From positions 6,464,001 through 6,528,000 of the forward strand of contig OY761556.1 in NCBI GenBank assembly GCA_963664705.1: a stretch of 64,000 bases of DNA, written 5' to 3'. Shown here piece after piece: positions 1-64,000 of the stretch. Below the pieces are notes generated by a model, which was not told the origin of the DNA, did not search any database, and worked only from the letters and a program-made list of their open reading frames with translations. The translations under genes were made by a program, and so were the position numbers. Each line of letters opens with the position of its first letter. Positions within the stretch are counted from its first letter, which is position 1. This DNA is from Acidobacteriota bacterium (lineage in GTDB: Bacteria; Acidobacteriota; UBA6911).

Positions 1-3000
1 TACGCCTGCGTCACGCTGAGAGAGCTGAGCGGTGTGTTCTTCTGCCGTAATATGGATCGGTCGATCGCCACGAAGGACCGATCTCAACGGCTCGCGAAAG
101 AATCCTTTGCGCGATCTCATGTATTCGTGTTCTGGCGGGATATCCTCAAGTCGCTTGTCCTGGCAGTTGCCACAAGTGCCGAGAAATGGCTTCGCCTGCA
201 AATGCCCGCAGACGGTGCACCGCAGCCATACATTGTCGAGCGCAAGGCGCAAGATCAGCCCATCGGTAACAATGAGACGGCCGGAGTCGTCGCCAGCAAA
301 TGTGTCCCGGGTGAAGACATCGAAAAGCTCATCCCGAAGCCGATCGAGATCGGTAATGGCCAGTCCCGTCTGTATGCGAAGGCGCTCGAAGAACTGCTTA
401 AGGCCGTCCGCAGCACGAATTGGTTGAAAATAGCCAAACTCGTCGATGCGAGCATCCTTTCCAAGTGCGGGATCGAATGCGAAGCGCCCAAGCATCTCGC
501 CAAGCCATGCGTTCGCAATCTCCTCGATCATGGGGGCCGTGCAGACACCAGCAAGTCGCCTTTGTAGGATGCGAAGTTTCGCAGGCGCGGCTTCGACTAC
601 AGCTGCGCAGGCTGCGACCAGAGAGTAATACGGATCCGCAATCTGGCGCAGCAGGGCAGTTCGGAAACGCGTTGGAGGGGTGGGATGCCACTTGTCCGCA
701 AGAGCAGTGTCTAGATCGTCGTAGTCCTTGCGGAATCGCGCACACTCCTCAAGCAATTCCTTCTGGTTGCGGCCATCGAAAAAGTGGAGGTAGTGGCGTG
801 CACAGATAGCAACAAATGCTGCGTATAAGGTCTCGTCTAGAGTCGCTGGAAGTGGTGTGGGAAGTTGGCTTAACTCTTGACATGCAAGAACGAGTGCTTC
901 TCTGAACGAATCGCGTTCGACCTCACGAGGTAGGTCGCGTGCGAGCCGGGCCGCTTTTTGCCGACCGTCGCTGAAGAGGAGAGCCTTGCGACCTTCGTTT
1001 GGATGTTGTTCGCTTAGTTCCTTTGAAGCGAATTGTGAGACAAACTGTTCTCTTACAAGGTTGGCGAATGGCTGCTCACCTTTTGTCGAAAGGTCCATTA
1101 TTTTTAGTGTCCCCCCGGATTGAGTCCTTCTCGTACAAGCCGGACAGACACCGAATGTAGTGATATTTTTAATCTTTTCAGCGGGAGCGTGTGCGCGGTA
1201 GCAGAGGAGAGTGCCCTCAGACGCTGTATGTGTTGTAGAAAGCACGCGCCCAGTTTTAACGTCAATCACCATTGGGACGACTGCCCCTCTCTGCTCAGGG
1301 TGGGGTTCCTCCACGAATAGGTGCAGTTCGTGGAGCGGTTGACCGAATTCCCTCAAATTCCCCCCCTGCTCGTGCCAGAGAAAGTCGGGAGTAGCGCTTG
1401 TCGCAAACGCTCGAAGATAAGCTGCGCCGCAGTCGCGATGAGTGAGGAGTTCGAATACTCGTCCTCCGCATTCGCACTGAGTATGTGGCTCAGCATATAG
1501 GCGACCTAGGAGCGTCTCTCCTGGAGAGTATCGCCGGGCTGAGCAACTCGAGTTTATACAGGCATAGAGCGGGGGAAGTCCGCGAAAAAGAAGGTGAACT
1601 CGCGTTGGTAATAGCGGTTGCTCTTCCCGTCCCTGTTCGGGTCGCCGAGCGAAGGTGCCGAGGGCAAGGAGTCCGTCTGTTGCTCGCTTGGCTTCAACAT
1701 GATCACTTTCTGGGAATAGCGTCTGAGACAGTGTCGAGAATTCACATGCATTGCCCGATGCTTGTTCGATGAGCAGTTCGAGGGGGCCGAACCCAGTTAG
1801 CGATTGGCAGACATATTTACGAGTCGCAATGTCGTTTCTATTGACAATCGGGGTGGGAGTTATCCAGCCTAGGTGTTTGGCAACGTCGGCTAAAACAGTG
1901 TTGGCCTCTCCAGGAGCGAACCCTGATGCCGCCAAAACATTTGGATTCACCGCCGCGAGAGCATTCGCCTCATCACGAGTTCCGGTGCGAGCGCCGGACC
2001 GAGCCTCGCGCGTACCACGAATGATCGCAAAATCCCTTTTGTTGGTTTCGCCCGTGAGATCCCGAGCGAACTCACGGACAGCCTTCTCTGCTGCTGGGTT
2101 CGTGCCCAGGCTGGCACTTGTCAGAATACAACGAAGCCGATCGCGTCCAATGCCCAGACGGGAGAGAAGACGACGAATCAGGAGACCGACCTCCGCTCCA
2201 CCAACGCCGCGGTACATGTGAGCTTCGTCGAGGATTAATATAAATTGATTATTTGCGTCGGAAGCGAGCCATGAGTGCGTTTGTTCAAACAGGGATCGCT
2301 CAATGGGCCTGAGCATCATATATTCGAGCATCGAATAGTTGGTGATGAGGAGGTCGGGTGCATGTATTTGCATCTCATGACGTGTGAGCAACTCTCGGTC
2401 TTGTGGCTGCGTCAGGAATCGCCGGCTCCAATAGTGACGGGTTCGCTCCTTTCCGGCATGTTTGCCACTCCTCACGAGTTCTCTCTCCTCGATGTCCCTC
2501 GCATAAAAATTCACGATGTCTTTCGCTGGCCACCGCCCGTGTTTTTTCAGTTCTGCAACCAATGCCTTATCTTCGATCTTTGACGATGTCTCAAGCCCTT
2601 CGTAGTAGCTAAGCAGAGCGTCGAGGTGTCGCTGATCCTTCGTACCGGACCGCACCCCAGGGTACGGAGTACGACTAGTGTACATGCCAAAGAGAACACG
2701 CCGTCCCCAGCGTTGCTCCATCATTTTTGCGAGCCTCTCGTCTCCAATAAGGCAACGAAGGCGGGCAGTCTGATCACTGACTAGAGCATTCATTGGATAT
2801 AGAAGTAGGGCTCGTACTCCGTGGAGTGCAAATGATGCACGTCGCTCTGTTCCCTCGAGAGCGAGGGTGCCAAGGATGGAATAGAGGAATGTCTCTGTTT
2901 TTCCTGAGCCCGTCCCTGTGGCTACGATCAAATCGTTACCATCAGCTCCCTTTGCGAAAAATTGTTCAAGTGCATCGGCCTGGTGTCGGTAAGGAGGATA

Positions 3001-3276
3001 GACGCCAATTCCTGGTTTCCATTCAGAGAGTTCCTGTAAGAGCCCTGTTACTGGTTTGGGTGCTCTCAGTCCGGAAAAACTACCGGAAACAGCATACGAA
3101 GGTGTTATCTCGATAAACGGACGCTGCGAGATGCCCCCGGGTTCTTCAAGGAGCAATCGCCTTTCCTCGATAAGTGCAGAATTGCGAATGTGATACTGCG
3201 CTTCAAGATATCTGCGCAACCTTAGGTGAATCCTCTGCGCAACCTCGTTGACCCCAAGTTCGATCTGGTGATTCAT
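1..3276 (-). CDS. druE: Druantia DruE-like large DEAD/DEAH helicase (5' 1092 codons; runs off window start, not in ORF track)
   Basis: Spot-translated by hand from the ATG at 3276 (RBS agaaagga). It starts MNHQIELGVNEVAQRIHLRLRRYLEAQYHI, then Walker A VATGTGSGKTETF, LYPMNALVSDQ, ILDEAHMYRG, and AEEHTAQLSQRD in the same frame at the window edge. It follows three genes sized like DruB/C/D. Confidence 0.85.
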   Translation of the reverse strand, partial: MNHQIELGVNEVAQRIHLRLRRYLEAQYHIRNSALIEERRLLLEEPGGISQRPFIEITPSYAVSGSFSGLRAPKPVTGLLQELSEWKPGIGVYPPYRHQADALEQFFAKGADGNDLIVATGTGSGKTETFLYSILGTLALEGTERRASFALHGVRALLLYPMNALVSDQTARLRCLIGDERLAKMMEQRWGRRVLFGMYTSRTPYPGVRSGTKDQRHLDALLSYYEGLETSSKIEDKALVAELKKHGRWPAKDIVNFYARDIEERELVRSGKHAGKERTRHYWSRRFLTQPQDRELLTRHEMQIHAPDLLITNYSMLEYMMLRPIERSLFEQTHSWLASDANNQFILILDEAHMYRGVGGAEVGLLIRRLLSRLGIGRDRLRCILTSASLGTNPAAEKAVREFARDLTGETNKRDFAIIRGTREARSGARTGTRDEANALAAVNPNVLAASGFAPGEANTVLADVAKHLGWITPTPIVNRNDIATRKYVCQSLTGFGPLELLIEQASGNACEFSTLSQTLFPESDHVEAKRATDGLLALGTFARRPEQGREEQPLLPTRVHLLFRGLPPLYACINSSCSARRYSPGETLLGRLYAEPHTQCECGGRVFELLTHRDCGAAYLRAFATSATPDFLWHEQGGNLREFGQPLHELHLFVEEPHPEQRGAVVPMVIDVKTGRVLSTTHTASEGTLLCYRAHAPAEKIKNITTFGVCPACTRRTQSGGTLKIMDLSTKGEQPFANLVREQFVSQFASKELSEQHPNEGRKALLFSDGRQKAARLARDLPREVERDSFREALVLACQELSQLPTPLPATLDETLYAAFVAICARHYLHFFDGRNQKELLEECARFRKDYDDLDTALADKWHPTPPTRFRTALLRQIADPYYSLVAACAAVVEAAPAKLRILQRRLAGVCTAPMIEEIANAWLGEMLGRFAFDPALGKDARIDEFGYFQPIRAADGLKQFFERLRIQTGLAITDLDRLRDELFDVFTRDTFAGDDSGRLIVTDGLILRLALDNVWLRCTVCGHLQAKPFLGTCGNCQDKRLEDIPPEHEYMRSRKGFFREPLRSVLRGDRPIHITAEEHTAQLSQRDAGV

Positions 3277-3299
3277 CAGTGATCCTTTCTGATTCACTG

Positions 3300-4334
3300 T
3301 TAGAACTCGATTCCGAGCCAGCGGAGCCTTTTGATTGCGAGTTCTTCGGAACGTACGAACGTCCACCTGCGCTGATAAGGATGATCTTCAGGAATCGTTA
3401 AGGAACCAAGCGCAGCAAACATACGCTGTTCTGAGCGGGGAAGCTCACTGGTAAACAGCCATTCATTTTTCCCATCTATGCATCTTGATTTTGCGCGGAC
3501 CGGATTCTTTGCTGCTAGGTCGTATGCGTACATAAGACGCCGAGCGTCAATACCATGGAGTTCGCATGTGCTCGTTATCTGATTGGAGCGCACATCAACC
3601 AGTCGATATTCACGCGCTCCATAAATCCGTGTGCGCCGGGCTAGTAGAGTGCCTGCCGTGGTCCCCGGAAAAGCGAACCACCGCTTAAACTGAGGAATTC
3701 CGGGTCCTACAGCACCCGGCGAGTAAAACTCGAATGAGTCCGAGTTCGCGGGTACATAGGGCTGGCGATCGAGAGAGTCAATAATCCCCTGCGCCCATTC
3801 TTGGAGCAAAAGCGAAAGCTTCGGCAGTTTCGCCCATGATTCCAGAGCCTCAACCGGCAGAATCGAAGCCAACTCCAATGGGAGACTGTCAAGATGACGA
3901 TGAGGACCATGGTATTGCACAGCATCTTGTGCGATTGGCAAAAATGCGGAAGGAATCCCTCCGACGAGCAAGTACCCCGACTTTTCAGGAAGCTCCACCA
4001 AGCGAGTAGTCGCTGGAACCCAGTAACCGTTGCTTAACTCAAGCAGATCTCCGGCGTCTTCCAGCAATGAGAGAGCCTCCCTCAACTCTGTGCGGAGGGT
4101 CTCTTTGCTGGTTCTTGAGCCCTCTGAAAGGAGTCTCCACGTTGGAAGTGCTGTGCCGAGCAAGCGGTTGACATGTACCTTGCTTGAGGGCGCGGCCATG
4201 CTCCAAACCGTAGATCGTAGAATTTCAAAGCGACTATCGGAGGGCAGGCATGAATTATCAATGCCTATTACGCGTCTAACGGCATTAGCCGCCCGCTGCG
4301 TCGGCCCATAAAACACCTCAAAACTCACTAGCAA
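3300..4334 (-). CDS. DruD-like hypothetical protein (344 aa)
   Basis: Long ORF overlapping the upstream gene and directly before the DruE-like helicase. Size and position fit type I Druantia DruD; no motif recognised. Confidence 0.6.
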   Translation of the reverse strand: MLVSFEVFYGPTQRAANAVRRVIGIDNSCLPSDSRFEILRSTVWSMAAPSSKVHVNRLLGTALPTWRLLSEGSRTSKETLRTELREALSLLEDAGDLLELSNGYWVPATTRLVELPEKSGYLLVGGIPSAFLPIAQDAVQYHGPHRHLDSLPLELASILPVEALESWAKLPKLSLLLQEWAQGIIDSLDRQPYVPANSDSFEFYSPGAVGPGIPQFKRWFAFPGTTAGTLLARRTRIYGAREYRLVDVRSNQITSTCELHGIDARRLMYAYDLAAKNPVRAKSRCIDGKNEWLFTSELPRSEQRMFAALGSLTIPEDHPYQRRWTFVRSEELAIKRLRWLGIEF

Positions 4335-6373
4335 AGCCTCCTTCGAAGACGGCTTAGCGTTGCGGCGAATGTTCCCTCTTCATCTCCCGCTTTGCTAAGC
4401 GCATTAGCTTGTTCTTCGGCGTTCAGCGCGGTGGCAACATAGGGGAGGATAAGACCATTCAGCAGTGCATCGGTGATGCGCTCCTCCCCACTATAGAGTC
4501 GGGTAAGTGCCGAGCCGAAGCGCTCTAAGGCGGGCCGAATTTCGAGACACTCCGGCCAAGCATCAATGAGCGAATCAATCACGGCAATCGGAACATCTCC
4601 AAGTGCCATGAACTCGCTCGACAAGGAGAGATCTCCCAGTGCAGTCTCCCCATTCGTTGATGCTGAACTCGGCTCAGGATAGATGGCAACCGCGTGGCTC
4701 CAGAGTTGGGGTGTGACGGGCACCGTGGTTGCGCCTGCCACGAATGTAGCAGCCAGCTTTAAACCGCCCATTGAGGCGATCGTTGACAATCCTGCGTCAG
4801 TCATCTGAAGGAGCGGCAAAACCGATGCTTCAAGCGGCGATCGATTAGCTCCCTCGAGTACAACAAGCGAGATGCCATCGATGTCCTTTGCGGCTGCAAC
4901 TGCATCTACGATGCCGCCCCCAGGAGCTTCGTCGAAATCCATCGGTTGGATGGAGTTCGGTGCAACGTGAATAATCAGCAGACGGTCACCGCAGATGCCG
5001 CGAGAGTATGCGGCGAGCGCAGCCAGTGCCCCAGGCCCAAGAGTAACGGGCATGAGACTTGCCGCCGTCGCAGCATGGATATGAATCATCACTGAAGGAT
5101 CGACGCCTCGTGCACGAGCTGCGTTCATTAGCATGCGTCGAAGAGAGACCCGGTCATTTATGCTCTCGCCTCTTGAGCTTGACCAATTAACGGAGCATCT
5201 CAATTTTTTGGGGGTGGGCGTGCTCGTTAAACGGCTTCCCTCGATACCAAGCAGCGGCCGCAACACGCTGACTTCTGCGAGGAGATCCAGCGGACGACTA
5301 ATAGCCTCAATCACGCGCGCTTTCACCGCCGCTTCGGTTTCACCTGCGACGATCACCTCTTTGTTCTTAAGCTCGATCAGCTTTTCCTCTGTCCTGCGCA
5401 ACTCCATCTCATTGGAGTTGAGTTGAGACATCATCTGGGCGTGCGCTTCTGTTGCATCTTTTAGTGCAGCGACTTCGTGCGCGAGCCGCTTTTCGAGGTC
5501 AGTCCGTATGCTTTGCTCGGTGTCTGTTTGAACCTTAGCTTTGAATTCGTCGATCGCTGCCTTTATTGCCGGATGCTCTCGCAAGATCTTCGATAACTCA
5601 TTTGCTTGGCTCGCAACAACTTCGGTATGCTCGAGAAGTGTTAGTGCTCGGTTTATCCGATAGAGATCCACTTCCGCATCGGGACTAGTTCCTTGAGATG
5701 CAAGTGCATGAGCTGCATCAGCGAGTTGCTTCTTCGTCTGTCCGGTGTCGTATCCTGCCTCTTTCGCTATGCGAACAGCAGTCTCCAAAGCTCGGCGCAG
5801 AACGAGAGCATCATCGTCCCAGTCGACGTAGCCGGATGGAGCCTTGCGGTCGACCTTCAGTAGCCGTTCATCTTGGTCTACCATAATAGATCGCACTTGC
5901 GAGCCCGTGAATATGGGTATGCGAGCCAAGTTCGTCCCGTTCAACTTAGCCATGCCTGTTTGTAAACGCGTTAACTCGACAGGTCCGACGAGAACGTCAG
6001 GCTCGCACCATAGTAATGCGCGTATCGTTCCAGCGTGTTTGGGCAACCGGATAAGTTCAGAAGCGAGCAAGGATCGGACAGCGGACACGGTCCCACAACT
6101 TCTCAGATCAAGAACCTCGAAGGCAGGTTTGGGATCTACGAGCCTATACTTGTATTTCTCGTTGGCGTTTTGTTCAGGCTCGAAGATTATGAGTGCGCCT
6201 TCTATTGCCATTTGAGCATTCGGCCAGAAGACCTGTCCCATGGATGGGAACTCCTCCATTGCATCTACCTGACGCCAATCGGTCTTTTGAAATTCAATAA
6301 GAGGACGTACTCCAGCGATAGGGTGGCCACCCTTGTCATGATGCGTCCATTCCACGACACCAAGCAATTTCAT
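4328..6373 (-). CDS. DruC-like protein with coiled coil and degenerate AAA/McrB-like C-terminus (681 aa)
   Basis: Central coiled coil; C-terminal VVLEGANRSPLE resembles a degenerate Walker B region; size and synteny fit DruC. Confidence 0.6.
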   Translation of the reverse strand: MKLLGVVEWTHHDKGGHPIAGVRPLIEFQKTDWRQVDAMEEFPSMGQVFWPNAQMAIEGALIIFEPEQNANEKYKYRLVDPKPAFEVLDLRSCGTVSAVRSLLASELIRLPKHAGTIRALLWCEPDVLVGPVELTRLQTGMAKLNGTNLARIPIFTGSQVRSIMVDQDERLLKVDRKAPSGYVDWDDDALVLRRALETAVRIAKEAGYDTGQTKKQLADAAHALASQGTSPDAEVDLYRINRALTLLEHTEVVASQANELSKILREHPAIKAAIDEFKAKVQTDTEQSIRTDLEKRLAHEVAALKDATEAHAQMMSQLNSNEMELRRTEEKLIELKNKEVIVAGETEAAVKARVIEAISRPLDLLAEVSVLRPLLGIEGSRLTSTPTPKKLRCSVNWSSSRGESINDRVSLRRMLMNAARARGVDPSVMIHIHAATAASLMPVTLGPGALAALAAYSRGICGDRLLIIHVAPNSIQPMDFDEAPGGGIVDAVAAAKDIDGISLVVLEGANRSPLEASVLPLLQMTDAGLSTIASMGGLKLAATFVAGATTVPVTPQLWSHAVAIYPEPSSASTNGETALGDLSLSSEFMALGDVPIAVIDSLIDAWPECLEIRPALERFGSALTRLYSGEERITDALLNGLILPYVATALNAEEQANALSKAGDEEGTFAATLSRLRRRLC

Positions 6374-8070
6374 GAGCGAGCCCCTCCAACTTCTTTTTTG
6401 CGTCGTCGCAGATCCAGTCGAGCACGGATGAGGGGAGCAGCTCCGACTAATCGCATTACCAGAGAAGTCTCTGATCGAGGTTGAACAAGGAGACTTGGGG
6501 ATACAGACTCCTCAATATGAGTGTTCAGGCTCGAGACATGATTGTGCCAAGCCAGCCGGCTGCCAGCAAAATCCTCACGAGGGGTGTCGGCGGCCGTTAA
6601 CACCGGGACGATCTCAATATGCCCGAAGTTGTCCGCCTCCAGTTCAATGCGCGATGCGGTTGAGAACGCAGCCTTAATCATTCTTTCCGCGTCGGCATGT
6701 GCGAGACCTCGGCTGGAGCGCTGCTTGCCCCGCTCCCACAATGTGAGTGAAATACGTACGTTATCAACGCCGAGGTCGATTCGTACTTCAGGCAACTCAT
6801 GCGCAGTAATGCTGATCCTGTGGCTTGCGGCTTGCCATGCCTCGATACATAGTTCGCCTATAAAAACACGTATCCGCGGTGTCTCTGCCAACAACTGTAG
6901 CAGCGCAACACGTGACGGTTTCTGGGCGAAACAGATATCGATGCTGGCATTCAACTCCGTATCGATATCAAGACGCGCAAGGGCAGTGCTAGCAGATCCC
7001 ATGATGACGTGAGCGATATTTTCTTCTGACGCTTTTACGATGGTTCTAAGGGAATTTGTCCCAATCGTGCAGGAAGCAAGAGCTTTGTCGCCACAGTTGG
7101 GAGCCTCCAAGGTGAATATGGGCGAGTCTCCAACCCAAAAGATGGGCTTATCGTATTCATTGTACGCGCGGGGTGGTGTGACGAGTTCCACACTCCATGG
7201 GCGGGGTAGTAACTCATGCCCGAGTCGCTTAAGCCAGATCGATGTGCTGTCAATGTCCTCAGACGGGAAATGAACCTCCCAGATTGTCCAAAGTATGCTT
7301 GTGCTGGAGAAATGGGCGCAAGCCTGAGCAACTATCGAATCTGGAGGAGCGCAGCGCTCATCTGCGAGCAGGATGAGTGTCTCCCCCTGATGTACTCCCG
7401 AGCCCGCGCGGAGTCGCGTCCACTCTCCGCAACGGAGTCGGAATAACGTTCCCTTGACTTCAAGTCCTCGCGATTTTAGGTGCCAGCGTTCCTTGTCGAT
7501 CGTCTCCGGCCATACTCCCTCCGGTTCTGTGCTAAATTCTTGGAGACTTGGAACAACGCTAACGCGCGCGGCTCCAATGCCAGGCCGCAGGTCGAGTGCG
7601 CTGACTTTCAGAAGAAGCTTTTGCCCCGCGAAAATTTCTATATATGCCGATCGCAGTTCGTTGAGTGTTCCATCCCCCAATTCATCGCCTGGGATCTCCG
7701 GTAAGCGCAGGCCTAACCCCCAAATTCCATCAAGTTGGGTTAGCAGCAATCCGAGTTCGGAAGGATCCTCCTCGACCTCTGCGAGAGTGGTCGTTGTGGC
7801 TCCACTAGCTGTATATGTTCCGGGATGGTACTGATCGCATTCAGGGGTTCCCTCGCCAGGGTAGTGACGGAAGTGCGGTCTCTGGATATGGACTTCTGGA
7901 AGGTATACTTGACCACCGCAGCCGGGACGCGGACACACATACTGGTGCCTTCGAAAGGCGTTTTGGGCCGCCACGATTTTTCCGCTAAATGCATCCTTTG
8001 CGTAATCCATAGATCGTCTTAATTGTTCACTGTTGGGGCCAGTTTCATCGCCTCCAATTGCATTCAGCAT
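6370..8070 (-). CDS. DruB-like protein with N-terminal CoiA-like Zn finger (start may be 8010)
   Basis: YVCPRPGCGGQVY...PHFRH...C zinc-ribbon motif; first gene of the four-gene operon ending in the helicase. Confidence 0.6.
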   Translation of the reverse strand: MLNAIGGDETGPNSEQLRRSMDYAKDAFSGKIVAAQNAFRRHQYVCPRPGCGGQVYLPEVHIQRPHFRHYPGEGTPECDQYHPGTYTASGATTTTLAEVEEDPSELGLLLTQLDGIWGLGLRLPEIPGDELGDGTLNELRSAYIEIFAGQKLLLKVSALDLRPGIGAARVSVVPSLQEFSTEPEGVWPETIDKERWHLKSRGLEVKGTLFRLRCGEWTRLRAGSGVHQGETLILLADERCAPPDSIVAQACAHFSSTSILWTIWEVHFPSEDIDSTSIWLKRLGHELLPRPWSVELVTPPRAYNEYDKPIFWVGDSPIFTLEAPNCGDKALASCTIGTNSLRTIVKASEENIAHVIMGSASTALARLDIDTELNASIDICFAQKPSRVALLQLLAETPRIRVFIGELCIEAWQAASHRISITAHELPEVRIDLGVDNVRISLTLWERGKQRSSRGLAHADAERMIKAAFSTASRIELEADNFGHIEIVPVLTAADTPREDFAGSRLAWHNHVSSLNTHIEESVSPSLLVQPRSETSLVMRLVGAAPLIRARLDLRRRKKEVGGARS

Positions 8071-8572
8071 GAGAGGCTGGCCAAAAGGCTGTTGTGGGAA
8101 AATATTGTTGCCTGTTGCTCTCCTTTCCCTATTCTGCAGGATCGGACCCGCCTACCAGTTCTGATGCAAATAGACTCTAGAATGGGCAGGCTGAGATTCT
8201 CTTGTTGCAGACTGCTCGTAGACCGTGTTCTTGCTGACGCTGATTCGCCCTACTATAGCAGCCCATATAATTGGCGACAATAAGTTTAATGGGCATCGAA
8301 AGCGTCGAGTAGCCAAGCAGCCGGATTGATCCAATCCAGCATTTATTTCTTTTGAGTCACTTTGTCTTACCAATCCTCTATCAAGTTCATCCATGGGCTT
8401 GACGAGTCTTTACTAAATTCGAACCTCCGACTTTGGCAAAGAGTAATATGTAAAAATGAACTCCTAGCTATACAAGTGCAGTTATGTGTCAGAATCGGTG
8501 AACTTGACAGAAACATGAGAGAAAAGACTGTCGATGTCTTTATTTGTCGAGCCTCATAGGGAGAAACAGATT

Positions 8573-10072
8573 ATGAAAATGCCGATTGTTCAGTTGCAGC
8601 AATTTATTCAGGCCATTCGAGATTCTGGATACCGCGGAACCGGTTCTGCTTTGGCTGAATTGGTCGACAATGCTTATGAAGCTGATGCAAAGAGCATCGA
8701 TATCATGGTTCAAATGGACTCCGAATATCCTTCGTCGAAAACTATCCTCGTTTCTGACGATGGATTGGGAATGCCTCCAGAGGTTCTTGAAATAGCCCTT
8801 CAATTTGGCGGAAGCAATCGTTTCGGAAATCGAACGACGATGGGCCGGTTTGGCATGGGATTGCCAGACAGTTCGGTCAGTCAAGCCCGCCGCCTAGAAG
8901 TGTATACTTGGACTGGTCCTAATGATGTTTGGTGGTCTTATCTTGATGTTGACGAGATTCAAGAGGGGAGATTGAGTGAAATCCCTACTCCTGTTCGAAA
9001 GAGATTGCCTGAAAATTATGGTGTGCGCCCATCAAGGAGTGGAACTGTCGTTTTATGGCGGAAATGTGATCGGCTGTTTTTTAAGGGCGAATACGCCCTA
9101 ATACGGAAGTTGAAACAAGAGCTAGGACGTATTTTTCGCCGGATGCTTTCTGATGGAAAGAGACTGAGGATTAACTGTGACGCAGTGCTGCCAATCGATC
9201 CATTATTTCTGCGACCCGGAAATAATCTTGTTGGAGCAACTCCCTATGGAGATGTGTTGGAATATCAAATAAGAGATGCGAGTGCCTTCGGGGGCAAGGA
9301 GGGCAGAATAACGGCACGCTTTGTAGAACTGCCCATAGATAAATGGGGCTCTCTTTCTAATGCTGATAAGCAGGAGTTCGGAATAAGCAAAAATGCCGGA
9401 ATCTCAATTATGAGGGCTGGCCGAGAGATCGATTTCGGATGGTACTTTATGGGCGGGAAAAGGAAAGAAAATTATGACGATTGGTGGCGTTGTGAACTTG
9501 AGTTCCCGCCACAACTCGATGAGATGTTTGGAGTGACTCACACTAAACAGGGCATAGCACCATCGGATTACCTGTCGCAATTACTGACGCCAGATTTTGA
9601 GTCAATTGCACATAAGCTGAACGCGCGCGTTCGATCCACCTTTATAAAAATCAAAAATGATAAGCTTCTTTCCTCTGAAAGGAGGGCTAGCGAATGTGAT
9701 AATTTGTTTTCACCTCCGAGCCAGGTTGTAAAAGCCGGAAGGATAAAGCACAAACAGAGCATGCGGATAACTAAAAAAATACACTATAAACTTTCAACCA
9801 AACCGCTCACTGGTTCGGAATTTTATATCCCCAAAATGAACGGTAATGAAGTGCAATTGATCCTAAATGAAAATCATCCTTTTTGCGAACGACTTTATAG
9901 CTCAATTAGGCAGGAACAGCACTGTGATACGCGCATGATAACAAAAGCATTGGAGCTCATTTTGTTTGCAGCTGCAAGGGCAGAAATCAGCACAGAGGCC
10001 GCTCAATCCAGAGTCGCGATTGAAGCATTCCGACGCTCCTGGAGCGATCTTATGGCTGCGTATTTGTCATGA
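8573..10072 (+). CDS. GHKL/MORC-type ATPase (HATPase_c_3)
   Basis: GHKL motifs ALAELVDNAYEA, DDGLGM, GRFGMGL, GTVV; RBS gggaga before the ATG at 8573. Confidence 0.85.
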   Translation: MKMPIVQLQQFIQAIRDSGYRGTGSALAELVDNAYEADAKSIDIMVQMDSEYPSSKTILVSDDGLGMPPEVLEIALQFGGSNRFGNRTTMGRFGMGLPDSSVSQARRLEVYTWTGPNDVWWSYLDVDEIQEGRLSEIPTPVRKRLPENYGVRPSRSGTVVLWRKCDRLFFKGEYALIRKLKQELGRIFRRMLSDGKRLRINCDAVLPIDPLFLRPGNNLVGATPYGDVLEYQIRDASAFGGKEGRITARFVELPIDKWGSLSNADKQEFGISKNAGISIMRAGREIDFGWYFMGGKRKENYDDWWRCELEFPPQLDEMFGVTHTKQGIAPSDYLSQLLTPDFESIAHKLNARVRSTFIKIKNDKLLSSERRASECDNLFSPPSQVVKAGRIKHKQSMRITKKIHYKLSTKPLTGSEFYIPKMNGNEVQLILNENHPFCERLYSSIRQEQHCDTRMITKALELILFAAARAEISTEAAQSRVAIEAFRRSWSDLMAAYLS

Positions 10073-12072
10073 AAATGCAATACATACCAATAAATCCGAG
10101 CGTGCGTCGAGGGGGACGTCGCGATTTTGCTAAATACTTTAAGAAGATACATCGCCAGATTGGCAGAACACAACAAGACATTGTTCCCGAATTGATTCGC
10201 AAGCTTCACGATGAACTGCAAATTAAAGCGGATGAGCCGATTGGCGATGACATCCTTAAAGGATTGTTCGCTAAAAGCGTGATATTAGATCTTTTGGGAA
10301 CTGGTTGGAAAATTAGGGTGGCGAATGGAGTAGTCGAAATTGCACCACCCCGCGAAAATGCAATAAATCCTTCTGAACTAAAAGAATCTGTACGTCGCAG
10401 TCATCAATTTGAACGAGAAGAGCAACTCAACCTACCATCAGTGCAAGACTTCATCCGCAGGATGGAACGTCAGCAACTGACACCAAAGGGATGGCATTCA
10501 ATATTTTCTCTAATGAGAGATGGAAAGGAATTATCGGTTACCCTTCAGGATATCTTGCAGACCTCAAAGATGAATGGTAATTGTCAGATCTCTGCACTTT
10601 CAACCGCGATTGCTCCTTACATTCAGCCAATAACTGAAGACGCCATATGTGAACAAACCGGACTGTTACTGAGAGATGTCTGGCGATACTTCCGGCTCAC
10701 TTGGGTAAATAGCTATAAGCCGCTGCCAGGGCGCACCATGTCCTTTTTGGTCCGAGATGCTGCTGCAAAAAATCATCCGGTAATTGGAATCGCCGCCTTG
10801 GGCAGTTCTGTCGCTCAGCAGCGCTTACGAGATACTTGGATCGGTTGGGATCAGGAAACCATGGTAACAACCATAATGAACGAACCGAGCGAGCGCTACG
10901 CGCAATGGATAATCCATTCGCTTCAGAGCCTTATTGAGGGAATTTACTTGAATGATCTTATATCTGATCAAATTCTTTCCCGATCTGATATAAAAAATCC
11001 AACAATTGAGTGCATTCAACGCTTGGAGCGGGAAGCTGAAGGCGCAATAAAGATGCATAGGCTTTATCCCCACGCGGCAGCCCACAAAAAATCAAACCAT
11101 ACAAATTGGAGAACTGAGGCTCAGACATATCTCTATCGAAGCAAACGATGCAAAACTCTTGCAAAGCTGCTACGTATCCGTGCGGCATTTCAGCGATGCG
11201 GCCTCACATCTTCTCCCAGACATCGGCTAGGAGCCGCTCTAGAGCGGGCAGATGCACGAAATGCTTTGATGCAGCTTGTGCGCTTAATAAAGGCACAACG
11301 TGTCGGAATAGATATGATGGATATTACTGTATGCGGAGCGATTGCACCATACAACGCACTGCTTGGCGGCAAGCTTATTTGTATGCTTCTTTGCAGTCCT
11401 GAAGTCATTTCCATGTATGGCAAGAGATATGGCAAGCAGGTAAGCATTATCGCTTCATCAATGAAGGGAGAAGCGGTTATTCGTAAGCCGCGATTGGTTC
11501 TGCTTGCAACAACTAGCCTTTTTGGAGTTGGGTCAAGTCAATATAATCGAGTAAAAATCCCTTGCGATCGTATGGGAGGTCGTAAGGACGAGCAGATTGT
11601 ATTTGGAGAACTAGGGAAAAGCGAAGGATATGGCACATACCACCTTAGCCATAGGACTATGAAATTGGGGGATATACTTCTTGCCAGGCAAAAGGGTGGT
11701 CGTCGAGTAAATAGCATCTTTGGTGAAGGAGTGAATCCACGAATGCGAAAACTTAGAGAAGCTTTCGATATTGTGGGTTTGCCTTCAGACGAAATATTGC
11801 AGCATAGAAATACGCGAATTGTATATGCTGTGAAATTGGCACGGAATTTTTCAGACGTCTTGTTGGGCCTAACCTCATCCGCACAATATTTCACCTCCCT
11901 ACGCAATCCAACGGAGAGAACAAAACAGATTGCGGCGTATTGGAGGGAACGTTGGTTGTTTGGACGAATCGGGCGACCTGGAGTGTTGGAAGAGGTAGAA
12001 AAGCACACTCCGACTTATCCGGTGACACATGGGGCGAGAGTCATTTTGCCTCTTTCAGATACCGCCATATGA
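10069..12072 (+). CDS. druA: Druantia DruA-like protein (DUF4338), long 667-aa form
   Basis: Motifs WRYFRLTW...PGR...LVRD...VIGIAALGS...RDTWIGW, CGAIAPYNALLGGKL and TTSLFG..SSQYNR are typical of DruA; ATGA overlap with the ATPase gene. Confidence 0.8.
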   Translation: MKMQYIPINPSVRRGGRRDFAKYFKKIHRQIGRTQQDIVPELIRKLHDELQIKADEPIGDDILKGLFAKSVILDLLGTGWKIRVANGVVEIAPPRENAINPSELKESVRRSHQFEREEQLNLPSVQDFIRRMERQQLTPKGWHSIFSLMRDGKELSVTLQDILQTSKMNGNCQISALSTAIAPYIQPITEDAICEQTGLLLRDVWRYFRLTWVNSYKPLPGRTMSFLVRDAAAKNHPVIGIAALGSSVAQQRLRDTWIGWDQETMVTTIMNEPSERYAQWIIHSLQSLIEGIYLNDLISDQILSRSDIKNPTIECIQRLEREAEGAIKMHRLYPHAAAHKKSNHTNWRTEAQTYLYRSKRCKTLAKLLRIRAAFQRCGLTSSPRHRLGAALERADARNALMQLVRLIKAQRVGIDMMDITVCGAIAPYNALLGGKLICMLLCSPEVISMYGKRYGKQVSIIASSMKGEAVIRKPRLVLLATTSLFGVGSSQYNRVKIPCDRMGGRKDEQIVFGELGKSEGYGTYHLSHRTMKLGDILLARQKGGRRVNSIFGEGVNPRMRKLREAFDIVGLPSDEILQHRNTRIVYAVKLARNFSDVLLGLTSSAQYFTSLRNPTERTKQIAAYWRERWLFGRIGRPGVLEEVEKHTPTYPVTHGARVILPLSDTAI

Positions 12073-12395
12073 TAGGTGATCAGTTTTTGGGTAGAACGGG
12101 GATGAGTTGTTTGGGGATGCCATAGCCCGTCTCAGGATCGGCGGCTCCCCTCCGACGCTGTTGCTGTCAACAAATACGATACCTCGATGCAACCTCGGAC
12201 CTGACTCCTCGATGGCAGATGTTCCAGTTCATTATTATTCCTGGTTTGGCAAATCGGGGAATGAAGTCGTCTATCAGGTTGCCAGTGATTCCTCGTGAGA
12301 TTTCGAAACAGCACAAGCAAACAGTGATGTGTCGCTCGTAACAGCGGCCATATTCGAGTCCTGTTTGCAATGCCCTATTTTTCGCAAAGATCATC

Positions 12396-12643
12396 TCTCC
12401 TTTCTGCCTCTTTTTCTCTCGGGCACTGCTTCGCTTGACGGCATGAACTGCTGCCTAGCCGCGCCTGGCGACCGCTTCCGTTCTGCTTTCTCGGCACCCC
12501 CAAACAAAATTCTGTCCTTCGGATTCGCTCGCTTCGCTCTCCAGAATTTTGTCCGGTCCCCCCAAGAATGCACTTCAGCGCTCTTAGGAGCTGGCTCCGC
12601 TCTGCCTTTCGTGCCCCGAGAGAAAAAGGGGCAGAAAAGGAGA
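12396..12643. promoter_or_regulatory. Long nested stem-loop, Frpo/ssi-like single-strand promoter candidate upstream of radC
   Basis: Outer arms tctcctttctgcctctttttctctcgggcac (12396-12426) and gtgccccgagagaaaaaggggcagaaaaggaga (12611-12643); inner perfect arms acaaaattctg (12504-12514) and cagaattttgt (12542-12552). Confidence 0.6.
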
Positions 12644-12649
12644 AACACC

Positions 12650-13183
12650 ATGCGACAGAAGAGAGCCTCTTACAACAAAACCCTCAAAGAAACCGCTGAA
12701 ATCAACTTCGACAACAATCAGCTTACATTCCCAGGCTTGTATGACTACATTCCGGTTTATCACATCGAGCTTGTCTGTGACCGCCAGGTCAAATTTGAAA
12801 ACAGACGCTCAATCCATAATTCCGATGAAGTCGTTGAGCTTCTTAAAGACGAACTGCTCAAATCCGACCGCGAGAAGCTTCTTTCAGTCCTGCTCAACAC
12901 CAAGAATATGGTCATTGGAATCGAGGTGGTGAGTATCGGTTCTCTTAGCACGTCCGTAGCTCATCCCCGCGAGACCCTGAAATCCGCAGTGCTTGCTTCG
13001 GCAGCCTCCATCATCTTGGCGCATTGCCATCCTTCCGGGGATCCGGCACCGAGCCGCGAAGATCGGGATATGACAGAACGTATGAGCAAGGCTTGTGAAA
13101 TCCTGGGCATCAAGTTGCTGGATCACATCATCATCGCTCAGTATGGCAGCTACAGTTTTCGCAATTCTGGCTTGCTGACCTGA
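12650..13183 (+). CDS. RadC-like JAB domain protein
   Basis: HPRE...AHCHPSGDPAPSRED...LLDHIII JAB motifs; RBS aggaga before the ATG at 12650. Confidence 0.9.
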   Translation: MRQKRASYNKTLKETAEINFDNNQLTFPGLYDYIPVYHIELVCDRQVKFENRRSIHNSDEVVELLKDELLKSDREKLLSVLLNTKNMVIGIEVVSIGSLSTSVAHPRETLKSAVLASAASIILAHCHPSGDPAPSREDRDMTERMSKACEILGIKLLDHIIIAQYGSYSFRNSGLLT

Positions 13184-13203
13184 TGGGCAGCAGCCCATCA
13201 TTC

Positions 13204-13297
13204 GGCGAAGGAAATTCGCCTGCATGGCACATCATGCCACCCTAGCATGACGTGCCACCCTGGCATGTAGTGCTACCCTGGCACCACATGCCATGCA
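13204..13297. repeat. Hairpin plus 18-bp-period array of TGCCA-CCC-TGGCA palindromes
   Basis: ggcgaa-N5-ttcgcc at 13204-13220; units at 13235, 13253 and 13271; flanked by tgcatggca / tgccatgca. Confidence 0.75.
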
Positions 13298-13346
13298 AGT
13301 ACTCCGCCCCTGAACAGAATTAAACCCATCAATATAAAAAACAAAA

Positions 13347-13392
13347 TTTCTAAAAATATTTTGTAAGTTTTTTGCCCTTTCGTGACTCTTCG
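13347..13392 (+). promoter_or_regulatory. Conserved ICE promoter motif copy 1 (putative ECF sigma promoter) upstream of the virB11-relaxase operon
   Basis: tttctaaaaatattttgtaagttttttgccctttcgtgactcttcg; 43/46 identical to 56448-56493. Confidence 0.75.
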
Positions 13393-13451
13393 GGGTGTGG
13401 GGAATTATTCAACCGTAAGTCCCACCAATTCATTTTCAGCAAGCGAGAAAA

Positions 13452-14564
13452 GTGATGGATGCCAACGTACTCGACCACGAACTTCTTAATGCTTCTCTAA
13501 ACCCGATTGCACCTTGGGTGGATGATCCGGAAGTCACCGACATCCTCGTCTACGGCAGCCGCAATGTCTACATTCGCCGTCGCGGCGGCGGATTTGAGGG
13601 CGTGGGCGCGAAATGGCGAACCGACGATGATCTAATGACCGCTGCCAAAACCATCGGCCGTCACATGGGACGGCAACTCAATTCTCGCGCTCCTATTCTG
13701 GATGCACGACTGCCCGATAAGAGCCGCGTCAACATCATCATTGATCCCTGTTATAACCGGGGCGCTTGCATCTCAATTCGCAAGTTTCCCAAAGATAAAT
13801 TTTCGCTGGAGGATCTTGTCGGCTTTGGAAGCATGGACGATGCCGGAGCCGAAATCCTCAGCGCAATTATGCGCCTTGGAAAAAACATTCTGATTTCCGG
13901 AGGAACGGGGAGCGGTAAAACCACCCTGCTTAATGGCCTGTGCGCCTTCATTCCAGCGCATGACATTGTTGTGACCGTGGAGGATGCACGGGAGATTGCC
14001 ATCTCCAACGAACTCTGGGTCGCACTGGAAACCAAACGCGCTCTGGATTCTGATGACAAGGAAGTCACGCTCAGGGATCTGGTACGCACCAGCCTTCGCC
14101 TAAACCCCCGCTGGATCATAGTCGGTGAGGTGCGCGGACCGGAAGCGGTCGAACTGGCCCGCGCCTTTAACACCGGCCACTTCGGAGCCGGCACCATACA
14201 TGCGAATTCTACCTATGATGCGCTGCTGGCTCTCGAAGCTTTAATCATGCAGTCCGGATCCGACCTTCAGGTCAATTCAATCAAGGTTCTGGTATCCCGC
14301 TCTATTCATATCGTGATCCAGATGGGGCAGCTGGCCGATCATTCGCGCCGGCTCATGGAAATTGCTGAAGTTGAAGGCCTCGATTATGACCGTTCGGCCA
14401 CATTCCCCCCTTACAGGCTCCGGAAGCTCTATCAATTCGAATTCAGCCATTTCGGAGATGAGGGCAAATCTCACGGTAATTTTCGAGTCAAAGAGAAACC
14501 TTCCTGGCTCAATGAGCTTCGAATGATTCCCCAATACCGGATGCCGGATTTCTGGAAGCAATAG
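13452..14564 (+). CDS. virB11: VirB11/CpaF-family secretion ATPase
   Basis: GGTGSGKTT Walker A, VEDAREI, VGEVRG, GH..GTIHAN motifs. Confidence 0.9.
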   Translation: MMDANVLDHELLNASLNPIAPWVDDPEVTDILVYGSRNVYIRRRGGGFEGVGAKWRTDDDLMTAAKTIGRHMGRQLNSRAPILDARLPDKSRVNIIIDPCYNRGACISIRKFPKDKFSLEDLVGFGSMDDAGAEILSAIMRLGKNILISGGTGSGKTTLLNGLCAFIPAHDIVVTVEDAREIAISNELWVALETKRALDSDDKEVTLRDLVRTSLRLNPRWIIVGEVRGPEAVELARAFNTGHFGAGTIHANSTYDALLALEALIMQSGSDLQVNSIKVLVSRSIHIVIQMGQLADHSRRLMEIAEVEGLDYDRSATFPPYRLRKLYQFEFSHFGDEGKSHGNFRVKEKPSWLNELRMIPQYRMPDFWKQ

Positions 14565-14576
14565 GAGTGAAAGACC

Positions 14577-15473
14577 ATGCAAAACGATTTTGCTTATGGA
14601 CGCTATGAGGAAGGCAAGGCAGAATTGGCAAAGCTGATCACGGCCGCCCATATTCTGAAAGGTCAGGAACGGAATGCAGCGCACATTCCTGAAAGTCCTC
14701 ACCCTGAGCGCACTATTCCTGGAAAATTCTCCGAAGAAAATGCGCTCCTCAACAGCCGCAATCTTTTTAACGAAAAACTCATCGAGCATGAGGCAAAGCG
14801 CGACGCCTATCTGATGCTCTCCAATAATTACAAATCGTTGGGGTTGGAGGGCGATGCCAATGCATATGAAACCCGTGCGCAGATGGAGGAAACAACAGCC
14901 CAGGGATTTCAGGCAGTCAAAAAAGCATGCGACAAGGAACTGGAGGAATTAGGCATTCAGCAAACAGCTGAAAAGCCTCGAACACTGAAGAGCTTTCTGG
15001 AAGCGGCGCAACGGGATCTAGAGGAGCATAAGAACTCTCATGCGATAAGCAGCGTCTACATTCAGCAAGTCGCAGATACCCGGACAATCATCGAGCAGTA
15101 TGAAACCGATAAAAACATCCGCCTGTTATCCCCAGACGAAATGAAGCAGTTTTCTGCTGCTCTTCATCAGCGTGATTCCTACATGACGCTGGCGGAACAG
15201 GAGTCCATCAAGGCGGCCGTTTCATACAAGAAATTTCGGACTGAGATGGACTCTGCTGAACGGTCTTATGAAGGACTCAGCCGGGAGAAGCAATCAGCTG
15301 CAATAAACCATAACTCGCATGAGTCCCCCTCTCTTGAAAAACCCGAGAAAGACAATGCATTCCTGCCGGAACGGGAACGCTCGATAGATTCCCCAATCAA
15401 CGGTCACCGATTTGGTGTTTCAAAAGCTGAAGTGTTTAGACAAATGGTCAATGACATCAACCGCGAATTGTAA
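14577..15473 (+). CDS. Hypothetical helical protein in transfer operon
   Basis: 298-aa ORF with RBS aggag, in operon. Confidence 0.7.
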   Translation: MQNDFAYGRYEEGKAELAKLITAAHILKGQERNAAHIPESPHPERTIPGKFSEENALLNSRNLFNEKLIEHEAKRDAYLMLSNNYKSLGLEGDANAYETRAQMEETTAQGFQAVKKACDKELEELGIQQTAEKPRTLKSFLEAAQRDLEEHKNSHAISSVYIQQVADTRTIIEQYETDKNIRLLSPDEMKQFSAALHQRDSYMTLAEQESIKAAVSYKKFRTEMDSAERSYEGLSREKQSAAINHNSHESPSLEKPEKDNAFLPERERSIDSPINGHRFGVSKAEVFRQMVNDINREL

Positions 15474-15484
15474 GGAGAAAATCC

Positions 15485-15946
15485 ATGAGAGTTTGCACAA
15501 GCATTTTGTTGATGATTTTAATGACGCCGCTTTTAAAAGCTCAGGATTACGCGATTATGAACCTCACGGACGAAAATGCGGTGGCCGCCATGCCGTTTTC
15601 GATTTCTCGCGTGGTCCCCTTCGGTCAAGGACTCAGATTGTTTCTCAACACAAATAATCCCAGTGCCGTCGCTGATCTTTTAAATGCCGGAAAACTACAA
15701 GCTCAGTTGTCTGATAACCAGGCAGGAATCGAGAAGCTTGTTCCTCTTTCTCTTGGCAAAGCGGTGTGGTGCCCGGATTCTGACACTCCTGCCTATTTGT
15801 CATTTAATGCTCCGCTTCCAAATTGCGGCGGCAATCCACCGGCGCGGATTGAGTATTTCCTTGAAGTGGCGGCTACCCTCGGACCGGAACTTGACCTGGC
15901 GATTGGCAATGATCCCGATTTTCTCTGGCTAATAGAGGAACGCTAA
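15485..15946 (+). CDS. Hypothetical exported protein
   Basis: N-terminal signal-peptide-like segment; RBS aggag; coupled to the next gene. Confidence 0.65.
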   Translation: MRVCTSILLMILMTPLLKAQDYAIMNLTDENAVAAMPFSISRVVPFGQGLRLFLNTNNPSAVADLLNAGKLQAQLSDNQAGIEKLVPLSLGKAVWCPDSDTPAYLSFNAPLPNCGGNPPARIEYFLEVAATLGPELDLAIGNDPDFLWLIEER

Positions 15947-16806
15947 TGGACCGGAAAGAACCTCACAATCTCACCATTACTTCGTGGGATTACATCAAGG
16001 ATAACTTCCAGCCGGATGACCGTCTTGCTGTTGTCATCAAAACCCGGCAGGAGGTTATCCAGCGCATTGCGACTGCCGAGAAAATTTCGTCAAAGGCCTA
16101 TCAGGCATGGCTTCGTTTCAAAAATGCACATGCCGGCGAAATTTATATCAGCATGAATACCCTGAAGCCGGAAGCCTTTGGCAGAACAAAAAGGGATATC
16201 GCCGCAGTGCGCCATCTCTACCTCGATCTCGATCATGGCGCCGTGGATTCTCTTAGGTTCATTTGCGGAGATTCGCGGATCCCTTCTCCCTCTTACGTCC
16301 TGAATACATCGGAGGCGAAATATCAGGTTGTTTGGAAGATATCCGAATGCGATCCCGACCGCGCTGAAATTCTTCAGCAATCCATGGCGATAGAATTTAA
16401 TGCCGATCGTGCTGCAACGGATGTTACTCGGGTGTTGCGGATCCCTGGATTTTATAACCACAAATATGATCCGCCCTTTCAGGTAACAGCACAGCAATTG
16501 TCGTCGAATCCTCGCAAGATTGAAGATTTCAATATCCCATGCCTTCCAAAGCTACAGCCAATTTCGCAGGCTGCCGATCGCCGCCAACAATTTAATTCAG
16601 GCAACACTCATACGAGTCAGTCCGAACGCGATTGGGCCGATACCTTACGCCGACTTGAGCAGGGAGAGCATCCCTCACTTGTGCAGGCGTGGCTGGAGGG
16701 TTCGCGGCCTGACAAAAAATCCCCTGCGTACTATGCGGCACTGACCGTCAAAAAAGCTTTGGACGTTCTTGAAATGCGACGGGATGGCCCGTCGCTGGAG
16801 CCTTAA
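15946..16806 (+). CDS. RepB-like (RepB'-type AEP) DNA primase domain protein
   Basis: YISMNTL, HLYLDLD, LNTSEAKYQVVW and DVTRVLRIPGFYNHKY motifs. Confidence 0.8.
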   Translation: MDRKEPHNLTITSWDYIKDNFQPDDRLAVVIKTRQEVIQRIATAEKISSKAYQAWLRFKNAHAGEIYISMNTLKPEAFGRTKRDIAAVRHLYLDLDHGAVDSLRFICGDSRIPSPSYVLNTSEAKYQVVWKISECDPDRAEILQQSMAIEFNADRAATDVTRVLRIPGFYNHKYDPPFQVTAQQLSSNPRKIEDFNIPCLPKLQPISQAADRRQQFNSGNTHTSQSERDWADTLRRLEQGEHPSLVQAWLEGSRPDKKSPAYYAALTVKKALDVLEMRRDGPSLEP

Positions 16807-16834
16807 CAACTAATTCACAAAGGAGAAAATCAGA

Positions 16835-17404
16835 ATGGAAACAGCGGAGAAGAAGTTCTTCATCACCGGCAATTCATTTGCTATCAAGGATCAACTCAAG
16901 GAACTGGGCTTCAAGTGGGATCCGGAAGCCAAAAACTGGTATCACACCAACGAGATAATTGCCTCCACAGCTCAAAAATTCGTGCCCGCAGGTCCGGAGA
17001 AGCATTTCATCCACGGCAACTGCTATCCGTTTACCGAACAGCTCAAAGAAATGGAGTGTCGCTGGGATCCAGATTCAAAGGCCTGGTATCACCTCAACAA
17101 GGAGATTGCCGAAAAAGCACAGGCTCTGGTGAACAAGGCCCCCGAAATGCAATCCAACGGCAAAGCGCAGGTTAGCGCTGGCGCGGAGAAACACTATATC
17201 CCTGAAGTGCCTTTCGAACTCAACAAGACATTGAAACAGATGGGATGCAACTGGGATGCGGAAGCCCGGTGTTGGTATCACTCCGATCCGGAAATCGGCA
17301 AGGAGGCAAACCGCCTGGTCCAGGAAACTCGCGAAAAGCTCCAGGGCCATGAAGCCATTCAAAACAAGTCGGACATATCAGCCGGAATAGAGAACAGCTT
17401 ATAA
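16835..17404 (+). CDS. Protein of three tandem DUF5710-like repeats
   Basis: Three copies of LKxxxxxWDxxxxxWYH. Confidence 0.7.
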   Translation: METAEKKFFITGNSFAIKDQLKELGFKWDPEAKNWYHTNEIIASTAQKFVPAGPEKHFIHGNCYPFTEQLKEMECRWDPDSKAWYHLNKEIAEKAQALVNKAPEMQSNGKAQVSAGAEKHYIPEVPFELNKTLKQMGCNWDAEARCWYHSDPEIGKEANRLVQETREKLQGHEAIQNKSDISAGIENSL

Positions 17405-17417
17405 CCGGAACCTTTTC

Positions 17418-20138
17418 ATGTTTACCTGCGCCAAGATTATGAATGGAAGCTCCTATCTGGGGAATCACCTGACTGCCAACGACTACTACTGTGAAAACGA
17501 GCATGTCGAGGGCAAATGGGTAGGCCAAGGAGCTGAAAGGCTTTCTTTGGCCGGCAAATCCATCAGCAAAGACGATGCTGCTTTTGAAGCCGTCCGGCGG
17601 AATTTGCGCCCGGACGGCTTCGGCAAGCTAACGCCGAGAACGGCTGAGAATGGTGTTCGCTTTTTTGACTTTCAATGCGCCCCTCATAAAAGCGTATCGA
17701 TTATGGCAGTCACTCTCGATGATCAGCGCTTATACGGTGCTCATGATCGCGCAGCAGCCAAAGCATTCGCTGAACTCGAACGCTTTGCTGCGTTCCGTTC
17801 GGGCCGAACCCGACAAGCTGAGGTTAGTGGCAATCTTTGCGCCGCAGCATTCCGGCATGATGCATCCCGTTCGCTTGATCCTCAGATTCACACACATTTT
17901 GTTGTTGCCAATGCGACATGGGACCCTGGGCATGAGCGCTGGCTTGCACTCGATACTTGCGAAATGTTCAAGGCTATCCGGTATGCCGGGAAGTTCTATC
18001 AGAACGAACTTGCACTTCAATGCCGCCAATTGGGTTACCAAATCCAACCTGTCCGCAATGAAAAAGGAATAGTTGAAGGATTTGAATTGAATGGTGTTTC
18101 GGCTGAAATTCAGGAACGATTCAGCAAGCGCCGCGCGGAGGTTGAAACCGGCATTGAAAGGTTTCGAAGAGAGAAAGGCCGAGAGCCCAACCTTCGTGAA
18201 ATCCATGTTATTACCCGCGAGACCCGCAACGTAAAGCTCAAAGAGATCAGCACACCGGAAGTCCGGGCAAGGCAACGTTCTCAGCTTTCCAAAGAAGAAT
18301 TATTGACGCTCGAAAGCGTCAAGAGAGCAACGCTTGTGCACGCCCTCGAGAAACATGGCATGCGCTCCGCATGGAAAGCATTGTTGCAGGCTCGCGATCA
18401 CCTTTTTGAACGCCATTCAGTACTGCCCGGTCATAAAGTATTTGCGGAAACCCTTAACCAGCAACTGGGCTATCTGGACGCCTCCTCGCTACGACGCTAT
18501 ATGCATAGCGCCTACAACGGACTTGTCCGCCTGACAGAGCATGTACGCAATCCGCTCTTATCATGTCAATGGAGCACAAAACAGGGTCTCAATCTTGAAC
18601 GCTGGTCTATTGAATTCGTCAATCAGACTCAGAGTTGCTGTTCGCCTCTGGGTAAGACTGAGGGTGTTGCCTTTGGTTTCACTTCGGATGAACAAAAGGA
18701 TGTGGTGTTTGAGACCCTTCAGAACACCGATCAGGTTTATTCCATTCGCGGATGTGCTGGAGCCGGCAAGACGACGTCTCTTCAGGAAATTCACAAAGGC
18801 CTGGAGGCATCAGGAAGAACCGCATTCTATCTTGCTCCAACAGCATCAGCTGCCAAAGTGCTCCAGAAAGATGGATTTGAGCATGCAACCACTGTTGACG
18901 ATTTCCTGACGAATCAGGATAGGATCAGCGGTCTGAGAAACTCCGTCGTTATTATTGACGAATCCAGTCTCCAATCTAGTCAGATGGGAGCATCCATTCT
19001 TCAGACTGCTCAGAATCATGATGCTCGCGTTCTTCTGGTCGGAGATGTTCGACAGCATGTTTCGGTTGAGGCTGGAGACTTCCTGAGGATTCTCGAACAA
19101 CATTCCAATTTGGGCCAATCAGAGCTGAAAGATATTCGCCGGCAGCAGGTGCATGAGTATAACGCTGCCATCCGGACGATGGCTGGAGGAAATGCCCTGG
19201 CAGGGATGGTTCAACTGGATGAACTGGGCTGGGTAAAGGAAGCAAAGGGGCTATACATTCAGAATGCGGCCGCTGCTTACTTGCAAGCTACGGGCAACGG
19301 AGCCAATTTGAATCGATGCATCGCCATTTCGCCAACCTGGGAAGAAAATCACCGATTTACCGTGGCTATCCGGGATGAGCTGAAACAGCGCAAGGTTTTG
19401 GCTAACGGCTCCATACTCACAACTCATGAGCAATTGGACTGGACAGATGAACAGAAGAGAAACGTCGGGAACTACCGCCCCGGAATGCTCGTGTCATTCA
19501 ATGGTCAATATGGATCCATCGAGCGCGGTCAAACCTTGCCGATCCAGCGCATTGAATCAGGCCAAATATGGCTTCAAGGCTACGGCCACTCCATTGATGT
19601 CGGCAGATGTTCTCGAAAGATCTCGGTTTCGCTGCCACGATATTTGGAGGTTTGCTCCGGCGATAAAATCCTGATCCGCCGCAATCACCGGCAAGATGGT
19701 CTGGTTAATGGACAGGTTTTAACTATTAAGCGTTTTTGCTCGGATGGTGCGATTGAAACAAATGAAGGCCCTCGAATCTCTCCGGGCTTCCGCCATTTCA
19801 GTCATGGATATGTGGTGACCAGCCATAAGTCTCAAGGGCGCACTCATGACAAGGTCATCATTGCTGCAGAACAGCTTGATATGAAAGCTGCATATGTTGC
19901 CTGTTCCAGAGGGCGCCAGGAGGCAACAGTCTTCACGCCGGACAAGGAGCACCTTATGACCGGTCTGAAACGCTCGTCAGATCGACTAGCCGCTCTGGAT
20001 GTATTTGAATCCCCCCGGACAGCATTCTGGCAGCAGCATGAACGGACCGCTCGCCAGCGAGCCAGAGAAACGAATTACAGCCCTGTTCACAGTAACTCAA
20101 TCGACCGATCGCCGTCGTTAGAACATTCGATCGGATAA
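17418..20138 (+). CDS. MobF (TrwC-family) relaxase-helicase
   Basis: N-terminal DYY tyrosines, HDASRSLDPQIHTH HUH motif, GCAGAGKTT Walker A, IIDES, HGYVVTSHKSQG, YVACSR. Confidence 0.93.
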   Translation: MFTCAKIMNGSSYLGNHLTANDYYCENEHVEGKWVGQGAERLSLAGKSISKDDAAFEAVRRNLRPDGFGKLTPRTAENGVRFFDFQCAPHKSVSIMAVTLDDQRLYGAHDRAAAKAFAELERFAAFRSGRTRQAEVSGNLCAAAFRHDASRSLDPQIHTHFVVANATWDPGHERWLALDTCEMFKAIRYAGKFYQNELALQCRQLGYQIQPVRNEKGIVEGFELNGVSAEIQERFSKRRAEVETGIERFRREKGREPNLREIHVITRETRNVKLKEISTPEVRARQRSQLSKEELLTLESVKRATLVHALEKHGMRSAWKALLQARDHLFERHSVLPGHKVFAETLNQQLGYLDASSLRRYMHSAYNGLVRLTEHVRNPLLSCQWSTKQGLNLERWSIEFVNQTQSCCSPLGKTEGVAFGFTSDEQKDVVFETLQNTDQVYSIRGCAGAGKTTSLQEIHKGLEASGRTAFYLAPTASAAKVLQKDGFEHATTVDDFLTNQDRISGLRNSVVIIDESSLQSSQMGASILQTAQNHDARVLLVGDVRQHVSVEAGDFLRILEQHSNLGQSELKDIRRQQVHEYNAAIRTMAGGNALAGMVQLDELGWVKEAKGLYIQNAAAAYLQATGNGANLNRCIAISPTWEENHRFTVAIRDELKQRKVLANGSILTTHEQLDWTDEQKRNVGNYRPGMLVSFNGQYGSIERGQTLPIQRIESGQIWLQGYGHSIDVGRCSRKISVSLPRYLEVCSGDKILIRRNHRQDGLVNGQVLTIKRFCSDGAIETNEGPRISPGFRHFSHGYVVTSHKSQGRTHDKVIIAAEQLDMKAAYVACSRGRQEATVFTPDKEHLMTGLKRSSDRLAALDVFESPRTAFWQQHERTARQRARETNYSPVHSNSIDRSPSLEHSIG

Positions 20139-20150
20139 AGGAGAATAAGA

Positions 20151-20636
20151 ATGAACCTCAAGTGCTATACGCCTCGTGTTGAGCATCGGGCTGCTTTGAT
20201 CGGCGGCCTGTTCATAAGACCAAACAATGACAGTTGCCTTGTTCCCGATCACTGCCTGGTCAAAGCTGAACTACTCAGCGGGTCACGGAAGCTGATGCTT
20301 ACATATTCGTACTGCATTGTTGAAGTGGCGGGACGATGCCTGGGTGCTATTTATGACGATGCCTGCATCGGCAAGCTTGGTACGGTTCGAGTAGCATCTC
20401 CTGAAGAAAATGAGTCTGCTCCAGACAACCAGCTTTGTGTAGCCAGTCTTTTGATAACGCCGCCCCTTGAAACCGCATATCCCGAATCCGAACAGGAGTG
20501 GATCAATGGGCAGATTTTGCTGGATAGCCACAAGAGCCAAAGTGGAAATTCTGGGATTGGTCCCTTCCAATCCCAGACACAATACCTCCAAGCAAATCTT
20601 GGAGGTATTGCGAAGAGGCACCAAAGCGGCACCTAG
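20151..20636 (+). CDS. Hypothetical protein
   Basis: RBS aggag; 161-aa ORF whose 3' end overlaps the oriT candidate. Confidence 0.5.
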   Translation: MNLKCYTPRVEHRAALIGGLFIRPNNDSCLVPDHCLVKAELLSGSRKLMLTYSYCIVEVAGRCLGAIYDDACIGKLGTVRVASPEENESAPDNQLCVASLLITPPLETAYPESEQEWINGQILLDSHKSQSGNSGIGPFQSQTQYLQANLGGIAKRHQSGT

Positions 20637-20696
20637 TAGCCACTTCGGTGCCACTTTTGCCTTCAATCATTCGACTAGTGGCACCAAAGCGGCACC
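20572..20696. other. Candidate oriT: 13-bp perfect hairpin, nic-like sequence and direct repeats
   Basis: caatacctccaag-N5-cttggaggtattg (20580-20610); the minus strand continues GGTATTGTGTCT; ggcaccaaagcggcacc occurs at 20617 and 20680. Confidence 0.5.
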
Positions 20697-20744
20697 ATGG
20701 TGCAACTTTGTTCCAATCCTATCTCTAATGGAGACACGAATTAC

Positions 20745-21137
20745 ATGTCAGGCAAACCATTTCAATCGTGCTTAATTCCTTACGAAACGGAAATCCTATC
20801 GCTAAGGCATCAAAGACCGCCAATGCCTTACGCAAAGATCGCCACGATATTAAGTCATAAACACGACATCAATGTTTGCCGCCAAACAATTAGCAAATTC
20901 ATCAGAAGGAGATTGCGCCGGCGAAGGTTTTTTGGCGAAAGACGGATTATCTGTTCGAACAAGCCCACTCCAAACATTCCTTCCACAAAAATCCTGAGTC
21001 CGGCATCCAAAGGGACCGAGCGCCCTATTTTTGAATACACCCCAAGTGATCGCTATAACCTTACGCGGCTTACGCCCGAAGAAGCCGCCAGACGCAAAAA
21101 AGAACTCGAAGAGGAGAACAATAAATGTCTACCGTAA
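20745..21137 (+). CDS. HTH DNA-binding protein (relaxosome accessory/StbA-like role inferred)
   Basis: MPYAKIATILSHKHDINVCRQTISKFI helix-turn-helix-like segment; basic. Confidence 0.6.
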   Translation: MSGKPFQSCLIPYETEILSLRHQRPPMPYAKIATILSHKHDINVCRQTISKFIRRRLRRRRFFGERRIICSNKPTPNIPSTKILSPASKGTERPIFEYTPSDRYNLTRLTPEEAARRKKELEEENNKCLP

Positions 21138-21829
21138 TTTTCACTGCAGGCGCAAAGGGTGGAACTGGCAAATCAACAGCCACGCGCTTTCTTATTACAT
21201 GTCTTAGAGAGCGGAATATCAATCCGTTGATTTTGGATATGGACGATGAAAATCGGACCATATCTCGATTCTTTCCCGAAGCCATTCAGATCGAGATAAA
21301 AAAGAAATCATCACACGATGTCCTTGTTGAAAGGGCTATGAATGGTGACCCTTTTATTATTGCCGACCTAAAAGCGGGGACCGGACGCGAGGTTCTCGAC
21401 TGGTGGCTTGATGTTCCATTTGAGGAGCTTCAATCAGTAGTAAATTTCATCTGCATCGGATCCATTACCAGCTCCCCAGACAGTGTTCAGTCATTTCTTC
21501 ATTGGGTATCAGCACTTCAAAATAGGGTTGCCTACGTTGTTTTTAAAAATCTGAAAGATGGCGACAGCCTGGCTGATTATGACTATAGCGATGAGGCGCT
21601 CAAGTTCAAGGCAAAGCTCAACCCCTATCACGTAGTGATGCCACGACTCGATGAAGAGTATGCGACAGAATTGGAGCGATTGAATCTGACGATTGCGGAG
21701 GTTCTAAATCCTGGGAACAAGTCAATTGGCCTCTTGTTGGGGAAACTGATGGTGAGAGCACGGCTTAGACGCTACCAGCATAACATTTACGAGCAGATCA
21801 ATCCCATTATCGATGCCTTAAATATTTGA
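21125..21829 (+). CDS. ParA/MinD-like ATPase (StbB/MobD-like)
   Basis: Deviant Walker A KGGTGKST; LDMD; ADL. Confidence 0.8.
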   Translation: MSTVIFTAGAKGGTGKSTATRFLITCLRERNINPLILDMDDENRTISRFFPEAIQIEIKKKSSHDVLVERAMNGDPFIIADLKAGTGREVLDWWLDVPFEELQSVVNFICIGSITSSPDSVQSFLHWVSALQNRVAYVVFKNLKDGDSLADYDYSDEALKFKAKLNPYHVVMPRLDEEYATELERLNLTIAEVLNPGNKSIGLLLGKLMVRARLRRYQHNIYEQINPIIDALNI

Positions 21830-21836
21830 GGATTCC

Positions 21837-22673
21837 ATGTCCCCGGCAACTCAGCAATCTCCTTACGAAAAACTAGCTGAAGGCCTTCCCGACAAGCAAA
21901 GAGAAGCGTACTTTAAAACTCTGCATGAAGTCGGAATTAGTCCCGAGGATGTCGAACTCGCGCGGCTGTTGAAAGCTCTTCAGCTTTATAAGGCTTACTA
22001 CGAATCGATTCCGGAGGCTGTCAAAAATTCTGCCAGCAAGATCGACCAGTTAAAACAGGAGATTGAGAAGCTCAGTGTTGAAGCACGAGCAGGCCTTGAC
22101 GCTGGGGCGAGGCTTGCCGGCCAGGTCATCAATGAAGCAGAGAAGGTTTCCAAAGGCGTTTCGGGAATTGGCGTTTATGTCGATACTGCCATGCGCCAAT
22201 CCGCTGAAGGATTGACGAAACATCTGTCGGAGCAATTAGCAAAGGGGATAAAGGATTCTCTGACCCCGCTTGAATCAAGACTGATTCAGCTTGTCGCCGC
22301 AAACAAGGCATTTGATGATGCGATAGTCCAGAGCAAGAAGGCGGCTAGTCTGCTTCATCAAAATGCGACAATCGCAAAAAAGTCCCAATTGCGGACATAT
22401 GCCATGTGCAGTTTGGTAATCGTCTGCTCGCTAGTGGCAGTTTCCTGGTTTTGGCTCCACAGAAGCTATGAAGATCAGCTGGCGACCAAATACGAAACAC
22501 TGGTAAAGCAGAACGATAGGAACCGGGTAATTTTGCTGCGGCTTTCAAAACTCAACAGATCACTCGAACTGCAACTCGATCCCGATCGCTCTGGTCATGG
22601 ATTTCTCATTCTTAAAGATGCAACCGGCTGGCAATCGGCAACCAAGCAGGGAGTTATCGAATTCGGCAAATAG
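21837..22673 (+). CDS. Coiled-coil membrane protein (hypothetical)
   Basis: 278 aa, coiled coil with one TM segment; in operon. Confidence 0.65.
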   Translation: MSPATQQSPYEKLAEGLPDKQREAYFKTLHEVGISPEDVELARLLKALQLYKAYYESIPEAVKNSASKIDQLKQEIEKLSVEARAGLDAGARLAGQVINEAEKVSKGVSGIGVYVDTAMRQSAEGLTKHLSEQLAKGIKDSLTPLESRLIQLVAANKAFDDAIVQSKKAASLLHQNATIAKKSQLRTYAMCSLVIVCSLVAVSWFWLHRSYEDQLATKYETLVKQNDRNRVILLRLSKLNRSLELQLDPDRSGHGFLILKDATGWQSATKQGVIEFGK

Positions 22674-22687
22674 CCCCAGGAGAAGCT

Positions 22688-24559
22688 ATGTCATCGCGTG
22701 TTTTCGTCGCCCATGACCGAGCGGTTTCAGCCGCCAGGATGTATATCCAGATGGCTGTTGTTGGATTGGTTCTTGCGGCACTTATCTATGGAATCTCGAT
22801 GAGCGTCTTGTTCACCCATTATGTTTCAGGCCCCGTTCCGGAAAGAATTTATGCCAATGGCATATCCCGAATTATCATGAAACCTGATGCGAAACGCCTC
22901 CGAGTTACATCGCTAGCAAAATATTTCGTTTCCTTCAATCCGATAAATTATTTCAACCTGAAACTCAGCACAGGGCAGACAACAACATCGCACAACTCAG
23001 AAATGGTTGAGGCGGAATTACAGCCATTGCTGCAGCGCCGCGAGGTTCCAAGGGAAACATATCGGAAGGCAATCTATCTGATCACCAACGGCCGCGTTGA
23101 AGATCTGCGCTGGATCTGTCCGCTAAGCCTGCTTTTCTTTCCGGTATTCGGTTGTGTCTATTTCTTTGTGTTCAGCATGGTGAACAAGAAGACAGAAAAG
23201 ACCCGGTTTGTGCGTGGTGCGGATTTGATGCCCTTTACCAAAATGAAGCAGTCCCTTGACCAGGCTATCAAAGAGGAGGAGACCAATCCTTCATTTGTGC
23301 CCCTCTGCCTTGGGAAAGCGGCCTTACCGGATTCAGTATCCCGGCGGCACATCCTTCTATTGGGAACCACCGGAACCGGGAAATCGGTTACGCTCAATGA
23401 TTATCTGACAACGCTAAAAGCTCGAAGATCGGCTTCCAAAGAAGTCAACAAATGCATCATCTATGACGTAAAGGGGGAGTTCTGCGGCAAACACCTGGAA
23501 GAAGATGATATCGTTTTCTATCCGTTTGATTCGCGATCCCTCTCGTGGAGCTTTTTTAATGAGATTTTTGATTATCCAGATTTGGATGTGCTTTGCACGT
23601 CGCTTTACGAGCCTCCCAAAAGCTCACTGGATGCGTATTGGTATAACGCAGCGCGAGACGTATTTCGTACTGGGCTCTTCTATCTGCTTCGGTCAGGGAA
23701 GAAAAGCAATCGTGACATTTGGGAGTTCTTTTCCCTGCCTCTATCGAAGATAAGGGATGCGCTTTACACTCTTCCGGTCCGGGAACTCGGCGCTATCAAG
23801 CACATTGATAAAGCTGAAAGCAACCAGGCGGCATCGGTAATTTCAATTCTGCAGGAGAGGATTTCCTTCTTCCGCTATCTGACCGATAGCGACGGCACTT
23901 TTTCATTCCGCAAATATATCCAGGATGAATCCGACCGGCGAAACCTGTTCCTCATGAACATCCGGCAATACGAGGCGATCTTTAAACCCCTCATGACCTT
24001 TGTTATCGACATCATGACACGCGAGGTCCTTTCGCTATCCGATAGCCACAAGCGCCGGATCACATTTGTTGTTGATGAATTCGGATCGCTTTCCAAAATG
24101 CCGTGCATTTTTGATTTTCTCACCATGGGGCGATCAAAGGGCGGATTCCTGGTACTGGCAAATCAGGATCTGGGGTCCGTATCGGATATTTATGGCAATG
24201 ATCGCAAGGAGACCTTTTTTAATAACTTCAACCTGCATCTCGTATTCCGCTTAAACGACCCGACAACTGCCGACTTCCTTTCGAGGGCATTTGGCGAGAG
24301 AGAAGTGGTTAAGCAATTTCAGAGCAGCCAATTCAGCCCGAATGACCTTGGCGACCGGTTTTCAATGAGCGAGCAGGAGAAGCTGGAAAAAATCGTACTT
24401 TCCACGGAGATCCAAAATCTTCCCAATTTCGAGGCCTATCTGAAGATTGCTAACTACGGTCTTACGCGAATGAAAATGCCTCAAAAGTTTTTACCGCTGG
24501 TTTGTGAGGAGTTTTTACCGAAGGACTTCGGCCTTGAACAAATGCTTAAGCAAAACTAA
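22688..24559 (+). CDS. Type IV coupling protein (TraD/TrwB family)
   Basis: Two N-terminal TM segments, GTTGTGKS, YDVKGE, VDEFGSL, GRSKG, ANQ. Confidence 0.92.
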   Translation: MSSRVFVAHDRAVSAARMYIQMAVVGLVLAALIYGISMSVLFTHYVSGPVPERIYANGISRIIMKPDAKRLRVTSLAKYFVSFNPINYFNLKLSTGQTTTSHNSEMVEAELQPLLQRREVPRETYRKAIYLITNGRVEDLRWICPLSLLFFPVFGCVYFFVFSMVNKKTEKTRFVRGADLMPFTKMKQSLDQAIKEEETNPSFVPLCLGKAALPDSVSRRHILLLGTTGTGKSVTLNDYLTTLKARRSASKEVNKCIIYDVKGEFCGKHLEEDDIVFYPFDSRSLSWSFFNEIFDYPDLDVLCTSLYEPPKSSLDAYWYNAARDVFRTGLFYLLRSGKKSNRDIWEFFSLPLSKIRDALYTLPVRELGAIKHIDKAESNQAASVISILQERISFFRYLTDSDGTFSFRKYIQDESDRRNLFLMNIRQYEAIFKPLMTFVIDIMTREVLSLSDSHKRRITFVVDEFGSLSKMPCIFDFLTMGRSKGGFLVLANQDLGSVSDIYGNDRKETFFNNFNLHLVFRLNDPTTADFLSRAFGEREVVKQFQSSQFSPNDLGDRFSMSEQEKLEKIVLSTEIQNLPNFEAYLKIANYGLTRMKMPQKFLPLVCEEFLPKDFGLEQMLKQN

Positions 24560-24718
24560 CAGGAGATTGAAAATGTTCTCAAATGACAAAAACAGTTCAT
24601 CAAATGAGCTCATAAAAACCGACACCAATTCTTTGGAATCCCTGGGCGGTGAGCCTCTTGAAGGATCCGGATTTGAAGGCGAAATTCCTGAAGCCGATTC
24701 TGAATGGGAGGATCCCCG

Positions 24719-25738
24719 ATGAATTCCAGAACTCCTTCAATCAAGCGAGATCTTCGCCAGGAAATCACAGATTCCATCATCGCTGCTATGGAAAAGGGAA
24801 CGGCTCCCTGGCAGAAACCTTGGCAAGCAGGTGCTTATGAAATGCCGATGAATCCAACTTCAGGGAAACCTTATCGCGGCGGCAACGCGCTTCAATTAAT
24901 GGTGACGGGCATGCGCCATGAATATGAAGACCCGAGGTGGCTTACATACCGCCAGGCGCAAGAAAATGAATGGCAGGTGCGGAAAGGCGAGAAAGGCACA
25001 CAGATTGAATTTTGGCAATTTCCGAAAGGCAAATCTGAAGACCTTGATGATTCCAGGGATCTACCTGCCGGCGAATCCAAGGATAAATTCATTTACAGGG
25101 TTTATACCGTTTTTAATGCGAGCCAGATTGAGGGGATCCCGGCGCATACACCTCGTGTTCGCCAGGAGTGGGAAGTTCATCAATCGGCAGAAACCATCCT
25201 GCAAAACAGCGGAGCGCGAATAATCCATGATCAACAGGATCGGGCATTCTATAGCCGCCTCACAGATGACATTCACCTCCCGCCCCGAGCTGCATTCAAC
25301 TCGGCAGGCGACTACTATGGGACCGCCCTTCATGAACTCGCACATTTCAGTGGAGCCGAGAGCCGCTTGAACCGGGAAACCCTGAACGAAAGCTATCGCT
25401 TTGGCGATCCAAATTATGCCAAAGAGGAGTTGCGAGCAGAACTGGCCAGCGTTTTCCTTATGGCCGAGCGCGGCATCCCTCACAATCCAGATAGCCATGC
25501 CGCCTATATTGGATCTTGGGTCAAATCACTCCAGGACGATAAGCATGAAATCTTCCGTGCTGCCCGCGACGCTCATCGCGCCGCCGATCTCTTGCTCGCA
25601 TTGGAACATTGCAAAACGATAGACCAGGCTCTTGAGCATATAAAGACTTCGCCTGGGCTCCAGCCGACGAATCTGGAAACTCGGATCACTCCTTCCATAA
25701 TAGGAAGAGAAAATCCATCAATTGAGATGGAGCCTTAG
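24719..25738 (+). CDS. ardC: ArdC antirestriction protein (ssDNA-binding plus zincin-like domain)
   Basis: PWQKPW, NPTSGKPYRGGN, WLTYRQA, VRKGEKG, VFNASQ, HELAH, EELRAE. Confidence 0.9.
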   Translation: MNSRTPSIKRDLRQEITDSIIAAMEKGTAPWQKPWQAGAYEMPMNPTSGKPYRGGNALQLMVTGMRHEYEDPRWLTYRQAQENEWQVRKGEKGTQIEFWQFPKGKSEDLDDSRDLPAGESKDKFIYRVYTVFNASQIEGIPAHTPRVRQEWEVHQSAETILQNSGARIIHDQQDRAFYSRLTDDIHLPPRAAFNSAGDYYGTALHELAHFSGAESRLNRETLNESYRFGDPNYAKEELRAELASVFLMAERGIPHNPDSHAAYIGSWVKSLQDDKHEIFRAARDAHRAADLLLALEHCKTIDQALEHIKTSPGLQPTNLETRITPSIIGRENPSIEMEP

Positions 25739-25879
25739 ACTTAGCCGATTCAGGCTAGGCTCGTCGCCATATCCTGCCAGGTTTGCGGTCGGTAAAATGA
25801 AACAGCTGGTTACGGGATAAATATTGGCGGGCCACCGGCGTTCTGGTTTCGACCTCGTTTTTTCAGCCTAATCGAGATT

Positions 25880-26527
25880 TTATACAGGCAGGAATAGGTG
25901 ATAGATGACGAATACATTTCGTGAAAGGGAGTGCACTGATTCGCCGACTCCCGGCTTGCCGGCCAGAATAGATGATTGCTTGAAAGAGAGTGGTTTGGCA
26001 CACTTTAGTTTCTCGCGATTAATCTCGATCAATTTGTGAACGGAATTGAGTGCTCTCTCGGCATCGCCGTCGAAAACATAACCGAGCATGCCGCCATTCG
26101 CCAGCCCTTTTGAGTAACGCTCTTCTATAAAACACATCATTCCTTGGTCCCCAGTCACGTACTCGGAGACAAGCGATTGCCACCCGGATGGAAACGACAC
26201 GCTTAATCGCTTTGCTTCAATTACAAAGCAAGGCCACGGCTTTCTTGCGCCGGTTGAAAAAAGAAACAGTAGATCAGCTCTGCCTAACTGCTTTTGCCGT
26301 GCTCTCCTTCGGTCATACAGGGGAATCTCCCGAAATATCTCAACTGGGCGTTCTCTAAAATCCTGATCTTGGTCAAGCAAGTCGCGCAGACGGTCACTGA
26401 GGTCATTTTCGAGTTCAGTTTCATGTGATTTCTTCAGCCGCGCGCCACTTCGAAGTACTGCCGCGAGGATGAAGGGAATCTCTTCTTCTGGAAATAGAGG
26501 GATCCATTCGGCTGCATCGTTTCTCAT
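25880..26527 (-). CDS. Putative PD-(D/E)XK nuclease-like protein
   Basis: E...GRADL...IEAKRL pattern; ATGA-coupled to the methylase. Confidence 0.55.
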   Translation of the reverse strand: MRNDAAEWIPLFPEEEIPFILAAVLRSGARLKKSHETELENDLSDRLRDLLDQDQDFRERPVEIFREIPLYDRRRARQKQLGRADLLFLFSTGARKPWPCFVIEAKRLSVSFPSGWQSLVSEYVTGDQGMMCFIEERYSKGLANGGMLGYVFDGDAERALNSVHKLIEINREKLKCAKPLSFKQSSILAGKPGVGESVHSLSRNVFVIYHLFLPV

Positions 26528-29500
26528 TTTGTCTTCGCCTGCCGTCGAGCTTCCGCAACGTGAGCAGCCAGTTCAACTGCATCGTTAAGCGCCGAAGATC
26601 GCATCCAGCAGCCTCGCAGGGAAGGTTTAACGATGTAGATGCGTGGCCCATCGAAAATCAGACCACTACGCGAGAACTGCAGCCGCCCCAAATGCTCCGT
26701 GCTGGAATCCTGCAGCTGGCGGAGAGCGCTCACTAGTTGGTTTGAGATGTTTCGGATTTCGAAATCGCGTGTAGTTCGGCTTTGGGTGAGCTCGACAAGA
26801 GCAATGCCGGATTCTTTATCCGCACCGCCAGTTGCACGTACGCGCACACCTTGGCTCGCCCAACCATTGAGCGTTTCGGTCAGCATCGTGGCATAAGGTT
26901 TCAGTGCAGCAGAGTCGATCGTTTGGAGTGTAGGAATTGATTTTGCAGCATCTAGGGAAGCGGGCGTGTCGCTCCTATCGAAGATATCGCAGGTGTCCTC
27001 AACCAGAGCTTGTTCCTGTTTGCCAATACCAAAGTACTCATATACGAGCGGTTCAAGTTCCGCCTGGAGATTACGAGCCTTCTCACGCTGGCCTTTTAGC
27101 CACATTTGAATGTCCGAATCGCCAGCATTCCCAAATAGTGGGCCGAGGGCTTGTGTATTTGTCCGCTTGTGCCGTTTTTCGGCATCGACTTCCATGTCTT
27201 TCATTAACTTGCGAATCCTCACAGCGGCCTGACTCACAATGGAACTGCTGTTGGATTTGGCTGCTTCGCTTTCAGGTAGAAAGAATGGAAGTCGGAGAAA
27301 CTCCGGCATGTGAACCTTGTCACGCTCTGTACCAATATTGGAAGCTGTATGAAAAACGAAGTAGCGAGCAAGCCTAGAACGTAATACCACGGCAAGCCAC
27401 ATTAGAAGGTCCGTGTCGCCTGAAGTCCCAGCAATGGATTGGAGCGCATGCTGGAAGCGCACTTGGTAATCAAAAAATGCTGCCGTGCTGAATCCCTGAT
27501 TGACCAAAACAAGCGGACCCTCGAAAATTCGTTCATTGCGGGAGCGGTGCAATACATCAAGTCGATAACCCTTCGACTTAAAATAGGTGCCTATTTCGTG
27601 GGTTAGGCTGCGGGGCAAGACGAACAAATCCTCGATCAGTTTTGGAGTGACGAAAGGATCAGATTGCGGCCACCTCATGGCCTTAGGTTTTTCCTCCTTG
27701 CCACCCGCACGTAGTGGCTGGAAGCCTTGACCTTTGCACCAACGTTTCTTGCCTTGCTTAAACTCAGTTACAGTTCCGACAAGATCTCCAAGTGGAGGAA
27801 GCGTAAACAGGTAATTGAGGAACTTCAGATCCCGTGGTGTCCCCCAAAGGCGACTTTTCCACGCGATGCTGCTGGCCTTCTGTTCGGCTGCAGCGAGCAC
27901 GAATTGCAGGGGGATCCATTTCCGGTCCTGTGGAGCAACCTGGATAACGCCGTCTCGGAGGTCGGCTCGGGATACCTTCGGCGTAATATATTCGATCTCG
28001 TGGATGGCCTCATCGGGCTTGTGTGGAGTGAAGAGAACAATGTTGCATGGACACAGGGATTCCTTGAACAAAATGAACCTGTAGTCAGCGAGCTGGACGA
28101 CCTTTTGGAGAGTAACGCCACGAAGCCAGTTGGATTGGAAGGTATCGGTTTGGTTTAGGAAGACCTTTGATGGCAGAAGCAGGCAAGCATGGCCATCAAC
28201 TTTCAGCACCTTGGGAGTCTCTTCCATGAACTGATGTGCAACCTGTTTTGTGCCGCGTCCAGCCCATGGCGGATTCCCTATTACCAGGTCGAATTTGCCT
28301 TGCCACTTCGGAGCGATATCGAAGAAATCCGCTTCGTGGACGACCGGATGTTCTGGTGTTCGCTTTGCTCCCATGGCATGGAGAAGATTTGGGAGTTTCT
28401 TGCCAGTATGGAGTTTATAAGCGCGAATGTGAGGCGGGTCGAATTGGTCCAGAAATGCAAGATACAGACTGAAGCAGGTAATACGGCAGGCGGTAAGATT
28501 CTTGTCCACACCACACAAGCAGTCGAGGCGCTGCAGCAGGGCATCGGCCTTAGTCTGGGGTTGCGGTTCTTTTTGTCCAGCGCGCCACTCAGCCGCAAGC
28601 CGATTGAAAAGCATCACAAGAAAAATTCCGGAACCGCATGCTGGATCCAAAAATCGCCGCTTTTCAGCAAAAAGAGGTTTAATGCCTTCCAACGCCAGAT
28701 CAAGCGCTAAATCGGCAACGAAGCGCGGTGTGTAAAATGCGCCGGCGGAATGCTTCCCTTCTTCGTCCTCACTCTCAAGAAAATTCTCATAGATGGCGCT
28801 GATGGTCTCAATGGGGATAAACTTGAAATTATAAGCCCAAAACCCAAGAGAGCGCTGTCCTCGCCCTTTTAGCAAATTGTCTCCGTTCAGGAAACGATGA
28901 ACAACCTCCACATGCTCAGCCCGAATGAGTGAAAGCTCTACACCGAGAACCTCATCAAACATGCTGCCGTTAAAATCACGTTGCAGTGCGGGGAAGAGCG
29001 TGCCGTATAACGCCCCAATCGGATCCGCTGATGCGGCGAGCAGTTCATGAAGGTGCTGCCACGACTTCCCTTTGAAGTAATCGGACAATTTGATGATTCC
29101 GCGATCGCAGAGATAGCAGGCAAACAGTATTCGTCCAAGGAAAGTATGGGCGAATTGAGCTTCCAGGCCACGATCAATGAGCAAATCGCGCACGGCAGTT
29201 AAATTATCAAGAAGATAGGCATCAACTGTTTCGCTGGGCTGGAAATTTTGTTCTCGGCCACCGGCGTAATATTGGCCAGTACCAACTTGAACATAAAAAC
29301 GCTCTGCCCAGCTTGCTTGCACGGCCAGGTCGAGTATTTCAACCAGCCGGTCATTTACATCTCCATCCGTCACTCGTTCGGGATTAATCGGGCTTGTCAT
29401 GGAAGAGAACACGCGCACTTTTTGGGGATCGCGAAGGAGCAGAATGGTTGCGACTCCTTGATTCCAGAATTGGAGATGTGCATTCGCAGCATTTTGCGCA

Positions 29501-29706
29501 GTGACCGGCCTGGACTCATCTCGAACGTAGACGGTGGGAATGCCGTTTAGTGTGAGAATGCCAGACAGATTCATATCATCCCAAGCATGGAGCAGCATGC
29601 GCTGATAACCATAGATCTCAGCAGCATGCAGAATTTCATCTCGTGAGCGGTAAAAACGGAATCCGCACGGAGGCTCCGGAAGTTGGGGAAGGCGCGCAGT
29701 ACTCAT
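26524..29706 (-). CDS. N6-adenine DNA methyltransferase (type IIG/Eco57I-like architecture)
   Basis: GAFYTP, FLDPACGSGIF, IGNPPW; start at 29706 overlaps the lexA stop. Confidence 0.88.
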   Translation of the reverse strand: MSTARLPQLPEPPCGFRFYRSRDEILHAAEIYGYQRMLLHAWDDMNLSGILTLNGIPTVYVRDESRPVTAQNAANAHLQFWNQGVATILLLRDPQKVRVFSSMTSPINPERVTDGDVNDRLVEILDLAVQASWAERFYVQVGTGQYYAGGREQNFQPSETVDAYLLDNLTAVRDLLIDRGLEAQFAHTFLGRILFACYLCDRGIIKLSDYFKGKSWQHLHELLAASADPIGALYGTLFPALQRDFNGSMFDEVLGVELSLIRAEHVEVVHRFLNGDNLLKGRGQRSLGFWAYNFKFIPIETISAIYENFLESEDEEGKHSAGAFYTPRFVADLALDLALEGIKPLFAEKRRFLDPACGSGIFLVMLFNRLAAEWRAGQKEPQPQTKADALLQRLDCLCGVDKNLTACRITCFSLYLAFLDQFDPPHIRAYKLHTGKKLPNLLHAMGAKRTPEHPVVHEADFFDIAPKWQGKFDLVIGNPPWAGRGTKQVAHQFMEETPKVLKVDGHACLLLPSKVFLNQTDTFQSNWLRGVTLQKVVQLADYRFILFKESLCPCNIVLFTPHKPDEAIHEIEYITPKVSRADLRDGVIQVAPQDRKWIPLQFVLAAAEQKASSIAWKSRLWGTPRDLKFLNYLFTLPPLGDLVGTVTEFKQGKKRWCKGQGFQPLRAGGKEEKPKAMRWPQSDPFVTPKLIEDLFVLPRSLTHEIGTYFKSKGYRLDVLHRSRNERIFEGPLVLVNQGFSTAAFFDYQVRFQHALQSIAGTSGDTDLLMWLAVVLRSRLARYFVFHTASNIGTERDKVHMPEFLRLPFFLPESEAAKSNSSSIVSQAAVRIRKLMKDMEVDAEKRHKRTNTQALGPLFGNAGDSDIQMWLKGQREKARNLQAELEPLVYEYFGIGKQEQALVEDTCDIFDRSDTPASLDAAKSIPTLQTIDSAALKPYATMLTETLNGWASQGVRVRATGGADKESGIALVELTQSRTTRDFEIRNISNQLVSALRQLQDSSTEHLGRLQFSRSGLIFDGPRIYIVKPSLRGCWMRSSALNDAVELAAHVAEARRQAKTK

Positions 29707-30308
29707 TTGCTTATAAACCTTATTATTGCACGAGCAACACCTTGAATTTGAAGATCTGTTACGGGAATCAGATCGGAGAAAAGGGGATTTTCGGCCTGCA
29801 ACCACACTTTTCTCCCCTGGCGGATGAACGTTTTCAGGGTGGATTCGCGATCAATAAGAGCGGACACTATATCACCGTTTCGCGGAGCAACGCCCTGCTC
29901 GATTAGAACGATATCTCCATCAAGGATCTGTCGACCTATCATCGAATTGCCTCTCACACGAAGCGCAAAGGCTCGCGAGCGATCGTGGATACCGTAAACA
30001 GCAGGGTCAACATTAAGGCGTTCATCGGGTACTGTCAATGCTTCCTGAGGCTGTCCCGCAACGATGCATCCCAGCAGAGGAATACCGACAGCATTCTGGA
30101 CGAGCCGGATGCCTCGAGCAGAACCTTTTGCCCGCGTCAAAAATCCCTTTTTCACCAGCGCGACAACATGATCAAAAGCCGCCTTTGGACTCTTATACCC
30201 GAAGTGTCTGCAAATTTCGCGGTATGTTGGCGCAGGCTCGCCCTCCTTGCTCTGTTCTTTAAGGAAATCGAGCACTTCTCGCTGCCGCGCTGTTAGATTT
30301 GATCCCAT
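29703..30308 (-). CDS. lexA: LexA-family repressor
   Basis: N-terminal winged HTH (LTARQREVL...PTYREI), Ala-Gly site VAGQP, GNSM Ser and TLK Lys. Confidence 0.9.
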   Translation of the reverse strand: MGSNLTARQREVLDFLKEQSKEGEPAPTYREICRHFGYKSPKAAFDHVVALVKKGFLTRAKGSARGIRLVQNAVGIPLLGCIVAGQPQEALTVPDERLNVDPAVYGIHDRSRAFALRVRGNSMIGRQILDGDIVLIEQGVAPRNGDIVSALIDRESTLKTFIRQGRKVWLQAENPLFSDLIPVTDLQIQGVARAIIRFISK

Positions 30309-30327
30309 ACTAAACATATGTATAGTA
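30308..30327. promoter_or_regulatory. Palindromic operator abutting the lexA start
   Basis: TACTAAACAT|ATGTATAGTA, 10-bp arms with one mismatch. Confidence 0.6.
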
Positions 30328-30499
30328 CAGCGAAATTTATCATGAAACAATAGGGATTTCGACTGTGCCAATTTGATCGGGATCGGTGGCTTGAATACAA
30401 AATAGCGAGCAAATAGGAGTGTCCGCTATGCGGTCTTTCGCTCTTCACGCCTTTGTTTTTGATACCGAGCGTGAGATTCAGGAGCCTGGGTTGGATATT

Positions 30500-30937
30500 C
30501 TAGAAAGAAGAGTGTCGGCTTTTAACAAATTCTGCCAGGATCCAGCCGATTCGGCTTTTCCATTCGCCTTCGAGAAGGCGGACCTTCATGCAGGTGCCTT
30601 TGTTTTCCAGGATCTCTACGGGAGTCTTTTGATAGGCGGCGAAGGCATTCCCGTTTCTGGCGAGAATGCCGAGTTCGAAGATTGCTTGATTAGATGTCTC
30701 TGCTTTCATCAATTTGCTGAGGGATTCCTCGCTGACTGAAAGGTAAACCAGGTTGGTGGGAGTGCCTTTTTGTTCAAGCCAATATTCATATGAATTGTCC
30801 GCTTTCGCTGAGGAGTTCGCCGAAGATGCTGACGTTGAATTCTGGGCAGCCTCTTTGCCGCCTCCGCAACCGGCCATGATGCACACCATTATCCCCGAAA
30901 CAGCAATCAATGAGCATTTCGTTAGGATTCTATTCAT
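30500..30937 (-). CDS. Lipoprotein at end of virB operon
   Basis: Lipobox MAGC after a hydrophobic signal. Confidence 0.7.
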   Translation of the reverse strand: MNRILTKCSLIAVSGIMVCIMAGCGGGKEAAQNSTSASSANSSAKADNSYEYWLEQKGTPTNLVYLSVSEESLSKLMKAETSNQAIFELGILARNGNAFAAYQKTPVEILENKGTCMKVRLLEGEWKSRIGWILAEFVKSRHSSF

Positions 30938-30959
30938 ACAAATTTCCCTTCCTCGTTTT

Positions 30960-31637
30960 TTACTTGTTGTTTAGGTTATTGCTTGCGGGGGATGTAAGAG
31001 GATATTGTGCCTTAGATTGTTTGTTTTGCAATATCCTTTTTCCCTGCAACTCCGCTATCAGCATTTCTGCCGATAATCTGATTGCCGGCGTCAATCCACG
31101 AGCGCTGCCGGCTCCATAGCGGATGAAAAAGGACTTCTTCAGTATCGAGTTTCTTAAATAAGCCTCGATCATAATCCCCGGCAGCGTTTGTTCGGTTTCG
31201 CGTTCCTCGATCCCAACAATACAAATGCCAACCTGGCATGAAGCCTTTGGATTGATGGTCAGTCCTGCGGCGGAAAGAGCATTTTCGAGAGCCATTTTAT
31301 AAGCGGATGAACAGCGTTTCCCATCCGTTATGTCCTTGAAGACCGCAATTTGAACATCATTGCCTCGTAGGGAAAAGCCCTCATCGAATCGGTATCCAAA
31401 ATATCCGTTCCCCTCCAGTTTCCTGTAAATGGGCATGGTGAAAAATTTGTTCAGACTGTCCGGCTCCAGGTAGACATCGGGGGAATCTTTCAGGAAGGGC
31501 TTTTTGGCACCAACTCGCGAGATCAAGGCCAGGGCTTCTCGCTGGTCAACTTTGCCAGGTGTTTCAGCGATAATTACGGAGGCAAGGAGCATTCCGAACA
31601 AGATTGTGCTTATGGCAAGCAGCCTAGCGAGTTGCAT
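30960..31637 (-). CDS. Exported hypothetical protein
   Basis: Signal peptide; overlaps the virB10 stop. Confidence 0.65.
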   Translation of the reverse strand: MQLARLLAISTILFGMLLASVIIAETPGKVDQREALALISRVGAKKPFLKDSPDVYLEPDSLNKFFTMPIYRKLEGNGYFGYRFDEGFSLRGNDVQIAVFKDITDGKRCSSAYKMALENALSAAGLTINPKASCQVGICIVGIEERETEQTLPGIMIEAYLRNSILKKSFFIRYGAGSARGLTPAIRLSAEMLIAELQGKRILQNKQSKAQYPLTSPASNNLNNK

Positions 31638-32952
31638 AGTAGCTCCGATCCTTTATCCTGGCGAAAGGTGAGATCTGGATATCGTCCGAGAGATAAATCT
31701 TCATGGTTTTGCCCTGGTCTACACGGATTGTTGGAACGACCGAGGAATACTGATCCATGATCTTGTCGAGAATCTTCTGGAAATTGTCCGAAGTGCGGCC
31801 AAGCACGAGCGAACGAGTCGAATAAATATCGCTATTGCGCTGTGCCGCGCCTGACAGACCGTCCAGAACGCCAAAGAAGATCGCTGTGCCGAATTGCATG
31901 AACCAATGCCGATCAACATGAGACACCACCCCCAGGGCTCCTGTTTCATCAAGCGCCTTGAGAGCCTTCTGACTCACCGGCAAATCAATTGAGGGACCAT
32001 TCGGAAGAATGATCCGGTGGAAATTGATGAAGAGCCGATGAGCGCCTTTGTAATTTACGACTTGAGACTGCCCTACAATTCGAGAACTGGCCGGAATCAC
32101 CACATAGCCGGCGCTATGATCAAAAACATCCTTCGAGATCTGGCAAACAACCGGTGAAGGTTCAGTGTCGGCGATAATGCGGTTGACCAGGACTGCCTCC
32201 AACATTTCCCCTTCATAGAGCGTAACCGGAGGGTAGTCCGTATAAATCAATTCAGTCTTTTTATCCTCAGAGTTGCTGGTGGATTCCGTTGCCCTTCGAG
32301 AATTGTCTGCGAAGTTTGCTTTTGTTGGGATTGCCTCACCTATGCCGGTGTTATTGCCGGTGGGATCCTGTTTTTTGGCGGAATCGTAATAGGCCGCCCC
32401 GCTAAAACTTCGCGAATAGACAAACATCGGAACCTGTTTTCCGTTTGGGCTGGGCTTTTGAGATCCTGCTTCATACTGGACGGCTCTTGCTGGGGCGGCA
32501 TAACCAGGCTCCTGCTTTTTGCCAGAAGGTGGCGATTTTTGCAGAACGTGCTGAATGGCCTCTTCTTCAGCAACATTCTGAGCTTGGGCTGGAACAGGGA
32601 GCCCTGAATCCCGGCCTTTTTCAAAATCCATGTCCTTATACAATGAATTGAATTGGGCCTGGTTGTCGTCTCCCTTGCGGATCAGAAATGACTGGTCGCG
32701 GATCTGATCGGCCTTTTGCTGTTCTCTTTTGCTCTCATCCGAATCAAGCTTCTGCTGTTCTAGCTCTTCGGTTGTGGGTTTGTAGGCCGCCGGCTGCGGC
32801 TTTCGAAAGGCAAATATTATCGCGGCGGCAACAATTATGAGTAGGACCGCCCCGATGCCGATGAACAGACCAGACTGACGACTTTTCTTCTTTGGAACGG
32901 CTTCCTGTTCCTCGATAATTTCAGTTCCTGCTGATTTGTTATTCGGATCCAT
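31624..32952 (-). CDS. virB10: VirB10/TrbI
   Basis: N-terminal TM, low-complexity linker, C-terminal EAVLVNRI...IPASSRIVG...VDRHW...PTIRVDQG. Confidence 0.88.
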   Translation of the reverse strand: MDPNNKSAGTEIIEEQEAVPKKKSRQSGLFIGIGAVLLIIVAAAIIFAFRKPQPAAYKPTTEELEQQKLDSDESKREQQKADQIRDQSFLIRKGDDNQAQFNSLYKDMDFEKGRDSGLPVPAQAQNVAEEEAIQHVLQKSPPSGKKQEPGYAAPARAVQYEAGSQKPSPNGKQVPMFVYSRSFSGAAYYDSAKKQDPTGNNTGIGEAIPTKANFADNSRRATESTSNSEDKKTELIYTDYPPVTLYEGEMLEAVLVNRIIADTEPSPVVCQISKDVFDHSAGYVVIPASSRIVGQSQVVNYKGAHRLFINFHRIILPNGPSIDLPVSQKALKALDETGALGVVSHVDRHWFMQFGTAIFFGVLDGLSGAAQRNSDIYSTRSLVLGRTSDNFQKILDKIMDQYSSVVPTIRVDQGKTMKIYLSDDIQISPFARIKDRSYYATR

Positions 32953-32995
32953 TTTTGCTCCTCACTTATGCGTGGTTTTGGCGCGTGCCGCCTTG

Positions 32996-33745
32996 TCAGT
33001 TTAAACGGCTGATTTCGCTCACGGTATTGCCGAGCTTCAGAAAAAAACGCTTGTCGCCTCTCGGTAAGACTTTGTGGACAACGTAGTACTCGCCCTCATC
33101 CGTGTATTTCACCGGCTCTAGATGTTTCTGATCATTCTTCTCACTGATGTAGACGATCGGGCGCTCCTGGGATTTTGGAAGGCGGATATAGGTAAAGATT
33201 CCGTCGTCTACGACCTTGTCGATAGAGAACGCGCGATCCGTGATTTGGTAATTGCTGTTGACCGTAAACAGCATTTGCTGCGTTTTCTGTTCTATTGTGG
33301 CATTGCAGCGCTGTTCCGCGTCCTGGGCCACCCGCATGGCTTCGGTTTTAACTCTGTTCTTAAACAGCTGGAGATTGTTGCATTTGATAATGACGAGCTG
33401 ATCGGCAACCGGAGTGTTCCCGCTATTGATGTTGAAGACGAAGAGCTTGTCTGTATCGGTAAAGATGCTGATCGAGGTGCTCTTGTTCGGTTGTAGTGCG
33501 GTGACGATACCGATAGTGCCATTGGATTCGGCATGGAAGGATTCGGTATCTGTAACGACGAAATCGGTGATTTTCCATCCTTCAGGAAGACGGAAGGTGG
33601 TCCCCACTTTGGGGACTGTCGTGATGGCATAGACTTTGTCTGCATTATCGCCATTGAAATCGCAAATCAGCGTGCGGCCTTCAATGCCCGCGAATGTGTG
33701 AAGTGAACAGGAAAATAGTGCTATTGCTAAGCAGATGACTCTCAT
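32996..33745 (-). CDS. virB9: VirB9/TrbG
   Basis: Signal peptide; VVDDGIFTYI..P motif; synteny. Confidence 0.8.
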   Translation of the reverse strand: MRVICLAIALFSCSLHTFAGIEGRTLICDFNGDNADKVYAITTVPKVGTTFRLPEGWKITDFVVTDTESFHAESNGTIGIVTALQPNKSTSISIFTDTDKLFVFNINSGNTPVADQLVIIKCNNLQLFKNRVKTEAMRVAQDAEQRCNATIEQKTQQMLFTVNSNYQITDRAFSIDKVVDDGIFTYIRLPKSQERPIVYISEKNDQKHLEPVKYTDEGEYYVVHKVLPRGDKRFFLKLGNTVSEISRLN

Positions 33746-34392
33746 TTGACCTCCGGTTTGTTTTGAAATGGACTCTGCCGGTAATCGATAACGATTAAGC
33801 CGTGCGGGTTCCGGGTCGAACGTTTGACAGGCTTGATGACAAATGCTCCCAAAGAACTGTCTTCTTCCATAATTTCATCCATTTGAGACAGAACCTTGGT
33901 TTTGAAGTAGAGTTGGACCTTCAGAAGCGGCTTAGATTCCGTAATCATGAAGCTGGTGACTTCGGCCAAGCCCTGGACATTTCTTCCAAGAAGCTCTGAG
34001 CGATGTGCCAGCTTTAATGCTTCCCTGACCTGATGAAGCGCTTCAGGTGATGTCGAGCGGGATAATGACTCCAATTTTGTTTTGGCCGTATATTTGTTGT
34101 AAGTGTATGCGTCGGCCAGGAAGTCTTCACAGAACTTCCGCACTTCGAATGGCGACCTTTCCTCGCCGGCGGCATCCACTACGCGGTAATCGACGGCAAT
34201 CGCGTCGCCGGTCCCTTCGTTTATCACGATCGGAACAATGTGTTCCGCTCTGCTGTCGATGATCTTGACAAGGAGCGCTCCACCGAGCACCAGGCAGACA
34301 AGCAGTAAGACCAGAGAAATCAGCTTTAGCCAGGTGTTCACATACGACAAGTTCCCGTGAACACGAATGAAATCATCGGTTGCATTAGACAC
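33742..34392 (-). CDS. virB8: VirB8/TrbF
   Basis: Single TM; C-terminal RNPHGLIVIDY motif. Confidence 0.82.
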   Translation of the reverse strand: MSNATDDFIRVHGNLSYVNTWLKLISLVLLLVCLVLGGALLVKIIDSRAEHIVPIVINEGTGDAIAVDYRVVDAAGEERSPFEVRKFCEDFLADAYTYNKYTAKTKLESLSRSTSPEALHQVREALKLAHRSELLGRNVQGLAEVTSFMITESKPLLKVQLYFKTKVLSQMDEIMEEDSSLGAFVIKPVKRSTRNPHGLIVIDYRQSPFQNKPEVK

Positions 34393-34405
34393 GGATCCTC
34401 CTCAA

Positions 34406-35389
34406 TTATTTTCGAAAGCTTTTAACTGCAGCCGTTGCGGTGGAACTGAGCCGCGAAGTAACGGATTTTGTTGCGCTGGAAGCTGCCTTAACTGCAGCGC
34501 CACCAGCTGCCCCTGTAGCGCGGATCACAGATCCGCCGGGGATCAGAGTGAGAGCGGTGCCTGCAATTCCCAAAGTGATCTGCCCCAGTCCGGCCCCGGC
34601 AGCTCCACCCACAAGTGCATTGATTATTTTGTTGGTGCTCAAAACGATGCCTAGCGACAGAATCGGCCCTAGCAGCTGGGCGGCCACTTGTCCGCTTGTT
34701 GCGGTTCCGAAAGGATTGGCTGCAGCTACGGCAAGAATGGCCACGCCGATTGCTAGCGCAGCCCCGTAAAGAGGAATCAGCATGAAATAGGACAGCACTG
34801 CCATAAACCACCTCAGCGCATGCGGCCGGAATTCACGGTCGAACGCCATCGCGAAAAACACGGGGCCGAGAACAAGATTCATCGCCAAAATGCATAGCGA
34901 GCCCCCCATGCAGACCAGGATGATCCCGTAGCAGATGAACAAAACAATTGCTCCGATCCCGAACAGGAGGCTTCCAATTGTCATGTTGTAGAGTGTTCCG
35001 AGAATTGTGCTGACCAGTCCCTGCGAATTGTTGCTGGAGTTCATCGCTTGATCCATTGATACGGTCTGATCCATGAAGGACGTGGTCAGCGATTGAAGAG
35101 AAGGGTAGAAATTCGTTGCAAGTATTTTTACCGCATTGAATATCTGATCGGATGCCATCGGCCAGACTGCAAACAGAGCAGCAATAAACAGATATTTTAT
35201 GAGAATCCGATGCAACTCGGTGCGGCTGCCGGATGCGACCTGGATTCCTTCCTGAAGGAATGCCTTGAACAGGAGAAAAGCCCAGAGAATAGCGCCGAGT
35301 GTTGTATAGACCACCACATAATCCCACCCGCCATTTAAGCGTCCGCGCAAGGCATTCCAGATAACATCCATCAATTGAGCCAGATTCAT
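34406..35389 (-). CDS. virB6: VirB6/TrbL
   Basis: Polytopic membrane protein with Gly/Ala-rich tail; synteny. Confidence 0.78.
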   Translation of the reverse strand: MNLAQLMDVIWNALRGRLNGGWDYVVVYTTLGAILWAFLLFKAFLQEGIQVASGSRTELHRILIKYLFIAALFAVWPMASDQIFNAVKILATNFYPSLQSLTTSFMDQTVSMDQAMNSSNNSQGLVSTILGTLYNMTIGSLLFGIGAIVLFICYGIILVCMGGSLCILAMNLVLGPVFFAMAFDREFRPHALRWFMAVLSYFMLIPLYGAALAIGVAILAVAAANPFGTATSGQVAAQLLGPILSLGIVLSTNKIINALVGGAAGAGLGQITLGIAGTALTLIPGGSVIRATGAAGGAAVKAASSATKSVTSRLSSTATAAVKSFRK

Positions 35390-35415
35390 ATCAGCCCTCT
35401 TTCGCGTTTGCCTGT

Positions 35416-36183
35416 TTACGGCAGCCGCAGCATGTTCTTTATGGTTTCCTGATTCCGGCTGTCGCCCTGCTGTGCCTCTGTTTCCAGCTGCTTCATTCGG
35501 GTGATCAGATTCCGTTGTTCCTTTTGATCTGTCAGAAGCCGTTGCTCGACAACTTTTGTTTCAGCCTGTATCTGTGCGCTTTCGATGAGAATGGCATTCG
35601 TTAGTGCTGTTAGTTGAGGGAGATATACTTCGTTTCCAGGCCCTGATGGACCCGTAATCAAAGCTTGGTTTTGAGTTTTATAGCGCTCCAAAGCTTCCTT
35701 GTGTTCCTTATCCTGTTTTTCGAGATCGATGAGGTGAGCCTCTTCTTGCTTCAAGCGATCAACCTGTTCTTCCGATAGGCTGATAAGGCTGTCTGCATAC
35801 GCGCGATAATCGGGATTTCTCTGATATTGCTGAGTAGTCCGTAAGCCTAAGATCTGCCCTTGCCATGCGCCTTCATCGAAAGTGCGCCAGATCCTGATAA
35901 AGTGATCGCTAAGCCGAGCCCATTCGGTTGGGACGTAGTATCGCCAATCAGCTTGATTAAGCCGGCGATAGACTGTCTGGAATGTTGAAAAGTAGCTGTC
36001 AAACTGGCTTTTGTATTTATTGAACTCACTCAGATAGTTTGTCATTTGCATGATTTGTTGCACCTGATTCGCAATCTGAGTGATCCGCTGAGCAGCGGCA
36101 ACAGGATCGCTGAAAATAAATGCATCTGCTCGATGAGGGACAACTAGAAACATCAGAGCCGCAATCAATATTCCCTTCTTCAT
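35416..36183 (-). CDS. VirB5/TrbJ-like
   Basis: Signal peptide, IFSDP then Gln-rich helix; lies between virB4 and virB6. Confidence 0.7.
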   Translation of the reverse strand: MKKGILIAALMFLVVPHRADAFIFSDPVAAAQRITQIANQVQQIMQMTNYLSEFNKYKSQFDSYFSTFQTVYRRLNQADWRYYVPTEWARLSDHFIRIWRTFDEGAWQGQILGLRTTQQYQRNPDYRAYADSLISLSEEQVDRLKQEEAHLIDLEKQDKEHKEALERYKTQNQALITGPSGPGNEVYLPQLTALTNAILIESAQIQAETKVVEQRLLTDQKEQRNLITRMKQLETEAQQGDSRNQETIKNMLRLP

Positions 36184-38696
36184 ACTTCTCTCTCCTGCAG
36201 TTTGGATTGTTGAATGAGATAGGGTTCGAGAATCGCCAGGCGCTCTTCCGTATTCCGGCAATGGCCTGTCAACCGCACTAATTCGTCGATCGCCTGGCGC
36301 ACATTTCCGCTATAACGCTCTTTCATTTTCTTTTTGATGGTTCGTTCGCGGGCGTCCGTGCTGGCAAGCCAGTAGGTGTGGGGATCGGCCACGGTCCGCA
36401 GAATTCTCCGCAGACCAGCGGCCGACCAGTAGAGGACTTCGTATCGCGAAGGATCGAGCTGTTTGTACTGCTCGATATGATATTCGGTGAGATTTAAGGC
36501 GCGGAAGGAATCTTCGACTTTCTTTTGTCCGCCGAAGAAGAAGGCCTGCATAAGATTTGTAATGATCGCCTTTGACCAGGGCTGTTCCGGACTGTCGAGG
36601 TCAGCGAGCGATTGAGTGATCAGATCCAGCATGATGTTCCAATGCCGGCCAGTTCGGGCAAGCAGCGTAATCCAGTAGGAGAATGCGGGATCGGTGATGT
36701 AGCGATGCGCTTCATCCAGGACGAAACGCTTCTCAACGCTTCGCAGGTTTTCATCCGCAATGTCGCGGTAGACCTTTGAGAAGATTACGTAGACGATGGC
36801 CGTCATGAGTTCCGGCTCACCATCCAAATCTCGTAAATCAAAGTAGCAATATCGGGCGCTTTGAAGCGTGTCTCTGCCTGTATTGAAAAGTTCTCCACGG
36901 CGGCCTACGGTCCAAAGACTGAAAGCGCTAGCCAGGTCCTTATTCTGAACCTCCATCTCCATAATATTTGCGAGCAACGTTATCGGAGGTATCGGCTTGC
37001 GGTCGCCATGCTCCGATTGATTGCGAAGTAGGATACGGTAGGAGTTGAAGAATTCCGTCAGCCCCTTGCGCATTGCCATCTCGTTGGGCGGATTTACCAG
37101 CGCCGGGCCTGCCATTAATTTCACCATCCCCATGCAGAATTCAAATTGCTCATCCGTGACCGGCAGTGTGGGATCTGAAATTTGAAAGGGATTGAACTGG
37201 AAATTACTTTCTCGTTTGGAAACACGCATGATTGCCGTCTGGGAAGGCAGTTCTTCCCGCAGCAGCTCGAACAAATCCAAATAGGAGGCGGATAGATCCA
37301 CAACCCAAATCATGGGATTGACCACCAGGTGGGAGAGAAGGTCTTTGATGACGAAAAAGCTCTTTCCGCCCGAGGTAGGTCCACAAATTGCGCGATGATG
37401 TGCTTTTAGTTGACTTGTAAAGGGATTGTAGGAATAGACGCCCTGGAGCCGATCCTGGAGATAATCGACCGGATCCTTGTCACCCTGATACAGCACGTAT
37501 GCGCTAAGCAGATCGCCAACATTGGCGGTCCCAAGCAACGATTTACGAAGGTAGAACCGGTCATGCCCAGGCAGCATTGAAAAAAAAGCTGCTTTGAGAT
37601 TGCGCTTTTCGGTAATCCCAAAGGAACCGATTTCTTTGAGCAATGAAATCACTTCTGCACGCCGATTGCGCAGCGTCTCTTTATCCTCTGCACGGACCGC
37701 AACTGAGAAATGCCACCAGACCGGGAGCTCTTTTTCGTTGTCGATTCGGGTTCGGAATGATTGGACTTCTTCCACATATTTGAGATTTTTGGGATCCATC
37801 GTCGAGAGCGCAGTCGCGATCGGCAGATTGAAATCCTGCTCTTTAAATAGCTGTTGTTTGTTTGCAAACCCGATCGACTGCCGAAGGATCAGAGGAAATC
37901 CCAGCTCATAAAAACGACGGAGATACATGGCGACCGAACTTGGCGGAGGGTATTTCATGCCGATGATCGAAATGTATTGGCTGTTATTAATGACCAGGTG
38001 TTCTTCGGTTGGCCGAAAAACGTAGCTGCTTTGTGCAAGCTGGGCATTAAGGGAAAGATCGGGGCGATATGCCGGAGCCGGCGAGAAATTGATAAGCTCA
38101 TAGAGAGCTTCAAATGATTGCTCCCGATCAAGGATGCGGAATCCAAAACGGCCCAAACCACTGGAAAGCGAAAAGACGCCCTGTTCAATTTGTTTGATGC
38201 ACTCTTTGAGCTGATCGCGGTAAAAGCGGAGAATCTTGGCTTCCTGAATGAGCATTCCCCAATTGGGATCTTTCTTCTTTGGAGGAAAATAGCGCAAACC
38301 GCAGAGAATCCGATTCCCGAAGCTTTTTGAGATCAGATCATCCCAGAAGTCCTGCTTTTTTGATTGAACGAACTGGATAAGCGGCGGCGCATTGGGATTC
38401 TTTTTAAGCGGCAACGGGTGAGGCGTGTCCCGTATCAGGAGGTTCGATAGCATGAAGCCCGCTCCTTCTTCCGGCAGTTGCTCCATTGCCGAGCGGGCAA
38501 AATGTGAAAATTGTTCCTTCACATCCTCTGCCAGCCCTTCATAATCAAGGCCCAAGAGCTGGAATAGGACGAGCAGTGAACCATCCTTCATCAAAATGAT
38601 AGGCAGCTCATTGTTAAGAAAATCAACGTAGAGCAGAGCGTTTTCGAGCTTCTGCTCCTGCCGGTTCACGTTTCGCAGCAGATCGCGATACCGCAT
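36180..38696 (-). CDS. virB4: VirB4 ATPase
   Basis: GPTSGGKS Walker A, LDEAH Walker B, ITQS. Confidence 0.9.
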   Translation of the reverse strand: MRYRDLLRNVNRQEQKLENALLYVDFLNNELPIILMKDGSLLVLFQLLGLDYEGLAEDVKEQFSHFARSAMEQLPEEGAGFMLSNLLIRDTPHPLPLKKNPNAPPLIQFVQSKKQDFWDDLISKSFGNRILCGLRYFPPKKKDPNWGMLIQEAKILRFYRDQLKECIKQIEQGVFSLSSGLGRFGFRILDREQSFEALYELINFSPAPAYRPDLSLNAQLAQSSYVFRPTEEHLVINNSQYISIIGMKYPPPSSVAMYLRRFYELGFPLILRQSIGFANKQQLFKEQDFNLPIATALSTMDPKNLKYVEEVQSFRTRIDNEKELPVWWHFSVAVRAEDKETLRNRRAEVISLLKEIGSFGITEKRNLKAAFFSMLPGHDRFYLRKSLLGTANVGDLLSAYVLYQGDKDPVDYLQDRLQGVYSYNPFTSQLKAHHRAICGPTSGGKSFFVIKDLLSHLVVNPMIWVVDLSASYLDLFELLREELPSQTAIMRVSKRESNFQFNPFQISDPTLPVTDEQFEFCMGMVKLMAGPALVNPPNEMAMRKGLTEFFNSYRILLRNQSEHGDRKPIPPITLLANIMEMEVQNKDLASAFSLWTVGRRGELFNTGRDTLQSARYCYFDLRDLDGEPELMTAIVYVIFSKVYRDIADENLRSVEKRFVLDEAHRYITDPAFSYWITLLARTGRHWNIMLDLITQSLADLDSPEQPWSKAIITNLMQAFFFGGQKKVEDSFRALNLTEYHIEQYKQLDPSRYEVLYWSAAGLRRILRTVADPHTYWLASTDARERTIKKKMKERYSGNVRQAIDELVRLTGHCRNTEERLAILEPYLIQQSKLQEREV

Positions 38697-39018
38697 TGAC
38701 AGCCTCCTGGTTTAAAAACTGAATGCGCTGGAGAGAAAGCGATTGAGAGTTCAGGTTCGCCTTTAGGAAGCAGGCGGAATCCTTTTCAAGATGGTCTGTG
38801 TTATCAAGCCAGAAGCAGATTGCGAATATTACTCCGGTGACCGTGATGCCCAACCCGATCACCATCACCTTCACAACCGTGTTGGCTCCTGAAGTGAGTG
38901 AGAAGCCCACTGTGGTGAAAAGCAACCCGGCACCCAGCGTGGCGAACAGCTTGACATAGGTAATTCCCCACACTTTGGGGATATGCTGAATGTTCCGGAA
39001 AATGTCTCTTTCTTTCAT
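38623..39018 (-). CDS. VirB3-like membrane protein
   Basis: Two TM segments; directly upstream of virB4. Confidence 0.65.
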   Translation of the reverse strand: MKERDIFRNIQHIPKVWGITYVKLFATLGAGLLFTTVGFSLTSGANTVVKVMVIGLGITVTGVIFAICFWLDNTDHLEKDSACFLKANLNSQSLSLQRIQFLNQEAVNAVSRSAAKREPAGAEARKRSALR

Positions 39019-39075
39019 GGTCTTTACCGATAAATTGCAGGCGCTCAGCCAGGCTGAGCGCCATGGCAGGAATTC

Positions 39076-39390
39076 TCAAACGATGAACGTGTTTGCCAAA
39101 AAGCCGAGGACTATCCCGACGATTGCAAAGATGAGCGATGTCATAGAGTCGTTATCACCCTGGCTGAGTTTGTAGGCAGTGCGGCCCAGTCCCACGAGGC
39201 CGACCAAACCGGCAACCAATGTACCGGCGGCAATTGCGATCGTGCGGATATCGGTAACCGCTCCCTGGAATGTGGGAGCAACCGACTGCTGGGCGTGAAG
39301 CAGGCAGGGCTGACCAGCCAACCAACCTGCGATGATTACAAACGAGGCTTTTAGGATCTTTCGTAGTCGCGATATTCTTAGTTGCTTCAT
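39076..39390 (-). CDS. VirB2/TrbC-like pilin
   Basis: Long signal peptide plus two hydrophobic helices, 104 aa. Confidence 0.7.
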   Translation of the reverse strand: MKQLRISRLRKILKASFVIIAGWLAGQPCLLHAQQSVAPTFQGAVTDIRTIAIAAGTLVAGLVGLVGLGRTAYKLSQGDNDSMTSLIFAIVGIVLGFLANTFIV

Positions 39391-39433
39391 TTATTGAGCT
39401 CCTTTTTTGCTCGGAAAGGTCATGGATGACCGC

Positions 39434-39541
39434 CTATTGACTGTTTTCTTTCCGTTTCTTGAAAAACCAGAATCCGATTCCGCCGGCTGCTACAATCAGC
39501 GCAACAAAGAACCAGTTCATTGCTTGCTGAAACGTTTCCAT
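39434..39541 (-). CDS. 35-aa single-TM small protein
   Basis: METFQQAMNWFFVALIVAAGGIGFWFFKKRKENSQ with a strong aggag RBS. Confidence 0.6.
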   Translation of the reverse strand: METFQQAMNWFFVALIVAAGGIGFWFFKKRKENSQ

Positions 39542-39644
39542 TTGATATCTCCTATTAAGGTTTGAGTCGATCCGGGCAAAGTTTTTCCTCCTACATTGCC
39601 CGTGGTAAGAGCGATGCAAAATGCTATAATTCACCCTGCAACTA

Positions 39645-39676
39645 GAAGAGTCACGAAACGCCAAAAAACTTATAAA
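39645..39676 (-). promoter_or_regulatory. Conserved ICE promoter motif copy 2 upstream of the virB2-B10 operon
   Basis: Reverse complement tttataagttttttggcgtttcgtgactcttc; 30/32 identical to the core of copy 3. Confidence 0.75.
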
Positions 39677-39731
39677 CTTTTTTCATTTTTTTGCTTTTTT
39701 TGCCAAAGGCTCCCCAAAATGGAGGGTTCAT

Positions 39732-40580
39732 ATGAGGGCCAGCGAAAAGGAATGCGCGTCGGCGGGAAACGATTTTGATGAACAAATCAGTGAGCTGATG
39801 GAAGAGCTAAAGCCTTTACTGGTCGAACATGGCGTGGATTTGGCAGCGTTGTCGGATGCAGGCAAAGAAGCTCTGCTCGAAATAGATAGAAATAATATAG
39901 GGAACTCTTCAGAACAGCTTCGCTCGTATTTTTTAGAACTGGTCTTATGGAACCTCTTTGCCAGTGGAAGCTCGCTTTGGATCAATTCCAGAACCACGGC
40001 TGGAAACATGGTCCCGTTGGAAATAATGACAATGGCATACGTGCTGTGGAAAGATGGCGTGTACCTGGCCGAGCATTACGGTGTGGATTCGGCAGTTGCA
40101 GCGGAAATCATGGCGCTGGTTACACACAAAGCAGCGGACAGGGTAATCAATTATGATGACGATCCTGAAAACGAACCTGTTCGAGACATCAAAAAATATG
40201 TTTTTACAGCATTCAGGTATGCCATTTACATGGTTGCCAAAAAACAGTCCTTACCTGCAAAGGATTTTCTTGAAATGAATAGTTTGAGCACGAATTGGGA
40301 GTCGGGGCTAAGCGGAGTAGAGAAACAGATATTCTGCGAAGAGCTGGTGAAAGCCATGCCTCCGAAGGCTCAAAAGATTTTCATGTCCTATCATGTTTCT
40401 CAATATAGTTGGAAAGAGACGGCTAAGGGATTGAGCCTGACAGTTGGTGCCGCCCAGAGAATTCTTAGCGATGCGATGATAAAGACATTTGGGATCCGGA
40501 TGCAGGAATTGCGAAGGATAGGCTTTCAACAGGTGACCGAAATTGAGAACTACCTGAAGAAAAAGCAGCGGATTCATTAA
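39732..40580 (+). CDS. Divergent ECF-type RNA polymerase sigma factor with N-terminal extension
   Basis: Region-2-like AAEIMALV...VRDIKKYVFTAFR; region-4 HTH AMPPKAQKIF...YSWKETAKGLSLTVGAAQRIL; followed by an anti-sigma. Confidence 0.75.
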   Translation: MRASEKECASAGNDFDEQISELMEELKPLLVEHGVDLAALSDAGKEALLEIDRNNIGNSSEQLRSYFLELVLWNLFASGSSLWINSRTTAGNMVPLEIMTMAYVLWKDGVYLAEHYGVDSAVAAEIMALVTHKAADRVINYDDDPENEPVRDIKKYVFTAFRYAIYMVAKKQSLPAKDFLEMNSLSTNWESGLSGVEKQIFCEELVKAMPPKAQKIFMSYHVSQYSWKETAKGLSLTVGAAQRILSDAMIKTFGIRMQELRRIGFQQVTEIENYLKKKQRIH

Positions 40581-40599
40581 TACAGAAGTAGAGATTTTC

Positions 40600-41355
40600 A
40601 TGACGAAGAGCGAAGAAGAACTGCGGGTTGAAATCCTGAAAAAAGCCTATATGACGGTCAATCCAAATCCGGAGCGCAAGGGTTGTCCCGAGCCCAAAGT
40701 GCTTCGAGATGTCGCCTATCACCGAAACATCGGCACACCGGAGCAGTTTGAAGCGATCATGGATCACCTCACAAAATGCTCTGCCTGCGTGCGTGATCAC
40801 ATGGCATTTGTTGAAGAGTACCAGGAAAAGAAAAAGCGAAATCAGCAAATGAAGCGATCTTTGCTGGGACTCGTGGCAGTACTGGTGATTTCGCTGGCAA
40901 TTTGGGCTGTCTGGCGCATTCGACCAAGACAAGAGATTGCCGTCAATCCTCCGAAACCACAGCATCAGGAATCCGGGAATCCAGTTTCACCCGATACTGG
41001 CAATCATAAAAACAATCCTCCCCAAATCGCCCAGCTGGAATCCGTCACGATTGAGATCCCCGCAAAACTGAGAGGCTCAGCCGAAACTGGGAATCCCATT
41101 GTCCTCAGCAGAGGGAAGCTGAATGCCGAATTCCGAATGCCAATCGGCAGCCCTGAAGGAAAATATAAGCTGCGGATTTCGGACATTTCCGGCAAAGCGC
41201 TTTGGACTGTGGAGAGAACTGCCTCAAAGGTGAATGGAATTACTGGCTTCAGATCGCCTTTGGATACTTCAAATTTACCATTTGGTGATTACAAACTCAG
41301 CATCCAAGAGCCTGGTTTTGCGGAATGGACGGATTATCCGCTCATAATAAAATAG
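40600..41355 (+). CDS. Zinc-binding (ZAS, HxxxCxxC) transmembrane anti-sigma factor
   Basis: PNPERKGCP...DHLTKCSAC, one TM, extracytoplasmic beta-rich domain. Confidence 0.78.
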   Translation: MTKSEEELRVEILKKAYMTVNPNPERKGCPEPKVLRDVAYHRNIGTPEQFEAIMDHLTKCSACVRDHMAFVEEYQEKKKRNQQMKRSLLGLVAVLVISLAIWAVWRIRPRQEIAVNPPKPQHQESGNPVSPDTGNHKNNPPQIAQLESVTIEIPAKLRGSAETGNPIVLSRGKLNAEFRMPIGSPEGKYKLRISDISGKALWTVERTASKVNGITGFRSPLDTSNLPFGDYKLSIQEPGFAEWTDYPLIIK

Positions 41356-41658
41356 ATTCCACTCACTGTTTTTAAGCCGCAGAATTTCACTTTAGAGTTT
41401 TACAGGCTATTCTGTAATTACGGGCTCCTGCCCAATTACCTGATAAGAATCCGCAATATCGAAGCTGCTGTAAATGGCCTTCGTGTCCATCGTTGTGATT
41501 CAAGGCTCAATAGCTGCGTTCAAATATCAACCTCTCAAGCTGCAGATTGTGAGGAACAAGGTTCCCATAGGCCTAGCTGTCTCAAATATTTGCACTTTTC
41601 GCTTGACAAACGTCTCATATATGTCGATTATCATCTCATGTATAGCGATAATCGTTTC

Positions 41659-42798
41659 ATGAATGAGTTATTTCGTATCGTAAAAGGCGCTCTTCGTCTC
41701 GATATTGAGAAAGTAAGGAATTACACCGCATTTTTGGCAGACAAGCTAGAAAAAGCAGGCGACGCATCTTCGGCAGGCAGACTGCGAAAGCTTCTCCAGG
41801 AAGAAGACCATCAACTCAGGCCAGCTGAAACGGCTTTCGCTGTTGCTCTCCCAGTCGATTCTGAGAGTCGATTCCCACTTCTTGAGCGAGTCGACCTCAA
41901 AGCTCTCCACGAACCCCCTGTGGTTTTGACGGAAGACCAGTGGGCTACTGCGTACGAGTTTCTCAGCATTGCCAAGAGTCACGCCCAGCTTGATGCCCAG
42001 GGCGTCACTGCCACTGTGAATCTACTGATGTATGGGCCTCCAGGATGCGGGAAGAGTCGCCTTGCACGTTTCTTTGCCCAAGAGCTTGGGCTCAGTCTCT
42101 ATATGGCCCGTCTGGATGGGCTGATTTCGTCATATCTTGGAAGCACAGCAAAAAACATTCGTGCCATATTCGATTTTGCTTCCAAAAATCCATGCGTTCT
42201 ATTTCTCGATGAGTTCGATGCTATTGCCAAGCTTCGTGCTGACTCTCAGGAACTTGGTGAACTTAAGCGTGTCGTTAACAGCTTCATACAGAACTTAGAT
42301 GCCCTCGGAGCACAATCAATAATTATTGCTGCCACAAATCATGAGTCACTTCTCGATTCTGCCGTGTGGCGGCGCTTTAGCTACCGCCTGCACCTTACCT
42401 ATCCCACGCCAGATCTGCGAGAGAAGATGTGGATTCAATTTCTCGCTCCACTCGAATTTCCACCACACGATATTGAACTTCTTGTGGATCTCTCAGAGGG
42501 TTTTTCGGGATCTGATATCCAGGAGATTTCCTTAAGGCTTCACCGGCGGCACATAACCACCAAAACTCATCCAGAGCTTAAAGACGCATTTCAGGTTCTA
42601 AAAAACATTGCCATCGGAGAAGGGGAGGACCGCAGGTTCGTCTCTCGTCTCAAAGATATGGATCCCCGTATAGTCGCTTCTGCTTTACGCGAGCGTAACC
42701 CCAAGCTCTATAGCCATTCATCGCTTGCCCATTTGTTTGGCGTTTCCAAAGCAACTGCCCATCGATGGGCGTTGAAAGGAGTGACTGACCATGCCTGA
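41659..42798 (+). CDS. ietA: IetA-like AAA+ ATPase with C-terminal HTH
   Basis: GPPGCGKS, FLDEFD, AATN, WRRF; C-terminal SLAHLFGVSKATAHRW; overlaps the S8 protease gene. Confidence 0.82.
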   Translation: MNELFRIVKGALRLDIEKVRNYTAFLADKLEKAGDASSAGRLRKLLQEEDHQLRPAETAFAVALPVDSESRFPLLERVDLKALHEPPVVLTEDQWATAYEFLSIAKSHAQLDAQGVTATVNLLMYGPPGCGKSRLARFFAQELGLSLYMARLDGLISSYLGSTAKNIRAIFDFASKNPCVLFLDEFDAIAKLRADSQELGELKRVVNSFIQNLDALGAQSIIIAATNHESLLDSAVWRRFSYRLHLTYPTPDLREKMWIQFLAPLEFPPHDIELLVDLSEGFSGSDIQEISLRLHRRHITTKTHPELKDAFQVLKNIAIGEGEDRRFVSRLKDMDPRIVASALRERNPKLYSHSSLAHLFGVSKATAHRWALKGVTDHA

Positions 42799-45142
42799 CA
42801 ATTCCGAACGAAAGGATATCTTTCGATCCCGTGATCGACTTCCTATCAAGTTGATTTTGCCTAAACAGGGGCGGGAACGAAAAGTTCCTGGGGGCGGGGG
42901 GCCTGCCAAGCCCTTTCGTTCGGTGGACACTGCGTACAGAAGACGACTCCATAGCCAGGTTACGGCCATTCGGGATGCTATCCTGCCGCAGGCTTCCAAA
43001 ATAGGCAGCATCCCGATCCGCGTTAGGCTTCTCTCAAAAGCCGTGGCCAAGAGCCACCGTCCTGAACACCTTTTTTCGCGCGACTCTTGCCCCATAATCG
43101 GCTCTGGCCATCTTGGCGAGCTATTTCTCAAGGCCTCACCAGATGGACTGGAAAAGCTTGCTTCCACCATTCACCGCAATCAAACCGATCAAACAATAAA
43201 GGAACTCTCCAGCATCGAATCGATAGAGCCCATTACTCCAGTTTTTCGGCGTCACGGGGTTCAATCCATCGACATCCTAAAAAAGAGCCCACGCAGCGAA
43301 AAGGGATTTTTCACCAGAGTCAGATTGTTTGATTTCGGCCCTGATGATGACCAAGCAAAGCTCGTTGATGACTTCCACGCCGCATGTCGACGGCAACACC
43401 TTTCCATTAGCCAGGAAGGGTACGAACCGAGCAGCCAAATATATCAGGTGGAATGCCGCTCGGAAGCGGATGTTGAACAGCTTTCCGGTATTATCGGTAT
43501 CCGCTCGATAACTCAGATGCCACTTATTCGCATGATTCGCCCACGCGTTTTGAATGCACGCCCTCTGCCTACAAGGCTTCCCATCGCCGGCGATGTGGAC
43601 GGAGATTTTCCCGTTGTTGTTGTTGTCGACAGTGGTGTTACGGATAAAAATTCCGAGCTTCAAACATGGATTGTCGGCCGCAAATCCGACGTTTCTCCGC
43701 AATATCGGAACACGGATCACGGTACCTTCGTCGCTGGTCTTATCTGTTGGGGCTCGCAGCTCAATCCTGACCTGGCCGGAATTGATTCCAATCCCTGCGG
43801 CGTTTTTGACCTTCAGGTAATTCCAAACGGCGACCCAAGCCGGGGCGATACTGACGACCTAATTGAAAGCGAATTTCTCCAGTCCCTTGAGTCTGCACTA
43901 AAACAATATGCCAACAAATATCGTGTTTGGAACCTCTCTTTAGGCTCCGATCAAGTTTGCTCGCTAGACGAATTTTCCCCTCTCGCCGAGCAACTTGATC
44001 ATCTTCAGGAAAAGTATCGAGTCTCCTTTGTCATAAGCGCCGGAAATTACGATACGCTTCCGCTCTTGGATTATCCACGAACGCTTCAGCAGCTTGACGT
44101 CGGTCGAATTACTTCTCCAGCCGACAGCGTCCTTGGAATTACAGTAGGCTCAGTCTCCCACATTGACTATAAAGCTCACGGACCCCGCCAGCATCATCCT
44201 TCTCCTTTTTCGCGGCATGGGGCAGGCCCAAATCACATAATTAAGCCTGACCTGATCCATTACGGAGGAACCTGCACTGTTGATGCCTCTCATACTTCCG
44301 GAATCCGCTCCGTTAACGCGAAAAGTTCTGCTGAGGATCTCGGTACTAGCTTTGCAGCTCCACTAATTTCCCGCACGCTTGCTCAGATCTATCATCAGGT
44401 CACTCCGACTCCATCACCCGTACTTGCCCGCGCACTTCTTACGCATCACGCCCGCGACCCCCGAACTGGAGACCGCGTGCCCGATGGAGACGAGAACTTT
44501 TTCGGCTTTGGCCTTCCGGCTACAGTTCCATACTGCCTTGAGTGCAGTCCGCACTCCTCTACGCTAATCTTTGAAGATACCTTGAGGCCTGGCTACTACC
44601 TAGAATGGGATGATTTCCCGTATCCCGCCGCTCTCCATCGTGAAGGACGCTACTACGGCCAGGTTTGGATGACTGTAGCCCTTGCTCCATCACGGGGGGG
44701 CCGTTGGGGGACTGAGTATTGTGAGACGCATATCGATGCGCACTTCGGCGTCTACGCTTCCAAGACGTCTCGACAGACGGGCGATGTGTCCGTACAATTC
44801 AACGGCCTGGTTCCCCCAGAGCATAAAAATCCAGGACTACTTTATGAATCATATCAGGTTGAGAAGTTGCGAAAGTGGGCACCAGTGCGTACATATTTTG
44901 GTGATCTAGGCGAACGTGGAAAACGCGGACTTCGCTGGCGTCTCAAGGTTCAGCTTCTCACACGTCACGGAATTGAAGATCAGGAAGCTTTTAAGCCACA
45001 GCCGTTTTCTCTCATTCTGACGATTGCAGACCCGCTGAAAAAGGCACCGGTCTATGATCAGATGGCGCAAACCGTTCACAACCGGTTCCAAGCTCAAAAC
45101 ATCGTAGTGCGTGCTGCATCTCGGATACGTACGCGTACTTAG
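42791..45142 (+). CDS. ietS: IetS-like S8 subtilase
   Basis: Catalytic triad VDSG, HGTFVAG, GTSFAAP; NLSLG and SAGN motifs. Confidence 0.85.
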   Translation: MPDNSERKDIFRSRDRLPIKLILPKQGRERKVPGGGGPAKPFRSVDTAYRRRLHSQVTAIRDAILPQASKIGSIPIRVRLLSKAVAKSHRPEHLFSRDSCPIIGSGHLGELFLKASPDGLEKLASTIHRNQTDQTIKELSSIESIEPITPVFRRHGVQSIDILKKSPRSEKGFFTRVRLFDFGPDDDQAKLVDDFHAACRRQHLSISQEGYEPSSQIYQVECRSEADVEQLSGIIGIRSITQMPLIRMIRPRVLNARPLPTRLPIAGDVDGDFPVVVVVDSGVTDKNSELQTWIVGRKSDVSPQYRNTDHGTFVAGLICWGSQLNPDLAGIDSNPCGVFDLQVIPNGDPSRGDTDDLIESEFLQSLESALKQYANKYRVWNLSLGSDQVCSLDEFSPLAEQLDHLQEKYRVSFVISAGNYDTLPLLDYPRTLQQLDVGRITSPADSVLGITVGSVSHIDYKAHGPRQHHPSPFSRHGAGPNHIIKPDLIHYGGTCTVDASHTSGIRSVNAKSSAEDLGTSFAAPLISRTLAQIYHQVTPTPSPVLARALLTHHARDPRTGDRVPDGDENFFGFGLPATVPYCLECSPHSSTLIFEDTLRPGYYLEWDDFPYPAALHREGRYYGQVWMTVALAPSRGGRWGTEYCETHIDAHFGVYASKTSRQTGDVSVQFNGLVPPEHKNPGLLYESYQVEKLRKWAPVRTYFGDLGERGKRGLRWRLKVQLLTRHGIEDQEAFKPQPFSLILTIADPLKKAPVYDQMAQTVHNRFQAQNIVVRAASRIRTRT

Positions 45143-45274
45143 TAAGCAGCGAAATCATGAACCCTCGCTTCACATAATTGGTTTTTGTTTGATTAGAGTG
45201 TTGAGGCAACCAACAGCAGCCAAGTTCGAAGTTTTATACTTCTAAGCAAGCCCAGCAAAAGCCCCCGAGCAGTC

Positions 45275-46174
45275 TCATATGGAGACCATGATTGATTTCA
45301 ACTCACTTTCGGGGAATATGAGAGCGAACACCTGATAGGTGCTGTCAAAGGCCTCTAGGTATAAGGTCTCTGAGATCTCAGTGATGGGCGATTCAATTCG
45401 ACAGCGCTTCGTCAGCTTTTTATTGAATTGAGGAAGCCTGTTTCCTAGCGGATCTCGGCTATAGAACGCATCTGGCCATTTAACTATTCCGAAACGATCG
45501 AGGAATCTTTGGGATGCGACCACGCGGCGCAGTTCAAATCGATTTCCACGGCTAACTTCATGCACAGGCTCATCGAAGATTAGCACCGCACAGCAGCGGT
45601 GACTGGTCGAAACGAAGCGTCGCATGGCCGCATATACTGAAGATCCGTACCTTTTCGCAAGATCCATTGGAGTCTTAATCGCAAACGGGAGCACTTTTGC
45701 ATCTTTCTCAAACCGGTCAATCTGGAAGAGCACTTCAGATGCGAATACTCCCGCTTGTCGCTCAAACTCCTGTTTCACCTCTGGATCAAGTTCGGCCTCA
45801 CCATCCTCAACAAGCGCATATGCATCTCTTTGCCAGGGTAAGAATCCGTGCCCTGTTTCGTGGAGGGATACAAATCGTCGTTTTTGTTCTTTAACGCTTA
45901 GATCAAGGTAAATTATTTTATCCTGAGAATCGAATAATCCGAGAACTTTGTCCAATGCTTTTTTAATGGTTCCGGTAACAGCGCCGTAAGCCCTCTTCAG
46001 GAATCCTTCATCAAGAGAGGCCCCTGCAACAGAAAGTTCTGCCGCCGCGATGATTTTCTCTACGGGCGTTGGAAACTGGTCGCATGCACCCGCTTGCCTC
46101 AGCAAGCGGGCGGCATGTTTCCGAATCTCCGTATGCATTTCAGGGGGGACAGAACAGTCATCGGCTTTACTCAT
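45275..46174 (-). CDS. ImmA/IrrE-family metallopeptidase (CapP-like)
   Basis: RRFVSLHETGH and ERQA motifs; downstream of the HTH gene. Confidence 0.82.
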   Translation of the reverse strand: MSKADDCSVPPEMHTEIRKHAARLLRQAGACDQFPTPVEKIIAAAELSVAGASLDEGFLKRAYGAVTGTIKKALDKVLGLFDSQDKIIYLDLSVKEQKRRFVSLHETGHGFLPWQRDAYALVEDGEAELDPEVKQEFERQAGVFASEVLFQIDRFEKDAKVLPFAIKTPMDLAKRYGSSVYAAMRRFVSTSHRCCAVLIFDEPVHEVSRGNRFELRRVVASQRFLDRFGIVKWPDAFYSRDPLGNRLPQFNKKLTKRCRIESPITEISETLYLEAFDSTYQVFALIFPESELKSIMVSI

Positions 46175-46568
46175 CTTTTCCTTTCCTTTGCTTAGAACGT
46201 AAGAAGGCAAGGTATTTCAGCAGTTCCTCTTCTTCTTCTCGGCTAAGAGGGCCGAGAGATGCCGGAACTACTGATCCCTTCAGCTGCAGCGAAGCTGCCC
46301 GCAATTTTGGCGATGCCTTTATGTATCCTGCCTTTTGCATCAGTACCTCATAGGGAACCTTATAGAATTCCGCTAACGCATGCAGGATGTGAGGCGACGG
46401 CTTGCTGATCTTATCGTTCTCCAATTGGCTTAGATATGCATTCGAGACCTCAGTGCCTTCCTCTACTTCCCGCAGTGTATGTTTTCGAGTTTGGCGTATG
46501 TTTCGAAGAAACTCACCGAGGCTTTGTCCAGCGCCTTCCGGCGATGCCAATTCATTTTTGCCGCTCAT
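46167..46568 (-). CDS. XRE-family HTH repressor (CapH-like)
   Basis: LREVEEGTEVSNAYLSQLEN; C-terminal YLAFLRS resembles the CapH cleavage region. Confidence 0.85.
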   Translation of the reverse strand: MSGKNELASPEGAGQSLGEFLRNIRQTRKHTLREVEEGTEVSNAYLSQLENDKISKPSPHILHALAEFYKVPYEVLMQKAGYIKASPKLRAASLQLKGSVVPASLGPLSREEEEELLKYLAFLRSKQRKGKDE

Positions 46569-46614
46569 TGCTTTCTCCTTTTTGGTTCTCCTTAGGGATT
46601 TATTTTAATAGCCT

Positions 46615-46677
46615 TTGCTAAAGTTAGCAAGCATTGCGTGCTGGTTGCTTGACATACTACGCAACGCGTAGTATATT
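46615..46677 (+). promoter_or_regulatory. Sigma70 promoter with overlapping palindromic operators
   Basis: TTGACA (46649-54)-17 bp-TATATT (46672-77); atactacgc-aac-gcgtagtat (46654-74); ttgctaa-ag-ttagcaa (46615-30). Confidence 0.75.
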
Positions 46678-46739
46678 TAGATTTGTGAAATATGGAAATG
46701 TTTATTTCCAAAACTCTTAACCTTTTTAAGGAGACAATT

Positions 46740-47732
46740 ATGTCTGTCCATTCTGTTGAAGAAACCTGGGTTGAGACTCTTGACGCGTCCCTCCCCGAAT
46801 CAATTCCATCCGCAAAAACCTTAGGTGCACTGCCTCCTGGACTAGCAAAGCTCAAGATACGCCTGGCGATTCAGCGTTGGCCCAATGGCGAAGAAAGCCA
46901 TTTCAGGGCAGAACTCTCCGATAGTCTCGTCGAGATACTTCGTCACGGAGCCGAGGCTCTTGGAACGCCCGCTCTTCCTCCTCATCCCGCGGAGCCACTG
47001 GATACCCTTTTATGCCGGCGACATGGACACGAATGGGAATCCTTGGCTGATCTCCAAACTCCGCTTTGGATTCTGCTTGCCGAAGGCTTTTCTCGCCATT
47101 TCGCGATCGATTTTAAGACGATAATTCAAATCAATGCGCGGTGGGGAACCGCCTCCAATTCCAGCATGAGCCCCCGGGAACTCCTAACTTCATTTGGTTT
47201 TGACCCGGCTCAATTTAGCTTGTACTACGCCACGAGTTCGGATCTTCTCCCACCAGACACTCCGCTGAACATTCAGCGAGGCGACCGTTTCGAAGCACAA
47301 AAGGACGGGCGATACGGCTTTGTGTCGTCCCGTCCCCCACGGGGGACTCAAACCATCGAAGAGGAAATTGAAGAGCTTCAGAAGCAAGGACTCGATATCA
47401 AACTCACGAGCCAAAATAGTCAGCGTTATGTTGAACTCTTGGGATTAGAGATTCCCTCTCCTCCCTGGTCAACTTCACGAGCAGACATTCTTATTGCGGT
47501 TCCGGGCATATACCCGCAAGGAGGCCTCGATGCGTTTTATTTGCACACTACTGTTTCTCATACAAATGGGCAAATTCCCTATCAGCAATCCATTGCCGAG
47601 ATTGCAGGCATGTCGTGGGCTTTGATTTCATGGCACTACTCTCAGAGCCGTCCTTGGAATCCAGTTTTGGATGACCTTGCATCTCATATAGTCCATTGTC
47701 GTGGATTCTTTCTACAGCGAGGCATCCGATGA
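46740..47732 (+). CDS. Ubiquitin-like (beta-grasp) domains fused to prokaryotic E2-like domain
   Basis: Beta-grasp-like segment ending KDGRYG (47301-47318), then E2-like ILIAVPGIYPQGGLDAFY...SWHY...WNP..DDL..H. Confidence 0.7.
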   Translation: MSVHSVEETWVETLDASLPESIPSAKTLGALPPGLAKLKIRLAIQRWPNGEESHFRAELSDSLVEILRHGAEALGTPALPPHPAEPLDTLLCRRHGHEWESLADLQTPLWILLAEGFSRHFAIDFKTIIQINARWGTASNSSMSPRELLTSFGFDPAQFSLYYATSSDLLPPDTPLNIQRGDRFEAQKDGRYGFVSSRPPRGTQTIEEEIEELQKQGLDIKLTSQNSQRYVELLGLEIPSPPWSTSRADILIAVPGIYPQGGLDAFYLHTTVSHTNGQIPYQQSIAEIAGMSWALISWHYSQSRPWNPVLDDLASHIVHCRGFFLQRGIR

Positions 47733-49129
47733 ACCTGAGAATATCCGAATCGCATTGGCGAGACGTACAACGAGCTACCATGTCCAGCTTCTCAAAAGCT
47801 CTTGGGCGGCCTGCCGAAACCGGCTGCATTTTGCTTTGTGGACACAACGCACACTCAGTCCGTCCGAGTCTTTTGGTTGCCGATGTTCTAATTCCCAGTG
47901 ACCAGGACCTTAAAGATCAGGAGTATGGTGGTTTAACGTTTTCTAGTAGTTACCTTCGGCGTGCCCTCCTTACTGTACGGCAACGCGGACTAAAGGGGTT
48001 TTTGACCCTGCATACTCACCCACTAGCAGATAGATACGTCGGCTTTTCCAACTACGACAATGAAAATGATCCTCAGTTAATGCAAAACTTATATGAGATG
48101 CAACAAGATGGATTATTTGGAAGCATTGTCATAGGCAAGAACTCTGCTGCCGCCAGGATCTGGGATTGTTCAAGGTTCCTGCCTTTAAGGAATTTGGTAA
48201 TCGTGGGCGAACAGCTATGTTTTATCCCGTTGAACGGAGACTCCTCAACGATAGCAGTCCCGGAAGCATCTGAAATCTTTGATCGCAGTTTGGCGCTAAC
48301 CGGGCAAGGAGCGCTTTCTATTCTATCTCAGCTCCGCATTGCAGTAATCGGGGCTAGTGGCACAGGATCTCTCATCGTGGAACTTCTGGCTCGCGCAGGG
48401 GCTGGAGAGATCGTCCTTTTCGATTTCGATACAGCAGATCACACTAATCTAAATCGCGTGCTCTACCTGCGAACGAGAGACACTGATGTAAAGAGGATTA
48501 AAGCTGAACGTCTCGCTGAAGCCATCAAAGAAAGCGGCCTCCCGTCACGTATCACCATAGTCAAAGATGGTGATATTCGGAAACCCGAGGTAGCCAGCGA
48601 ACTGCGTGGTTGTGATCTCCTAATCGGGTGCGTAGACCGCGATTGGCCGCGTCTCATTCTCTCCGAGGTTTCGTATCAATATCTATTGCCCTATCTGGAT
48701 CTCGGAACCGAAATTGGAATTTCTGACGATTGCATTCAAAGTATCGACTCCAGAACATCATATGTCTGTCCCGGACGTCCATGTTTGCTTTGCAGTAAGG
48801 TTGTCTCCCAAGAACGTCTGCGTCTCGAAACGCTTGAAAGTGATGAACAAGACCGCGTTATAAAAATGGGTTATTCTGCGGATATTCGCCTTAAAGCACC
48901 TGCTGTTATGGAACTCAACATGCGCTCTGCTTCCTTAGCCATGTTCCTTCTCCGCAATCTCCTTCAGCCCTTCCTGGCTGCTCCTGTACCACACACAATT
49001 AAGGAAGCGCTTACAAACTACTCAACTCGCCAGCTTTTTTACTCCGTCATGCCCAAATGCCCGTGTTGTGATTCAGAGCGCCTCGGCGCGGGTGGTTCAT
49101 CGCGTCTAAGCACTAGACCGCAGGCTTAA
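47729..49129 (+). CDS. JAB peptidase-ThiF/E1 fusion
   Basis: JAB E...HTHP...FSNYD; E1 VIGASGTGS, DFD, NLNR, GCVD, CLLC and C-terminal CPCC. Confidence 0.85.
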   Translation: MNLRISESHWRDVQRATMSSFSKALGRPAETGCILLCGHNAHSVRPSLLVADVLIPSDQDLKDQEYGGLTFSSSYLRRALLTVRQRGLKGFLTLHTHPLADRYVGFSNYDNENDPQLMQNLYEMQQDGLFGSIVIGKNSAAARIWDCSRFLPLRNLVIVGEQLCFIPLNGDSSTIAVPEASEIFDRSLALTGQGALSILSQLRIAVIGASGTGSLIVELLARAGAGEIVLFDFDTADHTNLNRVLYLRTRDTDVKRIKAERLAEAIKESGLPSRITIVKDGDIRKPEVASELRGCDLLIGCVDRDWPRLILSEVSYQYLLPYLDLGTEIGISDDCIQSIDSRTSYVCPGRPCLLCSKVVSQERLRLETLESDEQDRVIKMGYSADIRLKAPAVMELNMRSASLAMFLLRNLLQPFLAAPVPHTIKEALTNYSTRQLFYSVMPKCPCCDSERLGAGGSSRLSTRPQA

Positions 49130-49266
49130 CAGACCCGAATTATTGAAAGCAGATCGCGGGTTAAAGTCATCGGAAGCCATGGATTCCATAATCCGGGAAT
49201 TTCCTTCCATCGAAAGATCCGGATTCAAGAAGGTGTTGTTGAACGACTGTCAATGCGCGGGTGAAC

Positions 49267-50334
49267 TCATCTCCTATATTCCGCCGTCAGCTGACGCTGG
49301 ATACGGCTATCCTGGTCACGAATCTGCAAATATGCCAGGGAAGATCCTCCACATGAATCGATATCAATCACACCAAAACTTTTTTCATAAAAGAGATTTG
49401 CAGCTCTGTGCTGATTCTTCTCTGGCGAGAAGAAAGCTCTTAAATGATAGAAGAAATCGACATGGTGGGTCAGGCCGCTGCTTGTGACATCATATAGAGA
49501 ATACGGCAATTGCGGATCATCTAATCTGGATATCTCCGCAAGGTGGCGATCGCCGCTTAGGATAACGGTGAGCCTTGGTTTTGCATCTGTGAGCAATTGC
49601 AGGATTCGTTTTCGTGATTTCGGATAATTGCCCCAATGCTCATAGGGATGCTCGCAGGAAAGCAATTGAATGCTGGATCCAAGCAGAACAATTTCATCTC
49701 TACTATCTCTCAGTTCTTTTTCAAGCCATTGCCATTGCTTCTCACCGAGGAGATCACTCTCCGGTCCCGGTACATCTGCGTTGTAGCGGAGATCCAGAAG
49801 GATGACTTTGATTCGCCCCGCAGGCTTGCCATATGTATAGGAAGCATAAACGCCGTCCTGCTTCCGGCGAGGGCTGTCTTGCGGTTCATCTATGAAATCA
49901 AGAAAAAGCTGTTGGCTCTCAGCCTTCTTCGAGTAATGCTTGTTACCATTTTTCATCCCATAATCATTGTCATCCCAGGTGCCAATGATGGGGCACTGCT
50001 TTCTCATCTCTGCGTATTCGGGATTCTGTTTCTGTTTTTCGTACTGGCTTCGCAGATATCCCACATCTTCAGTAGCGGCATCGACGCTGTCTCCGAGCCA
50101 GATCCAGAGGTCGGGCTTGCAGTTGACAATAGCTCGCCACATATAGTTTGGCTTCCATTGTTTGTTGCAGGAACCGAATGCAATTCGAAAAACGCCAGGC
50201 CCAGCCGGGTTGCGATCAATATGATCACCCATTGGCGCAACTGTTCGCGTGGAATAAAGCTGAGCAACCGGGATGGCAATCACAATGAGAGCCATCAGCA
50301 GCCCCAGGAATTTAAAAGCATGTCTAAGCTTCAT
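49267..50334 (-). CDS. PhoD-family alkaline phosphatase-like protein
   Basis: FGSCN, WLGD, WDDND, LLGEKQWQWL, LSGDRH motifs; N-terminal signal/TM. Confidence 0.85.
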   Translation of the reverse strand: MKLRHAFKFLGLLMALIVIAIPVAQLYSTRTVAPMGDHIDRNPAGPGVFRIAFGSCNKQWKPNYMWRAIVNCKPDLWIWLGDSVDAATEDVGYLRSQYEKQKQNPEYAEMRKQCPIIGTWDDNDYGMKNGNKHYSKKAESQQLFLDFIDEPQDSPRRKQDGVYASYTYGKPAGRIKVILLDLRYNADVPGPESDLLGEKQWQWLEKELRDSRDEIVLLGSSIQLLSCEHPYEHWGNYPKSRKRILQLLTDAKPRLTVILSGDRHLAEISRLDDPQLPYSLYDVTSSGLTHHVDFFYHLRAFFSPEKNQHRAANLFYEKSFGVIDIDSCGGSSLAYLQIRDQDSRIQRQLTAEYRR

Positions 50335-52991
50335 TGTAATTTCTCTCCTGTGTCAGCAGGCCGGGATTCGATAAAAAGAGAATCGGAACTATCGCCAATC
50401 ATCAGCATTCCCGCCCAGTGCTTTGGGAGTGCATTGTCCTTGTATTCTCCAATAAAATCCAACTTCGCCTGGCGCAGAGCAGATCCCTTGTCCATTCCAT
50501 GCGCCAAATATGAGTAGAAGCGAGTCATCAGCTCCGCCGTGGAAAGATCCTCTGTGGGCCAGATGCTTGCTACCACAGATCGCGCGCCGGCCATCAGAAA
50601 GGATTTAACCAAATTGGAGACTCCCTCCTGGTCCAATACTCTTCCCATTGCGGTATCGCATGCGGATAGAACGACCAAATCGGCTTTTAGTCGGAGCCGG
50701 CTGATTTCCCACGCCTGAAAGATGCCGTCATCGCGTTCATCAATCTGAGGTCCAAATAGAAGTGCTGACCTGGCTGGAAATCTCGGATCTGAAATGCCAT
50801 GAACTGCAAAATGGAGGATGTCGAAATTTTCCAGGCTAAGCGACTTAATTGCTGATTCGCTGACAGATTCTCCGAGCAAGGTAAAGCTATCAGTCGCGCC
50901 CTTCATCTCTTTAGCGATCGTTGATATTTCAGTAAGCGAACCCTCCAGTCTGGACGGTCGCGGCAGATTATTAAAGTAGATGAGTCCGGATTCGTCTGAA
51001 GCAGGGTATCGAACATCACCCACACCCAAAAACTTTCGTTTACCCGTTCGCATTACCGGGGTTTTCCTGAGAAGGTATGTAATTGTTGCCGATGGGCTGT
51101 AATCAATCATGTGCAGTTCCAGAAAAGGCCTCCCGGAGGGCACCGGAATTGCCTCGAAGGGAAGTAAGTGCAGCAATCCATCCGGCACAATTGTAATTCG
51201 TGGCTTATGATCGATATCTGGGAGCGGACGGATCAACAGGTCATAGAGTCTTTGGGCGAATTGGGTACTTTTTCGGTTTTGCAGAATATCATTGCGATAG
51301 TTTGAAACAGCCTCTTCAATCACATGCCTGGGAGCAAGCGTGATGCCCTGAACACCGGATCGACTGATTACCAAGCAGGTAGAGGAAGGCTCTCTCAATA
51401 CATATTCAAGAATGACTTCTGCTGAATATAGGCCTTTTTGAATTTCTGCTAACGGGATTGGAGAAAATGTCAGCGCCTCAATATTGTGCCGACCAGCTTC
51501 TCGGCTGGATCCAAGATGCTGTTCCAAATCGAAAATTTCGCTTTGAATTCGATGTTGTTCCAGCGGATCTTTCTTTTTCCAGAGCTCGGCTTGGAGGCGA
51601 GTGAGTGACCGTTCGTATTTCTCGAAAGGATTTTGATCCTTTTCTCCCACTGCCGGAGTGGGATCTAACCGTCGTCCTCTAAGAGAATCTGAAATGCTTC
51701 TGCCACGAGCCTGTTCCAGAATTAGGAAAGCTTTTGCCGGATCATTGAGTCGATGGAGCGAAAACGAAAAGTAGTCAGAGTAAAGGCTGCTCATTCTGGC
51801 AACGAGGAAAGCACGAGCATGGGCACTCGTAAATTTCCCCAGCAGACCGTTTAGGGTTTGCAGCGCTTCATTGTAGAGGAGATCGGCCTCAGCGATCCGG
51901 CCTTGGTCTGCCCGAATTGCTGCCCTGTTCCGAAGATGGAGAATGGTTTCTGTTGGATCTCCAGATTTCAAGCTCGAATGGAAACCCACTTCAGCACAAT
52001 CAAGCCCTTTCCACAATTCGTCTCGTGTGAGATGAATTTGTGAAAGGTCCAGAGATATTTTTGAAATTAGCCGATGATAACCAATTTCCAAGGAAATATT
52101 GAGGGCTTGTTTCAGCAAATCTGCGGCCTCCACAAGTCGGCCATTCTCGAAATGCACATGCCCCTGTAGATATAGCGCTTGGGCATTCTGAGCGGGAGCT
52201 CCGGTGAGTCGCGCCTGAGCTATGCAATGCTCAACCAAAGGCGTTGCATCCTGAAGTCGATTGGATGCGATGAGAATTATTGCCTTCTCAAAAAAGGCTG
52301 GGGAATAGGAGAACGCTTGTTCGCGTTCTATTAGGTCAATCGCGCGATCAAGATGGCCAAGGGCATCTTGATTCTTTCCTGCACTGCTATAAAGACAGGC
52401 GATGGCAGTCCTGAATCGCAGTTCATTCATCCCATCGCCGATCTCTGCTGCGTGCCAAAGGACTGCAGAGACTTCATCTGATCCAATTGGATCTCCATCC
52501 AACACCTTCAACAGGCCGAGCTCTCCCCGTGCGCGGTCCTCCAAATGCTTATCCCCAGCCTTTTGAGAGAGCATGAGGACTTCCTGCCAATCCCGCCGGC
52601 GCTGATAGGCATTAAAAACGAAGGCGCTTAGGGCATCAGTGTCAGACTCAACATCGGCTTTTAAAAACAGCGCTCTGAGACGAACCGTTGGATTGTTTTT
52701 TGCCGGCAAACGCCCAATCTCTCTTCTTAGAGCATCACAAATTTGCTGGAGAGAATATTCCTTAATAGAAGCTCGAATGCTTCCATGCCTGGCCATTGCT
52801 GCGCTTTCAATGTCACCTGCCACAAGAAGCTGCTTCTCTGCTTCCTGGTAAAGCGGCAGTGCTTTGCCCCATTGGTATCTCTCTGCATGCAGATCCGCCT
52901 GCCGGAGCATTTCATTGCCAGACTCCAAAGACCAAGCCGTCCGTGAACAGCAGATGGTTGCAACTAGTAGGAACCAATAGATTGCTTTCAT
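50331..52991 (-). CDS. Exported TPR-CHAT (caspase-like) protease
   Basis: Signal peptide, TPR helices, IVPDGLLHLLPFEA, His-Cys dyad LHFAVHG / VVLSACDT, ALRQAK, HWAG. Confidence 0.9.
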   Translation of the reverse strand: MKAIYWFLLVATICCSRTAWSLESGNEMLRQADLHAERYQWGKALPLYQEAEKQLLVAGDIESAAMARHGSIRASIKEYSLQQICDALRREIGRLPAKNNPTVRLRALFLKADVESDTDALSAFVFNAYQRRRDWQEVLMLSQKAGDKHLEDRARGELGLLKVLDGDPIGSDEVSAVLWHAAEIGDGMNELRFRTAIACLYSSAGKNQDALGHLDRAIDLIEREQAFSYSPAFFEKAIILIASNRLQDATPLVEHCIAQARLTGAPAQNAQALYLQGHVHFENGRLVEAADLLKQALNISLEIGYHRLISKISLDLSQIHLTRDELWKGLDCAEVGFHSSLKSGDPTETILHLRNRAAIRADQGRIAEADLLYNEALQTLNGLLGKFTSAHARAFLVARMSSLYSDYFSFSLHRLNDPAKAFLILEQARGRSISDSLRGRRLDPTPAVGEKDQNPFEKYERSLTRLQAELWKKKDPLEQHRIQSEIFDLEQHLGSSREAGRHNIEALTFSPIPLAEIQKGLYSAEVILEYVLREPSSTCLVISRSGVQGITLAPRHVIEEAVSNYRNDILQNRKSTQFAQRLYDLLIRPLPDIDHKPRITIVPDGLLHLLPFEAIPVPSGRPFLELHMIDYSPSATITYLLRKTPVMRTGKRKFLGVGDVRYPASDESGLIYFNNLPRPSRLEGSLTEISTIAKEMKGATDSFTLLGESVSESAIKSLSLENFDILHFAVHGISDPRFPARSALLFGPQIDERDDGIFQAWEISRLRLKADLVVLSACDTAMGRVLDQEGVSNLVKSFLMAGARSVVASIWPTEDLSTAELMTRFYSYLAHGMDKGSALRQAKLDFIGEYKDNALPKHWAGMLMIGDSSDSLFIESRPADTGEKLQ

Positions 52992-53000
52992 ATCTGGCCG

Positions 53001-55976
53001 CTAAAACTGATATCTCAGAGCGAGCTGAAGCTGAAATGGCGCTCCGGCATAAAGACCGTTTGTGTTGAGAGATCCGTTTGGCAGGTATTTTGTCCGGAAG
53101 GTTGGCAGCGGATTCTGCCCTGGTCCCCACAAAGAGCCGATAGCACCGGAAGGTCCTTGCTCATTCGGATTAGCGGTGAATAAAAGGTTCTTGGCATTCC
53201 AAAGATTGAACAACTCAGCGCTCACATGCAATTTGCTAGTTTCTCCAATACTGAACATTTTTAGGACCCGAAGATCATGCTGGAAATGGTTTGGCTGGCG
53301 AAAAGAATTCCTGAGAAGTGGAATCCCATTGATGATCGGACGATCGGTAAGCTGGCCATCTCCATTGCTGTCCATGCCGGTAAAAGCGCTGAAGGGTGTC
53401 CCTGTGCGCCATTCTACGGTCGAGCTCGTCGTCAATCCCCAGGGAAGCTCCCATAAACTATTGAGAATCCAGCGATGGCGAATATCGTTCCGACTCCAGC
53501 GGTACTCGGATCCAAGATCAAATGCGTTTTCGTAGTTGATTCCGAGATAGTTGCGTTCGTTTGAGTCGTCATCTTTGTTATAGGAAAGGACATAATTTGT
53601 CCGAAATTGCATCCTGGAGAACCTGCGTTCAAGCCCCACTATGAGAGCATCATAATTTGAGCGAGCGTTGCTTTCCTGTTGACGAAGAATGCCGAACGCC
53701 GGGTTAGGTCTGGCGCTGAGATCGAAGTGCGGCCGCAGTACTGACGGGATTGAATTGTCAGGTTCAATCGTTGGCTGCGGCAGATTTACATCTCGGATTC
53801 TCTCCAGGTGGACAGTGTGGCTGTGAACAAAAGAAATATTCCCAACAAAGCTATTGGTTAGCCGTTGTTCAATGGAAATGCCGTATTGGAAGGCTCTCGG
53901 GTTCCGGAAGTCGGATGCGAAAAATGAAACGTCGGGCCTGACGTTAAGGCCCAGAGATGTGAAATACGAAGCATCTTGCGCATTCGCGGTTTCAGGAACG
54001 AACGGGAAAACGAATTCCGGCCGAGCTTTTTGGATCGCGCCTATTTGTGGAGCGACCAGATCGAATGTGACTCCGACCTCAGGATTGCCGTTGGAGTTGA
54101 ACGCCTGGTTGACCAGCAAATAGGGGGTCCGCGCATTAAAAAGGCCGGTTCCGAGACGGATAACCGTTCGGCTACCGGATCCGGGGCTCCAGGAAAGCCC
54201 CAGACGAGGCTGCCACATATTTAAGTCGCTGGGCACTTCGGAAGTGTTAGGCAGAAGTTGATTGGGCTTTGAAGGTTGAGGCATGAGCGCGGCTTCATAT
54301 CGAAGTCCGGCATAAAGGCTCAAATTGGAACTCAGCCGTATTGAGTCCTGCAGGTAACCGGCGAAATCCCAGAATCCGGCTTGAAATCGTCCATTGCCGA
54401 AATAGATTCTCATGAAATCGGCAGGATAGGGTTGCCCGGTTGCTGGATTGATTTGTCTTTCTGACGTGCGAATGTAGTTGTTAAGACTCGTGAATAGGTA
54501 GAGCCCCCGCCAGTTTCCGCGAAAGGTTTGAAAAACGGAGGTGCGGCTTACATCTAAGCCCAACTTCACATGATGTCTGCCTTTGATAAATGAAACGTTA
54601 TCCGCAAACTGCCAGCGTCCATCGTGCTGAATCGCGGGAAGCGTTGCTAATCCTCCAAATGCGCAGCAACCGACAATTCGAATTTCCGGCCCGGCGATAC
54701 TCCTGAAATCATTGCCCTCCAGATTGTTGGTTCGCGGCCGGGATTCATAGGAGTAATGAGCCCGGAATTCATTGAAAATGCCCGAACCGAAACTGCTGTT
54801 TAACGACATAACGACTGCATGTGTTGAGTCGCGTTCTGTTCCATTGTTTTCAAGAGAACTGTCCGTGACGCCAAAATTGGTAGCGTTTGCAGCCTTATTT
54901 GTGCTGAAACTGTACCGCATGCTGAGTTCGTTGCGTGATGACAGTCGATGATCGATCTTGGCCATATAGGTGGCCACATTATTGGTAGTTTTGAACGTGC
55001 CCTGCTTTCCCATGATCTCAGGGGGACCACTAGCCAGGTTGAAGCGGACTGTTAGCGGTTGCTGTTCGCGCTGGCCGTCGAAAACTGTGAAGAAAAATGT
55101 TTTGTCTTTAACCAATGGCCCGCCAAGGCTGGCACCAAATTGTTGCCGCGTTGGGGCGGTATCAAAACCAAAGATGTTTTTGGGAGAGAATTCACGGTGG
55201 CGCAGGTAATAGAAAGCGCTTCCGTGAAAATTGACCGATCCGGATTTGGTGACGACGTTTATCACTCCACCGGCACTTCTACCGAATTCAGCCGAGAAGT
55301 TGGAATGAACGATGCGAAATTCCTGAATGGCTTCCTGACTTAGGATATAGGCGAAATTTGAGCGCTCGCCGCCGCGTTGTCCACCAAAGAAAGGCTGATT
55401 AAAATCAGCTCCATCCACATTGACGGCACTGTTGATGCCTCTTGCGCCGGATAAACTTAGCTGCCCGCGCTCATGTTCCTGGTAGAGGCCTGGAGACAAT
55501 AGTGCGAGATCCAGGAATCGGCGGCCGTTGAGCGGAAACGCTCCGATCTCAGATTGGTCAATAACGCTGCTGATCTCAAATTGTGAGGGATTGGTGATTG
55601 ACGCTTTATCTTGAACTTCAATGAATTGCGAAATGGTCGCAGGCTGCATTGTCACTTCAATAGAGCGCATCTGGCCTATGTTAACGATAATGCCGGTGAT
55701 CCTAACCTCTGAGAAACTCGTCCGATGAGCTGTGATCTCATATTTGCCCACCGGGAGTTGAGTAATCGTGAAAAATCCTTCGGGGGAAGTGCGGTCAGTG
55801 CGCGTAATACCCATCTCAATATGTCTGGCCATGATGAGTGTATCGGGAAGAACACCTCCCGTTACATCACGGACAATGCCCTGAATCTCTCCGGAGCTGA
55901 TTTGGGAATGAGCAATATAGGGGAAGCAAAACCAGAAGATCACCGCGATAATCCTGCATAGCTTCATGACAGTCAT
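53001..55976 (-). CDS. TonB-dependent receptor (Oar-like, carboxypeptidase regulatory-like N-domain)
   Basis: Signal peptide, PLNGRRFLDL, SAEFGRSAGGVINVVTKSG plug motif, C-terminal LRYQF. Confidence 0.9.
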   Translation of the reverse strand: MTVMKLCRIIAVIFWFCFPYIAHSQISSGEIQGIVRDVTGGVLPDTLIMARHIEMGITRTDRTSPEGFFTITQLPVGKYEITAHRTSFSEVRITGIIVNIGQMRSIEVTMQPATISQFIEVQDKASITNPSQFEISSVIDQSEIGAFPLNGRRFLDLALLSPGLYQEHERGQLSLSGARGINSAVNVDGADFNQPFFGGQRGGERSNFAYILSQEAIQEFRIVHSNFSAEFGRSAGGVINVVTKSGSVNFHGSAFYYLRHREFSPKNIFGFDTAPTRQQFGASLGGPLVKDKTFFFTVFDGQREQQPLTVRFNLASGPPEIMGKQGTFKTTNNVATYMAKIDHRLSSRNELSMRYSFSTNKAANATNFGVTDSSLENNGTERDSTHAVVMSLNSSFGSGIFNEFRAHYSYESRPRTNNLEGNDFRSIAGPEIRIVGCCAFGGLATLPAIQHDGRWQFADNVSFIKGRHHVKLGLDVSRTSVFQTFRGNWRGLYLFTSLNNYIRTSERQINPATGQPYPADFMRIYFGNGRFQAGFWDFAGYLQDSIRLSSNLSLYAGLRYEAALMPQPSKPNQLLPNTSEVPSDLNMWQPRLGLSWSPGSGSRTVIRLGTGLFNARTPYLLVNQAFNSNGNPEVGVTFDLVAPQIGAIQKARPEFVFPFVPETANAQDASYFTSLGLNVRPDVSFFASDFRNPRAFQYGISIEQRLTNSFVGNISFVHSHTVHLERIRDVNLPQPTIEPDNSIPSVLRPHFDLSARPNPAFGILRQQESNARSNYDALIVGLERRFSRMQFRTNYVLSYNKDDDSNERNYLGINYENAFDLGSEYRWSRNDIRHRWILNSLWELPWGLTTSSTVEWRTGTPFSAFTGMDSNGDGQLTDRPIINGIPLLRNSFRQPNHFQHDLRVLKMFSIGETSKLHVSAELFNLWNAKNLLFTANPNEQGPSGAIGSLWGPGQNPLPTFRTKYLPNGSLNTNGLYAGAPFQLQLALRYQF

Positions 55977-56447
55977 TTCTCCTTTGAATGGTCATGCTGG
56001 AAACGGGATTACGAAATTCCTAAGCGGAGACTTTCAGAAGATTAGTTCGTCGAAAGCATCGTGAACGCGGGAAAATGCTGCGGACACATCAAACGCTATC
56101 CTCTTAGAATAAAAAACCAGCCGGTGCCTACCGCGATTAATTTCCATATTTTGAAAAATGTCGCAAACGCATAATGCCAAATTCTGTGATGCTAAATCAA
56201 ATTTGCTTTATTGGAACAGATTCCCCACATAGCAATTTTCTATCCACATCTCATCAATGGAAGCTAAATGAACATATTGCAGAAGTTAGGATGAATCGCA
56301 GAAATCGGCGAGCGGTCAGAAGTGAACGGAAATGAGGAATAATTTCCCTGAAAAGTGATCATTTGAGCACATTTTTTCCCGCACAATTTGGCAAAAATGA
56401 GTGGCGGTTTTGAGCAAACGAAACTCCTAATAGCAAAAAAATGCATT

Positions 56448-56493
56448 TTTCTAAAAATAATTTGTAAGTTTTTTGGCATTTCGTGACTCTTCG
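56448..56493 (+). promoter_or_regulatory. Conserved ICE promoter motif copy 3 upstream of xis-xis-int
   Basis: tttctaaaaataatttgtaagttttttggcatttcgtgactcttcg. Confidence 0.75.
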
Positions 56494-56561
56494 TGTTGAA
56501 AGAAAAGGAAGAAACAGGAAAGGCTAGGTGCAGTTCAGAAAAACAGAAGGTGAAATCGGCG

Positions 56562-56804
56562 ATGAAACAGCAAGCTTTGTGGAAAATCTCGGATGTTGCC
56601 CAGTATTTGGGCATTCCGTTGAAAAGCGTTTACAGCATGACTAGTCCTAAGGCCGTAATCCGGATACCTCATATAAAGATTGCCGGAAAGGTGAGGTTTC
56701 GGAAGGCGGACATCGACCTGTGGTTGGATCAGTGCACGGTGGTAACCGGCAATTTCCTCACAAATATTCCTGCAGAAATCGGCGGGAGGTTTAACCGGAA
56801 CTGA
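56562..56804 (+). CDS. Excisionase-like HTH_17 protein
   Basis: WKISDVAQYLGIPLKSVY...IPHIKIAGKVRFRKADIDLW. Confidence 0.82.
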   Translation: MKQQALWKISDVAQYLGIPLKSVYSMTSPKAVIRIPHIKIAGKVRFRKADIDLWLDQCTVVTGNFLTNIPAEIGGRFNRN

Positions 56805-56878
56805 TTCCATCCACAATTGGATAAGCCAATTTCATTATTTCGGGCCAAGTTGATTGGCCAGATTGGAGAGTTGCGAAT

Positions 56879-57193
56879 TTGAATAAGGAGAAAATTGTTT
56901 TTCCTGATCCAGGAACGATTGCGCCGGAAAATATTGCGTCGGTTATGGCGCAGATGGCAGCAATCCAGATGAGCCTGGCAACACGTCTCGTTTCTGAAAA
57001 CACAGAACGCCCGCAGCCGGATGTAGATAACCTGCTAACGGTGGAGGAGGCGGCAGTCAGGCTGAAATGCTCTGAAGACTGGCTCTACAAAAGGGCTAGT
57101 CAATTGCCGTTCACAGTCCGGGTTGGCCGAAATCTGCGTTTCAGTGAGCAGGGGATTGAGGCGGCCATTCGCTCCGGCAGGAGGTTCGCTTGA
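56879..57193 (+). CDS. Second excisionase-like HTH_17 protein
   Basis: LLTVEEAAVRLKCSEDWLY...LPFTVRVGRNLRFS. Confidence 0.8.
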   Translation: MNKEKIVFPDPGTIAPENIASVMAQMAAIQMSLATRLVSENTERPQPDVDNLLTVEEAAVRLKCSEDWLYKRASQLPFTVRVGRNLRFSEQGIEAAIRSGRRFA

Positions 57194-58473
57194 ATAGCGG
57201 CAATAAGGACCTAAACAGTCCTCACCAAGTACATGCCGACCTAAAAGACCGTATGTACGGTGACGGAACACTTTACCGAAAGCCTCGAAGTCCTTTTTGG
57301 CATATGCAGTATTATCTTCGGGGTAAACGTTTCAGAGAATCTACAAAAGAGCGGAGCCATGAAAAAGCTCTCAAGGTATTGCGCCGCAGATTGAAAGAGG
57401 TTGGCGCGGATCAGATTGGAGCTAAAAAATTTGTCGGGCCGCGAGGCGAGCGGGTCACGGTGAGCGAAATTCTTGATGCTCTCGTGACCGATCTTGAGGT
57501 TCGGGAAAAGCTGTCTCCGCAAGCTAAATCGAAGTTGGCTCCTGTCCGCGAAGTGCTCGGTCGAATGCCTGCGATGCAGGTCGATGATGATTTGATTCGT
57601 AGTTATATTCGAGTTCGATTGCTGGGGGCATCAAATGTAGCAGCTGAAAAAACCAAGGGCATTCAGTATCAGATCGCGCTTGCACTGATACGCGCAAAAC
57701 GATTGCGTCCGGTCTCAAATGCAACGGTTAACCGAGAAATGGGATATCTCAGTCAAGCCTACAATCTAAAAACAAAGATGGTTGGCCAATCGCCAACAAT
57801 TCCGAAACTTGATGAACGCATTCGTGAGGGATTTTATGAACGTGCTGAGTTTGAACTCATTCTGCAACATCTTCCCGAAGATCTCCGGGATTTCGCTCGT
57901 TGGGGATACTTGACGGGATGGCGCAAAGGGGAAATCTCCTCGCTACGTTGGAATGAGCTTAATATGGAAACACGGCAGCTTCGGCTGCGAGCTCAATTTT
58001 CCAAGAATGGAGAATCCCGCATTGTCCCACTGATGGGAGAGTTGTGGGAAATCATACAGCGGCGCTCGGCAGCCAGATGCTTCGAAGGGGAGAGCAAAGA
58101 GATAATTATTTCGCCTTTGGTTTTCTTTCGTCTAAAAAGCCGTGGAGTACCCGAATCAGGAGCGCCGGTTAAAGAGTTTAGAAAAACCTGGAAAGTTGCC
58201 TGTGATGCAGCGGAGAAGCCGGATGCCCTGTTTCACGATTTTCGCAGGACCGCAGTTCGAAATATGATTCGGGCTGGAGTTGATCGCAAAGTCGCGATGA
58301 TGATCTCCGGACACAAAACCGAGTCTGTCTTCAATCGCTATAACATTACTGATGAGCGCGATCTTGAGGAGGCAATCCGCAAGACCGACGCATATGTTTC
58401 GCAACTTCCAAAGGAACGCGAAAACCTGACTAAAAATGGACAGAAATCCAAGAAAGGAAAGCGTTCCAAATGA
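57190..58473 (+). CDS. int: Tyrosine integrase
   Basis: TGWRKGE, HDFRR, SGHKT and RY catalytic motifs; adjacent to the tRNA 3' end. Confidence 0.93.
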   Translation: MNSGNKDLNSPHQVHADLKDRMYGDGTLYRKPRSPFWHMQYYLRGKRFRESTKERSHEKALKVLRRRLKEVGADQIGAKKFVGPRGERVTVSEILDALVTDLEVREKLSPQAKSKLAPVREVLGRMPAMQVDDDLIRSYIRVRLLGASNVAAEKTKGIQYQIALALIRAKRLRPVSNATVNREMGYLSQAYNLKTKMVGQSPTIPKLDERIREGFYERAEFELILQHLPEDLRDFARWGYLTGWRKGEISSLRWNELNMETRQLRLRAQFSKNGESRIVPLMGELWEIIQRRSAARCFEGESKEIIISPLVFFRLKSRGVPESGAPVKEFRKTWKVACDAAEKPDALFHDFRRTAVRNMIRAGVDRKVAMMISGHKTESVFNRYNITDERDLEEAIRKTDAYVSQLPKERENLTKNGQKSKKGKRSK

Positions 58474-58610
58474 TGTTTTTCGCAAAACCGCCACACAACC
58501 GCCCCACTAAGGGATTTTTGGCACATTTTTGCGTAAAAACGTTGCTTCTAAGATGTACAGTTGATCAGGGTTTAATTCTTAAGAATCTGGGGTTTATAGG
58601 TGAGTATGTT

Positions 58611-58687
58611 TGGTAGCGACGGGTGGAATCGAACCACCGACCTTGGGGTTATGAATCCCACGCTCTAACCGTCTGAGCTACGTCGCC
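58611..58687 (-). tRNA. tRNA-Met (CAT), probable ICE attachment site
   Basis: GGCGACGTAGCTCAGACGGTTAGAGCGTGGGATTCATAACCCCAAGGTCGGTGGTTCGATTCCACCCGTCGCTACCA; cloverleaf with encoded CCA. Confidence 0.95.
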
Positions 58688-58889
58688 CCATCTGCGGTAA
58701 GTCAAAAACAACAGGCCCATCATTTTGCTGACTTCGCCGCCGCTTTTCAAGCACAAATCACCAGATATTCAAAACTCCCGCCCCTCCCGCCAAACTCCAT
58801 CAACCCACCATCCCCAAAGCCGTCGCCCCGCCACACTTGCCACGGAACCCTTTTACTAGCTCATTCGTATTAGGCGCGGAGGAAAAACT

Positions 58890-61316
58890 ATGGCAGATCA
58901 GCCCTGGCAATGGCCCGTGCCCGAGTCCAGCGCCACTATTCAGAAGACCATGAGCCGCCAGGACGGCCACGACCGCGTCTCCGGACACGCGGCCTATACG
59001 CGCGATATCGCTTTCCCGGGGATGCTGCACGCAAAAATCCTCACCTCTCCCCACGCTCACGCAAAAATCGTCAAAATGGATACCAGCCGCGCCGAAGCGC
59101 TCGTCGGCGTGCGCGATATCCTGCGCTATGACGATCCCGCCATCGCCAAAGACGGCGGCGCCGGAACCGATACCGCCATGTATTACAGCATCCTGACTCT
59201 GCCCGGTACGAGCGACTTCTTCCAGCACCCGATGGGCGTCGCCGTCGTCGCCGACAGCGAGGAAATCTGCGACCGCGCCCTGCGCCTGATCCGGATAGAA
59301 TGGGAAGAGCAGCCGTTCATTCTCGATATGGAAACTTCCGCCAAGGCCGATGCGCCCAAAATCATGCCCGAAGTAAAGCGCATGACTTTCGGTCCCTCAA
59401 AAACCACCGGCAATGTCGTGATGACCGAAAAAAGGGAAATCGGCAGCGTGGAAAAAGGGTTCGCCGAGGCCGACAAGGTCCTCGAATACACCATCCAACG
59501 CGCCATGAACTCGCCGGCCGGCGTGGAACCGATGGCCTGCGTCGCCCAGTGGCGCAACGACTTCCTCGACCTGTGGGTCCACCACCAGGCCAATCCGCAA
59601 AGCAACCTCAGCGCGCAGCCGATGGCCATGTTCCCCGCCGGCTTCGGCATGAACAGCTCCGCGCCTCCCTTCACCCACTGGTCCAAGATCACCGTCCGCT
59701 TTCCCTACCAGGGATCCTGGTTCGGAGGCCTCGCCTGGCTCGCCTACTCCACCCTCTTCGTCCGCCTGGCCGTGATCCTCGCGAAGCGCGCCGACGGGAA
59801 ACCGGTGAAGGTCTATTACGACGAAAGCAGTTTCTACTGCGGCGGCGATGAAGCAGGGAAGTACACCTGCAAAGTAGGCGCCAGGAAAGACGGCACCATC
59901 ACCGCCTACCACTGGCATATGTCCGGCGCGCGCAACCCCGCCGTCGACAAGACCTACGAATGCACGCGCATCCCCAACATACTCGGAACCCAGGAATGGG
60001 CGTTCACCAACAGAGGCCACCAGGCCTGCTTCCGGCACGGCGCCGCCGCCTGCGTCCCGCACAACGTCATGTTCGACCGCGTGGCCGCCGAGTTCGGCCT
60101 CGATCCGACCGAAGTCGCGCTGAAGAACGACGGATGCCAGGGACATGACTGGGATTTCATCACACAGTACCAGAAAGAAAACGGCTTTCCGCAGCGGCAC
60201 AGCCTGAAGGAAGTCATCGCGATGGGCCGGAAGGCGATCGACTGGGATAGGAAATGGCATAAGCCCGGCACACGCAAACTGGACAACGGCAGATTCCACG
60301 GCCTCGGTTTCACCTCGATCAATGAATGGCACTGGGGCGCCGGCATGATGTCCTTCCCCTCCTACGCCTGCCTGATGTTCTGCGAAGGGAAAGTCACGAT
60401 CATCGGCACCCGCTGCGATATGGGCATCGATACCGAGTCCGGGTATCGACACTGCGTCGCCGCAGAGCTCGGCATGAAGTACGAAGACGTCCTCGTCCAG
60501 GAACAGCAGTCCGATAACAGCGCTTACAGCCTGGCCCAGCCCGCCGGCTCCGGCGGAACCGTCAACGCCGCGCAGCAGTTGGTCATCGCCGCCCGCGAAC
60601 TGAAACGTAAACTCCTCGAACGCGCCGCCATGCCCATGATGGGGTTTCCTATGATGGGCGGAGCTTCCAGTCAGCCTTCGAAAAAGCCGGAAGACTTCGA
60701 GATCAAAGACAGCATGGTGTTCGAAAAAGCCAATCCTGAGAAGCAACGGCCGTTGGCCCAGGTGGTCGGAGGCTTTGGAGGGTTCGGCGGCAACGCCATC
60801 ATCGTTCACCCCGAAGCCAATGGTTCCATGGGCATGTTTTCATTCGGATCCATGGGGCAACGACAGTATGTCATGAGCCGGCAAGCCCACTTCATCGAGG
60901 TCGAAGTCGACGCCGAGACCGGGCTGGTGCTCGTAACTAATATCGTTTGCGTCAACGATGTCGGCCACCTCTTCAACCGGCGCGGCGCCGAAGGACAACA
61001 GTATGGCGGCGCCATCATGGGAATCGGAAAGAGTGCCACGGAAGAAAAAATCTATTGCCCGAAAACCGGCGTCGGGTTGAACCTGGATCACATTCACTAT
61101 CACATCGGGACGATGAATGATTATCCTGCGGTCGAATGCCTCCTGAATGAAAGCCATCTCGGGTACGGGGTCTATGGATCCAACGGGATCGGTGAAAATA
61201 TCGGGGCCAGCATGGCGGCGATTACGTCTTCGGCTGTCTATAATGCGATAGGAAAGTGGATCGAGGAATATCCCATTACACCCGATAAGGTTCTGCGCGC
61301 CATGGGTACGATATAG
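58890..61316 (+). CDS. Xanthine dehydrogenase/aldehyde oxidoreductase family molybdopterin-binding subunit
   Basis: RVSGHAAYTRD, SPHAHAKI, EVEVDAETG, NDVG, GIGE, YPITPDKVL. Confidence 0.9.
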   Translation: MADQPWQWPVPESSATIQKTMSRQDGHDRVSGHAAYTRDIAFPGMLHAKILTSPHAHAKIVKMDTSRAEALVGVRDILRYDDPAIAKDGGAGTDTAMYYSILTLPGTSDFFQHPMGVAVVADSEEICDRALRLIRIEWEEQPFILDMETSAKADAPKIMPEVKRMTFGPSKTTGNVVMTEKREIGSVEKGFAEADKVLEYTIQRAMNSPAGVEPMACVAQWRNDFLDLWVHHQANPQSNLSAQPMAMFPAGFGMNSSAPPFTHWSKITVRFPYQGSWFGGLAWLAYSTLFVRLAVILAKRADGKPVKVYYDESSFYCGGDEAGKYTCKVGARKDGTITAYHWHMSGARNPAVDKTYECTRIPNILGTQEWAFTNRGHQACFRHGAAACVPHNVMFDRVAAEFGLDPTEVALKNDGCQGHDWDFITQYQKENGFPQRHSLKEVIAMGRKAIDWDRKWHKPGTRKLDNGRFHGLGFTSINEWHWGAGMMSFPSYACLMFCEGKVTIIGTRCDMGIDTESGYRHCVAAELGMKYEDVLVQEQQSDNSAYSLAQPAGSGGTVNAAQQLVIAARELKRKLLERAAMPMMGFPMMGGASSQPSKKPEDFEIKDSMVFEKANPEKQRPLAQVVGGFGGFGGNAIIVHPEANGSMGMFSFGSMGQRQYVMSRQAHFIEVEVDAETGLVLVTNIVCVNDVGHLFNRRGAEGQQYGGAIMGIGKSATEEKIYCPKTGVGLNLDHIHYHIGTMNDYPAVECLLNESHLGYGVYGSNGIGENIGASMAAITSSAVYNAIGKWIEEYPITPDKVLRAMGTI

Positions 61317-61329
61317 ATACCAGGACCTC

Positions 61330-61853
61330 ATGGTTCGTGGAATTCGTGGAATTTGTGGCAGATTTGCAGCTGATTTTTTTGCCACGAATCTCACGAATTG
61401 CACGAAAGCTTCCCGTTTAGCCCTGCGAGATGGGAAGACGTATCGTAAACGTGGTTCCTTTCGCCGAGCTTGCAACCTCGATCTTTCCACCGGCACGCGC
61501 CACGATGGTTCGTGGAATTCGTGGAATTTGAGGCGGATTTGCAGCTGATTTTTTTTGCCACGAATTTCACGAATTGCACGAAACTTCCCGCTTAACCCTG
61601 CGAGATGGGAAGACGTATCGTAAAGGTGGTTCCTTTCGTCGAGCTCGCGACCTCGATCTTTCCGCCGGCACGCGCCACGATAGTTCGTGGAATTCGTGGA
61701 ATTTGTGGCGGATTTGCAGCTGATTTTTTTGCCACGAATTTCACGAATTGCACGAAGCTTCCCGTTTAGCTCTGCGAGATGGGAAGACGTATCGTAAAGG
61801 TGGTTCCTTTCGTCGAGCTTGCGACCTCGATCTTTCCGCCGGCACGCGCCACG
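61330..61853. repeat. Three tandem ~175-bp units (REP-like hairpin plus copy of the histidine kinase 3' end)
   Basis: Units start at 61330, 61505 and 61680. Each has ttcgtggaattcgtggaatttg...gccacgaat(t/c)tcacgaattgcacgaa and the last 30 codons of the kinase gene. Confidence 0.92.
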
Positions 61854-63742
61854 ATGCCATGAACAATCGACAGCCCCAGCCCCGTCCCTTTCCCGACCTT
61901 CTTGGTCGTGAAGAAAGGTTCGAAGATGAGCGGCAGGATGTCGTCCGGAATCCCTTTCCCTGTGTCGCTGATTCCAATCAGAATCTCCGAGGTCTTCTCG
62001 ACCCGGGACGTCTCGATCGTGAGAACTCCGCTCTCCTCCATCGCGTCGGCCGCATTAATAAAGATATTGATGACGACCTGCTGCAGCTGTCCCGCGTCGA
62101 TCAGCACGGGTGGCAGGCTGGGCGCGAAGCGCCGCACCGTCCGGATATTCTGAAAACTTGCCTGGTTTTCCAACAGCAGCAGCGTTTTGTCGATCACCGA
62201 ATTCACTTCGGTCAGCGATGGCGCTGAATTGGTTTGCCGCGCAAAATCGAGCAGCCCTTTCACGGTTTCGCGGCAGCGCAGCGTCTGTTTAACGATGACC
62301 TCCAGGCTCTGCTTCATCGGGTGGTCCGCATCGCAATCCTCGAGCGCGAGCATGCTGAACGTCAGGATCCCTCCGAGCGGATTGTTGATCTCGTGCGCGA
62401 CTCCCGCGGCCAGGCGGCCGATGGAGGCCAGCTTCTCCGACTGCGCCATCTGCGTTTGGACGGCGACGAGTTCCTCGGTGCGCTTGTTCACCTTTTCCTC
62501 GAGCGTGCGCCCCCACTCCTCGAGTTCCAGCTTCATGGTTTTGATGCTGGCTAGCATCTTGTTGAACGAGTTGGCGAGAATCCCGATCTCATCCCTGGAT
62601 GAAACGCTGACCGACTGGTCCAGGTCTCCGGCCGCAATCCGGTTGCTGGCCCGGGCAATCTCTTCGAGCGGCAGGATCATGCTGCGCGTGATGAAGAAGG
62701 TAATCCCCAGCACCACCAGGACACCCGCGCCGGCGACCAGCAGGAAGGTCACCATCATGGAGGTTCGGACGGCCAGGAATGGACTCTCCGGTACCCCGAC
62801 GTACAGGATGCCGACAATCCGGTTCGCATGGTTGCGAATCGGCTCATAGGCCGTGAGGTGCCAGCTGCCTCCGATGTTTCCGCGGCTGAAAAACCGGCTC
62901 CCCTGCGCGAGAACCGCATCCGGGATTTCCGACGGCACACGCGTTCCAAGTTCGTGACCCGAAGCGCCGGTCGCGCTCGTGGCAATCCGCACCTCTCCCA
63001 TGAAAATGGAAACGGTCTCCGTCGAGCTGCTGTCATTTTCCTTGGCCCCGAAAACGAACTCATTGATCTGGTTGACCAGGTCGTCGTTCCGGTTCAGCAG
63101 AATCCCGCCATAGAGGACGCCGGCGATCCCTCGATCCGTACGCACAGGGGCTGACGCCACCAGTACCATGCCCTGGTCTACCAGGGCTTGAGATCTGCCC
63201 GCCCCGGGCACCGGCGCCAGCTTGATCTGCGCTTTCTCGGCCAGCACTGGATCCTCCTGGAGCAGCGCTTCCCGGCTGAACAGCTCGGTGCCCGCCAGGA
63301 CCCTGCCGGATTCGGCCTCGTTGATGTAGTCCGCCATGGGAATGGCCGCTTTGCCTGCCTGTTCCAGTTGCGGACGCGAGGCGCGCGCAACCGTCCCATC
63401 CCGCGACTCGATGAAGGTCAGGAAATGGAGGTTGTTGTTGTCGCGAACGCGCGCGAGAACCGACGGAAAGCTGTCCCTCTGGTTTGCGCGCAGCGCAATG
63501 GCCAGTTGTTCCGTCTCGGCCGCGCTCACAATCGATTTGCGGATTGTTTCCAGCCGGTTGTCGTAGACCATGTCCGCCGCCTGCAGGCCGCGGTGGATCT
63601 GCTTGAGCGCTTCATTGAGCATCGCCCGCGTGATGATCTTCGAGCCCAGGAAGGTGGAGATGGCGGTCCCGCAGATCACAATCATGACAAAGCTGACCGT
63701 GACCTTGGTGCGAAGCGAAAAGTCTCGAAGGAAGCTGAACAT
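61766..63742 (-). CDS. Cache/HAMP sensor histidine kinase
   Basis: Two TMs, HAMP, AHEINNPL, NAADAM, DTGKG, FEPFFTTK, GTGLGL. Confidence 0.93.
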   Translation of the reverse strand: MFSFLRDFSLRTKVTVSFVMIVICGTAISTFLGSKIITRAMLNEALKQIHRGLQAADMVYDNRLETIRKSIVSAAETEQLAIALRANQRDSFPSVLARVRDNNNLHFLTFIESRDGTVARASRPQLEQAGKAAIPMADYINEAESGRVLAGTELFSREALLQEDPVLAEKAQIKLAPVPGAGRSQALVDQGMVLVASAPVRTDRGIAGVLYGGILLNRNDDLVNQINEFVFGAKENDSSSTETVSIFMGEVRIATSATGASGHELGTRVPSEIPDAVLAQGSRFFSRGNIGGSWHLTAYEPIRNHANRIVGILYVGVPESPFLAVRTSMMVTFLLVAGAGVLVVLGITFFITRSMILPLEEIARASNRIAAGDLDQSVSVSSRDEIGILANSFNKMLASIKTMKLELEEWGRTLEEKVNKRTEELVAVQTQMAQSEKLASIGRLAAGVAHEINNPLGGILTFSMLALEDCDADHPMKQSLEVIVKQTLRCRETVKGLLDFARQTNSAPSLTEVNSVIDKTLLLLENQASFQNIRTVRRFAPSLPPVLIDAGQLQQVVINIFINAADAMEESGVLTIETSRVEKTSEILIGISDTGKGIPDDILPLIFEPFFTTKKVGKGTGLGLSIVHGIVARAGGKIEVASSTKGTTFTIRLPISQS

Positions 63743-63809
63743 GCGTTCCCAGGTTCAGGTTGCAATGCGGGTTAAAGGTTTGCGGTTTCAGGCTTGCGCC
63801 TGGAACCGC

Positions 63810-64000
63810 TCAAGCTTTGGTTGCCGCAATCGGCAGTTTCACGGTGAAGACCGTCGATTCGCCTTCGGTGCTTTCGACCGTGATCGACCCGCCCAGTTCA
63901 TCCGTGATTTTCCTGCAGATGACCAGGCCGAGGCCGGTGCCCGGAATGTCTTCCGTCGCCGGAGACTTGATGCGATAAAACTCTTCAAACAGGTTTGGCC
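63810..64000 (-). CDS. Histidine kinase C-terminal HATPase (partial, runs off window end)
   Basis: Manual translation LFEEFYRIKSPATEDIPGTGLGLVICRKITDELGGSITVESTEGESTVFTVKLPIAATKA*. Confidence 0.88.
   Translation of the reverse strand, partial: PNLFEEFYRIKSPATEDIPGTGLGLVICRKITDELGGSITVESTEGESTVFTVKLPIAATKA

What the first reader, a model, noticed from the sequence alone, without database searches (positions are those of the whole stretch)
1..12072. Druantia variant: druBCDE divergent from a MORC-ATPase fused operonically to a long DruA
Seen: four coupled minus-strand genes (566/681/344 aa and a >1092-aa helicase) and, across a ~500-bp divergent gap, a GHKL ATPase ATGA-coupled to a 667-aa DUF4338 protein. 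The right pair looks more AT-rich by eye. Known: type I Druantia is a co-directional druABCDE with a shorter DruA and no GHKL ATPase. Inference: this is either a new subtype with a MORC partner, or a separate two-gene MORC-DruA module that replaced canonical druA.
Basis: partly seen in the sequence, partly recalled or inferred. Interest (0 to 1): 0.7.

Follow-up and report, generated by a model that had tools for sequence, protein, structure and literature searches.

The report
Druantia with swappable MORC–DruA arm
This locus encodes a type I Druantia anti-phage system whose usual druA gene is replaced by a separately inherited pair, a MORC-like ATPase and a long acyltransferase-fold DruA; the pair likely marks the cell's own DNA so that the helicase arm would attack only unmarked phage DNA, which makes the system's unexplained self-marking step testable.

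Summary
Observation confirmed. The four minus-strand genes hit PADLOC DruB, DruC (weak), DruD and type I DruE. The divergent pair is a MORC-like GHKL ATPase plus a long DruA, the genome's only DruA. A coupled NERD-nuclease helicase gene follows druE outside the window. The locus lies in a ~121-kb tRNA-Met-integrated element.

The link is not chance. Of 51 loci of this druBCDE clade, 17 show MORC and/or long DruA, in four arrangements; none shows short DruA, and 7 of 7 with ≥2 kb held downstream carry the pair's genes.

DruA models as a GNAT fold; its top hit is phage Mu's DNA modifier Mom (Z 9.3, tied with generic GNATs). Complex prediction gives weak MORC–DruA support. MORC-less long DruAs sit beside SspFGH/DndFGH-like genes instead. 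Best reading: an exchangeable self-marking arm plus a restriction arm; the chemistry is untested.

Long DruA is already a PADLOC profile. My searches found no paper on the MORC pairing, but this scan noted it five times on other DNA. Verdict: new variant of a known kind.

The parts
1..3276 (-). druE, type I YprA-family SF2 helicase with MrfA Zn-binding domain; 1997 aa in full (G000:6461283-6467276, runs off the window's left edge), with a ~160-aa C-terminal extension. Its stop codon overlaps by one base the start of a 582-aa NERD-nuclease + UvrD-like helicase gene (G000:6459535-6461283, outside the window).
   Evidence: PADLOC DruE1 E=0, 1890 bits full length against 661 for DruE2; Pfam DEAD, Helicase_C, MZB; NERD E 2.5e-8 and UvrD-type families for the next gene; ORFs
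3300..4334 (-). druD homologue, 344 aa
   Evidence: PADLOC DruD1 E 6.7e-12; 24% identity, E 4e-8, to the P. putida pKF715A gene in the druD position
4328..6373 (-). druC homologue, 681 aa; marker of this druBCDE clade
   Evidence: PADLOC DruC1 E 1e-3 only; 111 homologues; flanked by druB and/or druD in nearly all of 51 loci that reach that far
6370..8070 (-). druB homologue, 566 aa as called (likely start about 8010, ~546 aa); N-terminal Cys/His cluster
   Evidence: PADLOC DruB1 E 1.5e-13; E 1.4e-8 to P. putida DruB; homologues align from residue 21
8071..8533 (.). divergent intergenic region, GC 0.449; where the base composition changes between the two arms
   Evidence: promoter scan found 1 site against 1.1 expected by chance, so no promoter is shown
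8534..10072 (+). [quoted passage not shown]
   Evidence: Pfam HATPase_c_3 E 2.3e-20; MzaB best family but far under its cut-off, 79 against 850 bits; model pLDDT 89; top nine Foldseek hits are MORC4/2/3, E about 1e-13; motifs
10069..12072 (+). long DruA (DUF4338/PF14236), 667 aa: the short-DruA core plus an N-terminal helical extension and a ~150-aa helical insert (about 262-412); split GNAT fold; pI 9.9
   Evidence: PADLOC PDLC00001 E 5.8e-177; Pfam DruA; alignment with short DruAs; model pLDDT 90.6; VIA top hit Mu Mom Z 9.3, rmsd 3.6, 169 aligned; only DruA in the genome
57190..58687 (.). tyrosine integrase (57190-58473, +) and tRNA-Met (58611-58687, -): right end of the ~121-kb integrated conjugative element that carries the locus
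   Evidence: Pfam Phage_integrase, TrwC, TrwB, VirB families; tRNA; 50-bp 94% copy of the tRNA 3' half at G000:6401473-6401522

Best explanation
The locus is a type I Druantia variant built from two separately inherited arms: MORC + long DruA likely marks the host's own DNA, and druBCDE + a NERD-helicase would destroy unmarked incoming DNA. Shown: gene identities, the absence of any other druA in this genome, the recurring linkage in four arrangements, separate histories of the two arms, a GNAT fold for DruA and a MORC-like fold with intact ATP motifs for the ATPase. Inferred steps: (1) DruA transfers an acyl or aminoacyl group to a base (probably adenine) in a short motif, as Mu Mom does; (2) the MORC dimer, an ATP-driven DNA clamp in its relatives, binds long DruA, perhaps through the extra helical insert, and loads or times it on the chromosome; (3) DruE with DruB/C/D unwinds DNA that lacks the mark, and the NERD nuclease-helicase supplies the cut, since type I DruE's own nuclease domain is predicted inactive. 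I put membership as a type I variant at about 0.85, a functional link between the arms at about 0.85, and the DNA-marking chemistry at about 0.5.
For: Identity. Sole DruA in the genome. Linkage: 17 of 51 DruC-clade loci show MORC and/or long DruA, 0 of 51 short DruA; 9 of 13 with complete druB-E show the pair's genes, a tenth (L023) through its overlapping contig L024; 7 of 7 with at least 2 kb held downstream. Base rate: type I DruE in 6 of 401 and 4 of 401 genomes; 8 of these 10 have a DruA within about 21 kb, 5 short without MORC and 3 long with MORC, never both. MORC-DruA coupling: 11 of 11 long-DruA loci have a GHKL gene directly upstream; 12 of 12 informative short-DruA loci have none; 30 of 119 DruA hits share an exact longest-contig length with a MORC hit (shifted controls 0-1), identity rho 0.71. 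Separate histories: Mantel on 8 loci MORC~DruA rho 0.49 p 0.01, DruB~DruC 0.85 p 0.003, DruA~DruB 0.07 and DruA~DruC 0.16 not significant; druBCDE-linked DruAs rejected as one clade, p-AU 1e-66, 10 rows against 15. Fold: Mom ranks first, Z 9.3, rmsd 3.6, 169 aligned; DruA pI 9.9. Complex: score 0.53, best control 0.00, runs agree in at least 81% of contacts, partner pLDDT at least 78; the mark was reached by 116 of 157 solved and 2 of 215 mismatched pairs, but at 0.60 or under by only 18 solved and both mismatches, so weak support. Slot argument: MORC-less long DruAs are fused to or followed by SspF/DndF-like ATPases and SspH-like genes. Literature: E. coli with type I Druantia gains a PacBio m6A-type call at CAGCTGNC although the system has no methylase (10.1101/2024.04.14.589459); prokaryotic MORCs work mainly in R-M systems with SF2 helicases (PMC2292703); type I DruE's Vsr domain is predicted inactive (10.1101/2025.09.15.676423). 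NERD follows all 15 DruE of 1979 aa or more that align over the C-terminal extension (several are near-duplicates).
Against: Mom's lead is under 1 Z over ordinary GNATs (Z 8.8, 8.4), so it is tied; there is no sequence-level match to Mom (hhalign probability 0.9%) and Foldseek found nothing at E<=1e-3. Rakesh et al. read DndF-fused DUF4338 as a co-effector that would acetylate proteins (passages), and their abstract says DndFGH is commonly decoupled from the modification genes, which weakens the slot argument. MORC-DruA occurs without type I DruE in 6 of the 10 genomes checked (incomplete MAGs). The arms reassort freely, which is harder to square with a sequence-specific mark that the restriction arm must read. 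L027 shows no pair in 6.7 kb upstream and 1.2 kb downstream; L020/L022 show an SspH-Lon gene upstream instead; L056 has a broken druE and no pair. Many of the 51 loci are near-duplicates or short. DruC membership rests on E 1e-3 plus position. The tree is a quick one with long branches. No defence or modification activity was measured.
Confidence: 0.55

Rival explanations
1. Same system, different chemistry: DruA acylates a protein or tRNA (a toxic back-up effector, or a switch on DruE), and the MORC ATPase senses infection or holds DruA inactive. No DNA mark is made by DruA.
For: Most GNAT hits act on proteins or small molecules and tie with Mom. Rakesh et al. propose this role for DUF4338 fused to DndF (PMC10853773). 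Free reassortment of the arms fits a partner that needs no matched sequence specificity. Hsp90 structures follow the MORCs closely in Foldseek (E 1e-12).
Against: Type I Druantia hosts gain a motif-specific adenine signal and the system has no methylase. DruA is strongly basic with many invariant Arg/Lys/aromatic residues shared by long and short forms. DruA sits beside 8 of 10 type I DruE hits, more like a core part than a back-up.
Confidence: 0.25
2. MORC-DruA is an independent two-gene defence or mobile module that merely clusters with druBCDE in defence islands; druBCDE+NERD works alone or is a remnant.
For: GC and GC3 differ between arms here; histories are incongruent; the pair occurs with a second MORC and a sigma-like gene and no DruE; only 1 of 110 other DruC hits shares a contig length with the 120 closest MORC hits and 0 with the closest DruA hits.
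Against: If the pair were a passenger, druBCDE should keep its own short druA, yet 0 of 51 loci do and this genome has no other DruA. The link survives four rearrangements. Both parts are rare, about 1% of genomes each. All six genes here and the NERD gene are intact.
Confidence: 0.12
3. DruA does mark DNA, but MORC is only a dedicated Hsp90-like chaperone or regulator for the long form and never touches DNA.
For: Short DruA works without any MORC (12 of 12 loci); weak predicted contact with the S5 + C-terminal half; Hsp90-family hits at E about 1e-12.
Against: The nine best structural hits are MORC ATPase modules; 7 of the 8 specified positions of the MORC S5 motif are met in 54 of 54 rows; MORC-less long DruAs take an unrelated P-loop ATPase partner from DNA-restriction systems.
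Confidence: 0.08

Closest known systems
Druantia type I (DruABCDE; definition as tabulated in PMC7251935, example P. putida pKF715A, L019)
   Same: All five families are present; the helicase scores best to DruE1; order B-C-D-E is kept; no methylase in the locus.
   Different: druA is the 667-aa form (409 aa in L019), lies in a separate divergent unit, is coupled to a MORC-like ATPase, and has a different history from druBCDE. B/C/D are only 24-30% identical to L019 over short stretches. DruE has a ~160-aa C-terminal extension and is followed by a NERD-helicase.
Prokaryotic MORC/paraMORC restriction-modification operons (PMC2292703) and MzaB of the MZA system
   Same: GHKL+S5 ATPase with intact motifs beside an SF2 helicase and a PD-(D/E)xK-type nuclease.
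   Different: The partner is a GNAT-fold DruA, not a DNA methylase; the helicase is YprA-type; MzaB score 79 bits against a cut-off of 850; the parts of the paper I read name no DUF4338/GNAT partner.
Phage Mu Mom (tRNA-dependent DNA adenine aminoacyltransferase, PDB 8bv8; PMC13219725)
   Same: GNAT fold, top structural match (Z 9.3, rmsd 3.6, 169 aligned); proposed role of protecting DNA by a base adduct.
   Different: No detectable sequence similarity; DruA is about three times larger, bacterial, and tied to defence operons; its substrate is untested.
DndFGH/SspFGH with DUF4338 fused to DndF (PMC10853773)
   Same: The same long DruA family, joined to an ATPase.
   Different: There the ATPase is a DndF/SspF P-loop protein and the arm is FGH; here it is MORC and druBCDE. 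That paper reads the GNAT as a protein-targeting co-effector.

Membership tests
Druantia type I | DruE: large SF2 helicase with DUF1998/MZB domain, type I profile | tested here: met
   DruE1 1890 bits over 6-1834, next type 661 bits; DEAD, Helicase_C, MZB
Druantia type I | DruB and DruD homologues | tested here: met
   DruB1 E 1.5e-13 (N-terminal 104 aa), DruD1 E 6.7e-12; direct BLAST to L019 genes E 1e-8 and 4e-8
Druantia type I | DruC homologue | tested here: inconclusive
   DruC1 E 1e-3 on a stretch that also hits coiled-coil proteins; BLAST to L019 DruC E 0.002-0.026; position and size fit
Druantia type I | DruA (DUF4338/PF14236) in the locus | tested here: met
   PF14236 E 9e-34; PADLOC PDLC00001 E 5.8e-177
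Druantia type I | One co-directional five-gene operon with short druA first (canonical layout, as in L019) | tested here: not met
   druA is long, divergent and behind a MORC gene; relatives show four layouts. Hence filed as a variant, not a plain member
Druantia type I | Protects against phage; host DNA gains an adenine mark | not testable with these tools
   No assay or modification data available
MORC family (Iyer et al. 2008) | GHKL domain with the four ATP-binding motifs plus S5 domain | tested here: met
   ELVDNA 42, DDGLGM 75, GRFGMG 104, SGT 169; MORC4/2/3 top Foldseek hits
MORC family (Iyer et al. 2008) | GhXhhpXXRhl motif in the S5 domain | tested here: inconclusive
   GISIMRAGREI at 289: 7 of 8 specified positions met in 54 of 54 rows, the hydrophobic position after R met in 0 of 54; so MORC-like, MORC or paraMORC not settled
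MZA system (MzaB) | MzaB score over cut-off | tested here: not met
   79.4 bits against 850; none of the six proteins hit another Mza family
Mom-like DNA acyltransferases | GNAT fold | tested here: met
   Nearly all of the top 50 VIA rows are GNAT-fold proteins, Mom first
Mom-like DNA acyltransferases | Specific kinship to Mom; equivalents of catalytic R111 and S124 | tested here: inconclusive
   Z lead under 1; hhalign 0.9%; no residue-level structural alignment was available
Mom-like DNA acyltransferases | Modifies adenine in DNA | not testable with these tools
   Needs biochemistry

The most novel reading that the evidence does not exclude
DruA is a bacterial Mom-like DNA acyltransferase, and ATPase + long DruA is a portable self-marking cassette that plugs into several unrelated restriction arms (druBCDE, a three-gene DruE operon, SspFGH/DndFGH-like). 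That would define restriction-modification by acylated bases, with a MORC clamp loading the writer, a bacterial parallel to eukaryotic MORC tethering of epigenetic writers.
Probability: 0.33. Interest if true: 0.85.

Novelty: new variant of a known kind. Interest (0 to 1): 0.58.

Why it matters
Type I Druantia was the broadest defence in one 263-phage screen and marks host adenines without any methylase; the responsible gene is stated to be unknown (10.1101/2024.04.14.589459). This locus splits the system naturally into two transcription units with different histories, so each arm can be tested alone. It points to DruA as the writer and adds two unlisted parts, a MORC-like ATPase and a NERD-helicase. 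If right, it gives a new DNA self-mark and a bacterial model for MORC function. If DruA acylates proteins instead, it is still an undescribed subtype that current classifiers report without its MORC and NERD genes.

Tried and rejected
Foldseek of the DruA model against PDB: no match at E<=1e-3; profile search of PDB sequences: best E 0.026, not meaningful. Sequence-level link to Mom: none. The idea that DruE's C-terminal extension is a LexA/S24-like domain (recalled resemblance) found no support: BLAST E 2.5, no Pfam family for the window's row, best PDB profile hit E 0.17. The ESM Atlas gave no answer. Promoter scan of the gap was at chance level. No DruC relative in plasmids or viral contigs. 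The rest of the metagenome contigs lacking the pair could not be searched, so L020, L022, L027, L028 and L031 stay open. No RNA holder listed. In one search my label 'NERDhel' was really DruE's C-terminal half; corrected. The careful DruA tree did not finish; quick trees were used. The Mantel test on all 11 loci gave significant cross-arm values (rho 0.37-0.48); these fell to 0.03-0.23 when three near-kin loci were dropped, and I rely on the reduced set. An Eco57I-like methylase 14 kb away was rejected as the cognate marker: it is on the element's backbone and I saw no sign of it as a partner, though I did not query relatives for it. Doron et al. 2018 could not be read; the supplement of PMC10853773 was unreadable and bioRxiv supplements are closed, so a MORC-DUF4338 neighbourhood may be listed there.
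Full report
Observation. DruE continues to 1997 aa beyond the window, and its stop overlaps the start of a 582-aa gene with a NERD nuclease domain and a UvrD-like helicase. One contig of a public run covers window 3777-12200 with no differences (possibly the source sample). An integrase beside tRNA-Met, conjugation genes, and a 50-bp copy of the tRNA 3' half about 121 kb upstream place the locus inside an integrated conjugative element. The host's phylum sample returned the same genomes as that of an Acidobacteriota record, so the host is likely an acidobacterium.

Identity. PADLOC gives DruE1 (E 0), DruD1 (6.7e-12), DruC1 (1e-3), DruB1 (1.5e-13), and DruA1 (5.8e-177) through a 675-column profile, so the long DruA form is already in that library. 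It is the genome's only DruA. Aligned with eight short DruAs, the long form has the same conserved core plus an N-terminal extension and an insert of about 150 residues. The model (pLDDT 90.6) matches GNAT-fold proteins; Mu Mom is first at Z 9.3, rmsd 3.6, 169 aligned, within 1 Z of ordinary acetyltransferases. Foldseek and sequence searches found nothing clear. The ATPase has intact GHKL motifs and 7 of 8 specified positions of the MORC S5 motif, and its model matches MORC4, MORC2 and MORC3 best, with Hsp90 close behind.

MORC and long DruA are one unit. Of 12 GTDB loci found with DruA, 11 were long and all 11 had a GHKL gene directly upstream, in L013 a more distant paralogue. Among database hits, 30 of 119 DruA proteins share an exact longest-contig length with one of 120 MORC proteins (shifted controls 0-1), and their identities to the window's genes correlate, rho 0.71 (co-location inferred from length only). 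None of 12 informative short-DruA loci has a MORC. Long DruA without MORC exists: 8 of 12 long viral-contig hits, 2 of the 4 long plasmid hits I opened (5 opened of 16), and G258. Those I scanned have an SspF/DndF-like ATPase fused or next, and/or an SspH-like gene downstream; no phosphorothioate-modification family was hit among the flanking ORFs I scanned, which were not all of them. So long DruA had an ATPase partner wherever I tested. A complex prediction of DruA 1-662 with MORC 222-512 scored 0.53 against 0.00 for the best of three controls, with at least 81% contact agreement and partner pLDDT at least 78. The mark was reached by 116 of 157 solved and 2 of 215 mismatched pairs, but at 0.60 or under by only 18 solved and both mismatches: weak support.

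The link to druBCDE is real. A DruC profile (96 rows) fetched 51 metagenome loci. Seventeen show MORC and/or long DruA and none shows short DruA. The pair lies upstream co-directional (L021, L026, L029), upstream divergent (L040, L065; also L011 and the window), downstream co-directional (L047, L049, L058, L059, L067) or downstream convergent (DruA part only, L030, L062). Of 13 loci with complete druB-E, 9 show it; L023 does through L024; L020/L022 have an SspH-Lon gene upstream; L027 shows none in 6.7 kb up and 1.2 kb down. All 7 loci with at least 2 kb held downstream are positive. Many loci are short or near-duplicates, so these are not independent counts. In two samples of 401 genomes, type I DruE was in 6 and 4 and any DruA in 9 and 7, each sample including its centre genome. 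Eight of the 10 DruE hits have one DruA within about 21 kb, 5 short and 3 long with MORC; one is on a 5-kb contig and one is a weaker match with no DruA.

But the arms are exchanged. On 8 loci (three near-kin dropped), MORC and DruA distances correlate (rho 0.49, p 0.01), as do DruB and DruC (0.85, p 0.003), while cross-arm values are 0.03-0.23 and not significant; with all 11 loci they were 0.37-0.48 and significant. In a quick tree druBCDE-linked DruAs interleave with DruAs of other contexts, and an AU test rejects them as a clade (10 against 15 rows, p 1e-66; partial, long-branch and unknown-context rows left out). L011 and L021 have DruE about 80% identical to the window's but DruA only 45-46%. 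The pair also serves a three-gene DruE1 operon (L009, L010, L012, L072) and occurs with a second MORC and no DruE; 6 of 10 such genomes checked had no DruE1, all incomplete MAGs. One apparent close relative has MORC 92% and DruC 71% on a contig of the same length. The NERD gene follows all 15 DruE of 1979 aa or more with the C-terminal extension, and is absent after the 1807-1857-aa forms where flank is held.

Mechanism. Established from papers: E. coli carrying type I Druantia gains an m6A-type PacBio call at CAGCTGNC and the gene responsible is unknown (10.1101/2024.04.14.589459; section 8 and passages); Mom is a GNAT that modifies adenine using charged tRNA (PMC13219725; passages); prokaryotic MORCs sit mostly in R-M operons with SF2 helicases (PMC2292703; parts 1-2 of 4); type I DruE's Vsr domain is predicted inactive (10.1101/2025.09.15.676423; passages). 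That PacBio can report a bulkier adenine adduct as m6A is my own knowledge. Inference: DruA writes the self-mark, MORC loads or times it, DruE/B/C/D unwinds unmarked DNA and NERD cuts (0.55). The main rival is protein or tRNA acylation, as proposed for DndF-fused DUF4338 (PMC10853773; passages and abstract) (0.25). Free reassortment fits that rival, or a mark whose motif is conserved or loosely read. Mere island clustering is unlikely (0.12).

Novelty. Seven literature searches and term searches in eleven papers found no text joining MORC/GHKL with DruA or Druantia. MORC was counted and absent in 10.1101/2025.09.15.676423, 10.64898/2026.05.12.722862, 10.64898/2026.05.13.724758, 10.1101/2025.09.30.679545, PMC10853773 and PMC13639185 (passages only); PMC8565338 and PMC7251935 were read as passages for definitions. 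Doron et al. 2018 and the supplements were not seen and may hold such loci. The GNAT call for DUF4338 is in print. This scan had noted the MORC + long DruA pair five times on other DNA, once with the Mom likeness; I re-tested both. What this locus adds is the pair standing in for druA across one druBCDE clade, the demonstrated exchange of arms, the alternative SspF-type ATPase partner and the NERD gene. Verdict: new variant of a known kind, interest 0.58.

Noticed in passing
G000:C1:6459535-6461283 (L001:15535-17283, -): NERD nuclease + UvrD-like helicase coupled to druE; 65-82% identical in this subclade and also present after unrelated long DruE1 proteins (L016, L017, L094, L097). It tracks with a ~160-aa C-terminal extension of DruE of unknown fold.
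   Followed up: partly
L015, L018, L075-L082, L098/L099: Long DruA without MORC, fused to or followed by SspF/DndF-like, SspG-like and SspH-like genes; L018 (haloarchaeal plasmid) also has a divergent type I DruE operon.
   Followed up: partly
L100:8726-12855, L101:9754-14200, L102:2301-6351: Short DruA followed by an unlabelled ~390-440-aa gene and a HerA-like ATPase, with no Druantia helicase in the held DNA: another DruA context.
   Followed up: partly
L009, L010, L012, L072, L083, L106-L111: A three-gene arm (~950-1000-aa unlabelled protein, DruD, DruE1) that takes either short DruA or MORC + long DruA; the large protein may replace DruB+DruC.
   Followed up: partly
L003, L005-L008, L071, L112, L042: A second MORC paralogue (~600-660 aa) near the pair; in L005 and L042 a sigma-70-like gene lies next to it.
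   Followed up: partly
L074, L094-L097: MORC-DruA followed by a ~1030-aa protein and a SNF2-like helicase (DpdE/BrxH-like), convergent with a DruE1-NERD unit.
   Followed up: partly
G000:6401473 to window 58687: ~121-kb tRNA-Met-integrated element: VirB-type T4SS, TrwC relaxase, TrwB, RepB primase, ArdC and RadC/JAB on the right; TonB receptors, ABC transporter, DUF2117 and deoxyhypusine synthase cargo on the left.
   Followed up: partly
window 26524-29805, 41590-45142, 45275-47732, 50331-52991: Other defence-like cargo on the element: Eco57I-like methylase beside a LexA-like gene, AAA ATPase + S8 peptidase pair, IrrE-like peptidase and Prok-E2 protein, TPR-CHAT protein.
   Followed up: no
L114/L115 (G1011), L056, L048, L050/L051, L098: Broken copies: frameshifted MORC-DruA-DruE in G1011, truncated druE or druC in several DruC-clade loci, split DruA in G258.
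   Followed up: no

What the first reader, a model, noticed from the sequence alone, without database searches (positions are those of the whole stretch)
39732..55976. Candidate trans-envelope cascade: TonB receptor + secreted TPR-CHAT protease + ZAS anti-sigma + ECF sigma on an ICE
Seen: a sigma/anti-sigma pair (HxxxCxxC, TM, extracytoplasmic domain) converges on a tightly coupled TBDR-CHAT-PhoD operon; only defence cassettes (41.6-49.1 kb) lie between them. The CHAT protein has a signal peptide, TPRs and an intact His/Cys dyad, so it could meet the anti-sigma C-domain in the periplasm. Known: in type III-E CRISPR the TPR-CHAT protease Csx29 cleaves Csx30, which binds a sigma factor; anti-sigmas are commonly released by regulated proteolysis. 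Inference: a ligand imported or presented by the receptor activates the caspase-like protease, which cuts the anti-sigma and switches on conjugation. I know of no description of this for an ICE.
Basis: partly seen in the sequence, partly recalled or inferred. Interest (0 to 1): 0.88.

Follow-up and report, generated by a model that had tools for sequence, protein, structure and literature searches.

The report
Envelope protease switch for DNA transfer
A mobile DNA element in an Acidobacterium carries a sigma factor that likely turns on all its transfer genes, a predicted membrane protein that likely holds that factor back, and a predicted secreted caspase-like protease that travels with this pair across the phylum and would free the factor by cutting its captor, an envelope-sensing trigger for gene transfer that our literature searches did not find described.

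Summary
All named genes are there. The region lies in an integrative conjugative element at tRNA-Met of an Acidobacteriota genome. The protease–anti-sigma link is strongly supported by genomics: in 401 genomes, 10 of 11 full-length members of this TPR-CHAT subfamily lie within 10 kb of this anti-sigma family, and 31 of 37 well-flanked GTDB loci show the same. New here: a 27-bp ECF-type promoter motif (RTAAG-N16-GACTCT) occurs just three times in the 6.9-Mb genome, at the heads of the excision, mating-pair and relaxase operons, so the sigma likely drives transfer. The anti-sigma (CHCC zinc domain, membrane helix, Ig-like domain) keeps a loop arginine in 141 of 144 homologues, a candidate cut site. 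The TonB receptor and PhoD are not core (9 and 3 of 80 loci); a PDZ-S41 peptidase (69 of 80) is the usual partner, absent here. Four genomes keep the full anti-sigma without this protease, and the motif does not extend to Terriglobia. Closest known: Myxococcus DdvA/DdvS (fused, defence) and Tn916 Sig7-8. The scan noted a similar three-gene module with another caspase family elsewhere. Verdict: new split variant; interest 0.72.

The parts
13363..13389 (+). Predicted ECF promoter (GTAAG-N16-GACTCT) heading the virB11-repB-relaxase-parA-coupling protein operon
   Evidence: one of three copies in the genome
13452..24559 (+). virB11 ... TrwC relaxase ... T4CP operon (predicted regulon member)
31624..39390 (-). 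virB2-virB3-virB4-virB5-virB6-virB8-virB9-virB10 mating-pair operon (predicted regulon member)
39434..39541 (-). 35-aa hydrophobic leader ORF between the promoter and virB2
   Evidence: a similar ORF is visible before virB2 of the second ICE
39647..39673 (-). Predicted ECF promoter (ATAAG-N16-GACTCT) heading the virB operon, divergent from the sigma gene
   Evidence: same place in 12 of 15 related ICEs
39732..40580 (+). Divergent ECF-type sigma factor, 282 aa, with an N-terminal extension of about 90 aa
40600..41355 (+). Anti-sigma: CHCC zinc domain (C29, H56, C60, C63), one membrane helix, flexible linker, Ig-like periplasmic domain with conserved R158-G159 loop
41590..49129 (.). Variable cargo slot: IetA/IetS, CapP/CapH-like pair, E2 and E1-JAB genes; no copy of the promoter motif
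   Evidence: replaced by other cargo in L052, L028
49267..50334 (-). PhoD-like phosphoesterase with N-terminal hydrophobic segment; clade-specific passenger
50331..52991 (-). Predicted secreted TPR-CHAT protease, 886 aa, dyad H731/C778
53001..55976 (-). Oar-like TonB-dependent receptor (CarboxypepD_reg + PF25183 barrel), 991 aa
56464..56490 (+). Predicted ECF promoter (GTAAG-N16-GACTCT) heading xis-xis-int
   Evidence: also before xis in L028, L030, L052, L096
56493..58473 (+). Two HTH_17 excisionase-like genes and tyrosine integrase (predicted regulon members)
58611..58687 (-). tRNA-Met, integration site; its 3' 50 bp recur at G000:C1:6401473

Best explanation
This ICE carries a split, DdvA-like signalling module in which an ECF sigma factor likely drives the excision, mating-pair and relaxase operons, a zinc-finger membrane anti-sigma likely holds it inactive, and a separate, predicted periplasmic TPR-CHAT protease would release it by cutting the anti-sigma's outer domain. 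Shown from sequence: the genes, intact catalytic dyad and zinc ligands, tight phylum-wide linkage of this CHAT subfamily to this anti-sigma family, and a three-copy bipartite motif at the heads of the three transfer operons. Inferred: that the motif is this sigma's promoter (about 0.8); that the protease works in this circuit (about 0.8); that it makes the site-1 cut itself, probably at the conserved R158-G159 loop, after which host RseP and cytoplasmic proteases (elsewhere the linked S41 peptidase) finish the job (about 0.55). The signal is unknown; the TPR arm is the likely sensor. The TonB receptor and PhoD are add-ons of this clade and may present a signal here (about 0.2), but they are not needed by the module in general.
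For: Linkage: 401 genomes, 11 full-length CHAT-subfamily copies in 10 genomes, 15 anti-sigma copies in 13 genomes, overlap 9 genomes; 10 of 11 within 10 kb, the 11th on a 9-kb contig. GTDB best 80 loci: anti-sigma 52/80, sigma 47/80; with 9-kb flanks 31/37 and 29/37; contiguous sigma-anti-sigma-CHAT-S41 operons exist (L131, L215, L224, L237). Module CHATs form one clade, support 1.0. Co-loss: second ICE of this genome has the sigma but neither anti-sigma nor CHAT; G302 has a zinc-domain-only anti-sigma and no CHAT match at 1e-20. Promoter: 3 copies in 6.9 Mb, all at transfer operon heads, 0.025 expected per shuffled window; present before virB2 in 12 of 15 related ICEs, and the three misses keep the -10 box but change the -35 box along with the sigma-4 helix; GTAAG-N16/17-GCGTTC before virB in three distant ICEs, close to the mapped DdvS promoter GTAA-n16-CGT (PMC6061681). 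R158 in 141/144 homologues at 21% mean identity, in a loop between strands. Top fold match of the CHAT model is DdvA. Host has RseP-family proteases.
Against: G071 and G034 ICEs keep sigma, full anti-sigma and the motif but no member of this CHAT subfamily (best E 7.5e-42, 1.1e-65); both carry a different sigma-ZAS-S9-CHAT cassette in the same slot. G288 and G426 also lack it (fragmented assemblies). The motif is at background level in Terriglobia-type loci (1 of 44 against 52 of 880 shuffles), where the gene facing away from the sigma is often a LysR-like regulator, so the transfer output is shown only for this clade and a few others; T4SS genes were seen within 10 kb in only 8 of 37 well-flanked loci. 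The motif's -35 conservation is partly built in by the search pattern. Decay occurs: internal stop in the L052 sigma, frameshifted CHAT in G106. The Asp thought to bind a P1 Arg is also present in DdvA and Csx29 alignments, so Arg specificity is not established. Genomes are kin, so the p-values overstate.
Confidence: 0.5

Rival explanations
1. The CHAT belongs to the circuit but does not cut the anti-sigma: it senses or binds, or it cuts another protein (the S41 peptidase where present, an envelope or incoming protein), and the anti-sigma is opened by S41 or by host proteases.
For: S41 follows the CHAT in 69 of 80 loci, more often than the anti-sigma is seen; four genomes keep the full anti-sigma without this CHAT; DdvA self-cleavage itself is still only proposed (PMC11506125, discussion).
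Against: The S41 proteins have no hydrophobic N-terminus in 8 of 8 checked, so they are probably not in the same compartment; the window's clade has no S41 yet keeps an intact dyad; the periplasmic Arg is nearly invariant.
Confidence: 0.22
2. One reading: a ligand taken up or presented by the TonB receptor activates the CHAT, which cuts the anti-sigma. This is a narrower form of the best explanation, restricted to the receptor-bearing variant.
For: TBDR-CHAT-PhoD is one tight operon in five related elements; a receptor is present in 7 of 9 S41-less loci but 2 of 69 S41-bearing loci; the best outside match to the window receptor is the module-linked one in L130.
Against: No STN signalling domain; receptor in 9 of 80 loci and of mixed lineage; truncated to 158 aa with PhoD lost in L028 while sigma, anti-sigma and CHAT are intact; tree support for a module-linked receptor clade is only 0.86.
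Confidence: 0.15
3. The sigma/anti-sigma/CHAT module controls something other than transfer, and the three-copy motif is read by another ICE regulator.
For: The motif is missing from Terriglobia-type loci; no start site or binding was measured; the sigma scores below family cut-offs.
Against: The motif is non-palindromic, bipartite with a 16-17-nt spacer, always faces away from the sigma gene, is present in ICEs that lack the LexA-like gene, and its -35 box changes where the sigma-4 helix changes.
Confidence: 0.1
4. TBDR-CHAT-PhoD is an unrelated uptake cassette that merely rides the same element.
For: It sits 9 kb away in a cargo-rich element, and some ICEs with the sigma pair lack it.
Against: The same CHAT subfamily is tied to the same anti-sigma family across families and classes, with other neighbours and often in one operon.
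Confidence: 0.05

Closest known systems
DdvA/DdvS of Myxococcus xanthus (PMC11506125: abstract, discussion part 1, active-site section and passages read; PMC6061681: passages read)
   Same: ECF sigma; CHCC zinc anti-sigma domain; single membrane helix; periplasmic TPR-CHAT with His-Cys dyad; proposed CHAT site-1 cut then RseP; related promoter (GTAA...); top fold match of the CHAT model.
   Different: Here the TPR-CHAT is a separate predicted secreted protein, the anti-sigma ends in a small Ig-like domain, the genes sit on an ICE, and the predicted regulon is excision and conjugation, not CBASS-CRISPR. A fused DdvA-like gene exists separately on this host's chromosome.
Type III-E Craspase Csx29/Csx30/CASP-sigma (PMC10028731: search listing only; PMC9729208: passages read)
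   Same: TPR-CHAT protease acting on a sigma-binding protein.
   Different: Cytoplasmic, RNA-guided through Cas7-11; the window protein scores 29 bits against a 300-bit cut-off for Csx29, and no Cas protein appeared among the window proteins scanned.
Tn916 Sig7-8 (bioRxiv 10.64898/2026.10.01.756105: abstract and one discussion section read)
   Same: An ICE-encoded sigma factor positively controls excision and transfer.
   Different: Two-subunit sigma with positive feedback, no membrane anti-sigma or protease; here one sigma, no motif before its own gene, three target operons.
TonB-dependent cell-surface signalling (FecI/FecR/FecA type; recalled)
   Same: Outer-membrane receptor, membrane anti-sigma, ECF sigma, proteolytic release.
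   Different: No STN domain on the receptor, no FecR-type anti-sigma, and the sigma motif does not precede the receptor here (it does in L130).
ECF54 and ECF27 SigM (PMC7826278 supplement passages; PMC8999054 passage)
   Same: ECF54: sigma next to CHAT and carboxypeptidase-regulatory domains. SigM: anti-sigma-controlled ECF acting in conjugation.
   Different: Both actinobacterial; ECF54 is described without an anti-sigma; SigM acts in the recipient through ESX-4.

Membership tests
DdvA/DdvS | ECF sigma next to a CHCC zinc anti-sigma with one membrane helix | tested here: met
DdvA/DdvS | TPR-CHAT fused to the anti-sigma | tested here: not met
   anti-sigma ends at 251 aa in an Ig-like domain; CHAT is a separate gene
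DdvA/DdvS | His-Cys dyad in a periplasmic CHAT | tested here: met
   H731/C778 invariant in 29/29; export is predicted from hydropathy only
DdvA/DdvS | GTAA-n16-CGT promoters driving a CBASS-CRISPR island | tested here: not met
   related but different motif, placed before transfer operons and not before defence cargo
DdvA/DdvS | RseP-dependent release and CarD-CarG dependence | not testable with these tools
   host has Peptidase_M50 genes; activity needs experiments
Type III-E Craspase | Csx29 family membership | tested here: not met
   NF041237 29.2 bits, cut-off 300
Type III-E Craspase | Cas7-11 and Csx30 in the locus | tested here: not met
   no Cas family among the 48 window proteins scanned in Pfam or 17 in PADLOC; rest of genome not searched
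TonB cell-surface signalling | Receptor with N-terminal STN signalling domain | tested here: not met
   CarboxypepD_reg at 31-111, no STN hit at E 0.01
TonB cell-surface signalling | FecR-type anti-sigma | tested here: not met
   no FecR hit; zinc domain plus Ig-like fold
TonB cell-surface signalling | Sigma induces its receptor | tested here: inconclusive
   no motif before the window receptor; motif faces the receptor in L130
Integrative conjugative element | Integrase, att repeat, relaxase, coupling protein, VirB system | tested here: met
Sigma-activated ICE (Tn916 type) | Element sigma required for excision and transfer | not testable with these tools
   predicted from the motif only
ECF54 | Phylogenetic placement in ECF54 | not tested
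   group models not on hand; ECF54 is described as 100% actinobacterial

The most novel reading that the evidence does not exclude
Acidobacteriota conjugative elements use a dedicated periplasmic separase-like protease as an envelope sensor: on meeting a cue outside the cytoplasm (a recipient cell, an infecting phage, or a receptor-borne ligand) it cuts a conserved arginine loop of a membrane anti-sigma and so fires excision, pilus and relaxase operons together. This would be a caspase-type site-1 protease acting in trans and an outside-in trigger for horizontal transfer, spread over more than a thousand anti-sigma clusters.
Probability: 0.4. Interest if true: 0.88.

Novelty: new variant of a known kind. 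Interest (0 to 1): 0.72.

Why it matters
ICE transfer is known to be switched by repressors, SOS, peptides or, newly, a cytoplasmic sigma; a switch that listens in the periplasm through a caspase-like protease would be a new input to gene transfer in an abundant, poorly studied soil and sediment phylum. It also makes an open question testable: for DdvA, CHAT-mediated site-1 cleavage is only proposed because enzyme and substrate are one molecule with no known signal. Here they are two proteins with a candidate scissile arginine and a predicted promoter for a reporter.

Tried and rejected
Complex prediction of CHAT with the anti-sigma C-domain was not available: no result either way. Single-sequence anti-sigma scan of GTDB found nothing; plasmid collection had no anti-sigma match and only generic CHATs; the Granulicella plasmid locus was not pursued. 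The broad anti-sigma alignment could not be used on viral contigs. No RNA holder listed. The promoter motif failed to generalise to 44 Terriglobia-type loci and no repeat of it was found in the second ICE. A module-specific receptor lineage was only weakly supported. Arg specificity from the separase D2151 position could not be established: PMC4847710 was not held and the candidate Asp is shared with Csx29. The first tree and 13-locus correlation had two PhoD sequences picked by mistake; I use only the corrected tree; the clean 10-locus correlation (rho 0.52) is confounded by kinship and not counted as evidence. No solved structure matches the anti-sigma by sequence; the Atlas listed only unnamed clusters and zf-HC2. 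Sigma control of the defence cargo was rejected (no motif there). Literature searches that found no description of this module on an ICE or in Acidobacteria; the library lacks most subscription papers, and the ECF classification supplement was cut when stored, so an entry there may have been missed.
Full report
Setting. The window is G000:C1:6464001-6528000 of a single-contig 6.9-Mb genome; homologues carry Acidobacteria labels. It holds the right-hand part of an ICE: Druantia genes, virB11-relaxase-coupling protein (13452-24559, +), ardC, a type IIG methylase, a LexA-like gene, virB10-virB2 (31624-39390, -), the region in question, two excisionase-like genes, a tyrosine integrase and tRNA-Met. 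The tRNA 3' end recurs at 6401473, 6362632 and 6316669, so the element is up to about 121 kb and sits in a tandem array.

Observation. The sigma scores below family cut-offs but aligns with a family whose distant members are clear ECF sigmas. The anti-sigma model (pLDDT 90.5, 144 sequences) shows a three-helix zinc domain, a long helix through the membrane, a flexible linker and a beta-sandwich whose fold matches are Ig-like domains. C29, H56, C60 and C63 are conserved in 143-144 of 144, the CHCC type of DdvA. The CHAT model (pLDDT 84.9) matches DdvA first, then Csx29 and separase. Export is predicted from the hydrophobic N-terminus; 8 of 9 distant module CHATs checked also start with one (the ninth ORF start was unclear).

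Is the CHAT tied to this anti-sigma? In close relatives the order virB2 | sigma, anti-sigma, cargo, PhoD, CHAT, TBDR | xis, int is kept, with a single beta-lactamase-family gene as cargo in L052 and about 10 kb of other genes in L028. The anti-sigma family is large: 1263 clusters at 50% identity. In one sample of 401 Acidobacteriota genomes, the CHAT profile gave 126 genomes at 1e-60, but only 11 full-length matches below 1e-160, in 10 genomes, with a gap to the next score (two candidates scored per genome). The broad anti-sigma profile gave 56 genomes at 1e-6 and 15 matches below 1e-25 in 13 genomes. Nine genomes are in both sets (Fisher p 1e-14; overstated, as genomes are kin, though they span five families). 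Ten of the 11 CHATs are 22 bp to 9.9 kb from the anti-sigma; the eleventh is on a 9-kb contig. Both convergent and single-operon layouts occur. These CHATs form one clade (support 1.0) apart from chromosomal CHATs, several of which also follow a sigma and a zinc anti-sigma. The host chromosome has a fused DdvA-like version.

Against: G071 and G034 have sigma, full anti-sigma and virB but no member of this CHAT subfamily; each has a different sigma-ZAS-S9 peptidase-CHAT cassette between radC and the ICE end. G288 and G426 also lack it. In the other direction, the second ICE of G000 has the sigma with neither anti-sigma nor CHAT, G302 has a zinc-domain-only anti-sigma and no CHAT match, and four metagenome loci have zinc-domain-only anti-sigmas, as expected if the protease is needed only for the outer domain.

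What does the sigma drive? Reading the DNA before virB2 and before xis showed a shared word. With up to 6 mismatches in 28 it occurs 3 times in the genome: 13364 (+), 39672 (-), 56465 (+), the heads of the three transfer operons. The pattern RTAAGTT-N14-RMCWCT gives the same 3 and 0.025 per shuffled window. It is absent before the sigma, the receptor and the defence cargo. A relaxed pattern (5 hits in G000) finds it facing virB2 in 12 of 15 related ICEs and before xis in four. The three misses (second ICE, L073, L075) keep the -10 box with GTCGA or GTCAC at -35, and their sigma-4 helices differ. Three distant ICEs have GT(A/T)AG-N16-GCGTTC before virB, and L130 has GTAAG-N17-GCGTTC before a receptor. 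DdvS reads GTAA-n16-CGT, mapped by 5'-RACE (PMC6061681). The shape, spacing and placing are those of an ECF promoter. Caveats: -35 conservation is partly built into the pattern, and the motif was at background in 44 mostly Terriglobia loci (1 of 44; shuffles 52 of 880), where about 13 have a LysR-like gene (label recalled from its motif) and 5 have virB facing away from the sigma.

Where would the cut be? R158 is kept in 141 of 144 anti-sigmas (mean column identity 21%), followed by G in 108 and S in 22, in the loop between the first two strands of the outer domain. Separases cut after Arg (PMC11506125; PMC9729208), but Csx29 does not, and the Asp after the catalytic Cys is shared with Csx29, so this is a candidate only. 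Host RseP-family genes exist. The linked S41 proteins lack a hydrophobic N-terminus in 8 of 8 and could clear the cytoplasmic fragment; the window's clade lacks this gene.

The receptor. It is co-transcribed with the CHAT here and in close relatives, and receptors are enriched where S41 is missing (7 of 9 against 2 of 69; two loci with under 200 bp of flank dropped). But it has no signalling-domain hit, neighbours of other loci are of mixed lineage, and in L028 it is cut to 158 aa with PhoD gone. A role as signal source in this clade is possible, not general.

Known and new. DdvA/DdvS supplies the architecture and the untested autoproteolysis idea; its paper does not mention Acidobacteria. Tn916 Sig7-8 is a sigma that activates an ICE. 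ECF54 has CHAT neighbours and SigM acts in mycobacterial conjugation. Eight searches found no account of a split sigma/anti-sigma/secreted CHAT module on conjugative elements.

Verdict. Real, conserved and apparently undescribed: a new split variant of the DdvA/DdvS kind with a predicted conjugation regulon. Whole mechanism about 0.5; interest 0.72.

Noticed in passing
G000:C1:2968653-2972743 (L003:6654-10744): Chromosomal ECF sigma followed by a fused zinc domain-membrane helix-TPR-CHAT protein of 1136 aa, a DdvA-like gene in an Acidobacterium.
   Followed up: partly
G000:C1:5633000-5663000 (L001, L002): Second ICE, VirB4 79% identical, with a 34% identical sigma but no anti-sigma or CHAT; -35 box of the virB promoter site is changed.
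   Followed up: partly
G000:C1:6316669, 6362632, 6401473, 6522609: Four copies of the tRNA-Met 3' end: tandem integrated elements at one site.
   Followed up: no
window 3300-12072: Druantia-like cluster (DruD, DruB, DruA hits) with an HATPase gene.
   Followed up: no
window 45275-49129; L088:1079-4931: CapH/CapP-like pair facing an E2 and an E1-JAB gene without a cyclase; the same cassette follows the anti-sigma in G071.
   Followed up: no
L089:12015-19853; L090:10376-18419: A different module, sigma-like gene, ZAS-TM, S9 peptidase, secreted TPR-CHAT, in the same ICE slot next to radC in G071 and G034; possible replacement protease.
   Followed up: partly
L133, L134, L131, L128 and 69 of 80 loci: S41-PDZ peptidase without a signal peptide directly after the secreted CHAT; role unexplained.
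   Followed up: partly
L131:10178-11147; L215; L194, L195, L197, L202: A second sigma, in L131 with a zinc-domain-only anti-sigma, lies back to back with the module's sigma.
   Followed up: no
L052:2737-3585: In-frame TGA at codon 193 of the sigma in an otherwise intact element; pseudogene or assembly error.
   Followed up: partly
L192, L200, L203, L206, L208, L218, L219, L222, L232, L234, L247, L254: A conserved LysR-like gene faces away from the sigma in many Terriglobia elements; may be the sigma's target there.
   Followed up: no
window 29703-30371: LexA-like gene at the tail of the virB operon, kept in L042 but absent from several related ICEs.
   Followed up: partly
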